A stretch of DNA of 64,000 nucleotides from Nemertoderma westbladi (Eukaryota > Animalia > Xenacoelomorpha). Within the stretch, counting starts at the first letter, position 1. Every line of letters begins with the position of its first letter. The notes beneath the pieces are model-generated. The model made no database searches. It was not told the DNA's origin and saw only the letters and a list, made by a program, of their open reading frames with translations. The position numbers and the translations under genes are program-made. This document shows positions 1 to 64,000 of the stretch, one piece after another. The stretch covers positions 1-64,000 of the forward strand of contig JAUCBJ010007569.1 of NCBI GenBank assembly GCA_032718475.1, given 5' to 3'.

Positions 1-1155
1 AGATACTTGCACTACGGAGACTGTTGAAGGAATTAAGTCAAAGAATCTCCCCGCAGTCATGACTTTTGTGGACTTCAAGAAGGCATTCGACTCCATCCAT
101 AGAGGTAAAATGCTTGAAATCCTAAGAGCTTATGGAATACCAGAAGTAATTGTTGCTGGCATTGGATTGTTATATTGTGACACAGAAGCGCAGGTACTCT
201 CACCAGATGGTGAAACTGAGTTTTTCTCAATCCTGGGCCTGGCGTACTGCAAGGTGACACATTAGCACCATTACTATTTGTAATTGTGCTGGATTACGCA
301 ATGAGGACGGCCACAAAGGGTGAAGATCTGGGATTCACACTTCAAGAACGCAGAAGTAGTAGATATCCGGCAACTACAGTCACAGACACCGACTTTGCGG
401 ATGACATCGCCCTGCTCTCTAATACGCTAGCAGATGCACAGCTTCTACTAAATAAAGTGGAGAGGGCTGCTAAGGAGGTTGGATTGCATATAAATGCTAC
501 CAAGACCGAATTCATGACCTTTAATGTTGATGGAAACTTGACAACCATTGATAATAATCAACTAAGGAAGGTCGATGACTTCCAGTACCTTGGATCATGG
601 ATAGAGAGTAGCAAAAGGGACATAGAAGTTAGGAAAGCAAAGGCTTGGGTAGCTCTATCAAAAATGGATACCATCTGGAAATCAGATCTCTCCAGGCACC
701 TTAAGACTAAGTTCTTTCGAGCCACAGTGGAAAGTGTATTTTTATACGGGGGTGAGACCTGGACACTGACTAAATCACTTGAACAACGAATTGATGGTTG
801 CTACACAAGACTACTAAGGGCAGCCCTAAACATCAGCTGGAGACAACACATGACAAACGCCGAGCTTTATGGTACAATACCACCTGTATCAACCACCCTC
901 CGTGAACGCAGATTAAGATTCAGTGGGCACTGCTGGCGAAGTAAAGACGAGGTCATACCAGATCTACTTCTCTGGCAACCAACTCATGGAAAGCGTAGTC
1001 GTGGACGACCTGCCATAACATATATAGATCAACTTGAAAGGGATACTGAACTTGGGAGAAACGAAATTGCGACAACTATGGAGAATCGGGAAGCCTGGAA
1101 GGATCTCATTTCCACTGTCCGAGTTCGCTCGACCTAGTACTGTAGTAGTAGTAGT
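1..1155 (+). mobile_element. RTE-type non-LTR retrotransposon, 3' part of RT with one frameshift, runs off the window start
   Basis: Motifs FVDFKKAFDSI, GVLQGDTLAP (frameshift at about 236-240), DFADDIAL, FQYLGS and RLRFSGHCWR; stop at 1137 followed by a short (GTA)n tail. Confidence 0.9.
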
Positions 1156-1519
1156 GGCAAATATGTAGTACCGGTATCTCACACGCTGCGTCTTGTTGAA
1201 GACACTGATTAATCTGCAGTTTTCTAATCTGCTATTACAGTATTAGAGTGTAAAATATCGAAATCGATTTTATACAATGTCGGAATGTTTTTCTTCTTGT
1301 CTAGAATTATGGAGTTTTTGCGTGCGCAAAAACCTACCCGAGTTTTATCGCGCGTAAAAACTATCTTAGTTTTAGCACGCGCTAAAACCCCCCGACACTA
1401 TTTTGCGCTTAATTAATTATCACGAATATTAACAAACCAAGTATGCCATAGTACACATTTTTAATATTCAAATAGCCTACTGCCAATTATTACTGTATTA
1501 TAGTACCGGCTGAAGTTTA

Positions 1520-1850
1520 GTTTAGCTTTCAATTAATATAAGCCACGTGTGAAATGATTGAGATGAGATTTAAAATGTATATATACTGTATTTGAATCGA
1601 TTGAAAATCTCTCTCCATAGAAACCAAGATGAAAACTTTTTAGATCACTGCGTAATTACCTCAAATATGCAGCAGCCAATCACAGCTGATTTTCAAAATT
1701 GTCTTCCCGCGCATACTTAAACCCACCATTTCGACCGTTTCCTCATGTTTTTACAAAAAGCACACCCCGCCACTCGATTCAGGGCACCACCTTCTTACCC
1801 CTTATTCCATTGTTTCTAGCCCAACAATTTTTTCACGCACCAACCCTATT
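1520..1850. mobile_element. Terminal arm of a mariner-like non-autonomous DNA transposon family
   Basis: Similar to the arms at 45772-46055 (inverted) and 46328-51545; ends CGCACCAACCCTATT, resembling mariner-type TIR ends. Confidence 0.55.
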
Positions 1851-2744
1851 ATACATACAGTGTAGTATGCCTATTACTTGCCGTATGCAGTTGATATGGG
1901 AGGGCCTAAGGCAATAGATTTCGGTATATTAGCTTTCTTGAGCGTCAGCTCTATTTATAGCAAGAACCTCCACTTCAATTTTGTTAAAATGTCACCGTGT
2001 CAATTTGCAATTAGAGGTATCGTATTACAAGCACTCTTCATGTTACTTCCATGCCGTTTGGCTGGTATACAGTACAGTATGTGCTTCTGGTTCTTACAAA
2101 ATTCTTTGTTTATTACGTGATGGTTTTAAGTTTGCGTTAGCCTTTCAAGCATAATACCTGCTTTAATTGATTTATTTACCTTTGTTGATAATAACAAACA
2201 TTGAAGCGATCTTCCATTTTTTACTGGTTTGCTAATGCTCTATCTTTAATAATATCCTAATTACTTACAGGTTGGCCAAATCCTCATAATCTGATATCAT
2301 CAAATCCAACAAACATACAACTAACCAATCGAGCTTACCGTATAAGGGTGTCAGTTCCAACCGATGTCAGTCTATCCGTATGTCTGTCTGCCTGTATGTC
2401 GGTTAATGTTTGAAGGCTAAAACTCATCAAATACAATCATTGATGAAATTAAACAAAATTTGGTACATAAGTAATCTGCCTAAAGACTGAATATTATTTG
2501 CCCAGTATCCCGCTTGCGCTTCGGAAACTGGGGAGCGGTGTATAATTATATTAAAAATGTATTTATTAAAAAATGAATTGTTTCCAGCGAAATATAATTC
2601 TTGCAACCTTTGAACGTGGTCATGGTGTTATAGTTATAATATGGATACAAGGAGCTAAAACCTTCACCGCAAATGTACTAAAATAAAACTATAGACGCAG
2701 TAGGGTCCCACCGTCCACCCATGTACCGGTGGTTCCAGGAAGGA

Positions 2745-3000
2745 CGAGACTACTCCGTGTCTGGGTAGTCCGCCACGCTGCGCTTGCAGTACTGACTGCA
2801 GACCATCCGACTCAACAGGGGATCCTTCCATCACACAGTTACATTACCGGCGTGTAGCGATGTAGACCTATGGAACCGAGTGTTGTTGAGCTTCAAACAT
2901 AGAGGTGAGGCTGTCACGGGCACATCGTCCAGCCAACAACCACTTACGTAGGAGTTTATTGAGTTCATCGAATGGTTGGTGAGGTTTACCAGAGCGGAGA
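2745..3000 (-). pseudogene. Degenerate CRE-like non-LTR retrotransposon fragment (region upstream of the restriction-like endonuclease)
   Basis: Minus-strand translation across frameshifts gives SGCWLDDVP...LKLNN...VESDGL...CKRS..LPRH, matching the GAWL..P / C..S.GR.PRH pattern of CRE-clade ORFs. Confidence 0.45.
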
Positions 3001-3827
3001 AAATCATGTATAGAAAATATAATATACAGTATATCTAAAATCATTTTGTTTGGATATTTCAATACGGTAAAGTATTTCTATAGTGAATAAACGCACACAG
3101 AATTAGGGCCAATTCCTTTATACACAGGGCTAATAATACTAATAAGGGGTGCCATGCCCTTATATTTTTATGCATCAGGTACATGTTGAACTAAACGCAT
3201 GTAAATTTTCTCAAGTTGCTTGAAACGAAACACACACTCACATTTGGTTCATGTTACAGTTTCAATTTACACGAAAGGAGTCAGATTACTGAAGTTAATG
3301 CAAATGGAAGGTAGCTTAGCCTACTGGGTACATTGGTAGCGGTTGTTCCTCACTTTCACATTTATAAAACCGAACTATATAAAACAAACACGCGGTTTTC
3401 GTAACTGGCATTTTCAATTACAGAATTACAAAAACATAATTATATGTGAAATTTATTTATTTGATAGTTAATCAATGAAAAAAACTGATTACAATTTATT
3501 TGGCTCCCTGTTTTTCTGAAATTTTGAGTTGGAAAGTATTTTTTCTTTAGCTATTATTTTGAATTAATTTTTATACTTAATATTCGCAATAGGCCTAGGC
3601 ATACTTACAAATAATTCATAAATAATCACAAAATTTTAAAATCATTTTAGATAAAATTTTAAGCAAACGTGAAATATATATTTTATAAAAATATAAACTT
3701 TCATTATTTAATTTTTACAGGGATGTTTCATTAGGATAGGCCCATAACTAATTGATTCAAGATTTGTTTTACATAACAAAGTTTTATGCACGAATGTGCA
3801 GGGCAGTGTGCGATGTGAATAAAAACT

Positions 3828-3953
3828 ATGGAAGGAATGAGTTGCAACAACCAGATATGCGATCTAGAAGGAATGTTGCCGCCATCTAATAGGCCTAGTG
3901 TTGTACATCATCGAGGTACATCAGGAGGTGGATATGGTTTCACACAAGAACAG
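3828..3953 (+). CDS. SIX1/2: Six1/2 homeobox gene, coding exon 1 (MEGMSCNN...GGYGFTQEQ)
   Basis: GFTQEQ is the start of the SIX domain; in-frame upstream stop at 3816-3818; acceptor TTTTTACAG ends at 3720; donor GT at 3954, phase 0. Confidence 0.85.
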
Positions 3954-4132
3954 GTTCATAATAATTTGAGATAATTTATACATTATTATGAATTAGGCAT
4001 ACCAATGTTTTGCATTAAAACTATTGATGGGTGATACTATACCTAGACAGTACTGTATATTAAATTAAAATGTCTGTTACGTAATGTAATTAAGGGAAGA
4101 ACGAAAAATTAAGTTCGGTCAACGCTTTCTAG

Positions 4133-4272
4133 GTGGCGTGCGTTTGTGAAGTTCTACAACAAAGTGGAAATGTTGATCGTCTCAGCAGCTTTATCTGGTC
4201 CTTACCCCATTGCAATAGGCTGAGTAATGATGAAAGTGTACTAAAGGCATCTGCCATTGTTGCATTTCATGG
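4133..4272 (+). CDS. SIX1/2: Six1/2 coding exon 2 (SIX domain: [46 protein letters not shown])
   Basis: Clear match to the Six1/2 sequence [19 protein letters not shown]; acceptor TTTCTAG, donor GTAAGC, phase 2. Confidence 0.95.
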
Positions 4273-4444
4273 GTAAGCCATACTAAATATATTGATATTA
4301 TTTTAAAGTCAAAGGTTAGAATATGGAAAATTGTGATAATATTGCGCATTCGAATATGGCCTACATATCCGATGGTTGCAACAGATACGAATTACTGAGT
4401 CAAAGGTAGGCTTATACGTCATACAAATACAATAACCGCCTACC

Positions 4445-5137
4445 CGTCGGACTGTGCCGACACTGTGCAGATAATGTGCTAACAATGTGCCGACAGTTGT
4501 GTCTGCGTTACGTTGTGCCGACAGTGTCGGCGTTACGTTGTGCCGACCGTGTCGGCGTTACGTTGTGCCGTCAGTGTCGGCGTTACGTTGTGCCGACAGT
4601 GTCGGCGTTACGTTGTGCCGACAGATTCGGCGTTACGTTGTGCCGACAGTGTCGGCGTTACGTTATGCCGACCTTGTCGGCGTTACGTTGTGCCGTCAGT
4701 TTCGGCGTTACGTTGTGCCGACAGTGTCGGCGTTACGTTGTGCCGACAGTGTCGGCGTTACGTTGTGCCGTCAGTGTCGGCGTTACTTTGTGCCGACCTT
4801 GTCAGTGTTACGTTGTGCCGTCAGTGTCGGCGTTACGTTGTGCCGACAGTGTCGGCGTTACGTTGTGCCGTCAGTGTCGGCGTTACGTTGTGCCGACAGT
4901 GTCGGTGTTACGTTGTGCCGACAGTGTCGGCGTTACGTTGTGCCGACAGTTTCGGCGTTGCGTTGTGCCGACAGTTTCGGCGTTACTTTGTGCTGACAGT
5001 GTCGGCGTTTCTTTGTGTCGACCGTGTCAGCGTTTCGTTGTGCCGTCAGTATCGGCGTTACGTTATGCCGACAGTTTCGGCGTTTCGTTGTGCCAACAAA
5101 GTCGGCGTTACGTTGTGCCGACAGTTTCGGCGTTACG
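4445..5137 (+). repeat. Tandem array of a 25-bp unit CGTTACGTTGTGCCGACAGTGTCGG (about 25 copies)
   Basis: Direct periodicity visible; each unit contains the palindrome CCGACA-G-TGTCGG. Confidence 0.95.
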
Positions 5138-5693
5138 AGCACACAGGCTATTAATGGAGTTGACTGCGACTTTGTTAAAGGAGGAGTATGCATACTAATC
5201 TGATTGTGTGTTATTATTAGATAATCAATTTCTCACCTTACCCTGCTCCTTTGTGTAGTGTGTCATTATGAAATGGCGACACTGTCTGAAGGCGTCCTAA
5301 TTCTAGTTCTATAGTACTGTACCTGGGTCTGTTACATGGCGCGAGGCCTATTAAATGGCGACACTCTGTCTCGAACGGGTTCGGTATACTACTGAGATTC
5401 ACATTAAGCGGTGCGGCGGCGGCCTAATTCTAGTAGGTGGGGGTCTGAATTAAAGCGCAATAAATTTTCTTGTCCGTTTAAATCACTCATGATGTCCTTT
5501 TTTTAAACTTTTTATGTCCTCCAGAAATCTACCGTTAGGTTCCATGCTACCGGTTTCTCTACTGCTGTTCTCTTAGGCTATCAGTTCCGGTATTAGTATA
5601 TAGAGCAGTATTTTGCAGTGTTCCTGTATTGTCTATAGTTTTTAAATGTCACAAAATGTTGAAAACGAAATGAGAAATGAAAATTTTAAAAAT

Positions 5694-6182
5694 GTCGACA
5701 CTGTCGGCACAACGTATCGACGACACTGTCGGCACAACGTGACGACGACTGTCGGCACAACGTAACGACGACACGGTCGGCGCAACGTAACGCCGACACT
5801 GTCGGCACACCGTAACGAGGACACTGTCGGCACAACGTAACGACGACACTGTCGGCACAACGTAATGCCGATACTGTCGGCACAACGTAACGACGACTGT
5901 CAGCACAACCTAACGAAGACACTGTCGGCACAACGTAACGCCGACACTGTTGGCACAACGTAACACCGACACTGTCGGCACAACATAACGACGACACTGT
6001 CGGAACAACGTATCGACGACTGTCGGCACAACGTAACTACGACACTGTCGGCACAACGTAACGCCGACACTGTTGGCACAACGTAACGACGACAGTGTCG
6101 GCACAACGTAACGACGACACTGCCGGCACAACATAACGCCGACACTGTTGGCACAACTTTATGCTGCCACTGTCAGCACAGC
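5694..6182 (-). repeat. Second array of the same 25-bp unit (some 22-bp variants) in inverted orientation
   Basis: Unit CCGACACTGTCGGCACAACGTAACG is the reverse complement of the first array's unit. Confidence 0.95.
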
Positions 6183-6309
6183 GTTTACACCCGTCGAATT
6201 AGATTCTAAAGTAATTATATACTGTACTGTACAATAGTAGGCCTACACCATATGGGCCGGTTTATAGTGTCATTTACTGATGACGGAATATTAAGAATGG
6301 CCGGAGAAT

Positions 6310-7870
6310 TGGTGATATGGTATGCTATTTTTCGGTGGGTGCCAAAAATTGGGTATGGTCTGTGCACTGTGCAGTGCAGCACCAAATTTTCAAATATGGA
6401 AATCAATAATTATTACCTTATAGGTATTCAAATCGTTAAAAGGGAACAAAAATGTTCATTGTTTATATGTTTATATTAATTTTATAATGAACTGCAATAA
6501 GAAAGGATAATTAATTTTTATATTGACATTTTTGTGCTATACAACAATAATAAACAGTTATAAAATAGTGCATCGAAATTTAATAATTTAAATTTTTATG
6601 CAGCAGAGTTCACACCAAATTTTTTGCACCCACTAAAAAATTGCATACCATAACACGCAGTCAGCTTGAAAATATACCCATTCTACTCGATTTACATGAA
6701 AACCCTTGAGGAAATGTGGAAAATTTAAATAAATATAAGATAATAATAATTACTGATTTTCATCTTTGAAAATTTTGTGCTACACAGTGCGTACCCAATT
6801 TTTGGCACCCTCTGAAAAATAGCATACCATATCACCAAGTCTTTTGGAAAATATTACCATTGTACTCGCCTTACATGAAAACCTTTGTGGAAAAGAATAA
6901 ATACATATAAGATAATAATTATTGATTTTCATCTTTGAAAATTTGGTGCTACACAGTCAGACAGTGCGTACCCAATTTTTGGCACCCTCTGAAAAATAGC
7001 ATACCGTATCACGAAGTCTTTTGGAAAATATTACCATTATTTTCGCCGTACATGAAAACCTTTGTGGAAAAAGAATAAATACCTATATGATTGTAATTAT
7101 TGATTTTCATATTTGAAAATTTAGTGCTAAATATGCTATTTTTGGTCAAAAGTTCTTTTTTTCAATTTTTTAAAAAGTAATCGACCGTTAATTTTTTAAT
7201 TTCATTTTTTGTAGTTAGAATGACCATATTAACCAGGTGAGATACTCTTTTTCACCGTTCAATGTTATCTTTTGCATTTTTATATTTGAAAATTTGGTGT
7301 CAAATTGTGCTATTTTTGGTGAAAAACTGTTTTTTTCAATTATTTCAAAAAGTCAGTTTAAAACGTCCTGATGGTATGACCATCAACCCCTTCTCGAAAG
7401 GCCGGTGCCTGGTATGGGATGCTACATATGTGGATACCTTTGCCCCATCCCACATTATTCGCTCTGCCATTGAGCCATCCTCAGCATCAGCAGCAGCGGA
7501 GGAGCTAAAGCGTGTGAAATACCGCAATTTGGGTCAGCAGTACCAATTCGAACCCTTGGCCTTCGAGACCACAGGAGTATTCGGTTCATCCTCCATCAGC
7601 GTGTTAAAAGATCTTGGCCGAAGACTCATAGCGGAGTCAGGAGACCCACGCGAGAGCTTGTGGCTGAAGCAGCGCATCGGGATAGCCATAGTGAGGGGGA
7701 ACGCCCTTTGTGTTCGGGGTTCAATCAGCGCTGTGGAATAGAGTTATTCTCACTAGTTCTATTAAATTTAGGATGGTAGCTTTCAAAAAGTAATCGACCG
7801 TATTTTTTAAATTTGGTTTTTTTAAGTTAGAATGTTGATATGAATCACGTGAGACATTCATTTTGGCCGT
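6310..7870. repeat. Repeat element built from about 178-bp units, with one inverted partial unit at 6310-6410; probable non-autonomous DNA transposon
   Basis: CATGAAAACC recurs at 6695, 6874 and 7051; shared AAATTTGGTGCT...TTTTTGGCACCC motif; termini not resolved. Confidence 0.65.
7354..7780 (+). mobile_element. 5'-truncated CRE-like non-LTR retrotransposon (restriction-like endonuclease domain only), 11-bp TSD
   Basis: KRPDGMT...CLVWDATYVDT...KRVKY...FEPLAFETTG is a PD-(D/E)xK RLE signature; TSD TTTCAAAAAGT at 7343-7353 and 7781-7791; the uninterrupted host unit is visible at about 7160-7200. Confidence 0.85.
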
Positions 7871-8428
7871 TCAATTTTTTCGAACTGAAAGTTGGTTCAA
7901 GCCCGGTGGTGTGGGCCACTATAGGCCCTACACGTAGGGTTCTATTTCTTTTCAAACGCTTATAAAAAATGTTTTATTTTTAAATTGTTACTTTTTCGCT
8001 CGAATATACACCAAAATCGGGATAAAAAGTTTCACTTTTTTTCCCTAGGGAAAAAAGTATCCCATTGGGTTGCATTGATTTTACTTTTTTTCCCGGCGAA
8101 ACAAGTAAATTAAAATATTTTGGGTGGAATTTCTTAAATTTAATTACATATATTTAAAGAGCATCGACGTAGAAAAGGTTTGCAAGTAATTTGAACAAAA
8201 TCCATTCACAAACTCAAAAGTTATTGCAAATTTAGTGTCTGAAACGTTTACTCCAAAACGAAACTCAATATCCAATATTGGTTTAGGTAGTTAAGCGGCG
8301 CTCTAGTTACGTAATAAATATTCGAGAACACTAAATTACAGTATTGTAACATTGAGTAAGGCAAAATCGAGAGTTGAGGAGTACAATAATATGAATCGCA
8401 GCAGTAACTATGGAAGCATTATTTTTTT

Positions 8429-8690
8429 GGCAGCAGCTTGGTCTAGTGGTGACATTACTGGGCTTCCGATTAGGGAGCCCTGGTTCGATCCCTAGATGGG
8501 GCAGTACTGTTTGGACACAGTGCTTTAAATGCTGCAGCCTAGCCCAACCCCGGCTTTCATCCTTCAGTGGTCGATAAATGGGAACCAAGGCAACTTGGAA
8601 AACAGAGTGGAAGGGTTTACTGTGGAAGATCACCCATGGTGGTGAAGAGGCATTCCTTGGCTTAACGAACCTAAAAGATTCTCCCATTCA
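8429..8690 (+). mobile_element. tRNA-derived SINE (family 1)
   Basis: A box TGGTCTAGTGG and B box GGTTCGATCCC; central CTTTCATCCTTCAGTGGTCGATAAATG resembles the Nin-type SINE domain and is shared with family 2. Confidence 0.75.
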
Positions 8691-8922
8691 ATATTTTTTT
8701 CCATGTAATATATGTTGTATATGTAGATGTATATGTAGTATATGTTAATATATGCAATATAAGTTGTATGATCTTTTGCTCCAGTGCAGTAGCTAGTTTG
8801 ATAAACATTTTGGTTTGATTATCTGATTAACGTTCTGGAATATCATCTTCACGTTCACAAAGTAAGGCCAGTAGTATATACAGTAGTAGCTAGTATTATT
8901 TAATTACACCATGACCCGTAAT

Positions 8923-9653
8923 CTTGAAATTTGGATTACAACTAGTTCAACTCACCGTCGATGTCCACGTGAAGCCGGAATTTTCGATCTTGTCCGTAAT
9001 TTTTTTTATAAGCGTTTTAAAAAAGTGTCTTTTGCGAGATTGCACATCTCCTATCATCGCCATTCTTCACAAACCTCGCTTTATAGATATCATTAGAAAG
9101 CTTTCGTTACAAGGAATCCAAATATGTAACAATATATAAATTTCGTTGAGAAATAGCTGAGATATAGGCGTTCAATGGTAGTAAGAAGTATTGTTCGCTG
9201 AAGGCCATTTTTTATCTATTTAATAAATACACAATGTTCTGGGACATTTTGTTTATGATTGAATAGCTAAGCGATAGAGATATTGTATAGGCATATACCT
9301 GTTGCCCACCATCTCACAAAATAAAAAACACGTTCTAGAATTTTGTGTATTTTTTAAATAGAATAAATGGCCTGTAGCGAACAATAATTCTAGCAATCTT
9401 TGAACGCCTATATCTCAGCTGTTTCTCAACGAAATTCAAATATTCTTACATATTTGGAATCCGTGCAACGCATACTTTCTAATGATATGAAAAAGATTAC
9501 GACTAATGTAAAGAATGGCAATGATACGGATGGGGCGATTTCGCAAAAGACACTTTTTAAAACGCTTATAATAAAATTTACAGGCAAAAATGAAAATACC
9601 GGCTCATGTGGACATCGACGGTGAGTTGAACTAATTGTGTTTCAAATTTTAAG
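8923..9653. mobile_element. Palindromic MITE (about 730 bp, long imperfect inverted arms)
   Basis: TAGTTCAACTCACCGTCGATGTCCAC near 8943 is inverted near 9607-9633; arm similarity continues inward (GCTGAGATATAGGCGTTCAA versus TTGAACGCCTATATCTCAGC). Confidence 0.85.
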
Positions 9654-9754
9654 CAATATGATAAAGATTTGTAGAAAATGGGGGGGGGGGGGGGGGGGGT
9701 AACACAAAAACATGGAGTTGATAAGAATAAGTGGGGAGAACATGACCGAAATAC

Positions 9755-12700
9755 AAAGCGAAAAATCTTAAAGTTACCAATAGCTGGTAAAGAGTCTTCC
9801 CACTTCATCTACTTCTTTAACAGCTCTCCCTTGAGTGGATCATCCCAAGAGTGTTTTTCGAGCCACATCTGTTGAACTAAACTCCGAGCAACAAGGATTA
9901 CAGGACTATTAAATCCCAATGGATCAAAATATATGCTCAGAATACTTCGGCAATCTTTCGGTTTCTTTAATTGGAAGAATAGAATATCTCTCTCTGTATT
10001 TCACTTTAAACCGAGGGTTTTTGTCTCTGGGGGGTCGTCTTTAATGAGGTCGAGATCTTTAGCACCTCGTTATTCTACTGGGTTCGCCTCCAGAAACTCA
10101 CGGGAGTTGCTGGTGAACTTGGTTAATCGGAATCCACCACGTTGGAGACACTTTACCGTTCCCTTGGCAACCCAGATCGCTCCCTCCACTGTTGGTAGGG
10201 ATTTGAGGCTATCGTCCATATAAATGTCCCGTTTGATTTTATCAATCATGGCTTTAGGGAAGGCATCTCGATTTTCGTCTGCTGTGGTATGCACCACTGA
10301 ACAAGTGTTAGATGGACTAGAGATAATGCCAAAAGCCTGATGGTCATCCAGTACTGGTTCTTTATCGATGTCTCCGTCTGGCCACCATTGGAACCGTAAG
10401 CTATCCCTATCCCATTGTACCACTTTAACTTGAAGAAACCTTCAATGTCGGAGGCAAATGCGAGGGAGTATTGATGGAGCCATAATAAAATTCCCAACAG
10501 CGATTGTAGTTAGTAAGTTGGGTCCGGGCAACAGTTCTGAGTTCAGGGACTGGCCTTTGTATAAGGCGGAGCTATCAAACACTACCCAGACTTCATTGGG
10601 TTTACCGGGTTTGGGAACGTAATGGTGAGTTAAATAATATGTTCTCTCAGTCACTGGTGTTCCTACGGGAACTCACTCCGCATATCCCTTAGCAATGAAC
10701 TTTTTAAGCTGAGTTTTATACATCTCTTTAGCCTTCTCGTTTGCGGATAAGTGTTGATGTAGTTGCTCGATTCTTTTAACAGCTAATGGTCGATTGTTAA
10801 TGAAGCTGGGTTTTCGTTTCCGAGATAGCGAGTCGTCGTAGCTTGAATTTGTTTAGCCCTCTCTTCCTCTATGGAGAGAGTTTTATCGTATGAGTTAGGT
10901 TCAACAGCCTCTTGTGTGAAGAATCTCACCACATGTTCATCTCTCAGCTTAGCATTGTATCGCTCCACCACCTCATTGAGTTCGTCATCCCCATAAGCCA
11001 GTAATTCACTATTCCGTTGAATTAGTTGACATAATTCTGTTTGGTTAGACCAGGCTTGATTTTCGGTGAGTGGTCCTATGACATTATCCTCATTATCATA
11101 TAATACCTGGACATCGTCGTTATCTGAGGAGCATGAAGTTTCCTCAGCTGGGATTATTTCCTCCTCTACTGGTTCTATACTCTCACTTACCTGACTCATA
11201 AAGATATTCTCAGTTCTTCCTCTTAGCGTTCGTTTTGATGGACCTGTGAAATACCCACGTACCCGAGTCTGTAGCGGTTGTGGCATGGCAGGTCTCTTCT
11301 CTAAAGTTTCTAACGCTTCATGAGCATTTTGACCTATGAGTAACTGGACTCCTGGATAGCCAGTCATAAATCTGGGGACCTTATACTGACGGGAAAAGTT
11401 ATCTTCATCACATCATAAGGTTCTTCCTGACTGGTGGCAAAGTTCTTAATAGCTACCATTTTTATGTGTTTTAAATTATCCTTACCTGTTCGATCTTGTG
11501 GGGTAGATAGAGATCCCACATATAAGTCCGTTTCCACAGCAGATTTCCAAACCTGCATTATGCCGGAGAGATTGAGTTTGGTATGAAATTTCTCCTGTCC
11601 AGCGAAAAAATCTTCTGCTAAGTCTTTGTTGATAAAGGTACCTGTACTACCTGAATCACGGAGGGCATTTACTACTAAATTCTTACCTTGTCCATGTATC
11701 CTGAGCTCCACGATGGGAAATTCTCTAATGCTACCAGATGGTTGTGAGACCTTCCGCGAGACTTGTTTATCGTTTGAGACATGTTTAGCCTCCTCTTATT
11801 CAATGAAAGTCTCATGGGCGAGGGCTCTATAGATCCCAGCATTGATCATGTAACACGAATTATCCTAAGTTACACTACATCAGTCCTTAAGATCTTTCTG
11901 TATGAAGTCTTCACACTTACTTAAGTGGTGTGGTCCCTCGAAAAACATGCACTTCAGTTTAAGTTTAGTTTCCCTTTGGGGAAAAGTATTTTGTACACGA
12001 GTTTTCTCTTCTGGTTTTTTACTATAAATCCACTTAGGTGAAGTCAGGGGAGTTTTAATGTACTCTCTCGTGTTATTATTTGACCTACCTTTCATTTTTC
12101 CTGCATCTTTACCCTTGGTGGTGTAATATACATCAGTGGTGTCTTTGCCGCTTTCCTCGTCGAATGAAGTATTCGTATTCGGTATAACAAACAGGAGTAG
12201 TCTTACGTCTAGTAGTGGGTTTCTCACTCACCTTAGTTTCTGGAATCTTTTCTCTGGACTGTTTTAGGAGTTGTAGTTTCACTTCTCCTGTCAGGAACTT
12301 AACTTAACTGTTAAGATCAACCATCTTGGGATTTCTCCCATGATGCTCCCTATAGTATAGCACCTTTTTGTCCCAACGAGTACCTATGCCGCCCTCTGGC
12401 AAGGAAGACCTTGGCTTGGGAGGACCTTACAAGCATTTGATGAGGAATCGCAGTTTTTCACCTATAGATAATACCAAGTTGTGTATGGCATCTTTATAAT
12501 ATTCATTAAATGGTAGCCATTTCAACACATCTCCATTGAACTTGATGACCTCTCCCACCGATACGGCTTGATGGGCCTCCATTCTGGCCATCTGATGGGC
12601 GAAACTCTCCTGAGCCATGGTATTTTTTCAACATTGAATTATCTGAATATATATTACGAGGGTAATTTGGAGTAGTATATGGTGTATTATTCGAAGTTTT

Positions 12701-14332
12701 CTATTGATGTTACTATCTATAGGGGTTTCCCTATTACTACTGTAGCAGTGTAGATGTGTTTAGGCTCCACACCTTACGCATTATTAGATACGGACCTAGA
12801 AGGTTTTAAGATAGTTACAGGAGGGCATATATCTTTCTGAAGCTCGATTTTTTGCAGCTCGATTCACTGTTCTCTTACAGAACTCTTTAAGGATTGTACA
12901 CAGATTATATCAGATCACAGGAATTATTTCATTTCACTGTATTGCAGTGATAAAGCAATAGGCTTAGTTTATATTGTCAGACCTAGATCGTATATAACAG
13001 GCCTATAATAAGTTTAATAAATTGAAATAAAGTTATTTATTTATTTATAAAGTTTTAGTCAGTATTGAATTAGATGTTATTATTTCTGAGGTCAGAAGTT
13101 ACAATAATGATAAGTTATTACTCCTACTGTAATGGAGAGTTATTAAGGACACTAAATAATAATATTTCTACAGAAGTTACTTATTTCTACTAATTACTTA
13201 CGTATATACGAACGTACGAATCAGAGTTGAGATTGCACAATCTCTAAATAAACAATAAACGAAAGTTACACAGACAATTTTAGGGGAATTTTACAAGATC
13301 TTTAATAACCAGAAATTTAGAAATTCCTGGCTTTACGGGGGAATTACGGAATTTTGAAACTAATAAAGCAGCATTCAATAATTTGCGCTGTCCAGATAAG
13401 GAAATGCCACCATCTGATGGCTTATAGTCTACACTATAAACAAACGTACCCAGAGTGTCCTATAACTAGAGGTCAATTATCGTAGCCTACGCTAACGGAC
13501 CTATTAACCACTTTACAACATAAAATATAGTCTACACACTAAATTAAATTTCAGGAAAGTGTTGTACTCTAAACCCTAGATTAGATACCAACACTTATAC
13601 AACAGGTAACTCGCAGTTAAATATACTTGAAAAGAACCCTAGCATCTACCAGAGTGACCAGAGTATTTTGACTTACTTACTTCAATGCTAAATAAACCAA
13701 TGGCCAACCTACGCCAAGCTGTCCTAAAGTAGTACCAGGGTTAATTTAACTATTACGGTATGTACAACTAGCAGAATCACTGTAGGAAAAAACTTGGGGA
13801 CATGAATGTTGTATATTACTAGCATAAACTCTGAATAATAAATATCACGCTACCTGTACAGATTATTTTACACAAAACGCAAACCAAACAATGACAGACT
13901 ACCACTAAAGCTAAAATAAAAAACAGTAGATGAAGATCCCGAAACCGTTGGTATAGTATGCGCTCTCAATTCAGTTGGCAACTTACTCTTAGTAGAGGAT
14001 TTACCTTATAGCGCTTGAAGCCTCTACTTTCCAACTGTACTTTATTGGACAAATAACCTACACCACTGTAATTTACTTCAAAACTGTAGTTTAGCCTACG
14101 AATTACTTTCACAATCTGAGCAGGACTACACACCTTCTGCTCAATACTATACTTACAGATAAACAAAGCTGACAGAACTAAGTAAAACTAGATAAGAAAA
14201 AAAGGGTGATCAAACCCAAATCTCTTAAATAGCCTACTTGTATACAACTAAATCTCAATCGAATTAAAACTGCAATGTGGTACCGGACCAGAACCACTAG
14301 GCCTACTTCTTGATTTACTGTTCCACCAGAGC
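9755..14332 (-). mobile_element. BEL/Pao element A, decayed (leader, gag fragment, protease, RT); continues at 25253-25360 beyond element B
   Basis: Fragmented ORFs: KFNGDVLKWLPFNEYYKD, ALRDSGSTGTFI, YYLTHHYVPKPGKP, DIYMDDSL; collinear with and homologous to element C. Confidence 0.9.
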
Positions 14333-14337
14333 AGCAA

Positions 14338-14861
14338 TGTGACGGGATCCAGGAGGGATCCCGGTTTATCCGGTGTTAGTTCACGCGTCCCCGCCGTGTG
14401 TGAAGAGTAAATGGGTTCGTGTCGTTCATTGTATATAATGATCGGTATAAAGATATAGATATAGATTGTTGTACACGGAAGGCGGGATACGGTAACTAAA
14501 GTCCCGGTCCTTCCCTAGCTAAACTATCTAACCTAAACTAGCACCAATATTGCACTGAGATTACTGAACTGATATGATTACTGCCAAGTGGCTATATTGC
14601 ACGGTTGGCCTTGTTACTCTACCTAATCGATGCCTTTCCCCCCTCTGATTGGTTGATACCCTTGTTGGCGCCCTTTGGAGTGTTCCCGTTCACTCCACCT
14701 GTTCTCTCTGGGTTAGGGGTTTGGCCCCTGACCCTCATTGTGTGTTTCCTTCCCATTCTTATTGGGGTGGCACGAGTTGGTTAATTACCCAATCTCGTGG
14801 CTCCCAATATTGCTTATCGGCTTAACTTTATGGGGTGTTAGCGGGATTGAATAAGCTAACA
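14338..14861 (-). repeat. 3' LTR of element B
   Basis: Direct repeat of 24724-25247; only two substitutions noticed by eye. Confidence 0.97.
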
Positions 14862-15575
14862 CTCCCCCCCATGCTATCTTCCCGGTAAGAAGATAGCATC
14901 AACCAAAAAAGTGCGCTACAATCCCGCTGGATCCCGATCTAGTATCGGGTGTGGGGTGGAATTCTTTTCTCTCGGAGCCGGCTTTCCAGGCCGCTCCCTA
15001 TGGGTATGATAACGCTACCCTGTATGCCTGGCGTCTCATGTCGGGCCGATCGCGCTCACCTCTCACGCAACTTTTGTTTCCCCAACACTTTCGCCCTATC
15101 TCTTCTCCACTCTCACCCTAACTCTCGCATACACTCGGACCTCCTCGTCCCTCACTCAGCCTCTTATTCTCCCCCCCACACACTAGAATTGCGTCCGCAC
15201 TCTCTCTGCACTTCGCTCTATTACTCCGTCCCTCAACCCCACTTTGACTACCTCATTCCTCCTGACGAATCTCCCCCCCCCCCCCTCTTGTGCCGTCGCA
15301 CTCAAGAAGTGTGAAATTGTCTGGTGTCTCGTCCATAGTGCCATAGTCAGTTTACCCCCCAGTCCCAGTAGCTAATTGAGAAAGGTTGTATGACTATAGT
15401 ACTTACTCCGAACGTATATTTGTAGATTACTAATTACTACGTACGTACATACGAATTGCACTTATATGATTATTTGCATTAATTAGATTTGTACTTAATA
15501 GTTCGTACATCTCACGCGGCGCCTTCCAGGCGTACCACGTCCAAGTCCCAGTCTCTCTCCCTCGGCTCTGGGAAC

Positions 15576-17602
15576 CTATCTGTTCCTCTGGGGATAGTTC
15601 CCCCTGGCGTCCTCTTCCCTGGGTCGTTTCTTGGTTACCACCGTTCCTCTGGGATCCGCTTTCTGCTTTCGGACCTTCGCCGCCACCTCCCTGCTGATCC
15701 CGGTTGTTGGCTCCTTGGGCGCTGGTGTTATTAGTGCCCGATATCGCTTCGCCGGTGGCCCCTCAGAGTGGCCCGGTTGTCTCCCTCTGGTGGCGTCCCA
15801 TAGGATCATCTTCATTGCTTGTGGTACGTGCTCCGCCAAGAAATCCCTAAACTCCCTTCGGTTCTGTGGCGTCCACCTGTCCAAATATCTTTGCGTGTTC
15901 ATCACTCCGGCGTACGACGCCGCCGTAGCTACCTCTTGGTAGGTAAACGGTAGCCTCCGCTTTATGATTTCCATGTGAGTCTCCTGATTGATAAGGAAGA
16001 AACCCCACTTGAACTCCTGGGCCTTCATGCGCTGGCGCATCATGGCCCCGACGTCGGCCCACTCCTCGAATCTTGCGAACTTCTCCTCGTCGTCCATCCA
16101 GTCGCACTGGCGTCCGTAGTGTCCCCGAAAGTGGCACTTTGGACATCGGTTATGCAACCGTGGACACGCCCCCATCCTGTGGCTTGGCTCTCGGCAGTGG
16201 AGACAAAAGGTTCCCTTCTGGAACCGGTACAAGCAGCTCCTTTCCTGGTGGGTCTGTCTCCCACAGTAGTCGCAGCCGAGTACCAATGTCTCCCGTCCCA
16301 CCTCGTCTTTCGTCCCAAGTGATCTCCGCGGTCTGTGGAGTCGCTGGTAGGCGAATTTCTCCACGTTAGTGTCTCTATCTACGTCGATTTCTCCGCCCCT
16401 CTCGGGCATCGTCTCCCCGAATACTACCCGTGGTGCCGTCCCCGGTTGCTCGCCCAACCTGATAGTGCTCCCCGCGAAATCCATCGCCGGCTCCTCGTGC
16501 ACCCAGGTCCGCTTGCCGGATCTGTTCCAGAAGGCCCTCGCCCCACTGGCCGTCACCACCCTCCCGCCAACCCAGTCCGTGTCCGAGTGGCCTATCCTCT
16601 CGATGGGCGGCATCTCTCTGAACTCGTCGTCGTCCTCCTCCTCCTCTGGCAGTGACTCCAACCCCGGTATCCCGATGGATCCACTATGTCCCTTCCCGCC
16701 TTGGCTCTCACCCGTAGCTCTCCATCCTTCTAACTCCCTTAACTTCCTTGGCGGTTGGTCGCCTTCGGCGCCCGCTGGTATGGGCATCGCTTGTAACCCC
16801 GACGTCGACTGTCTCGGCGATCCCACCGTCCATCCCAGTTCTCGCCCTAGAGACTCCCCCGAACTCCCTGACGAAGTCCAATGAAGCTCGTCTAAGCCTG
16901 CCTGTTCCTCGAAGCCGTAACTCTGTGTCCTGGCCTCCTCTTCCCTCTCCTCTGCTTCTATCCTCTCCCGTCTGGCGACTTCTTCCAGTCGCTTTGCTTC
17001 TCGTCTATCCGTTTCTAGCTCCCATCTCTGATACGGCGTATCTGTCTCCCCGTCTACCAGATGTCGGCTGTCAGGTGTCGGCCAGACACCGACTCACCCT
17101 TCAGCCCCGGGTGGTCTACCAGACCGTCGAAGGCTGTTTTAAAGGCTCTCCTGTAGCTTAGGGGTGATCCCGATAACAGAAATGCCCCTGGTTCCCTCTT
17201 GATGACCACGGTCATAAATAAGTTAAGCAAACTTATCATCATCCAATCTTCCTGCAGGATATATCGCTTCTGATATACCTTTATCGCTCCTCTGCGGAAT
17301 TGATATACCTCTTGCTTTCCCGGTCTTGCTCCCCACTTTAGCGAGTTCGCTAGTTCTGCTCCGTATTCTTCCCTGAACTTCCCCCAGTCCATCGGTTTGT
17401 GGCATACGAGCCCCAATAGCTGGCCCATTGCCACCGCCCCGCATTGGCCTGTGTTTCCGACTACCCCCAACCCATCCGGTGCCGTCATAGCCATAAAGAC
17501 CTTCTGCATATCCAGGAGGTTGGTGGCGTCCGGACCGATGATTCTCTCCGCATCCTCGCGAATCGCCGATCCCACTTTCGTCGTCGACTTCTCTCTTACC
17601 AA
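15576..17602 (-). CDS. Element B ORF3 (5'-truncated, one frameshift near 17056): possible OTU-like region, E/R-rich coil, acidic patch, three CCHC zinc knuckles, basic tail
   Basis: CDYCGRQTHQERSC, CLHCREPSHRMGAC and CPKCHFRGHYGRQC; the frame of ORF 15576..16826 stays open upstream to about 17057, where it meets ORF 17054..17602. Confidence 0.7.
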
Positions 17603-19479
17603 GACTTGTACCGCTTTCGGTAACCGGTTTTCTCATACTTTCTCATCGGCGGCCAGGCCTCCTTATCGCTCAGAAATTGTGGCCCATGTTGCCACAATAC
17701 TTCCTTCTTCAAGAAAGTGTGGCGTACCACGCCCCTCGACAACAAGTCCACTGGGTTCTCGTCCGTTGGGCAGTAGTGCCACCTTTCCAGTTCTGTGCTC
17801 GCCCTTATTTCGTCCACTCTATTCGCGACGAATATCGGGTATCTCGTCCTTTCGTTGTGTAGCCAACCAAGCACTACCATGGAGTCCGTCCAGTAGTGTG
17901 TCTCTACTATGTTGGGAATAGTATCCACTAGGTAGGCTGTGGCTCTAACTCCTAGTCTCGCAGCTGTCAATTCTAACTTGGGAACTGATGCTGAATCTGG
18001 CGGCATTGACTTTGCTTTGCTAAAGGCTAGTCTGGGCTTATGAGCCCCCTCTCGTTGTACTAAGTAGAGTGCCGCTCCGTACGCTTCCAACGACGCGTCG
18101 GAGAACATGTGTAGGTCCAGATTCATCATGTTCCCATCCGGGAAATACACTCGTGGCATGTTGTATGTTCCCATCTCCTCCAAGTCTCCTGTCCACTTGC
18201 TCCACTGTTTCTTGATTTCCTCTGGTACCTCTACGTCCCACTCATCCTTCAATTTGTATACTCTTTTGAGTATCTGTTTCCCCGTGACTAATAATGGGGA
18301 TGCTAGGCCTAGGGGATCGTATATCCTTGCTATATATGATACATAGCCCCTCTTCGTGTGGATGTCTGCGCCCTCCTGGCTCAGCTGATACTTCAGTTCG
18401 TCTGTCTCTCTGTTCCACACGATTCCCAGTGCCTTCTGTTGGGATTCTGTTCTCTTAATCGCCATGTCCTGCCCTTTGGCTGTTGTGGGATTATCCATGG
18501 TCGATTCTGGCCTCTTGTCCTCTATCGCCTTGATAAATTCTTCCGAACTGGATTGGAATTTGGTCAGGTTAAAGCCGGATCCTTTTAGGATGTCGCGAAC
18601 CTCGCGCCCTGTGTCCAGTATCTCCTTAACCGTATTTCCAAACTCCATTCCGTCGTCTACGTAGAAGCCGCGTCGAATCATATCAACGGCCCTACTGCTG
18701 TATCTATCTTCCTTCCCTTTCACTGTGTCTCTCACTGCCATAGTCGTCGTAAATGAAGACGACTTGGCCCCCATGTTCTGTACTACCATCTTATATGCCG
18801 GTATTATCGAGGGTTCTTCCTCGCTGTTATACCATAAGAAGCGTTGACTGTCGCTATCTTCTTCCGTTACACGGACTTGGTTGAACATGCCTTCTATGTC
18901 ACACGTGAAGGCGTGTTTCCCATTTCTAAATCTAAGTAACACCTCTATGCCCGAATTGTATATGTTTGGGCCTTCTAACAGGTAGTCGTTTAAGCATTTT
19001 CCGTCGGTCTTTGCCGATGCGTCGACTACCATCCGTAGTTTACCTTTCTTTGGGTCTAAAGCCACGTGTAGTGGCAGGTAATATGTCCTGTCCGTGTTCG
19101 GCTCGTCGACCGGTAACTCCACGGCCCATCCTTTCTCGACGTACTTCTTAATCGTTCTGTGGATGTACCCATTCTTCTCGGGGCTCCGTTTTAGTGTTTG
19201 TTTCAGCTTGCGGAGTCTCGTGATTACCATCCCTCTATTGTCGGGCAGCGGTATCTTCGGTAGTTTCCATACCATTCCTATAGTATACCGCCCCTCATTG
19301 CATGTCATCGATTCCTCCACGCTTTGTAAAGCCTGCTTGTCTTCTACCGAGGTCCCGACCCCGGTTTCTTTCAGTCCCTCGAAGTCCTGTCTGAGCAGTC
19401 TTCTAAGCTGCTCCTCTGCTCCCTCGTCACCCATTTCCTGCGTTGTTCCCGCGAACATGCATCCTGATGTCTCCGACAT
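17596..19479 (-). CDS. Element B pol: reverse transcriptase and BEL-type RNase H, ending before integrase
   Basis: YYLPLH, KLRMVVDAS, DIEGMFNQV, FYVDDG, YDPLG, LHMFSDAS..AYG, PKLELTAA, WTDS, NPVDLLSRG. Confidence 0.92.
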   Translation of the reverse strand: MSETSGCMFAGTTQEMGDEGAEEQLRRLLRQDFEGLKETGVGTSVEDKQALQSVEESMTCNEGRYTIGMVWKLPKIPLPDNRGMVITRLRKLKQTLKRSPEKNGYIHRTIKKYVEKGWAVELPVDEPNTDRTYYLPLHVALDPKKGKLRMVVDASAKTDGKCLNDYLLEGPNIYNSGIEVLLRFRNGKHAFTCDIEGMFNQVRVTEEDSDSQRFLWYNSEEEPSIIPAYKMVVQNMGAKSSSFTTTMAVRDTVKGKEDRYSSRAVDMIRRGFYVDDGMEFGNTVKEILDTGREVRDILKGSGFNLTKFQSSSEEFIKAIEDKRPESTMDNPTTAKGQDMAIKRTESQQKALGIVWNRETDELKYQLSQEGADIHTKRGYVSYIARIYDPLGLASPLLVTGKQILKRVYKLKDEWDVEVPEEIKKQWSKWTGDLEEMGTYNMPRVYFPDGNMMNLDLHMFSDASLEAYGAALYLVQREGAHKPRLAFSKAKSMPPDSASVPKLELTAARLGVRATAYLVDTIPNIVETHYWTDSMVVLGWLHNERTRYPIFVANRVDEIRASTELERWHYCPTDENPVDLLSRGVVRHTFLKKEVLWQHGPQFLSDKEAWPPMRKYEKTGYRKRYKSW

Positions 19480-19545
19480 CCCAAATGGTATCTTACTTTT
19501 GATTGGACCACTCAGTGTCCACCCGAATGGTGTTAATATCGCTGC

Positions 19546-21423
19546 TTAACTGTAATAACACTGCTTGTCTTCGCCGAAGACCGTTTGCATTCTTTCGTGG
19601 GCCGTTGGGCAGTCCATCTCTACTATGATGGATACCTTCCTAACGTCCACGTCTGGGATTGAGAAGTCAATGTCGTCCAGGAATTTATACTGCTCGACCT
19701 CGATGTTGGTTGGCCGCCTGGCATTGATATTAATTGACTCTATCACTTGGATGGGGTCGATGGTTGCCCCATAGTCGCATCCTGGTGCCACTGCTGCAAT
19801 TGCGCACCGTCCTGTTCTCATCTCCAGGATCTCATCTTTGCTAGAGATGGTTGTTACCGCCATTCTGCTTGGCCTCGTTCTCAATCCTATCTCTTCGGCC
19901 ACCCATTCCTCGACTAATGTGAAGGCAGCTCCACTATCAACCAGCATTAGTGTTGTTACTGATCGATTGCCTTCCCCAATCACTCGCACGGGTACTACTC
20001 CAAGTAACACCGTTCCTCTCTTCTTCGCCCCTACTGTGCTCGTCGCCATCGTTTGGCCTCTCCTCTGACCAAATTTTATCGGCTTCTCCTTGCACTCCCT
20101 TGCTCTATGTCCACTCATTACACATCGCGAGCAGATTTTGTTGTTCAACGCATAATCTATCTGATCTTGCCTAGGTAGCGCCTGCCAGTACCTGCAGTTC
20201 ATGGTTTGATGAAGCGCATTTGCGTGTAGCTGGCATTTGCTCTTTGGGTCGTAGCCCTCTTTATACAGCGCATTGCGTATCGCAGTTGCGTTCGTACCAA
20301 AGTCCCTACTATTCTTATTGTTTGGATTCGGCCTAGTGGACGTACTGGGGTTATGTTTGTTCGTGTTGTTATTGTTTCCCTGTCCGTTCCATGGTGTTGT
20401 CTTATCTTCGGCTAGCTGTGGACTTGCAGTCCCCTGCGTCGCTGCATATGGCAATGATTGCCTGAGTCTCGGTAATGCGTTTGATGTATTGTGCTCTGGT
20501 TTCGGTCTATGGTAATCCGTCTTCGGTCCCTTTCCCAGGCTATCTTCGCTATAGACGGGGTCAGTTATTAGCTCAGCCTCGTAGTTTAAGAAGTTTGACA
20601 TTTCTTCTAAACCCGGTTCCGCACCCTTCTTATCTCGAGTGGAGAAAGCGATCTTCCTCCACTTGTTGCGCAGCCAGTTTGGTAGTGCCTGCGCTATCGT
20701 GGTGATGTTATTGGACGCATTGAGCTCGTATGGCGCGTCTAGCGTCTTCAGCACAATTAGCGCCTTTTCGACTTTGTTAGCGAACGTCTTAATGCTAACG
20801 GGATTATCCTGTAGGCCACCCGATGTTATGCCTCTCAGCGTCTGCCTGATGATCTTGGCCGGGTGCCCGTATTCCCTATCCAGTGCCCGCCATGCTGTCG
20901 TGAAGCCGCCCTCTATTCCTTGATATTGCCTCACGATATCGTATGCTGGGCCTCCCGTGTATACTTGCAGATACTTTAGGCACTCCGCCTGCGTCAAGTT
21001 TTTTGTTAGTATTTCGTTACTATACATGCGCCGAAACTGTAGGTATTCTTCCGGCCTGCTCCCATCGAATTTGAATGGTTCCACGGGTGGTAGCTCGATC
21101 CTCGTTTTCAAAGCATCGATCAACGTGGCCATCCCCATCGCCTGTGCTTCCAATGGGTTCGACGGATGTTGTGTAGTTTCTCCTGTCTGGTGCGGTTCGT
21201 CCGTCCTATTTCTTGACTTTCTCTGACTTGGGTATGTCATCGGGGGTAGCGGCCCCCTCCATATGTCTGTATCACACGACCTGTTCTCATCCAAGGGTCT
21301 CGTTGTTCTTGCTCCTATCGGGGTATATTGTTGATATTGTGATGGGGGAATGTCACCCTGTCCCCCCCCCCCACCGGTATGTTTGGTACTGGGGTTGATG
21401 TTAATATGTTGGGACCCATACAC
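19546..21423 (-). CDS. Element B gag core, zinc knuckles and aspartic protease (frameshifted relative to RT)
   Basis: FKFDGSRPEEY..F, YLQVYTGGPA, LPNWLRNKW, CSRCVMSGHRAREC, MLVDSGAAFTLV. Confidence 0.88.
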   Translation of the reverse strand: MYGSQHININPSTKHTGGGGGQGDIPPSQYQQYTPIGARTTRPLDENRSCDTDIWRGPLPPMTYPSQRKSRNRTDEPHQTGETTQHPSNPLEAQAMGMATLIDALKTRIELPPVEPFKFDGSRPEEYLQFRRMYSNEILTKNLTQAECLKYLQVYTGGPAYDIVRQYQGIEGGFTTAWRALDREYGHPAKIIRQTLRGITSGGLQDNPVSIKTFANKVEKALIVLKTLDAPYELNASNNITTIAQALPNWLRNKWRKIAFSTRDKKGAEPGLEEMSNFLNYEAELITDPVYSEDSLGKGPKTDYHRPKPEHNTSNALPRLRQSLPYAATQGTASPQLAEDKTTPWNGQGNNNNTNKHNPSTSTRPNPNNKNSRDFGTNATAIRNALYKEGYDPKSKCQLHANALHQTMNCRYWQALPRQDQIDYALNNKICSRCVMSGHRARECKEKPIKFGQRRGQTMATSTVGAKKRGTVLLGVVPVRVIGEGNRSVTTLMLVDSGAAFTLVEEWVAEEIGLRTRPSRMAVTTISSKDEILEMRTGRCAIAAVAPGCDYGATIDPIQVIESININARRPTNIEVEQYKFLDDIDFSIPDVDVRKVSIIVEMDCPTAHERMQTVFGEDKQCYYS

Positions 21424-22189
21424 CTATCCGCAATAATTCCCCCCTCCCCTGGGTATATGTTATGTCCCTGCATGCTGTAGTCATACTGCTGTACTGGTAC
21501 CGGTATAGGCCTATCAGCTTCTGGCCTACCCGCCGGTATATATTCCGCGACTTCCGGGTTTAATCCCGTTGTCCACGCTACATTGCCTCTCTCAGTATGG
21601 CCTATGGTATGTGCAGTAAGGCCTACGGTATGTCCTACAGTCTGCATGTGTCGCTCGAGATCGAAGTTTATTCTTCTCGAATAATCTTCCCCGCGGCTAC
21701 CGTATTCTCGATTGATAGGTGTATTCTGTCGGAAAGTTTCTCTTCGACCCCCCCCCTCTACTGTTCTCGTCTTCGTACCGGTACATCGCGTACCCCTCCA
21801 TCGGCGCGTAGTGCGCCTCGCCGCGTCGCATCTCTCCGGGGCGACGGCAATCTCCCGGAGTCCGACCCCACTGACTCTCCGTTCTCATCTCAACTACCGA
21901 CGGCTCGCTATCCGTCCTCGCTCTTCTATCGTTCGTGGCGATACCTCTACTGCTGTCTTCTCTTCTTCTCCTTTCAGTGGAGTATTCCCGCTCGTGAGAT
22001 CTCTCCTCGACCTCCCGGTTAAACCCCACTGTTTTTCTTCCCTCTTCTGATCGGGCTCGACGCTTCGTCCGCCCTCTTACGACGTCAACCTGTCTCTCTC
22101 TGCTTGGTCGCACGCCGCTGGGGATACTCACAATCCCCCTATTACTTTCCGTCGCCGGGTGTTGCGGTTTACCTATTTCGGCCCGCGCA

Positions 22190-23929
22190 TTATCCGCTGA
22201 CGGCTGTGGGACACTCTCTGCCCCCCCTTTCGCCGCTAACTCGCTGTTGTGGGGCCCCTGTAGCCCCCCCCCACTCGCCACATCTAATTTCGCCATCTCT
22301 CACCCCGCTACTATATCCCTCTCTAGTCGACACATCAACCCTACCGCGGTCGGGTCTATTCACCCCCGCCTCTCCCTCTGCTATTACGTGGCCTACCAGG
22401 CCCTCTGCTCCCTGCCTACCAACTATGTGGCCTACCAGGCCCTCGCTGGGTCTATTCAACCCAGCCACTCCCTGCCTACCAACTACGTGGCCTACCAGGC
22501 CCTCGCTGGGTCTATTCAACCCAGCCACTCCCTGCCTATCAACTGCGTGGCCTACCAGGCCCTCGCTGGGTCTACCTAATCCAGCTACTTCTTGCCTACC
22601 AACTGTGTGGCCTACCAGGCCCTCGCTGGGTCTACCTAACCCAGCTACTTCCGGCCCACCAACTGTATGACCTACCAGGCCCCCGTCTGTCTGGCTATAC
22701 ACGCCCGACGTGTTTACGCCAACAGCACCCACACTGGAAACGGAATTAATCTGCTCGCTCGGAACAAAATCATTTGAATTACTTTGCGCGACTACACTAT
22801 CTGAATTATTTTGTAAATTCGGGCTCGGATTATTATTTAAATTATTTGGATTATTTTGTGTAATTGCGTTACTTAAGTTATTTTGTATGTTCGAATTTGG
22901 GTTATTATTTTGATTATTTTGATTATTTTGTGTAGCTACATTAATATTAGAATTATTTTCTACATTAATATTAGGATTATTCTGATTTAAATTTAAATTA
23001 CTACCACTAGGCAAAGTATTTCCTGCAATAAAGGTTTGATTAGAATTATCCCATACGGTACTATTAATATTAACCACGTCTACTGTACCATTATCACCCC
23101 CCCCCCCCCCCCCCGTACTGTTACACCAGTTTTGGGTCTGTCGTGCGGTCCCTGTAAGTGGGGTGTTAATAAGTGTATCCACGGCCCCTGGCTCCCCTAA
23201 AATACTCGAGCCAGTCCCGCTCTCAGACGCCCCCGCCCGCACCAGTTGCAGCTCGCGCATGCGTCTAATCCTATGCTCCGCAAGCTCACTTTGGCGTCTC
23301 TTTAATTCTTTTCGCTCACACTCCTCCTTTGCCATTCTCTCCCTACACTCCCGTTCGCTCTGTTCGGCCAACTCTGCCACTCTCCTAACTTCCTCCCGTC
23401 GTCTTGCCCTACGCTCCTTGCGTTCCTTTTCCTCTCTCGCCTCATACTCCTTACGTTCCGCCTCCTGTCTCGCCTCACGCTCCCTGCGTTCCGCCACACG
23501 CTCCTCTTGTTCCTTTCTCTCTATTTCCTCATACTCCCTAAGGCTTCTCAAAGCCCTTTCAGCCCTCTCTCCGGTTTCTCTAATCAATACCGTTTCCCTC
23601 TCTAGCCGCATTCTCCCTTCCTCTAGCTGTTTATCCATTTCCCTCTGACCTTGCTCTATCAGGTCGAGACGGTACGCGGCACCAATCTCTCTCACCAGTC
23701 TTTCTTTTGCGGAGGATGTAGCAGACTTATCGGTTGTGACGGATTCCCTCCGCCTTCCCGTCCTACTGACCTTCCCCCGCTTCCCGGAACTTCCTCCGAC
23801 CGACGAGGCTGAATCCTCGGGGTTAACCTCGGATTCGCCCCCTTCAGGTCCCCTCCAACCCACTAATTTTACTCCCCGGGCATCGACCAAGTATGGCCCT
23901 ATGTACACTGATGCTATGCTAGGTTCCAT
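22190..23929 (-). CDS. Element B gag N-terminal extension (E/R coiled coil, N/Q-rich tract, 20-aa repeats), separated from the gag core by stops or frameshifts
   Basis: 579-aa ORF upstream of and on the same strand as the gag core; low-complexity composition. Confidence 0.65.
   Translation of the reverse strand: MEPSIASVYIGPYLVDARGVKLVGWRGPEGGESEVNPEDSASSVGGSSGKRGKVSRTGRRRESVTTDKSATSSAKERLVREIGAAYRLDLIEQGQREMDKQLEEGRMRLERETVLIRETGERAERALRSLREYEEIERKEQEERVAERREREARQEAERKEYEAREEKERKERRARRREEVRRVAELAEQSERECRERMAKEECERKELKRRQSELAEHRIRRMRELQLVRAGASESGTGSSILGEPGAVDTLINTPLTGTARQTQNWCNSTGGGGGGDNGTVDVVNINSTVWDNSNQTFIAGNTLPSGSNLNLNQNNPNINVENNSNINVATQNNQNNQNNNPNSNIQNNLSNAITQNNPNNLNNNPSPNLQNNSDSVVAQSNSNDFVPSEQINSVSSVGAVGVNTSGVYSQTDGGLVGHTVGGPEVAGLGRPSEGLVGHTVGRQEVAGLGRPSEGLVGHAVDRQGVAGLNRPSEGLVGHVVGRQGVAGLNRPSEGLVGHIVGRQGAEGLVGHVIAEGEAGVNRPDRGRVDVSTREGYSSGVRDGEIRCGEWGGATGAPQQRVSGERGGRECPTAVSG
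22385..22685 (-). repeat. 60-bp coding minisatellite (about 4.5 copies)
   Basis: GGCCTACCAGGCCCTCGCTGGGTCTA recurs every 60 nt; encodes VAGLNRPSEGLVGHVVGRQG-like units. Confidence 0.9.
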
Positions 23930-24689
23930 ACTCCCCCATTCCCATAGTTCAAACAGTTCGCTGGCAACCCCTTTTGCTCTCTCCTAGGCTAGTTCTCTCT
24001 GCCCGAAGCGCATTAGATAATATAAATGTCTGTCCGACTTACCTAGTCCTTATTTTAGTTTTACCTCGTCTATCGTTTTCCCCTTTCTGGCCTCCTCTAG
24101 TAGTCTCCGGGTCGCGTTGTAGGCCCGTCGAAGTCGATCGGAGACCCCGACGTCCTCGTCGCCGACCTCTCGTCCGTCTCTCCGGGTTCGACGTCGTACC
24201 GGCGGCCCCACCATCGCCGTTCCGGTGGGCCGTCCGTCGCCCTCGGCCTGTGCCTGGCCGGCGACATCGGTATCGACACCTCCGTCGTCTCTCCGGGTCC
24301 GGCGTCGTACCGTCGGCCCCACCGTCGCCGTCTCGGTGGGCCGTTTGTCGCTCTCGGCCTGTGGCTGGCCCGCGACATCGGCACGTCGACCCTCGTTCCG
24401 TGTCGACTCGTCTCTTTCTCCCTCGAGCTCGTTCTCTCTATCCTCCGACTTGACTCCCCCTCCTCTCTACTCAGCTTCTGACTCCAGACGGTCCCCCTCA
24501 TCTTGAACTTCCGGGTCGCCCGTTACCGATGGCTCCGGCGTCGTGGGCCTATACCGCCTGGTCGCGGCCTCGCGGATCGTTTGTTCTTCGTCCGGGGTCC
24601 GCGTCGGTGTTGTCTCGCCCGACTGACTCATCTCGCTTGGTGATTGGTGGAGTTTAGCTAGCTAGGGCAGCAGTTGGTTCTAGTTACTG

Positions 24690-24723
24690 AGTTTAGCTAA
24701 GGCAGCAGCACTGATTTAGTTAC
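24690..24723 (-). promoter_or_regulatory. Non-tRNA primer-site of element B (GTAACTAAATCAG...), complementary to its own LTR segment 24878-24911
   Basis: No TGG after the LTR; 25 of 34 Watson-Crick pairs, including perfect 9-bp and 10-bp stems, with the LTR segment. Confidence 0.7.
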
Positions 24724-25247
24724 TGTGACGGGATCCAGGAGGGATCCCGGTTTATCCGGTGTTAGTTCACGCGTCCCCGCCGTGTGTGAAGAGTAAATGG
24801 GTTCGTGTCGTTCGTTGTATATAATGATCGGTATAAAGATATAGATATAGATTGTTGTACACGGAAGGCGGGATACGGTAACTAAAGTCCCGGTCCTTCC
24901 CTAGCTAAACTATCTAACCTAAACTAGCACCAATATTGCACTGAGATAACTGAACTGATATGATTACTGCCAAGTGGCTATATTGCACGGTTGGCCTTGT
25001 TACTCTACCTAATCGATGCCTTTCCCCCCTCTGATTGGTTGATACCCTTGTTGGCGCCCTTTGGAGTGTTCCCGTTCACTCCACCTGTTCTCTCTGGGTT
25101 AGGGGTTTGGCCCCTGACCCTCATTGTGTGTTTCCTTCCCATTCTTATTGGGGTGGCACGAGTTGGTTAATTACCCAATCTCGTGGCTCCCAATATTGCT
25201 TATCGGCTTAACTTTATGGGGTGTTAGCGGGATTGAATAAGCTAACA
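24724..25247 (-). repeat. 5' LTR of element B
   Basis: 524-bp direct repeat; CCAATCAGAG and TCAGT initiator-like motifs on the minus strand. Confidence 0.97.
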
Positions 25248-25252
25248 AGCAA

Positions 25253-25360
25253 GCTTATTATACAAGCTCTGTTCTAGTGGGACAGTAGAGACTTGTAAAG
25301 TTACTGTTCGCGCTTTTAGACCTTTAACAGTTTAACCTGTTAATTTAAGTGTCTTATATT
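25253..25360 (-). mobile_element. Remnant of element A: end of the 5' LTR and start of the leader
   Basis: Minus strand reads CAGGTTAAACTGTTAAAGGTCTAAAAGCGCGAACA|GTAAC, nearly identical to the LTR end of element C. Confidence 0.85.
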
Positions 25361-26559
25361 GTTTGTTAGCCCGTACAAAATCAAACAACAGTAGAAGACA
25401 CGTTCGTGGGGCCTACGCGAGCACGAGGCTCAGTTATGAGATACAAATTAAAATTGAGCAATTCTAACACAAAATCTTTATTTAAGAAATTAACCAAACC
25501 TCAAATAAATCATAAGAGGGGAAAGTTGTTCGCTTTCAACCCCCCCCCCCCCCCTTAATTTGCACCCCAACCCAAAGACACACATAGGATTGTTCACAGG
25601 CAGGTATTAACAGAAAATTGGTGTTTTAAAAGTAATATATTTTAGGCGTGGAGGCGACCCAATTTATAAGAAATATTATAACTTACCTTATGACGTTTTA
25701 GTATTGGTACTGAAATATTAATTTACCATTTCGTTGTCACAACTAAATTATTTAGCTATATTTATTCTAAAGAATCTACATTAAATACTCAGCCAATCAT
25801 TTTGCGAGATAAACCATAAGCAAGCTGTCTTATTACTCTAGGGCCTAACACTATTGCATGTGCTATATAATTACACCTAGCTGGAATAGTGGTGAGGTGG
25901 AACTGGTCGGACTGATTCCTAGCCCGGCAAACACACCGGACGTGTTCTAGCACATATCTGATGTTTCAGCTAAATCAGTGATTGTACTTTGAGACATTTT
26001 GCCCTCTAGCGGCAGACTAGAGAACTGCAGACAGATGAGCCTCCTTTGAATGACACAGTTAATGGTCTAGTACAAATATGCCAAGTTTCAGCTAGAACGG
26101 GTTTAAAGCAAAGAAAATGTGAGGCTATTTAATATCTAGACATGTAGCCCTCTTGCGAGAGACTGAGGATTTGATGGTGCCTGGAAGTCCCTAAAAAACA
26201 AAAGTTATGGTCTTGATGCCTACTAATTTTAGACTCGAAAGCTTTTAATCCGACGAAGATATAAGTAAGTCAAAATCGTAGCCACGATGATGACATACAG
26301 TACAATTATTGAATGAACTATTTGCCATAATTGACCTACCCCCCTAAGAGATAGCGCCAGTTCGCAAAGGCTCCGCCAACTTCGTGGCTCGGACCCTATA
26401 CCCCATGCTATAAAATGTATTCCATCGATATACAATTATATATTAATCCGCTAGGTGGTGTCAAATTATTATTCTGCAATTTTGTACTTGTACACAGTAC
26501 AGCAGTACCGTACCCGTAGGCCTACGTCATTACTTCGGAGTCTCTAGCCGATCCCCAAT

Positions 26560-26910
26560 TAAATGTCTTTTCAATTTCGTAGAAGATAGACTTTATGATT
26601 CTCTACAAGCAACCAAAATTTCAGCTCTGGAAAATGAGGCGTTCCCGATAAATTTTACATTTTCTAAAAACCACATAATCTGTCGTAGCTGACGTCAGAC
26701 TGCATGATTTTTTACCAAACTTTCCAAATTTTCTAGACTTTCCCTCTACTACTTACCTACTAAGTTTGGTTCAACTTCAAATCAGCGATGCCGAGAAATT
26801 CGCGTTCAAAGATTTACCAAACAGACAGACGGACAGACAGACGGACATGCCCCATTTGCCCTATATGAACCGTATGCCAAGGCTCGCCGACTACGTGTCT
26901 CGCCCCACAG
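26560..26910 (+). repeat. Possible Helentron/HINE-type non-autonomous element
   Basis: (GACA/GACG)n microsatellite at 26821-26847 followed by a short GC-rich end; similar tracts near 2370-2400 and 54970. Boundaries uncertain. Confidence 0.35.
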
Positions 26911-28618
26911 TCATTGCACGGCGTATGACCCACCGTATATGGGAGACTGAATTTTATCAGCATGAAAACTAGATGACATGTCTAGTGTCATCTTCTCCCA
27001 AATAGCTAGCTGAATAGCTAGTTGACTAGCTAGTCAGCTAGTTGTCAGACTAGCTGACAACTTAATTTGTATTGTTCTATTGATATCTACTATATAATCT
27101 CCAAAAACTATGTTCACTTTCAGGGTAGTATTGGCAGTTCCTTTCAGATGCTGCGCTTTAAATACTAGACACAGTTACGACTTACAATAATTACAACAGA
27201 TTATTTAATCGAACCACTGTTATTTACATTCTTTAGGAATGTAGTATTATATACTCGCACTCACTCCACTGACAATAATACGGAAACACGCTGATTTGCT
27301 GACTATTACCAATTTTGTTCATGTATAAGGAGAATTTCAGCTCACTTATGTTGGTGTTATGAAATATTATAAATATCACACATATTACTTGTACTTCCCT
27401 TCTGCTTACCTCTCAATAATAAAGAAAGTTAGTTGAGATTATCAATTATATATATACTGTATGTATTCTCCAAATATAAACATCCAGCAATAATATTACT
27501 GTACCAAACAACAATGAATAACAGCACAAAAGCAGTGAATAATGGCGGTGGCAGCAGTTAATTAGCAGTCAGATGTTTGACATTAAGACTGAAGTAAAAT
27601 TAGGAAGATGAGTTATGTGCAGATGAGTGTTTAGGCAGGTAACTTTACAGTGCTCGATAATTCATGCCACTGTTGTTACTGGGCTGAATATCATCAGACT
27701 GAAGGATTTGGGGATTCAACACACTGAAGTACTGTAATGCAAAAAGGGATGAATCATGGAATGTCATAGAATTCCATGGAATTACGGTAAAACTCCAATC
27801 AGGAGCCAGTAATCCATGCCAGCTGTCCGTAACCAATAGATTCAGTTTCCATTGTAATGAAACTCTACGGCTGGAGAAAGTGAAAATTGTGTTGATTGGT
27901 CGTTTGGATATCACAGGGGCTATGGAGACAAAGAAACCAGGTTTCAGTTTTTTGAGTAATGTCGTCAACAGAGTCATATACCAAAACTAAACGCAACATG
28001 GCATAAGTTTATATGTTCTCAACTACCTTGAGATATTGCTGCGTTTAGAGTAATTCGCGCATTGCACAGAAGACATATTTTTGCCGCAAAAGCTTTTACA
28101 GGTACAGAAAGCATCCGAGGCCTTACGATGGCTGTACCCTAGTATACAGTTGTAAAACAATAGCGCAGATTTAGTTTGGCACTGTACTGCCATGGATGAG
28201 GCCGAACGTTGAATTCACTGCCGAGAGCCGAGTATAAATGGGCCTTAACCCAACCCTGCATGCATTACGGCATACGGTACCTTGCTTACCGTTACAGGTT
28301 GTACAGTGACTGCCAGGCAAGTGGCGCGGCGCAGCAGGTGTGAACAGGATGACAGATGAACCGTCAACGTAACTAGTACTGCAGTTTAGCATTAGCAATG
28401 CAGTAGGCAATACACTCTGACTGTACTGTCCTTATTTGAGCGCCATCCAGTGGTGTTTTGCGAAATAGAGCGAAATACCTCATCAGAAGATGGAGATATC
28501 AATGATGTCATGTTGCTGGCGTGGGAAATAATTATTTGTGTCGAATGCGTCCTTATAAAGCAATATCAAGCGTCACAAGCGAGTTAATGTAATTTAACGA
28601 TGCCTTTAGTGGAGTAAA

Positions 28619-28860
28619 GGCGGGGCGGGGTAGCTCAGTTGGTTGAGCGCCGGGCCTGCAATCTATTGGTTGTAGGTTCAGCCCCGCCAGGGTCCACTCA
28701 GCCTTTCATCCACTGGGGTCGATAAAATGAGTACCAGTTAAATAACTGGGAGCAAATCTTGGGATAGGAGTAGCGACCACCCCTACCCTCGGGTAGCAGC
28801 TACCCAAAGAGGAACCTTCGGGTCGCCTCCGGCTTCGGCCGACTGTTTGCTTTTTTGCTT
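28619..28860 (+). mobile_element. tRNA-derived SINE (family 2) with 13-bp TSD
   Basis: A box TAGCTCAGTTGG; Nin-like CCTTTCATCC...GGTCGATAAAATGAGTACCAG; TSD TTTAGTGGAGTAA at 28605-28617 and 28861-28873. Confidence 0.88.
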
Positions 28861-28889
28861 TTTAGTGGAGTAAGCATACTCAAATTATT

Positions 28890-29870
28890 AATATTTTTGA
28901 CGAGCCTCCGGCTATCCTCCGGCTATATATTGAGCCTCCGGCTAATATAAAGTATTGTAGTTTACTATATTATACAGTAGCTATTTCACGCTTCCCGCAC
29001 GTCTTCAGTGGTATATTAATAAACGCAATATAAATAAAAATTCAATAAAAACAATTCAAAGCTTAAAATTCAAAAGTCATAATTACAATGGTATTACTGT
29101 GATAGCTATCTCCATTTTTTGTAATTCTTAAAATATGTTTAATAACTATGGTTTTTATTCTAGAAAATTTTAATAAACGTGTTCGTTACTATTTTCATAA
29201 TGACACTAACGACACTGACATCGAAATTGCATCTTTATTGGCAACAGAAGATAGCGTTATTATTACTTTTGCGGCCGAAGAGTCGGAATTACTAATAAGC
29301 GAGACCCATGGAAATGCCACGATGATGGGAGTGTTATTTACAAACATTTGTGGGTCAACCACAGTAAAAATGGAAAAGGGCGCTTTGTTAACAAAGATAC
29401 AGGGGCAAACACCCAAAGAATTGAGTGCATGTGGGGGTATGCAAAGTTAAATATAATGCGAACAAAGAAGGCACAACTAAAAAGCTACTGAAGAACCATC
29501 TGAGCGAGTTCCGATGGAGGGGTCTTAATAAAGATAGTCCATTTCATGGATTAATACAACTAATCAAGAACAATTACTAGACCTAAGTAACTTATTTTAA
29601 TTTTTGCAATAATATTGTCAATAAAAACGATTAAAAAAATTTCAAAAATGGAAATAGCTATCACAGTAATACCTTACAGTCTCATAACGGTATCGGTTTT
29701 GTATATATCTTTTTAGGCTTTGAATTGTTTTTATTTAAATTTTATTTATATTGTGTTTAATGATATACCACTGAAGACGCGTGGGAAGCGTGAAATTGCT
29801 ACTGTATATAGTAAATTAACAATATTTTATATTAGCCGTGGCTCAAGACCCTTTCTCGTCATAAATACTC
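28890..29870. mobile_element. Palindromic MITE hosting the Merlin insertion
   Basis: Arms at about 28931-29070 and 29711-29846 are inverted copies (TTTCACGCTTCCCGCACGTCTTCAGTGGTAT versus ATACCACTGAAGACGCGTGGGAAGCGTGAAA). Confidence 0.75.
29090..29673 (+). mobile_element. Internally deleted Merlin (IS1016/IS1595-related) DNA transposon
   Basis: About 30-bp TIR GGTATTACTGTGATAGCTAT; a frame not in the ORF track reads YKHLWVNHSKNGKGRFVNKDTGANTQRIECMWGYAK and, after a shift, HLSEFRWR, the Merlin transposase C-terminus; flanks TTACAAT and TTACAGT. Confidence 0.8.
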
Positions 29871-30404
29871 ATAAAGAATCGCGTTAAAAAGGTAGAAACG
29901 GTGTATTGGAAACGAGATGGTCTAGACATACAAACATGTATCACTAGAGATCTTTCATTATCACTATAAATGACAGCGCGAGTAACTGTGCTATACTTCA
30001 CTTTAACACATTTATATTAACTTATATTTTGTAATATCTAATAATGGACATATAATATTACGTCCATCAATAATAAAAGTATTTCCGGTAAAATATATTA
30101 TAATTTACATAGTAAAAAGTATGGTCTCTGATGTAGTTTACATATATATCATCACGACTTACTAAACATTTCGATTCCATTAATAATTACGATTTGGAAT
30201 CATAAGAGACGTAATTATTGCATTCCGCTAAATAAAAAGATCTAAACAATTATCAATTTATTATTGCTCTATTAGAGTAATAATTTTTTATGAACAGTTT
30301 TCTGGATTTTAAGACGACGTTTTTTGAAGAATTATGAAGTAGTTATGATGATCGATTATATATAATGATAAATATAAATATAAATAATTTGTAATTATTA
30401 TTAA

Positions 30405-32010
30405 CCCTATTAGAACCGGGCTAAAAAATGTTGTACAAATACCGGAGGGCGGGTCATATTGACCCCCCCCCCCCCCCCCCCCCCCCCTCTAAAATCTACA
30501 CATTTTTACGAAAACGTCTGATTTCTTGTTTGTACGTAGATATCACTAGTCTGGATCCGAGCGAGAAAAAATCTTTCGATAAAATTTACTGGGGTGGTTA
30601 TATTGCAGCACCAAAATTACAAGTAGTGCACAATTTTCACAAAATTTTAAAGTTGCATTTTCGGCTAATTATTTTTCAATACAGGTTTTCTGGGGCGCAA
30701 AATACATTGGAAAATATTTAGAAATGATATGATTACTATAAATGGCTGTTTAGTCCTCTCTGCGTAGGAAAAAAATGAAAAAAACAAGTAACCAGCACTT
30801 TTCAGTTAGAACACAAAATTATTAATTCACTTATACGATGCTATAAATAAATTAACATTTTCAGGTTTTCTAGGGCGCTGATTCTAATTGAATACATTTC
30901 TAATATGCCAAATCATTGCTACTTGTATTTTTTGGCTTAATTTGGCAAATTTTGGTGCTAGCACCAAATTTCGTACCCATCACCAAAAAGTAAAAGTTTG
31001 CAATGTCCAGTGCTGTTTTCATTGAATCCATCGGATTCAGGACCCCCATAAACCCGTATAACGCAAGAAACAAGATGATACTATCAACTGATCAATTTGC
31101 TTATTTTCAAAAATTTGGTGCTGGCACAAAAATTTTCACCCACCAGCGAAAACTCTTATGAAATTTTAACTGATTCCATTGAATTCAGAACATCCCTCAC
31201 AAACCCGTTTAACGCAAGAAACAAGGTGACACAATCAATTTATATATTTTATGGTTTTCAAAATTTGGTGCTAGGCCTACTGTAGCACCTCATTTTGCAC
31301 CCACTTCCGAAAAATACAAGTTTGAGATGTCTAGTTCGATAATTATATATTCCATTGAATTCAGAACAGCCATAAACCTCTAAAATGCAAGAAATAAATT
31401 GACACAAGCAATTTTATCTATTGAATGGATTTTCAAAATTTCGTGGTAGTACCAAAATTTGCACACAGCACCGAAAAATACAAGTTTGATACGCTTGGTG
31501 CAACTCGTATATATTCCATCGAAACCAGAACCCCAAAAACTCAAATTGCGTAAAAAACGAGTTTCAAACAATCAAATTACAAAATTGACATATTTCAAAA
31601 TTTCCAGTCCTGGCACCAATATTTGGCACCCGCCGTAAAAAACAAGATTGAAATTTCTAAATTAATTTATATGAATTCCATCGAATTGCTAACACCAAAA
31701 AACCGGTGTGAATCAAAAATAGAGATGTTACAAATCATATTTAATGAAATGTAATTTTCAAAAAACGTCTCAAAAAAGTGCCAAAAGTAGGAGGGTTAAA
31801 AATAAATGGTGCTATAACTCGAAAACTACCCAATATTTTTGAAAACGGTTTTCACTACTAGGAAGACAATAGATTTTTAGGAAAAGTCATAAAATGAAAA
31901 AAAAAGTCATAAAATCATATTCCCAACTGCGTTTGTTTCAGAATTATAACAAAAAAACCACGGGGGGGGGGGGGGGGGGGTCATATGACCCCCCCCCGTG
32001 TATATTAGGG
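30405..32010. mobile_element. piggyBac-like non-autonomous element with internal about 176-bp tandem units
   Basis: TTAA at 30401-30404 and 32011-32014; CCCTA...TAGGG termini; subterminal GGGTCATAT(T)GACCC palindromes with long G/C runs. Confidence 0.8.
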
Positions 32011-32082
32011 TTAAGAGGATAAGTTAATCAAATTTTTCAATTTACAAGTTTACCTATTTTAATTTAATCAATTTAATTTTAG

Positions 32083-32213
32083 AGGAAATTTCCGAGAACT
32101 TTACAGAATCATTGAAACGAACAATTTCTCACTACAAAATCACCAGAAACTCCAAGATATCTGGTTGAAAGCACATTACACCGAGGCGGAAAAAGGGAGA
32201 GGCAGGCCTTTAG
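32083..32213 (+). CDS. SIX1/2: Six1/2 coding exon 3 ([43 protein letters not shown])
   Basis: Continues the SIX domain; acceptor TTTTAG, donor GTTAGT; phases 2 and 1 join exons 2 and 4 exactly. Confidence 0.95.
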
Positions 32214-32264
32214 GTTAGTTGAATATTAATATTATGTTAATTTTTAGAATATTATTCCAAAGTT

Positions 32265-32967
32265 CTCTATCCTTGATAAAATGCTGACAATCCTAAGAGT
32301 TTATGGAAATAAACCAGAAGTAATCATTAAATTGTTACATTGCAAAATAGATGCTCACAGGTACTCTTGCTACTGTACGTAGATGGTGAAACCAAGTTAT
32401 TCTCAATCCTGGTATGTGTACAGCAAGGCGACAAATTTGATTCATAACTTTTCATAATTGTAATGGATTACGCAATTAGGACAGCTAAAACTGATTAAGA
32501 TCTTTGATTCACACTTGAAGATGTTGAAACAGCAGATATCACACACACGGACTTTGCAGATGACATTGCCATAATTCAGTAATTTCTAACACACTAACAG
32601 ATGAAAATCTTCCACTAAACAAATTGGAAATGGGCTGCTAAACATATAAATGTTACCAATCGATGCATGACTTTTTAAATAATGGAAGTCTCCATCAATA
32701 ATAATCAACTAAAGAACGATTACCAGTACCTTGGGTCATTTGATAGAGAGTACAAGAAAATACCTTGAAGTTTGCAAAACAAAGTCATGGGTGGTGGCTC
32801 TATCGAAAGGAACTATCTGGAAATCAGACCATTCCAAAGTTCTTCCGAACATTCGAAGTACTTTTATGTGTGGATGAGGCCTGGTGATGGTGACTGACGA
32901 AATCACATCCGACGAATTGAGATGACTTACACAAGACTACTAAGGGCATTCATATCCTATCAGCATT
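32265..32967 (+). pseudogene. Old degenerate copy of the RTE family at 1-1155, interrupted by element C (short remainder at about 45374-45430)
   Basis: Collinear nucleotide similarity (ATCCTAAGAGTTTATGGAA, GATGGTGAAAC, GACTTTGCAGATGACATTGCC, CCAGTACCTTGG, ACACAAGACTACTAAGGGCA). Confidence 0.85.
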
Positions 32968-34213
32968 TGTAAAAGCTTTTGTGGGATAACTGATACGTTT
33001 GCCTTTGCTGGCCAGTTCCCCCCCAGGCGCTGGAATACTCTAAAAGGGTTCTCTGACTGTATATATATTCCCTTCGCCCGCAAGGTACCTTTACAGGTGT
33101 TTTAACGGACATAAAAGTAATTCTGCTATATACGTGTTTTAGTGGACATGGTAAGGCAAAAAACCTGTAATGCACCAACTACCTTTCACAGCTTAGCCGT
33201 GATGATTCATATTACGACATCTAACAGCTGGTTGCTGACATGGAAACAGCCATTGGATGTGTGGTTCTTTGTTTGGCTTGAGCCAATCAGAGCGATTTTT
33301 CCTGTCGACGTGTAGCTTTTAGTCGATCAGAAGGAGAGTGTTCAGTCTTACTGTTTTTTCTTGTTACTTTGTTGTTATTGCTGTCTAAGCCAGAAACACC
33401 GGCATTTTAGTAAGAACTATAGTAAACTGCTTGAATTATCGAAAGTATAAACTGTTACCGAACTACTCATTAACTCATCTCACCTTGATACTTTACTTAC
33501 TTAATTTAATTGCATTAATCATATTGTTTGTACTGTTATTTTACCGTCAGTTATTAATTGTACCTATTTGTTGATGGAAATATTGCTATTTGGATAATAC
33601 GGATAAATCACCCAATTCCCAATTTTCTTGATAACACTACAGGTTAGAGAGACCGGCTATACATAACAATTGCGATTTATATTAATGTGGTGTGTATTGA
33701 ATCCAATGTTATTTAGCAGACCCTACGTGAGTCAATTAATGCTCTCTTTATGTGTGATCAAATGTACTGACTGTCGGCAGAATAGTGTGTATGATTGTGA
33801 TTGGTAACAAAGTATTTCCTAAAGAATACGCTTTATACTTCAATCATAAGCAGTATCGTTGCGTTTAGTATAAGTCTTAGTTCTGTTTAAATAGATAAAG
33901 CGCCACGTCCTAAAGGAACTGTTAATATTTCCCGAAAGCCAATAATATCTGTCAGAGATTAATTATTAACGATCTATCGAATAATACATTAGGTATACAC
34001 TGCAACCTTACACTGTAATAATACAATTCAAGCATCCGAATTCAGTCTCCCGGGTGTAGATCCATCGGGTGAATGATCGCGCATGGGCTGACTTCGGCTA
34101 ATGTTTTGCGTATTAGCATAAATTATTGTCGTATGCTAAAGTGGTTTTAATTAACTAAAAGACATATAAATTTTGGCAGGTTAAACTGCTAAAGGTCTTC
34201 AAAAGCGCGAACA
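32968..34213 (+). repeat. 5' LTR of element C
   Basis: Direct repeat of 44123-45368; two substitutions noticed by eye. Confidence 0.97.
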
Positions 34214-34226
34214 GTAACAGTTTATA
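34214..34226 (+). promoter_or_regulatory. Non-tRNA primer-site of element C (GTAACAGTTTATA)
   Basis: Exact reverse complement of TATAAACTGTTAC at 33446-33458 in its own LTR; no TGG after the LTR. Confidence 0.75.
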
Positions 34227-34601
34227 AATCTTATTGCAGTAGGCAATAAGGTTGCAAGTGTAGGCATTAAATACAGTTTAATACTGTTCTGTCGAACAGT
34301 AACAGTTTACAATCTTATTGCAGTAGGCAATAAGGTTGCAAAATACCGTAGTGATCGGTAAAACTGAACCGGTACTTTGTAGGTCAGTAGGCCTAACTGT
34401 CATCACCGGTACCGGTACTGCTGTACAAGTACATTAGTATTATTCGATTTTGATTGTTGTATACCGGTAGGTCTTGGTACTTAATCGGGGAACGGCCGCC
34501 CTGATTTTTTATTTGAGATTCTACTTATTTCTGTCGGTTTTATTTACTAGTAGGCTAATATTGAGCAGAAGGCGTGTGACCCTGCTCAGATTGTTCAGAT
34601 A

Positions 34602-35170
34602 ATTGTAGGCTGAGCTGCTGTCTGACTGTGGTTGGGTTTGGAGAGATTGCGGCGTGTGTAGAGTTTGTCTGATAAAGTGCCGTTAGTAAGTTGGGGCAGC
34701 CATAAGCGGTAAGGTCAATCCCCTCTTAAAGAATAAGTCGTACTACCGTGTTAGAACGCATACTAACTAACAGTTTCAGAGTCTGCATATACCGTAGTTT
34801 ATTTAGGCTTGATCGTAGTCTGCCAGTGTTTCGGCCTGTGTTTGTTTGTGTGGTCTGTTCAGGTACCGTAATAGTTATTACTCAAATATTTGTAGGCTGG
34901 ATTGTTGTCTAGCTATTTTTGGGTCTGAAGGGATTGCTGCGTGTGTAGAGTTGGTCTGATCAAGTGCCGTTAGTAAGTTGGGGCAGCCATAAGCGGTAAG
35001 GTCAATCCCCTCTTAAAGAGTAAGTCGTACTACCGTGTTAGCACGCATACTAACTAACAGTTTCAGAATCTGCACATACAGTAGTTTGTTTAGGCTTGAT
35101 AGTAGTCAGCCAGCGTTTTGGTTTGTATTAGTTTGAGTATTCTGTACGGGTAGCGTAATATTTATTATTC
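34602..35170 (+). repeat. 287-bp tandem duplication in the 2.3-kb leader of element C
   Basis: CGTTAGTAAGTTGGGGCAGCCATAAGCGG at 34681 and 34968. Confidence 0.9.
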
Positions 35171-36480
35171 AGAGTTTATGCGATTATTCGCAACATTCAT
35201 GTCCCCAAGTTTATTCCTACAGTAATTGTGTTTGTTACACATACCGTTATAGTTAAACTAACCCCGGTACTACATCAGGGCTGCTTGGCGTAGGTAAAGA
35301 CTGACGACTTTGTGCTTCGGTCACTCCAGCAGATGCCGTGGTTCTTTTAACTGTTCAAGTATATTTAACTACTGATTATTTGTTATACCGGTACTTGTAC
35401 CTAATTTAGGGTTTAGTGTACAGTGCTATCCGAAGTAATTAGTGTAGGCAGTATATTTGTGTTGTAAAGTGGTTGATAGGCACATTCGTTAGCTCTATTA
35501 GCTTCTGGGTAGGAACAATCCGTGATACATAACGTAGTACCTATAGCGATACGGTTATAGGTCGTCAGGCGGTGGTATTTTCCTATCTGGACAGTACAAT
35601 ATATTTACTACTACTTATTATTTAAATACCGTAGTACCCTGTTCTTTGTAATAACCAGAAATCTAACCCTTTGTTGGACTGGTTGTAGACTTCCTGTAAA
35701 ATTACCCTAAAAAATTCGTACGTCATATTTTGTTGTGTTTTAATTAGAGAATTAATCTCACCCGTATCGTAAGTAATTCGTAGTATTAAGTAACTTAGGT
35801 AAATTAGAATTATCAGTTTTAGTGTCAAATAAATAGCACTTCACTGAGAGGCGTTCAGCTTCTGTGTAGTGACCCCCCAGAAATAATAACATTTATTTCA
35901 AATATTGACAAAAAACCCATATAACGGGTATATAAATATTATAAATCAAATCAAACGATTTAGAAATAGTAGGCCTGTCATACAAAAACTAGGTCTCACT
36001 ATCAGTTGGACTACTGCTTAAATAACAGTAACAAAGTAAGTTAAAGTAACCAAGTAGCCCTAAAATATTCAGAGATTCAAATATTCTAAAATAATTGACA
36101 TACCGGTACTCACTATAGGCTTATTATATTTATCTCTATAAATTTGAGCGGAAATCATACCGGTACTCTGTAATTAATTCTAGTTCATAATTATACTTAC
36201 ATGCTGTAAGTGTAAGCTGTATACCGGTATTCATTATAGGCCTACTATATATATATATATATATTTGTGCTAAAATTATATACCGGTACTCTGTGACAAA
36301 TCTAGTCTGTAATAATACTTATATATTATAAGCATACCGGTATTCTAATATATTGTATATATATCACGTTCCACTGAGTAACGGTACCGGTAATAAATAG
36401 CTAGGCTTGCGGTCATACTGAATTACTAGACTTGCTTTAACTGAAACTATAGTAGTAGACATTCAACTGTATAACTAAAC

Positions 36481-39400
36481 ATGTCTGACACTCAGCAAAA
36501 CCTGTCGGACAGTCTGATCGAGACCACTATCTGTGATTCAGATAGGAGTGTGGAGCGAATAAGAGAGAAGTTCGGCTCACCTCCTACTGTAAAAAAGGTC
36601 ATCCCTCCAGTAGTATCAGACCCTAGGCTAGTCCACCATAGGTCCATCATAGGCACTCGGGCACAGGTAAAACGGGACCAAGAGGCAGCTGTCCTATCGC
36701 AGCAACATCTTGGTCAAGAACCTACTTCCCAGAGACCAGATAGCTCCAGCAGTTCGGATACTGTAGAGTTGACTCCCGAACATGGAGTGCAGATGGCTGA
36801 TACAGTCTACTCGGACCCCCTTCTTACTCTTCCTGCTGCAGTGCTAACTACTATACTCATTGCGGTGGAGGAACATCAAGCCGACTGGGCGAAGAATAAG
36901 CAAGCGACCCAAGATAATTACGCGGGATACGCCAGGGAAGAATTGATATCTATTGTTGAATCACAATGGAACTTTCCCGGACTCGGACTCCCGTTGGACC
37001 TGTCCGAGGCTACTTGGGAAGATATACACAGGATGGGAGTGGCTCAAGATACAATGGATCCAGCTGTTTGGAAGAGGTCGGCAGCAGGATATGTGCAGGG
37101 ATTCTTCGGATCCTTGGAGCGATTGGAAGAACAACTGTTTCGACAACCTCACGGACCTCAAGAGCAGGAAGAACTGCTATATCAAATACGCGAAAGAACC
37201 CTACGCATTCGACTAATCCTCTCAGCCTTTGAGGAAACTTCCAAAAGAAGACAGGACACGTCGCTGCAGGTTGCTGTCAAAACTTGGCTACATCGAGTAG
37301 ATCTCAAAGTACAGGAAACAGCCCAGTGGAAATCCCAGCTGGCTGAGAGATCAACCTATGAGGAACCAACTGATGTCACCGAACCAACTGATGTCACCCT
37401 TGCTCAAGAGGAAAGCGAAGAGGCCGCCGAGAAACCGCGAACTAGAGACGCTATCGACATTTATTTGTCCGACTATCAGCGATTCCTAGGAGACGAAGAG
37501 TTGAGGAGACGGCTACATGGACTTTCCCCTAATAGTGAAGGAACCAAGCTTATATTGGACGCGATCGATACCGAAATGTTAGCTGCAAACCAAGCTGAAT
37601 GTGATGAAAAACTCCGTCTCACTAGAGTCCGAGAAGAACAAATAAAGAAAAGAAGGATAGAGGAACAAAAGGCGGCGGCTATGGCGGCGGCTACGGCAGA
37701 AGCAGAAGCCGAAAGAAAGGCAGTGGCGGCAGAAGCAGCAGCAGAAAGAAAGGCAGTGGCGGCAGAAGCAGCAGCAGAAAGAAAGACAGCAGCGGCAGAA
37801 GTAGAAGCAGAAAGAAAGGTGGCAAAGGCAGTGAGAGAAGCAGAAAGGAGAGCATCTGAGCAGACTACCCAACTGGAGTTGGAGAATCTGCAAGAGACAC
37901 AAGACAGTATAACTAAACAGTTTACTGCTAATCAAATGCAGATGATGAGAAAATCTACCCCCAAACGCCAGGGGTACACATCATCGGAGGAAGGCGATAC
38001 TACCGACCCTGAAGGCGGAGGAGATAGATCTCATCTAAGTAGGCGTAGAAAAACATATTACCGTCGTAAATTGCCTGATTTGCCCCCAGCTGTTAAAAGA
38101 CAGCTAACTAGCACAGATTTAGGTAGTGCAGAACCTATAGAACAATTTATCCAGGTCAAAAGACTCCCTACTATAGTCGATGAACCTGAAATAATTAGGC
38201 CTGTAATTCCCAAAGTCACTTCTATGCTAGAGACCCCTACACTTCCAGAGCTTAACTCTAAATTCCCTTTACATAGCACTACACTGCCTGTACCCGGTGG
38301 AACAGTCCATGCAAATACACCTGTACAGATAGCAGAGAGAGAAATCAATAATTTGTCTCCCGTCGTCCCGCGTCAGCCCGCTACTATGTTGGCGACTCCC
38401 GCTTCGGCGGTTGAGTGGGTGGAAGAGGGACGGCGGGGGATGAATCTCCTGCTAGGACAGATGCAGGAGACTGTCCACCAACTTAAGGGAACAGTGAGGG
38501 AAGGTAGAGCAGAGTTGCGAGAAGTGCAGCAAAGTATCGCGCTAGAACGCGACAAATTAGTCAATATACAAAAAGGCATACCAATGCCCCCTGTAACATT
38601 GTGTCAACCCGTTAGGTCTGAAGTATTACATGCGCAAGGTGTTGAGCCTACACGTATCTATACTGCTAGTGAAGTTGAAACTCCTATAGCAAACCCTATT
38701 AAGGGTGATGATAGACCTGTTATCAATGATATTCCCTATAGACCTGATAATGATCCGAGAAATTTGTATACCGATAATTCGATATTAAATAACACGATGG
38801 CCCAAGAAAGCTTTACGCGTCAGATGGCTAGAACAGAAGCCCGCCAAGCGGTCAAAGTGGGAGAGATCGTCAAATTCAATGGGGATGAGATGAAATGGTT
38901 ACCTTTCAACGAATATTACAAAGATAGCATACAGAACTCTGTACTATCTAACGGAGAGAAACTTAGATTCCTCATCAAGTGCTTGGAAGGACCTCCCAAG
39001 TTAATGGCGTTAAAGTTTATTGGACATCCAGATGGATTAAGACAAGTTTGGGATACATTAAACATCAGGTATGGTAACAAGGATAACATAGCTAAGTATT
39101 TGTATGCAAAATTAGTAGCCCCTCGACACTTCCTTAGTAGTGGGATTATAGAGTTTTCCGATGAAATTCAAGAGATCTGTAGACAACTGGACTGGTTAGG
39201 TAAGTCGCACGAATACCAGAGTTCCATGGTTATTGGAGCCGTAGTCTCTACTTTACCAAAGGGTGGAGTATGTACACGCTGGGACAAGAAAGTGTTGTAC
39301 ATGAATGAACAACAACGACGAAGTCCTACCATGGCTGATCTCATGTCTTTCTTAGATAGTGAAGTAAAATTACAACTCATAAGGCAGGCCAGAGAGAAAA

Positions 39401-41133
39401 CATCGGAAAATAAGGTAAGTGAGAAACCCGATTCTAGGAGAAGGATAATACCAGTGTGTTATACTGACGACGGCGAAAGCCAAGCTTCTCAAGAAGAGGA
39501 CAGCGGGAAAGACACAGCAAAATCTTACTATGACAACAAGACCTACAAAGACGTAAGTAAATACAAGTCTCGAACCAGTGACAGGAGAGAACAGGTAACA
39601 ACAACTCCTCCTACGTCTCCTAAGAGAATTCACGGAAGAAAGCCCGAAGAAAGAACGAGAGTGCATAACGTTACCCAAGGTAAGGTGAGTAACATCAAAC
39701 CAAAATGTGCGCTGTGCGACGGGCCTCACCGTTTGAGTGCGTGTGCTGAATTTCTAAAGAAATCCCCTGTAGACAGACGTACAGTCCTGTGGAATAAGCG
39801 GTTATGCTATAATTGCCTCAGATCAGGACACCAACGGCGAACCTGTTACTCCGACGCAAAGTGTGCAAAGTGTGGCGCGAAACATCACATTTTGTTACAC
39901 AGTGAGTTCGAACGAGACAACCCGAGTCAGGTAAGTGAGCCCGAACTACATGTCCAATTCAGTGATGTGAACGACACTGACCAAGGTTCTGAGTGGGAAG
40001 GATTCTATACAGACGAATTCTCCGATGCCAACGAATCCTGTTATCTAATAAATACCACAGTGTATCGAGCACTTACGGATGAAAAGGACACTGACGAGTT
40101 TACTCCAACTCCTTTTGACAAACAACCATCTTGGAAAGTTCCAACTTCCAACATAGGAATAAGAGAATTTCCTGTAGTGCAAGTTCGAGTTCATGGTCCC
40201 AACAAGAGTTACATAGTGAACGCCCTACTTGACTCCGGCAGCACAGGAACATTCATCGATCAAGAACTAGCCGAAGATATCTTTGCTGGACAACCCAAGT
40301 TCCGGACTAAATTGAATATGTCAGGAATTATGCAGGTTTGGAAATCTACCCTAACGGCAGATTACTATGTAGGTGTGTTGTCCACCCCCCAGGATAAGTT
40401 AGGAACACAAGGTATAAGGTCAGTAAAAATGGTGGCTATAAAGAACTTTGCTACTACTCAAGCAGAACCTTATAACTGGGACGAGGACGAGTGCATCCAA
40501 CATCTTGAGATACCTCGATTCCAAACCGATTATCCTGGAGTGCAAATACTTATCGGCCAAAACGCGCATGAGGCGCTCGAGCCATTAGAGAAACGGCCTG
40601 CTCAACCACAGCCACTACAAACCTATGCGGTAAGAACTAGAGTAGGTTGGTACTTCACTGGCCCTTCCCGTAGAACTCTCAAAGAGAGATTACCTCAACA
40701 ACAGGTATACCAAGTAAAGGGGGAAGTGGAGAGCAGTGATGTGGACGACCCAACTGAGGGAACACCATACTCCTCAGATAATGACGATATTAACTCCAAT
40801 GTAGATCAATGGAGACATTGCCTTGGGACGATTAATCCAGCCGACATCGCTTCCAGAGGAGCAACTCCTCAAGAACTGATAGATACTCCAGGCTGGTTAG
40901 GTGGATCCGACTTCTTAAGTAAAGAAGAAGAAGAATGGCCTCCTCATCTTACCACGGCGGAGAGTAGACAGGCCAAGGGAGCGGAGAAACTAACACAACC
41001 ACTCAATCGCCCAGCTAGTCGTTTATGTTTACTGGAAAGAGACCGAAAACTGTCCGGAAACTATGGAAGGCAAGATACTCTTCCTACGACCACTTCCCTA
41101 ATCCGACAAATATCTAGGGACTCCATAACGTAA
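36481..41133 (+). CDS. Element C Gag-protease polyprotein (1550 aa) with in-frame deletions of RT/RNase H and integrase
   Basis: KFNGDEMKWLPF, three Cys-His knuckles (CALCDGPHRLSAC, CYNCLRSGHQRRTC, CAKCGAKHHILLH), LLDSGSTGTFI, then directly QWRHCLGTINPADIASRG and RPASRLCLLE. Confidence 0.92.
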   Translation: MSDTQQNLSDSLIETTICDSDRSVERIREKFGSPPTVKKVIPPVVSDPRLVHHRSIIGTRAQVKRDQEAAVLSQQHLGQEPTSQRPDSSSSSDTVELTPEHGVQMADTVYSDPLLTLPAAVLTTILIAVEEHQADWAKNKQATQDNYAGYAREELISIVESQWNFPGLGLPLDLSEATWEDIHRMGVAQDTMDPAVWKRSAAGYVQGFFGSLERLEEQLFRQPHGPQEQEELLYQIRERTLRIRLILSAFEETSKRRQDTSLQVAVKTWLHRVDLKVQETAQWKSQLAERSTYEEPTDVTEPTDVTLAQEESEEAAEKPRTRDAIDIYLSDYQRFLGDEELRRRLHGLSPNSEGTKLILDAIDTEMLAANQAECDEKLRLTRVREEQIKKRRIEEQKAAAMAAATAEAEAERKAVAAEAAAERKAVAAEAAAERKTAAAEVEAERKVAKAVREAERRASEQTTQLELENLQETQDSITKQFTANQMQMMRKSTPKRQGYTSSEEGDTTDPEGGGDRSHLSRRRKTYYRRKLPDLPPAVKRQLTSTDLGSAEPIEQFIQVKRLPTIVDEPEIIRPVIPKVTSMLETPTLPELNSKFPLHSTTLPVPGGTVHANTPVQIAEREINNLSPVVPRQPATMLATPASAVEWVEEGRRGMNLLLGQMQETVHQLKGTVREGRAELREVQQSIALERDKLVNIQKGIPMPPVTLCQPVRSEVLHAQGVEPTRIYTASEVETPIANPIKGDDRPVINDIPYRPDNDPRNLYTDNSILNNTMAQESFTRQMARTEARQAVKVGEIVKFNGDEMKWLPFNEYYKDSIQNSVLSNGEKLRFLIKCLEGPPKLMALKFIGHPDGLRQVWDTLNIRYGNKDNIAKYLYAKLVAPRHFLSSGIIEFSDEIQEICRQLDWLGKSHEYQSSMVIGAVVSTLPKGGVCTRWDKKVLYMNEQQRRSPTMADLMSFLDSEVKLQLIRQAREKTSENKVSEKPDSRRRIIPVCYTDDGESQASQEEDSGKDTAKSYYDNKTYKDVSKYKSRTSDRREQVTTTPPTSPKRIHGRKPEERTRVHNVTQGKVSNIKPKCALCDGPHRLSACAEFLKKSPVDRRTVLWNKRLCYNCLRSGHQRRTCYSDAKCAKCGAKHHILLHSEFERDNPSQVSEPELHVQFSDVNDTDQGSEWEGFYTDEFSDANESCYLINTTVYRALTDEKDTDEFTPTPFDKQPSWKVPTSNIGIREFPVVQVRVHGPNKSYIVNALLDSGSTGTFIDQELAEDIFAGQPKFRTKLNMSGIMQVWKSTLTADYYVGVLSTPQDKLGTQGIRSVKMVAIKNFATTQAEPYNWDEDECIQHLEIPRFQTDYPGVQILIGQNAHEALEPLEKRPAQPQPLQTYAVRTRVGWYFTGPSRRTLKERLPQQQVYQVKGEVESSDVDDPTEGTPYSSDNDDINSNVDQWRHCLGTINPADIASRGATPQELIDTPGWLGGSDFLSKEEEEWPPHLTTAESRQAKGAEKLTQPLNRPASRLCLLERDRKLSGNYGRQDTLPTTTSLIRQISRDSIT

Positions 41134-41141
41134 TAACATAT

Positions 41142-41599
41142 GGAGTGGGCGTGTGACTATATCATTTTATATTTGTTTTTATTTTATATTTATGTATGTA
41201 TTATTATGTAATATTATTATAATCGTTTTCTTTAATTTTATTTGGTAGAATGTTATTTTAGGGATTATTTAGTAAATTAGTGCAATATATTAGTGTTTAT
41301 TACGTATTTAATTACTTACAATATATTTAGTGCGACGGCAAGAAATAATTATTTTTCTCTTTCCTTACTGTCCGTATTATATTATAAATGCGAGACTATA
41401 GTAAGATGACATGTCAGTACTTCTTAAAGTACAATAAAGCCACTACTATATTTAAGTATTATTGGTAGGCAGAGTATTAGGAATGCAAAGTTCAGATCCT
41501 CGTGTCTCGGCTAAACCAGGCTCTGGGTAGACCTTGGAAACGACTTGCCTCTTCACACTGACATTGCTTCGTGCGATATTGCTCTTCTACCTTATAACA
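41142..41599 (+). promoter_or_regulatory. Internal LTR-like segment in element C
   Basis: Purine-rich GGAGTGGGCG then TGT at 41152; TATAAA 41383; TCAGT 41414; AATAAA 41433; ACA at 41597-41599. Confidence 0.5.
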
Positions 41600-42754
41600 A
41601 ATAATACATATAGTAGCGTGATGTCCCTCTAACAGTAGCGTCAATCGCAAATAAATCTGTTAAACTTTTGACCATCTGTAATTCTAGTCGATTAAGATAT
41701 CGTGGCACCCACCGATATACTTGAAAGACAAATTCTAGAATCAGTGGTTAACGTCCCCAGACAAGTTCTGGAATAAATTGGTGCCCATCCTAAATATTAA
41801 TTTAATATTTGTTAAAATCTGTAAAATCCCGATCCTTTAAAATTTCTAGTCAATTAAGATATCGCAGTATTTACCGATATTCTTAGAAGGACTATTTTAC
41901 AGAATTAAGGATCCTGAGTCCCCAGATATGCTCTGGAATAAAATTTATGTCAATTTAATATCAAATAATAAAATTCACGGGAATAAATTTAAATTCATAC
42001 TCGAATGAATTTCATAAATTGTCATTTTGTGCAATTTATAACATTCCCAAAATTCCAGTAATTAATAGATCATGGGAGCGGAGATTCATATTGAGTGTGC
42101 TAGAGTGTGAGAATCTCCAACATATAGTCAATAGCCGATAAAATTTATAAAATCATGCATAAAGAGGATATTGACAATTAAAGAATTACTATTAAATAAC
42201 ATCCCAGATCTGTATGCATGAGGATTGCCCTAATTCTACCGCTAGTTTTCCATAATGTCACCATGGCAACACCCACGCTAGAATTAGAAGCAAGTTAAAA
42301 GAACAATAAAAGGCTTGCCCCATTGCGTAGCATAAGAGTATACATAGCGCGCTATTAGTATCCAAGGATACATAGTAAATAAGTGACATTCTGGAAGACA
42401 CTGACTAACGGACAAATGGTATGCATGTGTGCAGTAAGTAATGATTGTATGGAATTTGTGCGTTTATAGGTGAATGTTACTACTAAAGTGTGTTTACAGT
42501 AGCTAATCGCAATTGTAAAATAGCCCTAACTCTACCGAGATAACCTCAAGTGGATTCAAGCCTTTGGGACGGACAGTGGTGGGACTTGTGTCGATTGTCG
42601 TTGTCGTGCTGTTGCTACATGTTGGCGCAAACACCGCGACAGCGGTACATCGGCGCTGAGAAACCCACTGTCCGGGGTCAAAGACTAGTAGGCAGCGACG
42701 CCCGCTTGCCTAAATATTGACTCATACTAATATTAACAAACTCAGATAGCAGAT

Positions 42755-44044
42755 ATGACGGAATTGATAGAAGATGACCTTGGTATTAGAGAGCGATATA
42801 CTCTACCTTTACAAGCGTTTGTGGATAGCTTGATACGCGGTGAAGCCGATCCGACTATTACGGAGGACGATGGTCGTTATATCGAACCGCCGATGTCCCA
42901 AGAGCAACTTACGTGTGAATTGGACTATCGAAAATTAACCGCTCGCTATACGCATCGTAATGGTACGTATATGGACTTCTTAACTACCGGCCATCCTATC
43001 GATTTACATGATACGGACGATGTAGACACCGAAAGGGAAATGGTTCTATTTAAATATCATACCCAGCGGCGTCGTAACGATAAACCGAGAATAGATCACG
43101 AAAATTCTATTCGTAACAGACTGGGAAGACGAACCAATATGTCTGGAATCTGAAGAGATTCAGCCTATCGCGCTCGGAACAACGACAACGATTACATCCT
43201 AGAATGGTATCAAGGTCCACAGTGTCTCACTGCGTACGATTATCGCCATGCCAACTATGTTTCTCGGCAACGTTGTCGGTTATGCGCATCGAGAGACCAT
43301 GTTACGCCCATGGACACAAACGTCCGCTGTTCCTATTTCCACGAACAACCGGCGATGGAAATTTATTGCGCGTATTGCAGATTTAATAATTTGCATATTT
43401 TTGCGGTTTGCCCTCAATTTATGACTCAATGTCACCACTGTCAACTAAAGGGACACGCCAGTTTCGATTGCCCTTTTTAATCGCGATTTGGAAAGCGTAG
43501 ATGAAATGATCACACTACGTTACATTAGAGCTTGGGAAGCGAACGCTGATTTACATCGTGATTCGCGCCATCGCTATTATCCTGGACGCGCTTACGAAGG
43601 AATTTATGCGTTCCATCCTTATCTATTCGCTTCTGTCAAACAGAAATCACGCATATCGAGTTACAGGAAGTATATCGACGGCCTTACGAGTACCAAGCCC
43701 GCGAACGCGAGTTGGAAAGAACCATTAAACCAAGGAAGTTTCTAACTGCCTATGGTCCACCCACGGCCCTCGTTCAGACCACTCGTAAAGGACCCGTAAG
43801 AGCGGCTGTCTTGAAACGAGCTCTCAAAGCCGTTAGACCCCTCTCCCCGGACGTTGATGTCAATCAACCCGGTACTTCGACCGGCGGATATACCGATCGC
43901 AATCCCATACCTTCTGATGCAATCATATTGCACCCTTCACCCAGGAGTTATAGCCCTCCTAGTAAAGTGGCTCGCCCCAAAGAGAAAAGGACTCTTGCTA
44001 GCTTCAAAAAACTGCGTAAACGCCGTCCGCGCAAGAAAGACTAA
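42755..44044 (+). pseudogene. Element C ORF3 (about 430 codons; one stop, two frameshifts), zinc-knuckle protein homologous in layout to ORF3 of B
   Basis: Reading through TGA 43151 gives CRLCASRDH...C, CAYCRFNNLHIFAVC and CHHCQLKGHASFDC; basic tail KKLRKRRPRKKD. Confidence 0.75.
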
Positions 44045-44122
44045 CTGTTTAGAGTATTTTTGTATTTTAGAAACTGTGATTTTGTATATTTTATAGACTT
44101 AAATCCCATTTTCTGGGAGCGG

Positions 44123-45368
44123 TGTAAAAGCTTTTGTGGGATAACTGATACGTTTGCCTTTGCTGGCCAGTTCCCCCCCAGGCGCTGGAATACTCTAAAA
44201 GGGTTCTCTGACTGTATATATATTCCCTTCGCCCGCAAGGTACCTTTACAGGTGTTTTAACGGACATAAAAGTAATTCTGCTATATACGTGTTTTAGTGG
44301 ACATGGTAAGGCAAAAAACCTGTAATGCACCAACTACCTTTCACAGCTTAGCCGTGATGATTCATATTACGACATCTAACAGCTGGTTGCTGACATGGAA
44401 ACAGCCATTGGATGTGTGGTTCTTTGTTTGGCTTGAGCCAATCAGAGCGATTTTTCCTGTCGACGTGTAGCTTTTAGTCGATCAGATGGAGAGTGTTCAG
44501 TCTTACTGTTTTTTCTTGTTACTTTGTTGTTATTGCTGTCTAAGCCAGAAACACCGGCATTTTAGTAAGAACTATAGTAAACTGCTTGAATTATCGAAAG
44601 TATAAACTGTTACCGAACTACTCATTAACTCATCTCACCTTGATACTTTACTTACTTAATTTAATTGCATTAATCATATTGTTTGTACTGTTATTTTACC
44701 GTCAGTTATTAATTGTACCTATTTGTTGATGGAAATATTGCTATTTGGATAATACGGATAAATCACCCAATTCCCAATTTTCTTGATAACACTACAGGTT
44801 AGAGAGACCGGCTATACATAACAATTGCGATTTATATTAATGTGGTGTGTATTGAATCCAATGTTATTTAGCAGACCCTACGTGAGTCAATTAATGCTCT
44901 CTTTATGTGTGATCAAATGTACTGACTGTCGGCAGAATAGTGTGTATGATTGTGATTGGTAACAAAGTATTTCCTAAAGAATACGCTTTATACTTCAATC
45001 ATAAGCAGTATCGTTGCGTTTAGTATAAGTCTTAGTTCTGTTTAAATAGATAAAGCGCCACGTCCTAAAGGAACTGTTAATATTTCCCGAAAGCCAATAA
45101 TATCTGTCAGAGATTAATTATTAACGATCTATCGAATAATACATTAGGTATACACTGCAACCTTACACTGTAATAATACAATTCAAGCATCCGAATTCAG
45201 TCTCCCGGGTGTAGATCCATCGGGTGAATGATTGCGCATGGGCTGACTTCGGCTAATGTTTTGCGTATTAGCATAAATTATTGTCGTATGCTAAAGTGGT
45301 TTTAATTAACTAAAAGACATATAAATTTTGGCAGGTTAAACTGCTAAAGGTCTTCAAAAGCGCGAACA
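44123..45368 (+). repeat. 3' LTR of element C
   Basis: 1246-bp direct repeat followed by TSD GCATT. Confidence 0.97.
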
Positions 45369-46536
45369 GCATTATAATTATCATAACTTCAGGGATAATG
45401 ACTGTAGAAAGGATCTAATGCCACGGTTAACAAAAACAGTTTCTATTTATATGGCTATTCCATTCTCACGGATGTCTTCAGTAAATAAATGTATATATCT
45501 GTCTATATCTGAACTTGGTGGCATAATAATTAATTAGTTGTACCGTACGTCAAATTTAATATTATGGTTTAGGTTTATAAATTGTGTTTTAATGTTGTAT
45601 ATTATACATTTTAATTTACTTACTGTAGACGTCGCCGTGAGAATGGAATGGCCATATTGCCTGAGTTGAAGACAGTGTAATAACGATATATTAATGACTA
45701 TATAGAGCCGAAATTATGTAGTGCTTGACATAAAAACTAAACTGAACACAGAAAGAACAATTTTTAACGATATAATTGGGTTGGTGTGCGCAATTGATTA
45801 ATGGGTAAAAAGGTGCCATGAATGGAGTGGAGGGTGTGTTTTTTGTAAAAACACGAGGAAAGCGTCGAATTTTCGGGTTTAAGTAAGCGCGGGAAGCCCA
45901 TTTTGAAAATAGGCTGTGATTGGCTGCTACATATTTGACGTCATTACGCAGTGATCTGATAATTTTTTATCTTGGTTTCTATAGATGGTGATTTTCTATC
46001 CATTCAAATACACTTTAAATGTCAATCATTTCACACTTATATTAATTGAAAGCGGAGATTCTTGCGCGTCTTTTAACACTGCAATTTATTCAATTCATTA
46101 TGAGGAACAATGATAAAATGTTGTTTGCAATTTTGCAAACTTGGTAGATTGCCGGTTCCTGCTACCTAACAGCCTTATCCATATTTATGCTACGACCGGG
46201 ATTTAGGGCTGATATATTACGGTCCAGTCGACAAGTAAGACAAGTTGACAATTGTGAACAGCATTTCATCCATGTTTATCATCATCATTAATTTAATTAA
46301 TTTTAGTATCAATAGAAACTCAAGTCTCTTCGCTTTCAATTGATATAAGCCACATATAAAATTATTGAGATTAAATGTCTCAATAATATTATTGACGGAA
46401 TGCTAGCTGTATTACGGCAGATTGTAATACTGCTCAACTGTACAACAACTGCAGAATAGTACCTAATCCACTAACTGACTATACTGTAATCAGACAATCA
46501 GACTGTCTGAAGTTAAATCGCGATCACAGTTTCGCG

Positions 46537-48108
46537 ATGTCGCCCATTGAGTCCGGCGACTCTCAACGTTCACATTGTTCCAGTCATGTAGTCAACGACC
46601 TGCTGTGTTATATATGGTGTGCCCATGTGCAACTCGGTCTGCCACGGGCTGTGATTCTGGACACTATAGACCCTTGGGTAAAGTTTGAGAATGAAACTCT
46701 GAAAGAAGCGAAACAGGTACTGTATGCTATACTTCCATGCGAAGATTCTGTAAAGTTGGCTCAAAGCTTTTCGAAACAGCGGAAAGCTGGTTGTAATATG
46801 CGTAAATCTGTCTTATCTGATATCCTGGATATGTTGGAATCCTCACACTTTGTGGGTATACCCGACAGCGAGAAACCACTGTTTGTTACTGCTAACCCTG
46901 CGATATTACCGCCGTTTGCCCTGTCAGGTGGCGATTTATCATACATGCTGTTGAAGCTGAGCGAGCTTCAGGACCGAGTAGCAGTCCTGGAGTCTCGTAC
47001 TCCTGTTCTGCACAACCACCACGATGACGGACTTCTCAAATGCTGTACTAGTACCGGTATCATGGAAGTTCCGTTACAGTCTGGTGTCCCTCCACACGTA
47101 GACGTGGTTAGTGATTATGCAAATGATCGAAATGCCCGATCGGTTATTGATAACACCTGCAGGCAAGGTAGCCCTTCAGTAAACGGTCCGCGTTCGGATA
47201 TAATGGATGTCACTACATGTATTGAGATCGACAGCGAACCGACTCAACGCAGCTACAGTTCAGCTTTCCTTTCAAATCCTGGAAGACCCCGTTACAACGC
47301 CAATCAGCAGGGTGTCAGGCGTCGCCAGCGAGAAGGTCAGATACCAGTCAAGCCTCGAGACCAACAGGCGTCCAAGGCTACCGGTATGTCTTCGAGAAGG
47401 TCATATCCTGCCGCTAATGAGAACATTTACAATCGATTACTGGATCCGAGGTTGCTATCCGATTGTCCCTCCGAATTTACAGGGAGTGACATCGACGAGC
47501 ACGATGATGGTACGTGGTTTCGACATGACCAATATGGACGGGTCCGCCCAGTTCCTCCAAAGGATCAAGTTACACGAGTTCCGCCCTCGTCAAGGGGGTT
47601 TGTGTCAGGTCGCCCTGGTAACGGAATCTCCAACCGAGCTACTCCGGGTACCACGTTCAAGTTCGGGACTTCCAAATCCAAGGCGTTCGATACGGTTGCT
47701 CCGACGACCTATGTCCACCTATCTGGGTGTGGTGCCAACGTAACTGAGAAGCAGATTACAGATCACGTGCTTAATGCCATGAACATCAACATCACTTGTC
47801 ATAAAATCTCGAGAGAAGGGGGGCGATTTTCTTCGTTTAAGTTGGGAACCACACCCCAGGAAGAATCTAAGTTACTTGACCCTAATAATTGGCCAGAATA
47901 CAGCCGTATAAGGGAGTTCGAGAACAGGTTACCACGGAAACGCGTTGTCAACCGAGAAACAGGACCAATGTCAACCGGCTTGGAACGCCCTCCGGCGTCA
48001 ACCGGCTCGGAACGGCCTACAATCATTCCTACTAGTACTGATAAAGCTGTACCGGTAACTGATCTTCCCTCGCAGCTGGCAGACTCCGTCGGATATCAGC
48101 AAGAATAA
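46537..48108 (+). CDS. LINE ORF1 protein (523 aa)
   Basis: N-terminal VVNDLLCYI...PLFVT, short leucine-rich coil, C-terminal RRM-like VHLSGC...FSSFKL...NWPEYSRIREF. Confidence 0.85.
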   Translation: MSPIESGDSQRSHCSSHVVNDLLCYIWCAHVQLGLPRAVILDTIDPWVKFENETLKEAKQVLYAILPCEDSVKLAQSFSKQRKAGCNMRKSVLSDILDMLESSHFVGIPDSEKPLFVTANPAILPPFALSGGDLSYMLLKLSELQDRVAVLESRTPVLHNHHDDGLLKCCTSTGIMEVPLQSGVPPHVDVVSDYANDRNARSVIDNTCRQGSPSVNGPRSDIMDVTTCIEIDSEPTQRSYSSAFLSNPGRPRYNANQQGVRRRQREGQIPVKPRDQQASKATGMSSRRSYPAANENIYNRLLDPRLLSDCPSEFTGSDIDEHDDGTWFRHDQYGRVRPVPPKDQVTRVPPSSRGFVSGRPGNGISNRATPGTTFKFGTSKSKAFDTVAPTTYVHLSGCGANVTEKQITDHVLNAMNINITCHKISREGGRFSSFKLGTTPQEESKLLDPNNWPEYSRIREFENRLPRKRVVNRETGPMSTGLERPPASTGSERPTIIPTSTDKAVPVTDLPSQLADSVGYQQE

Positions 48109-48255
48109 TTAAGCAGTATCAATTTGATTCGCTTAATTCATTCACGTATATACCACCTTTTATATATCATTGTATATTTTGTATATTTTTGTACTTGTTT
48201 ATTTTCGTTAATTTTCATATATTTCAAATTTCGGCCTATACCTTATTAATTCACA

Positions 48256-51111
48256 ATGGATCCAATAAGAATAACAACATATAACTGTAACTCTATACGT
48301 ACCCCTAAATCGATTTCTACTGTTAGGAAGTTGTGTGATATTTCGGATATTGTTTTGTTACAAGAGCATCTACTTCCGAAACAGGAATTAAGTTTCCTCT
48401 CGAAAATAGATGACAAGTTTATCTGTCGAGGCGAATCTCCAGTAGATTTATCCGATGGATTATTGCGCGGCCGTCCACATGGAGGTCTGGCGGTTATGGT
48501 AAGGGAAGAAATTTCCTCTTCTATTGAGTATTTAAATATAGCGGATGAACGAATAATGGGATTTTATGTAAACCTATCGGATAAATCAAAAATTTTAATA
48601 TTGAATGTATATTTACCTTTCGAATCATCTGACAATTTGGATTTGTACTTAGAGTACCTAGGACGCATACAATCAATAATTGATAATGCCCCAACTGTGA
48701 AATGCTGTATAGTCGGTGATTTTAATGCCTCGCCCCAAAAATTATTTTATAGAGAGTTATCTGATTGGTGCGCTAATTGCGGAATTATTTTGTCCGATGT
48801 AAAACGATTACCACCACACACGTTTACATTTGTGAGTGCAGCATTTAGTACCACCTCTTGGTTAGACCATATTGTCAGCACCACCACGTCCGACTCTTTA
48901 ATTAAGGATGTCGATGTTATTTATGATCTAGCTACCATTGATCATATACCTTTAACATTTACTATTGATATTAATGTTAACGCTACGGTAAATACTACGG
49001 ATAAAAGCGATACTATGATTACAAATCCTACTAAGTATATTTGGACTGCAGCTCGGCCGGTGCAACTCGATAATTACCGTAGAAAACTTAATGATTCATT
49101 GAATAATATAGAAATACCTGTGGCCTTCACATGTACCTCCATAAACTGTAATGATGAATCACATGTGAACAATCTTAGTAGTTTGTGGGACCGTATAGTA
49201 GGTGCTTTAGTAGAAAGTGCATCAACGTCCATACCGAGTAATAATATTAACATGAATTCAAAAAATAGGTACAACGTTCCTGGTTGGAATGATCATGTTA
49301 AAGCGCTCTATGAGGAATCTCGGGATACTTTTATACAGTGGAAAGATGCCGGCTGTCCTCGGCAGGGTAGTCTTCACCATGACTACCTTTCCGCCAGAGC
49401 AAATTTTAAACGTATTTTTAGACAATGTAAACGATCCGAAAATCAAAAACGGGTCGATAAATTAGCACAATCAAACTTTTCTAAGGACTTTAATTCATTT
49501 TGGAAATCCGTGAAGAAAGATATTTCGTGCAAAATACCCTTACCCAATGTTGTTAGTGGTGCGACCGGTGAACGAGATATTTGTAGTAATTTTGCAAACG
49601 ATTTTGAAACATTGTTTAATTGTAATAAAACTAATGGAATAACTGAGTTTTGTGTTGGCAGTAGCATAAACGAACAACTAAATAAAGTAATGTACACAAC
49701 TGATATGAATATAAGTGCAGCAGAAGTCGGATGTGCAATAGCTAATTTAAAATTAGGTAAAGCGATAGGACCAGATAATGTGTCTGGGGAACATTTCATT
49801 TACAGTAATAGTAGTAGGCTAAATATTTTATTAGCTTTATTTTTCAGTTCTTGTATGGTACATGGTTATTTACCAAGTTCCATTATTCATAGTATTATTG
49901 TACCAATCATTAAAGATAAAAACGGTGCTATAGATGAGAAATCAAACTATCGGCCCGTTGCTATTTCAACAGCAATAAGTAAGATATTTGAACGTATTTT
50001 ATTATCTAGAATGCAGTCTTTCTTAATTTGTAGCGATCACCAATTCTCATATAAGGCAAATAGCGGTACCGAGCTTTGTGTATATACTCTGAAAGAGGTT
50101 ATTGATTATTACTTAGATAATGATACTCCTATGTATATTTGTTTCTTGGATGCATCTAAAGCATTTGACAGAATAGATCACGATAAACTTTTTCAGAAAT
50201 TAATAAATAGGAATGTACCACTCTATTTGGTGCGTATTTTAGCCTTTTGGTACCGACATCAAACATTACAAGTGCGCTGGGGTGCTACATATTCCAGAAC
50301 GTTTGCAGTGTTTAATGGCGTGAAGCAAGGCGGAATATTATCTGGTTATTTATTTAATGTTTACATGGACGACTTATCCCGTAAACTTATAATGGCTAAT
50401 GTAGGTTGTTCAATTAATGGTCAAAGGATTAATCATACAATGTATGCAGACGACATTGGTTTAATGTCAAATTCACTTATAGGTTTACAAAAGTTAGTTA
50501 ATGTGTGTCAGGATTATGCCATTTCACATTCTATATTGTTTAATTTAAAGAAGACTAAGGTAATGTTTTTGTGCCCGAAATCTTGTAACTTAAGTACAAT
50601 AGCTCCAATATATTTATACCAGCGTGTTATTTCTAGAACTGATAAATTTACATATTTGGGTCATATAATACACGAATCACGTGATGATGATCTTGACATA
50701 AAGAAACAAATAGGTAGTATGTACGCCCGTACAAATACGTTGTTTAGAAAATTCAGTACCTGTACCGTTGCAGTGAAAGTTCGTTTATTTCTAGCGTTTA
50801 TAACTCCACTATATTGTAATGCTCTATGGTCACGTAGGAACTATTCATCTGTTGTCTATAATCGGTTAAGGGTAGCATACAATAATGCAGCAAGAAAGCT
50901 ATTTTTCATCTCTGTAGGTTCTAGTATGTCATATTTCTTTGGTTGCAACAATATTTCGTGCTTCATTCATTTACGTTACAAATCAATTCAAAGTTTATTT
51001 CGTAGGATAAAATGTTCCAGTAATTATATTGTAAATGCTGTATATCGTTACACCGCGTTGCATAGTTCTAGAATTTTTGAAATGTGCAATTCCGAAAATC
51101 TGTTAATTTAG
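48256..51111 (+). CDS. LINE ORF2: apurinic-like endonuclease plus reverse transcriptase (951 aa)
   Basis: TYNCN, LLQEH, NVYLP, GDFNA, SWLDH, IDHIP; NYRPVA, FLDASKAFD, GVKQGG, YADD, YLG; C-terminal LRVAYNN typical of RTEX. Confidence 0.95.
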   Translation: MDPIRITTYNCNSIRTPKSISTVRKLCDISDIVLLQEHLLPKQELSFLSKIDDKFICRGESPVDLSDGLLRGRPHGGLAVMVREEISSSIEYLNIADERIMGFYVNLSDKSKILILNVYLPFESSDNLDLYLEYLGRIQSIIDNAPTVKCCIVGDFNASPQKLFYRELSDWCANCGIILSDVKRLPPHTFTFVSAAFSTTSWLDHIVSTTTSDSLIKDVDVIYDLATIDHIPLTFTIDINVNATVNTTDKSDTMITNPTKYIWTAARPVQLDNYRRKLNDSLNNIEIPVAFTCTSINCNDESHVNNLSSLWDRIVGALVESASTSIPSNNINMNSKNRYNVPGWNDHVKALYEESRDTFIQWKDAGCPRQGSLHHDYLSARANFKRIFRQCKRSENQKRVDKLAQSNFSKDFNSFWKSVKKDISCKIPLPNVVSGATGERDICSNFANDFETLFNCNKTNGITEFCVGSSINEQLNKVMYTTDMNISAAEVGCAIANLKLGKAIGPDNVSGEHFIYSNSSRLNILLALFFSSCMVHGYLPSSIIHSIIVPIIKDKNGAIDEKSNYRPVAISTAISKIFERILLSRMQSFLICSDHQFSYKANSGTELCVYTLKEVIDYYLDNDTPMYICFLDASKAFDRIDHDKLFQKLINRNVPLYLVRILAFWYRHQTLQVRWGATYSRTFAVFNGVKQGGILSGYLFNVYMDDLSRKLIMANVGCSINGQRINHTMYADDIGLMSNSLIGLQKLVNVCQDYAISHSILFNLKKTKVMFLCPKSCNLSTIAPIYLYQRVISRTDKFTYLGHIIHESRDDDLDIKKQIGSMYARTNTLFRKFSTCTVAVKVRLFLAFITPLYCNALWSRRNYSSVVYNRLRVAYNNAARKLFFISVGSSMSYFFGCNNISCFIHLRYKSIQSLFRRIKCSSNYIVNAVYRYTALHSSRIFEMCNSENLLI

Positions 51112-52033
51112 CGAAATTTAATTTAGCGAATTATTAGTATTACTAAGTACATACATACATAATCAATTGAATACTTAATATTTAATTATTGTGCTGTAAC
51201 GTAGGTAGACGATATGGGCTGATTGTGCGATTATAATATAATATTTTCCATATGTTGCCTGCGGTAAATAAAGAAATAAATAAATAAATAAATGTTGTAT
51301 TTTTAAGGATCGAAAATAACCTCCATAGAAACCAAGATAAGAAATTTTCAGATCACTTTTTAGTGACGTCAAATATGTAGCATCCAATCACAGCCGATTT
51401 TCAAAATTGGCTTCCCGCGCTTACTTAAACTCGCCATTTCGTATTTTCACAAAAAAACAAACACCGACACTCGATTCACAGCACCTCTGTTACCCATTAT
51501 TGAATTGTTTCTAGCCAACAATATTTTCGCGCACCAACCGTATTGTAAGTAACTCCAATTGACAATTAGTGAAATGTTGCAGTGACTCTAATGACATGAA
51601 ATTATTCAACAACTATATAGCCATATTGATAAATAAATAACGATTTATTGATAAAAATTTGCGTTTCCAATTTTCCAATACTTGATTGTGGTTTCAAGCC
51701 AATGGTGGTTATACACACATCCAATACATCCAGAGTGTTATTGCCGTTCTCCCAGTACCTGTAAAAAGTATCAAATTAACTCCGCTATCTTTTATCTTAA
51801 CATATATAATTAAAATTACGAATTTTAAGGATCGAAAAATATCGCGTTATTTTGGCCCTTTTTTTTAATTTTTTTGGGGCCAAAAAAACCCCTTCTCAAA
51901 AGATTAAGAAAAAAATTACGGCAAAGAATATAACAATTTTATTGAATTTGGACCACTAGAACCGAAGTTAGAGCGATTTTAGTGAAAAAATAAAAATAAT
52001 TTTTTTTGCAAAAAATTAAGAATGGTCAATATT

Positions 52034-52096
52034 GGATTTCGAACCCGCGAACTTAGGTTTCATTAACGTGATTGATAACCACTAGACTATGTGACC
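52034..52096 (-). pseudogene. tRNA-like remnant embedded in a repeat
   Basis: Minus strand TAGTCTAGTGGTT (A box) and GGGTTCGAAATCC (B box); acceptor stem incomplete. Confidence 0.5.
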
Positions 52097-53675
52097 AAGA
52101 GAATTTGAAATTTTCGAGTGACTATTTTTAAACATCAATAACTTCGGTTCTACTGGGCCGTTTGATCTGAAACTTTTTTCATTGGATAGAGGATAGATTG
52201 TAGTGAGTGAAATAGGATACAACTTGGGAAAAGACTTATGTGCACTTAGTGCAAAATGCACTTAAATAGTGAACATTTTTTCGATATTCCAAACACTATT
52301 ATTTCCAGTTCTATTCATCGTATAATGTTATTTTTTGGATTAAAATATAGTTTGGAATGATTTCTAACTATAATCGTAACATTTGTTTAACTTTTTATGT
52401 CTATAAAGTGACTTAAAATGTCCATGAATATGGTCCAAAATCGCAAATATCGACATTTATTAAATTGGATTTTTGACACTTTTAGCGACTGACACATGAT
52501 CATACACCATCGTAGATCGGTAGAGGATAAACATAAGTTTGTTAAATAAGAGCCACCATTACGATCTGCTAAAGTGCACTTGTACAAATAAGTGTGCAAA
52601 AGTGCAAATTTTTTAATAAGGTCAAATTATATAGTATTGGGTTCTTTTCTTTGCAGATACTTTATTTTCATATTAATATGTTGTTTGAACCTTACTGAGC
52701 GCATTAGGGGATATGCGTACAAATAACCGGCCCTTATGCGGCTTCGATTGGGTAAATTAATAAAACATAAGGTTGTATAGTATAATATTCTAAAAACCAG
52801 TGTGATATTAAATGCACTTTAAATAATAAATAGAAATCAAATAACAAATGGACCACACAATTAAAAACTCGCACAATTTTGTACTTATTATATCGCTTCA
52901 AATTAATTCAACAGTGGATATTTGGGGGAAGGGGGAAGTTACAGTGTGCATTCGGGGGAAGTTTGGTGAACTGCATTTATGCAGTGAATACAAACTTCCC
53001 CCTTGGATATATCATATACTTAAGACATGCTAGGGTGACGGGGAAATATTTGTTACTGTCACACTTTGCTTCCATTTATCCTATCCTTTATTATTACCCC
53101 AGTCAGATAAGAGATAATAAATCAGTAAAAACTAAACTAAACTGTCTTTCATGCAAACAAATTTCTAACTAAAGACGGGTGAATGACCATGACCATGGAA
53201 ATAATTTTAAATATAATTGTATATCAACTATTTGGGGAGGCTTCCAAGTTAAACCCGAAAAGAATTATTTTGTTACATATATAGTAAATAACGTTGTATG
53301 TTCTTCTTCCTCTCATAATAAAATATAAATGAAATATCTCAGATCGCTATGCCCTGTAACATTTCACAACCAAAATATTTAAGTGTGAAAAGTGTAGGCC
53401 TACCACACTCCGCCCAAACAACCGCAAACGCATAGCCAACAAATTTAACAAAAGGTTACATACATGTTGGGTTCATGACGAGATGAGTGAAAATTGATCG
53501 CGTAATATAAAGTAAAAAATTAAGAGACGGGCTGGCTCTCCTCCACTTTCTTACCCAATGGATATGTTGTTGTAATAGTCTAATATTGGGGCGGCTTTCT
53601 CTCGTTGTAATGCTAACATTGCCTGGCTATTGCACTGCTAGTTATTTTTTAATTTTTATAAACATATTCATTCAG

Positions 53676-53849
53676 GTGCAGTTGGTAAGTATAGAATCAG
53701 GAGAAAGTTTCCCTTACCGAGAACCATATGGGACGGTGAGGAAATGAGTTATTGTTTCAAGGAGAAATCGAGGAATATGCTGAGAGATTGGTACACTCAC
53801 AGTCCATACCCAAGTCCACGAGAGAAACGAGAACTGGCAGAAAGTACCG
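53676..53849 (+). CDS. SIX1/2: Six1/2 coding exon 4 (end of SIX domain, homeodomain helices 1-2)
   Basis: [59 protein letters not shown]; acceptor TTCAG, donor GTGAGT. Confidence 0.97.
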
Positions 53850-53879
53850 GTGAGTTAGTAAGCCTAATAATTACTAGAG

Positions 53880-53965
53880 CAGTGGATGGGTTCATTACGA
53901 TGGAAGAGCACCACCCATTGTGGTGTGGTGAATAGGTATTCTGGCTTAAGAAGCCTAAATGGGTC
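53880..53965 (+). repeat. Fragment related to the 3' part of SINE family 1
   Basis: GGATGGGTT...TGGAAGAGCACC...TGGTGAA...TGGCTTAAGAAGCCTAAA parallels 8609-8677. Confidence 0.45.
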
Positions 53966-54143
53966 CCAAGCCAAGGTAAGATGACCTCGGTTCTTGGCAA
54001 CCAAGGAAGGTAATTACGTCCACCCCTTCCCGTCATTCCGACAGCGGCTCCAGTAGGGATGGTTTCTCCACAGTTAGATAGAGATCGCCGAACAATGTCA
54101 TTTAACATGCTGTGGCAGGGATGGTGCCCAGCGCTATTATATT

Positions 54144-54214
54144 ATTCATTGTTGACCAAAATATTTCGGGTATGTCTAATAGACATACCCGAAATATTTT
54201 GGTCAACAATGAAT
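54144..54214. repeat. Perfect 71-bp palindrome (35-bp arms, 1-nt spacer)
   Basis: ATTCATTGTTGACCAAAATATTTCGGGTATGTCTA-A-TAGACATACCCGAAATATTTTGGTCAACAATGAAT. Confidence 0.97.
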
Positions 54215-55159
54215 GTCTATGTCTATGTCTACGTCTGCAACTGAGAAACAAAGAAGGCAAAGGAAGGAGGAAAGGTAGGTCTTTTGGCCAATATCCCGAA
54301 AGCTCAATCTTGAAAACCCTAGCTTGGAAGCAAGAATGGGGGAAACAAGAATGTAAAGATTGCGTTGTAGGAAAAATATCTGAATTAAGAAAATCATTCA
54401 TTCAGAATAGAGGTTTCTACTTAATAAGAAAGTGAATTAACACCAACGGTGCTTAGTTAACTAAGCACCGATGACTGAAACTATAGGCCTACGTAAAAGT
54501 GTAATACAAATTAAAGAAAAGGTAATTGAATTTGTCAACAGCGATGAATTATCTAAGCCATAATCCCTTATCTGGAAAATCTTACATTTCCAAATATCAT
54601 AATTTTAATTTTGTAGATACTGGCCTAAAAAGCAACTTTGAGCAATGAATTTTGACCCGTCACTGTATTTTGGCTGAATCAATACACAGTTACTGGTAGA
54701 ATCTCTAATCGAACAGCTTTGGATGAACTATGACATTACATGGAGGATTGAATTACTTGTAATGCTATGTCCCTCCCCCCACCCTGTATTGTCATAGTTC
54801 TTCTACAGTTGTTCTACGCGTACCCCCTCCTTTGGTAAAATTTTCACATTTTTGGTTTTCTATTGCATCTGATGCAGAATTTAATGGGGAGTTCAAATCT
54901 TAAAACGGTTTGGCGAGATCTTTTTTAGTTCTCGAGTTATCGCTGTCTTTCCGTCTATCAGATTCAGAAGACAGACAGACAGACCAAATGTCAGACAGAC
55001 ATTAGATACCACCAAACATTAAAACTGACATCATAAATGAAAACACCGACCCCGAAAACCCCCACATTGATAATTTTAATGAGTTGGTATGAAGCCATAG
55101 TGTCAAACATTACTGACCGATTAACAGACTACAGACAGTCATGTTTGAGCGGGAGCGGG

Positions 55160-56256
55160 AATGTTCAAACTTCAAAGCAAATTATCTCGGAATTACATTT
55201 CACGATATTTCCATTTTCCAAAATACTACTCCTCCGCCGCTTTTCACCCAAATTCGAGAATTTATGGCTCGTTTGAAAGGTTTTTTGAACATCGTGAAAA
55301 TTATCCAGCACTTTTAAAAATTTTTTTTTTTTATATTAATGAAAATTGTAATTAATTTTAATTATTTAATTTAATTAATTTACTTAAAAATTTAAAATTT
55401 AAAAAATCGGCTGGGTAATTTTAGTAGAAACGAAGGTGCTGAGTCTAAAAAAGTTGGTTTCAAAAAAATTGGATAAATATTAAGGGACTAGTAGTGTTTT
55501 TAGTGAAATATTTAATTCCACCACTCGCCGCTGAGGGACGCAAAAAAAATTTAAAATTTCCATTTTTTTTCTCTTTGGCCTACCCCACGTTGGCTGAACA
55601 CCACATAAGTGATATTCACCTACAACACGAAGTTAGAGCTGTTTAAAAAAACTCTTCTGAGGGGGTACCCCCCCCCCCCCCCCCCCCCCTTAATGATATG
55701 TAATTTTTTGGTGAAATCTCCAACTTAAAGGGGATGGGTGGGGGGTATCCCCCTAGCCACTTTTTTGAAATGTTTGGAATGGTCATTACCTTAGGTTAGA
55801 GTTTAATATAACAATTTTATTGTCGCCAGCCTATGTCTGGAAGACCAAATAGTCTCCAAACGTAAATTCGAAAATTTTTGGCCTCGCCCTACCGACTGGC
55901 GGCGGAATTGAGAATTTAACTAAAAACACTACTAGTCCCTCAATCTTGGTCAGAATTTCTTGAAATCAACTTTTTTGAATTCAGCAAGATCGATCGATTT
56001 ATTTTATATAATTTTTAATTAGCTAATTATAAAAAAATGAATTAATAATTAAGTAATTTTAATTATTTTGATTAAAATCAGCGATTACATGAAATATAAA
56101 ATTTTTTTCTAAATTCTATAAAATGAATGTTAAAGACTTGCCAAAACCCTTTCGAATAAGCATAAAATCATGAGATTTGGTTGAATAATGGCGGAGGAGT
56201 AGTGTTTTAAAAAGAAAAAATGTCATTCTGAGATAATTGCCTTTAATGTTTGAACC
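55160..56256. mobile_element. Diverged foldback/MITE-like element with about 380-bp inverted arms
   Basis: TACTACTCCTCCGCC versus GGCGGAGGAGTAGTG; AGGGACTAGTAGTGTTTTTAGT versus ACTAAAAACACTACTAGTCCCT. Confidence 0.65.
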
Positions 56257-56943
56257 TTCTTGCGCCAAAACTGTCTGTTAATATGTAATAATCTCTGTCA
56301 ATTAAATCTAGTAACAAGAAAGCACAAAACAAAACCTAAGATTTTTAACATGGAGGTTTTCCTGGTCGCTTATATCATCGCCATATTTGGCAGACAAATT
56401 TAGTGAAACCATCAAACAGTGACTTAATGCAGCATATCGTATCGCGGATCCCAGGGGCCTCAAGGATCTTACACGTGATGCGTGGGCGGGAGACAATCGA
56501 ATTTTTCGGTGTATTAACAGCACCCCATAGCTTTATGCTATATTGAGTAGGTATACACTATTCAGGTATCAAAACCATCTATGTATACAACTACAATCGT
56601 TGGTTGTGAGGATCGTAAATGTATAATTTGGAGACTAAAATTAGAAGATGAAAGCAATATTTATCTTTGAAGATGCTAATTGGATATTTACATATGAATA
56701 ATCCATATCATTAATTATAACAGGCAAACAATAAAATTATGATCGGTGTTTCTCAGAATTTCAGCATTTGTCCTTCTACTCACATTCTGAATCGTTGCAA
56801 CAATCTCTGGAAATTCAATGGTTGACCACCACATTTCCTCAATCCAGCCAGCTGCCATAGAACATGATTATGCACAAACTGAACATTTCTGTGGTAGCAG
56901 TGGCCAGTAAGACTTATTGGTAATGCACACCGTTTTTAGTCGA

Positions 56944-59420
56944 GTCAGGTATTCTGAGTCATTGATTCAGAAAACTTGCCACCTCCATGCAGCATAAAGG
57001 AGGTGGTACCTGTGGTTGCATAGACCCTCTTACCAAGGGCAAAATTTGGTCATGTAACAAAGATCCTTTTCGTTTTGGGATAGTTATGTCTTTGGTCATG
57101 GATTAAGGATACAAATACTTGGCTGCAGGGGTATATGTCCTGGTCCGCCAGATGGTGATCCACCAATGGCTGTTCAGGAGTAGAGTGTTCTCATGTCCAC
57201 TCTGAGTGCACTTCACTGCGACCTGCACCTGGCAGCAGGGGTACAGGGCATGGCCCAGCAGATGAGCTGCACAGCCAATGCCATGGAAATTGATCAACTT
57301 GCTGAATGGGCGGAAAAGCCAACCAACCACCAAGGCGTAATCACCAGCCGATCGCCTCAATGGTTCGAAGGCCCACTTTGAAAAGCTCCTCAATAATGAC
57401 AGGGTATTGCCTGATAACTTTATAGAAGTAAAAGTGTCTAAGTCTGCACTCCCAGATACTCCCATTGGCGATATCTCCTTTGCTGAAGTGAAGGCTGCTG
57501 CAAAGAGCATTAATACCAATCGTGCCAGTCTAGTAGATGGTGTCCCCCTGAGGTCTTTAAATTACCTGAGTGTTTGGAGCTCATTTTTCCCATCCCAGTA
57601 GACATATACAGAACAACAAGAGTCCCACAAGAAATGAAAACAAATAAGTTGGTGCCAGTTCCCAAGAAGGGCAACCTAACACTCTATGGTTCTTTTTGGG
57701 GAATCTCATTGATCTAGATTGCTGCAAAGCTATACAATATAATACTATTAAATCGCATCAGGGATCCCATTGAGAGACTGCTACGTGGAAATCAGAATGG
57801 GGGTTCTGTAAAGGTCGTGGGACCATGTAGCCCTTTTGGCACTTAGAAGGGAAATTGAAGAGTTATAAAAAAAGAAAGACAGGCATCTGGCTGTTATCTT
57901 TGTTGACTTCTTCAAGGCCTTTGATTCAGTCTCTGTTCAGCATACTTTCATTATATGGGATTCCTGATGAAATTATTGCAGCAATCATATCGAGTATACG
58001 ATGGTTCGACATTTGTATCTACTTTTGACGGTGACATGGAACCATTCGAAGTCTTTTGGGGAGTCCTCCAGGGTGACACACTTGCGCCTTAATAATTGTG
58101 AAAACAATAAAATAGGACATGGGGTCTTATTCCCTCAGATACTACCTAGCATTTAGGGCCACTTGGGCCACTGTTAGTACTCAGGCACTATGGCCCATCA
58201 AAAAACAAAATACCAAATCGCATTTAGTGCTACATAACCCAACCCAACTACCACAAGAAAAATTACACCAAACCATACAGTAACTACAGGTTCTGGTAAG
58301 TATTGCACGAAATAGGCTATCCCATAAATTACGAAAAATATAGGACATTTTGTCCGCCGAAAAGGTAAGTCTAAGTAATAAAATTTATAAAAATAAAAGG
58401 GTTTCGGAGATTTAAACACTGAACCCTGGGATTCGTGGTTCACCTCATCAGCAGTGTGCCACGAACTGAGGGAATAAGAAATCTGAGGGAATAAGACCCC
58501 ATGTCCTATTTTATTGTTTTCATATTAATATCACAATCCCTCTAAAGTCGTGGTTGTCTAACATCACTTAATAATTGTGGTTGACTATGTTCTACGCATG
58601 TCCTTGGATCATCATAATGATGATGTGGTGATGGTAACTTCACTTACTGGATCCAGAAGTCGAGGAAATCCTGCCAAGTAGCTAACTTGTCTAGACTTTG
58701 CTGATGACTTAGGAGTACTCTCAGAATCACTAGAGGGATCCCAACGGCTCCTCAGCTCATTAGCCCTTTTTTTTATTTTTTTTGGTCTTTTTGATAACTC
58801 CAAAAAACCAAAAATGTTGACAGTTAACTTTGAAAGTCCTCAGCAAGTTTCTGACCGGATGAGCATAAGCTCAAAGGATTGTATGCTTGAGCTTGTGGAT
58901 GACTTCTGTTACCTGGGATCATGGATCCGGAAGTCAGGTGAGGGCCTTCGAATACGCAAGGGAAAGGCATGGGCAGCCTTGAATAGGCTTTCCAGGATTT
59001 GGAAGTAACACAGAATTCATCGGAAACTTAAGGTCCGATTAGTTAGAGCAGCTGTAGTTCAAGTACTCCTCTATGGGAGTCCATGCTTGTCTCTAACTGC
59101 CGAGGACACCAAATCTCTGGATGGCACATTCACAAGAATGCTACGCCGGGTTCACTGTGTCAAGTACAATGCACACATCTTTAACCAGACACTATATAAC
59201 TTTGGAGGTGTCTCATTGGTTCCACCAAGCTTGACACTAGAACAAAGCCGCCTCAGCTTTGTGTGACATTGCTTTTGCCGTGAGGGCCAGCCAGTGCATA
59301 ATCTTGTGCTCTGGCAGCATCATGGAGTGAATAAGCATGGTGGACAGCCCATGACTTTCTTGAGGCGGATCTTAAAGGACAATGGCCTTGAAGATACGGA
59401 TGATCTAGCAAATGTCATTA
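56944..59420 (+). mobile_element. Degenerate RTE-like LINE family 2, structured 5' leader fused to RT by an internal deletion
   Basis: Broken frames give VPVPKKGNL, AAKLYN.ILLNRI, FVDFFKAFDSV, GVLQGDTLAP, LDFADDL, DFCYLGSW; leader shared with 63415-64000. Confidence 0.8.
58101..58566. mobile_element. Insertion with a 42-bp perfect inverted repeat and 13-bp flanking direct repeat
   Basis: IR at 58099-58140 and 58481-58522; CTTAATAATTGTG at 58088-58100 and 58567-58579. Confidence 0.75.
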
Positions 59421-59624
59421 TACATTTATTATAGGAAGGGATCTAGGATCTATAATAAATGTATAATAAATACAAAAAATACAGCTTGCCAACACATTGT
59501 TACTATCAATAAGCAAATGACATGGGTGATAGGTGGCACAATTTTGTCGACAAGCCGGCACAGCATTTTTAATATATTTGTAATATATATATAGAATGCA
59601 GCTGCAATGCAGCATGCCGATTGT

Positions 59625-61640
59625 AGTCATAGTGGGTCATGTGCTCCAGAGTAGGTATAAGTGATGGCCCCTATACCTGACTCAACTGCGACACCAACCT
59701 GTGGAATGGCAAACCAGGGTATGATATGTCCCCAGAGAGCTGTCTTGGCAAAAAAAGCATCCCCAACCCCCGCATTGGATTACATTAGTAATTGGAATTG
59801 AAGACTATTATCATGTGGAATATATTATCACATGACAATATTAATAATTAATAAATAATTAAACATTATAGATTATATTTAAAAAAATTATATAAAAAAA
59901 TATTCAAAGATAACATAGCCTACAATAAAAAGTTAAAAAAATTTACAAACAAGCTAGTTTTTTTTTATTTTTTGTTCTAGGCTATGTTATCTTTGAATAT
60001 TATTTTTATACAATTTTGTTAAATATAATCTATAATGTTTAATTATTTATTAATTTTTTATATTATCATGTGGTAATATATTCCATATGATAATAGTCTT
60101 CAATTCCAATTCCAATTACTAATGTAATCCAATAATGTTTAATTATAGATTATAAATATATAGATAAAAAATTAAAAAAATTTACAAATAAGCTAGTTTT
60201 TTTATTTTTTGTTCTGGAACAAAAAATATTAAAACTAGCTTATTTGTAAATTATTTTAATTTTTTATTGTAGGCTATGTTATAATTATAACTATGTTATA
60301 ATTACGTGCAATTACATTTTGTTACGTTTTGTCATTCGTGTAGCTAATGTTTTAATTGTTTGTTACTAAACCGGGTACAATTCCTTTAAGTGTTCTAACA
60401 AAAACTAGCTTTACAAAGATAACCTAACATACAACAACAATAATTAATAAAATTTACAAATTAGTTAGTTTTTATTTTATTTTTTGCCCTAGAACAAAAA
60501 ATATTTATTCTAGAACAAAATTATTATAAAAAACAAAATTAAAATTTATAATTATGTTATTATGTTAAAATCAATGATTACAAGAATCATTATATTATAT
60601 CAATAAATTGTTATAATGGCACAGCAAAGTGTAAGAGTCCCCATCTTCCACCCCAACCAACCAAGCCATTGCTGAACCTGAGGAAAATTGCTAGCTGGCT
60701 AGGCAAGAGGCAGTTAATAAATACCCTTACACTCGGGTCCCCCTAACTGCACTGACAGATAAGCTTGGCCTAAGCGCAGTGGGTTTTCAAGAGCACCGAA
60801 TGCAGACTGGTCAGACTGACGAGGTTTTGTTTAAGGACATTAGGGCGGTTGGCTGGCAACCTGCCTTCGCATCGGCAGATGATAGTGGTAATGGTGGAAT
60901 TGGTATATTGATGAATTGTCTTATTGTGACCAAGGTAGCATAGTATATGCGCTAGCAGAACCAGGAAATTTGCATTGCCACGACATGATTGGTCCACTCT
61001 ATGAAAAGACCAGTGTGAGATGCAGCTTTACATTAGAGCTGTGCACCAGGTATTAGGCCGTTGCATCTGAGGCAACAGATCATTGTGAGGGCCATAACAG
61101 TTCCTGTATACCATTGAAGCAGGAAAAAGGCACCCGGATGGACAACAGAATTTGGAAGTGCCGAAATGACCTCTTTAAGGCGCAGAAGGAGTCCCGACTA
61201 CAGCGGCCAAGAATGCAGTTAAGGCTGCATCTAGGTCCCTGAACAGGCAGTACTCTGTTAATCTACAGGAGCTAATAAACCAACAGGTTGATGCCATCAA
61301 TGATGCTGATGACAGCAGGCAATCATCCCAGGCATGGAAATCGATAAACTTGCTGAATGAGTGGAAAATCCGAACAACCACCAAGGTTAAGGCAGAAACC
61401 CAAGGCCGATCATATCAATGGTTGGAAGGCCCACTTTGAAAAGCTCCTCAATAATGACAGGGTATTTCCTGATAACTTTATAGAAGTAAAAGTGTCTGAG
61501 TCTGTACTCCCAGATATTCCCATTGGTGATATCTCCTTTGCTGAAGTGAAGGCTGTTGCAAAGACCATTAAGACCAATCGTGCCAGTGGAGTAGAGTTGA
61601 TGGTGTCCCCCCCCCCTGAGGTTTTTAAATACAAAAGTGC
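59625..61640 (+). mobile_element. Second degenerate copy of RTE-like family 2, interrupted by an AT-rich inverted-repeat block (59774-60600)
   Basis: 59630-59788 matches 63760-63916; 61330-61635 matches 57280-57570. Confidence 0.75.
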
Positions 61641-62185
61641 GTAGGCCTATGTCGTGCGCAGCGTATGGCGCAGCGTATGGCGTATTTAATTAAAGCTTAT
61701 TATAAGCATTCAAACAATACATTGTAAAGATACACTTAAAGGCGAGTAGTAGTGTTAGTGTCACCTGTCACGCACTCAAAACTTAACATTTATGTGTTAA
61801 AATCAGCATTCTACAGCACACGTAATATGTAGGTAGGCCCTACACAGTAAAAACAACTACAAAAATTGTAAAAAAATAACTCATTTTATGAGCACCAGTA
61901 AGCATACAACAGGCCTTCATTATAATGAGTCTGGTTTTTACCTTTTTTTTTTGTTCAAACAGTATGTTATTACACAATAATTAAATGAATTATCTTATAC
62001 CACGATTAAGTTTTCACATCGATACAGTGATGCTGTTACATATTATTTTGTTTATTGTAATCCTATCATTTGGGAATATCACTTTCTCTCTTCACTGTTA
62101 CAATTCTTTAAATATTACATACGCAATCATGTTATACTGTGCCCATTTTGTGTTTTAAAATCCCTGACTTATATATTTTTTTCAG

Positions 62186-62265
62186 GATTGACAACAACTC
62201 AAGTTAGCAACTGGTTTAAAAATCGTCGTCAAAGAGACAGGGCTATGGAAGTAAAGGAATTTTGA
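62186..62265 (+). CDS. SIX1/2: Six1/2 coding exon 5 (homeodomain helix 3 and stop: [26 protein letters not shown])
   Basis: K50 recognition helix identical to Six1/2; acceptor TTTTTTTCAG with CTGAC branch-like motif; phase 1 matches exon 4. Confidence 0.95.
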
Positions 62266-62548
62266 AATTAAACTGGGATTCATCTGGATTTATTCCATTA
62301 TGTTATATGATGTTGGGATCGATGTTATATTGCAACATGAAAGGAAGAGTTTTCAATTAGACTAATTATTTGTATTTTTACTGTAGGTATGACTAATGTA
62401 TGTATAATTATGAAAGTATAACATTTTTATCATGAATATGATTATTAAAGATTCTTAAAGATTTTGGTCATTAGTTATGTATGCATGTAATGCTGTCTCT
62501 AACTTCACCAAAAATTGTTAAACAACTTTAAAATTCTCAGGCAGGCAC

Positions 62549-62846
62549 AGCAAAAGCAAACAGTCGGCCGAAGCCGGAGGCGACCCGAAGGCTCCTCTTT
62601 CGATAGCTGCCACCCGAGGGTAGGGGTGGGCGCTACTCCTATCTGGTACCCGAGGGTAGGTGTGGGCGCTACTCCTATCTGGCACCCGAGGTTAGGGGTG
62701 GGCGCTAATCCTATCCCAAGACTTGCTCCCAGTTCTCTAACTGGTACTCATTTTATCGACCCCAGTGGATGAAAGGCTGAAAGGCTTACAGTGCCTACAA
62801 CCAATAGATTGCAGGCCCGGCGCTCAGCCAACTGAGCTACCCCGCC
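62549..62846 (-). mobile_element. SINE family 2 copy with an internal 36-bp unit triplicated
   Basis: Reverse complement of 28619-28860; unit starts at 62611, 62647 and 62683. Confidence 0.88.
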
Positions 62847-63414
62847 TTAAAACGTTTCTCAAAAAACTCTTAAAAAACTCTTAAAAAACTCTTAAAACAC
62901 TTAAAACTCTCAAACAAAGAGAATTATTATTATTCCTTTATCATGGATGATGAAATATATTTTAAATTCAAGTAAACGTAATACTTAAAATATGGATTTA
63001 TATTCTTGAAACCTCCCCCTTTTTCAAATTCTTGATAAGCCACTGCCCAGACATCTCTGGTTTGAGTTTCCTAAGATGCCCCCCCCCCCCCCCCACCCCC
63101 TGGCTCTTTTGGACACGCCACAGGTTACACCTTAGGACAGACGAGAATTAGTTAATCAATGATAGTATACCGAGCTAGTCGGAATTTGTTTGGGAAATTA
63201 AATGTAGATTTCTCGAACGAGAAATCGACTTTTTGTGGATTTGGATTCGATTATTAAACAAAGGTGAAAGGTTGATATCAATAGCGGTACATTGTAAGCC
63301 TTGTCCAACAAATTACCAATACCCTACAGAAGTTTCCATAATAACAGAGTACTTTAAGGAGGGTGTAAACGCTACGCCGATAACCGACAACCGACAGCCG
63401 ACAACCACTATTGG

Positions 63415-64000
63415 TCAGGTCAGGTATTCTAGGTCATTGATCAAGAAAACTTGCCACCTCCATGCAGCATAAAGGAGGTGCCACCTGTAGCTGCATAGAC
63501 CCTCTTACTAGGGCAAATCTGGTCCTGTAACTAGGACCCCCTTCGTTCTGGGATAAGGACGCCCTTGGTCCTGGATTAAGGACCCATATACTTGGCTGCA
63601 GGGGTATATGGCCTGACCAGGCAGATGGTGATCTACCAATGGCTGGTTAGGAGTAGAGTGTTCTCATGTCCACTCTGAGGGCACTTCACTGCCACCTGCA
63701 CCTGGCAGCAAGGGTACAGGGCATGCATGACCCAGCAGATGAGCTGCAACAGCCAATGGTGGGTCATGTACGCCAGAGTAGATATGGGTGATGGGCCTCA
63801 TATCTGACTCCATTGCGACACCCACCCTGTGGAATGGCAAACCAGGGTGTGGTATTTGCCCCGAGAGCTGACTCGGCAAAAAAGCACCCCCCAACCCCCA
63901 CTATGGATTACATTAGCACTGCGGAGGTCCGGCCACTAGAGGCCAGTGGAATTACCGGACACAATCGGCCTCACAGGCGTCAGTTAACTCCTGACCGGCT
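63415..64000 (+). mobile_element. 5' leader of RTE-like family 2 (third copy, runs off the window end)
   Basis: Matches 56944-57280 and then 59630-59788. Confidence 0.75.

Follow-up and report, generated by a model that had tools for sequence, protein, structure and literature searches.

Candidate fold-back self-priming from an internal LTR segment in a BEL/Pao retrotransposon of Nemertoderma westbladi

The retrotransposon Tf1 primes itself: the first 11 bases of its RNA engage in pairing, and the RNase H cut falls between bases 11 and 12, as given in the accessible part of PMC7175516. Self-priming has also been described for Tj1 (PMC4600332) and Tf2 (PMC5341516) and predicted for Tcn1 and TAR (PMC6317226), again according to the accessible portions of these papers. 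For the TAR lineage of Ty1/copia (Houba, Osr-1), the prediction was made from an LTR complement of at least 10 nt lying 0-5 nt after the LTR. These are plant copia elements, and the accessible text of PMC6317226 mentions neither an internal nor a splice-built primer. Belpaoviridae are listed by the ICTV with an 18-nt site for host tRNA-Arg or tRNA-Gly and with host-tRNA priming, and their replication is described as poorly understood (PMC8742986). The accessible text of four BEL/Pao papers contained no passage on primer sites or priming (PMC554778, where the only primers are PCR primers, PMC6238403, PMC2774666, and PMC3118150), and that of PMC8220671 treats the primer site in generic terms only. 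Self-priming is tied to Tf1-like elements alone in the accessible text of PMC3601003, PMC6934838, PMC5443660, and PMC5445492. Among the mostly openly available articles searched, we found none on BEL/Pao self-priming.

We analyzed a 64,000-nt stretch of Nemertoderma westbladi DNA (GCA_032718475.1, contig JAUCBJ010007569.1, positions 1-64,000, forward strand), referred to below as the window. Three elements, A, B, and C, were compared with the described systems. As in Belpaoviridae, we found a Gag with DUF1759 and CCHC knuckles, the PR-RT-RH order (in B), TG...CA LTRs, a polypurine tract, and a 5-bp duplication. Unlike the ICTV description (PMC8742986), neither A, B, C nor any of 12 related metagenome loci has a tRNA-Arg or tRNA-Gly site; C lacks the reverse transcriptase (RT) and the integrase, and B yielded no integrase match. 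As in Tf1, Tf2, and Tj1, the Tf1/sushi group, and the Tcn1 chromoviruses, as far as the accessible descriptions go, the primer site is complementary to a stretch of the 5' LTR of the same element and not to a tRNA, and the duplexes are comparable in length. In contrast to these Tf1-type Ty3/gypsy elements, the BEL-specific domains DUF1759 and Peptidase_A17 are present (Pfam), the predicted position of the segment is 60-115 nt into the RNA instead of at its first base, the loop reaches up to 755 nt, and an intron interrupts the segment in 7 of the 12 relatives. The complements of A and C lie within the length and distance used for TAR, and the core of B is 9 nt. Element C is thus a BEL/Pao derivative that departs from the tRNA-site feature; it would work like Tf1, yet it is not a member of the Tf1/sushi group. 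We propose that C is primed by 5' fold-back from an internal LTR segment, with a predicted start and a predicted cut, and assign this reading a probability of about 0.7.

Element C and its primer site

Element C, a young LTR retrotransposon of the BEL/Pao group, encodes neither RT nor integrase. It consists of the following features:

32963..32967 (left) and 45369-45373 (right), plus strand: GCATT target-site duplication (5 bp) flanking the element
32968..34213, plus strand: 5' LTR, 1246 bp, TGT...ACA, two differences from the 3' LTR
33446..33458, plus strand: candidate self-primer segment, whose priming 3' end would arise by a predicted cut after 33458
34214..34226, plus strand: non-tRNA primer-binding site, from the first base after the LTR onward
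36475..41133, plus strand: Gag (DUF1759, three CCHC knuckles) and protease, then an RNase H end piece of about 50 aa
42737..44044, plus strand: extra 3' reading frame, broken, with a CCHC knuckle
44115..44122, plus strand: polypurine tract
44123..45368, plus strand: 3' LTR, in which the primer segment recurs at 44601-44613

The 1552-aa frame at 36475-41133 matched PF03564 (DUF1759) with an E value of 8.8e-12 in Pfam; its three CCHC knuckles and the DSG motif of the protease were read from the translation, and its last ~50 aa match the end of the BEL RNase H region. This BEL-type Gag and protease, together with the LTR termini, the polypurine tract, and the short target duplication, are the BEL/Pao hallmarks of C. 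Four BEL pol proteins with integrase domains gave no integrase match anywhere in the window (tblastn). We read the missing integrase after the RNase H as a loss in defective copies; since C has neither RT nor integrase, these enzymes would be needed in trans. Contigs of DNA runs from three studies showed that the C family is high-copy and variable in the host.

The GCATT duplication around C fixes the end of its 5' LTR at 34213. As an earlier note on this DNA had stated, the sequence that follows does not start with TGG; its first 30 nt contain no TGG at all. The complement reported by that note within the element's own LTR was recovered: 34214-34226 (13 bases) is exactly the reverse complement of 33446-33458, and also of the copy in the 3' LTR. 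The 3' base of the segment stands opposite the first base after the LTR, and the pairing stops precisely at the LTR border, where C33459 faces A34213. A match of at least 13 nt at offset 0 was obtained in 3 of 20,000 dinucleotide shuffles of the LTR, and at offsets 0-4 in 11 of 20,000. The shuffles give about 1.5e-4, higher than the 2e-5 (at uniform base usage) of the earlier note but still far from chance.

The following features of the LTR and leader of C bear on the position of the segment in the RNA:

33283..33292, plus strand: CCAAT-box-like motif, occurring in the LTR of B too, with a putative promoter function
33341..33348, plus strand: initiator-like TCAGT motif TTCAGTCT, predicted start near 33344; the same 8-mer occurs in A at 27696-27703
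33343..33430, plus strand: hairpin predicted within the first ~90 nt of the putative RNA; it stops just short of the primer segment
34293..34311, plus strand: second copy of 'LTR end plus primer site', 85 nt downstream, with one mismatch at 34310

Both promoter motifs named earlier, CCAAT (at 33283) and the initiator-like one, are thus present in the LTR of C, and the copy of the latter in A sits upstream of the primer segment of A. At 34310, most of the contig depth of the C family carries the base that pairs perfectly. Of the 71 recorded variants, 40 were inspected: 33446-33458 and 34214-34225 contained none of these, 34226 carried a deletion of 1 nt, and indels were found at 33465-33472. 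The primer site is repeated in the leaders of both C (85-nt spacing, 34208-34341) and B (36-nt unit, 24651-24723, minus strand), and every leader copy in the two elements is preceded by CA, resembling an LTR end. Copies with additional units are suggested by contigs of run X4, in which the sequence returns from 34307-34321 to 34257.

Several further arrangements were examined in C. The best spliced match was 11 nt at offset 4; because it is shorter than the unspliced 13 nt and falls inside the control range, a splice-built or longer primer was rejected for C. A GT-AG joint occurred in none of the contigs (three DNA runs and X5, taken as RNA by guess), and these contigs are uninformative on splicing and on the start. 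An inverted copy of the 5' region of C in its own leader was not significant (90 of 1000 shuffles), an extended pairing like that of B was absent (9 of 36 pairs), and neither C nor B carries AATAAA or ATTAAA in its LTRs, C having variant hexamers only.

The window also contains other repeats. A non-LTR retrotransposon at 46396-51111 has two open frames, one of 570 aa and the other, for endonuclease and RT, of 953 aa. Two 25-nt tandem arrays (4374-5273 and 5671-6182) are mutually inverted and about 85% alike. An inverted repeat pair (28624-28794 and 62684-62846) is 88% identical, and its end resembles by eye the head of a tRNA-derived SINE; ARAGORN calls no tRNA there and finds no tRNA gene in the window.

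Mirrored changes in element A and own-LTR pairing in element B

A BLAST search with the LTR and leader of C first detected element A as an LTR end at 25289-25339 on the minus strand. Its features are as follows:

25305..28100, minus strand: 5' LTR of A, of the C family but older, interrupted by ~1.7 kb of other DNA
27639..27649, minus strand: primer segment of A, 11 nt, at the position orthologous to the segment of C
25294..25304, minus strand: primer site of A, exact complement of its own segment
9749..10798, minus strand: broken RT remnants of A, indicating that RT was once in the lineage of C

Element A has a leader 67-71% similar to that of C, together with gag and RT remnants. Its LTR begins at 28100 with the same 14 bases as the LTR of C and has the same end motif. 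As no 3' LTR of A was found, its LTR end at 25305 was set by homology with C. The other DNA in this LTR lies at 25358-27068, and A seems to be cut off downstream of the RT. The RT remnants are 27-33% identical to BEL pol proteins; in a comparison without named clade references, the RT piece was nearer to elements of aquatic animals.

What this window contributes is an orthologous pair, A and C, in which both an indel and a substitution are mirrored. Compared with C, the primer site of A lacks 2 nt and has one T>C change. Its segment lacks the same 2 nt and carries the mirrored A>G change, and all 11 of 11 pairs are retained. The covariation looked for after the earlier note is thus present in both arms of A. 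An 11-nt match anywhere in the 2796-nt interrupted LTR of A, ignoring position, appeared in 36 of 20,000 mononucleotide shuffles. The duplexes of C and A with their own segments scored -13.9 and -11.5 kcal/mol, respectively, as compared with -3.7 and -4.6 kcal/mol for the crossed combinations. Own matches in A, B, and C were 11, 9, and 13 nt long, and crossed matches among the three only 5-6 nt. No TGG stands at the primer site of A. Where C reads TATAAA, A reads TGTAAA; together with the mirrored indel and substitution, this counts against both a TATA box and a tRNA as explanations of the segment.

Element B is a distant BEL/Pao element, nested in the leader of A 56 nt past the LTR and flanked by a 5-bp duplication; the region of A spans 9749-28100 on the minus strand. 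Its features are listed below:

14338..25247, minus strand: element B, nested in the leader of A; 524-bp LTRs, 5' LTR 24724-25247
24878..24886, minus strand: primer segment of B, 9 nt
24651..24723, minus strand: primer site of B (24715-24723) and downstream leader, ~73 nt complementary to LTR 24878-24956

The gag of B is only 21% identical to that of C. Pfam gave a PF05380 hit, the gene order is PR-RT-RH, the closest proteins to its pol are BEL polyproteins bearing PF05380, and no integrase was detected by Pfam in the downstream frames. Extra 3' frames with CCHC knuckles stand before the polypurine tract in both elements, open in B (15579-17093, minus strand) and broken in C (42737-44044).

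The primer site of B also lacks TGG. Its first five bases are common to A, B, and C; positions 6-9 all differ from those of C and are still paired, and the site pairs with the LTR of B only. The 9-nt match to its own LTR was reached in 58 of 20,000 shuffles, and the in-register extension of the pairing (21 of 36 Watson-Crick pairs) in 1 of 20,000. The best local alignment between leader and LTR of B runs from LTR base 292, the A of its initiator-like TCAGT, to base 370.

Self-pairing in related metagenome loci

The pol frame of B retrieved 62 BEL proteins, and a nine-sequence alignment gave 80 metagenome loci with 30-37% identity to the pol of B. Seventeen of these were read by eye, and the 12 distinct loci with a readable LTR end, judged by direct-repeat comparison, were used. 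L018 was left out as a duplicate of L022, and L016, L037, and L078 because of unclear ends; the 3' LTR of L032 reaches the contig end, and the end of L060 was set by eye. Nine further loci, in which only the LTR start could be fixed, were not counted; seven of them have a candidate end matching over at least 10 nt, although these ends were picked among candidates and two of the seven repeat counted families. No relatives were found in the viral contigs collection.

All 12 loci pair with their own LTR over 10-15 nt beginning 0-4 nt past the LTR, and none has a TGG. A match of at least 9 nt to the own LTR was present in 14 of 14 elements (the 12 loci, B, and C) against 13 of 182 mismatched pairs. 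Pairing starts 0-4 nt from the LTR border and ends there in these 14 elements and in A. The paired site begins with GT in 11 of the 14 and in A, and with AT in the other three, and the segment ends in A-pyrimidine in all 15 readable cases.

The match is contiguous in five of the loci and needs the removal of a GT-AG intron of 76-186 nt in the other seven. Although the criterion demanded only GTR and YAG, six donors read GTAAG (GTAAGT in four, GTAAGC, and GTAAGA) and one GTACG (GTACGT), and the acceptors are pyrimidine-rich. An intron through the segment would place it inside a transcript. AATAAA or ATTAAA occurs 12-98 nt downstream of the segment in 11 of the 12 loci and never upstream. A TATA box transcript starts about 30 nt downstream of the box; two of the loci have such a box, and their predicted cuts follow it by 134 and 147 nt, hence by about 105-117 nt a start at this spacing. 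The distance from the TCAGT motif is 115 nt in C, 62 nt in A, and 79 nt in B. The internal position of the primer, put forward in the earlier note for C, agrees with the two relatives that have clear TATA boxes, and a segment about 60-115 nt past the predicted start is the best reading of these distances.

Other properties of B and C are rarely found among the relatives. Extended pairing at the level of 1 in 500 shuffles was seen in only one of the 12 loci, and a second primer-site unit in at most one. L032 is the sole relative with TGG at its apparent LTR end and has no self-match; it is nested among self-pairing families in the tree, and it is possibly tRNA-primed, or its LTR end may be misplaced. 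In the RT tree (98 sequences, midpoint root, no named clade references), the self-pairing loci spread through the aquatic-animal group, apart from the arthropod elements, and B forms a long branch outside both groups. L024/L025 form a head-to-tail BEL array with a 6138-nt period and 100% identity, either a tandem insertion or an assembly artefact. In L004 (1-326 and 6694-7103), one LTR keeps the intron acceptor within the primer segment and the other is contiguous; this difference would be as expected after intron loss, the donor side lying beyond the contig.

A proposed mechanism and its alternatives

According to our reading of C, transcription would start near 33344, and the segment, ~115 nt farther on, would anneal to the 13 nt that follow the LTR, closing a 755-nt loop. 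The RNA would be cut at the end of the duplex, after 33458; as in Tf1, the nuclease would probably be RNase H, here from an RT provided in trans. The RT would then synthesize DNA from the LTR border as far as the cut before switching to the copy in the 3' LTR. The strong-stop DNA predicted for a cut at 33458 comprises 33459-34213; because it needs a 3' overlap, the poly(A) site would have to lie beyond 44613. Whatever lies upstream of the cut would come from the copy in the 3' LTR; provided that this copy remains unspliced, such inheritance could account for the persistence of introns in the relatives. In many of these the segment is probably assembled by host splicing, while in C it would be ready-made.

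The folding predictions are permissive for C, not proof. With 33341-34240 folded, the predicted duplex probability was about 0.99. It dropped to 0.005 when the fold was extended to 34350, as the site then pairs locally, and forcing the duplex cost 2.1 kcal/mol. For B, the duplex probability was 0.004 and the forcing cost 3.8 kcal/mol.

Priming by the element's own RNA in one form or another is very probable. Within it, the primer may not be the 5' copy: the copy at 44601-44613 in the 3' LTR could prime after trimming near the RNA 3' end, or a short LTR transcript or co-packaged RNA could act in trans. This is the strongest of the rivals, although we hold it to be unlikely. The segment is indeed present in both LTRs, C has a long loop (755 nt), and folding in cis has to compete with a local hairpin. 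The intron-bearing relatives need one LTR copy unspliced and the other spliced, and the sequence assigns neither. The poly(A) signals downstream of the segment in nearly all of the loci, however, mean that the natural 3' end is not at the segment. The extended complement of B, which reaches back to the initiator-like motif, also fits a 5' fragment.

Slightly less probable is that the duplex is a structural element, such as a U5-leader or packaging switch, and that something else primes. The near-equal alternative folds predicted for C and B and the ~73-nt span of the pairing in B are compatible with such a role, and the accessible literature reports that Tf1 requires a U5-IR-like stem besides its primer. 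A packaging stem has no reason, though, to keep the register at the LTR border found in 14 elements and A, or the invariable A-pyrimidine end, and there is no alternative TGG primer site that another primer would use.

We consider it very improbable that the primer is a host tRNA half or fragment to which the LTR segment is only similar. The final 7 nt of the segment of C appear to resemble an Asn anticodon loop, and the five primer-site bases shared by A, B, and C could also point to a common host primer; half-tRNA priming is known in Ty1/copia lineages, according to the accessible part of PMC6317226. Against this, the 2-nt indel between A and C falls after base 5 and is mirrored in their own LTRs, and the 14 diverse sites each match their own LTR only, seven of them across an intron. 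Rfam gave no match at E <= 1 in 32900-36500, which is weak evidence for so short a site.

The least probable alternative, a TATA box upstream of the real start with a match due to chance or a one-off inverted duplication, draws on the TATAAA that begins the segment of C, and this caveat of the earlier note has weakened, since the orthologous TGTAAA of A is mirrored in its primer site, an intron splits the segment in seven relatives, the segments of B and the 12 loci are unrelated to it, and so few shuffles (3 of 20,000) did as well.

A broader picture built on 5' fold-back priming can be offered only tentatively. A widespread branch of BEL/Pao elements in aquatic animals may have given up tRNA priming for a third route. 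The primer would be a long capped 5' fragment of 60-115 nt, in many families assembled first by the host spliceosome; within an RNA-RNA duplex, cleavage would occur at a constant A-pyrimidine end. The fragment would stay attached and be copied during plus-strand synthesis, thereby rewriting the primer site in each round. If true, this rewriting would explain the perfect covariation, mirrored indel included, the ~73-nt inverted copy of the 5' end in B, and the repeated primer-site units that B and C carry in their leaders.

If C and its relatives are self-primed, tRNA-free priming would have arisen in a third LTR superfamily, and in animals. For an internal primer, the RNA would have to be cut precisely at a long distance from the cap, and in many families it would also have to be spliced by the host. 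Such elements would, as we infer from the accessible text of PMC7472051, escape silencing by tRNA fragments, and self-priming would explain why tRNA-based primer-site searches fail on them. The A/C pair represents a natural compensatory mutant at one orthologous site. Because the C family is high-copy in the host, the start site and the RNA-DNA junction should be readable directly from host RNA.
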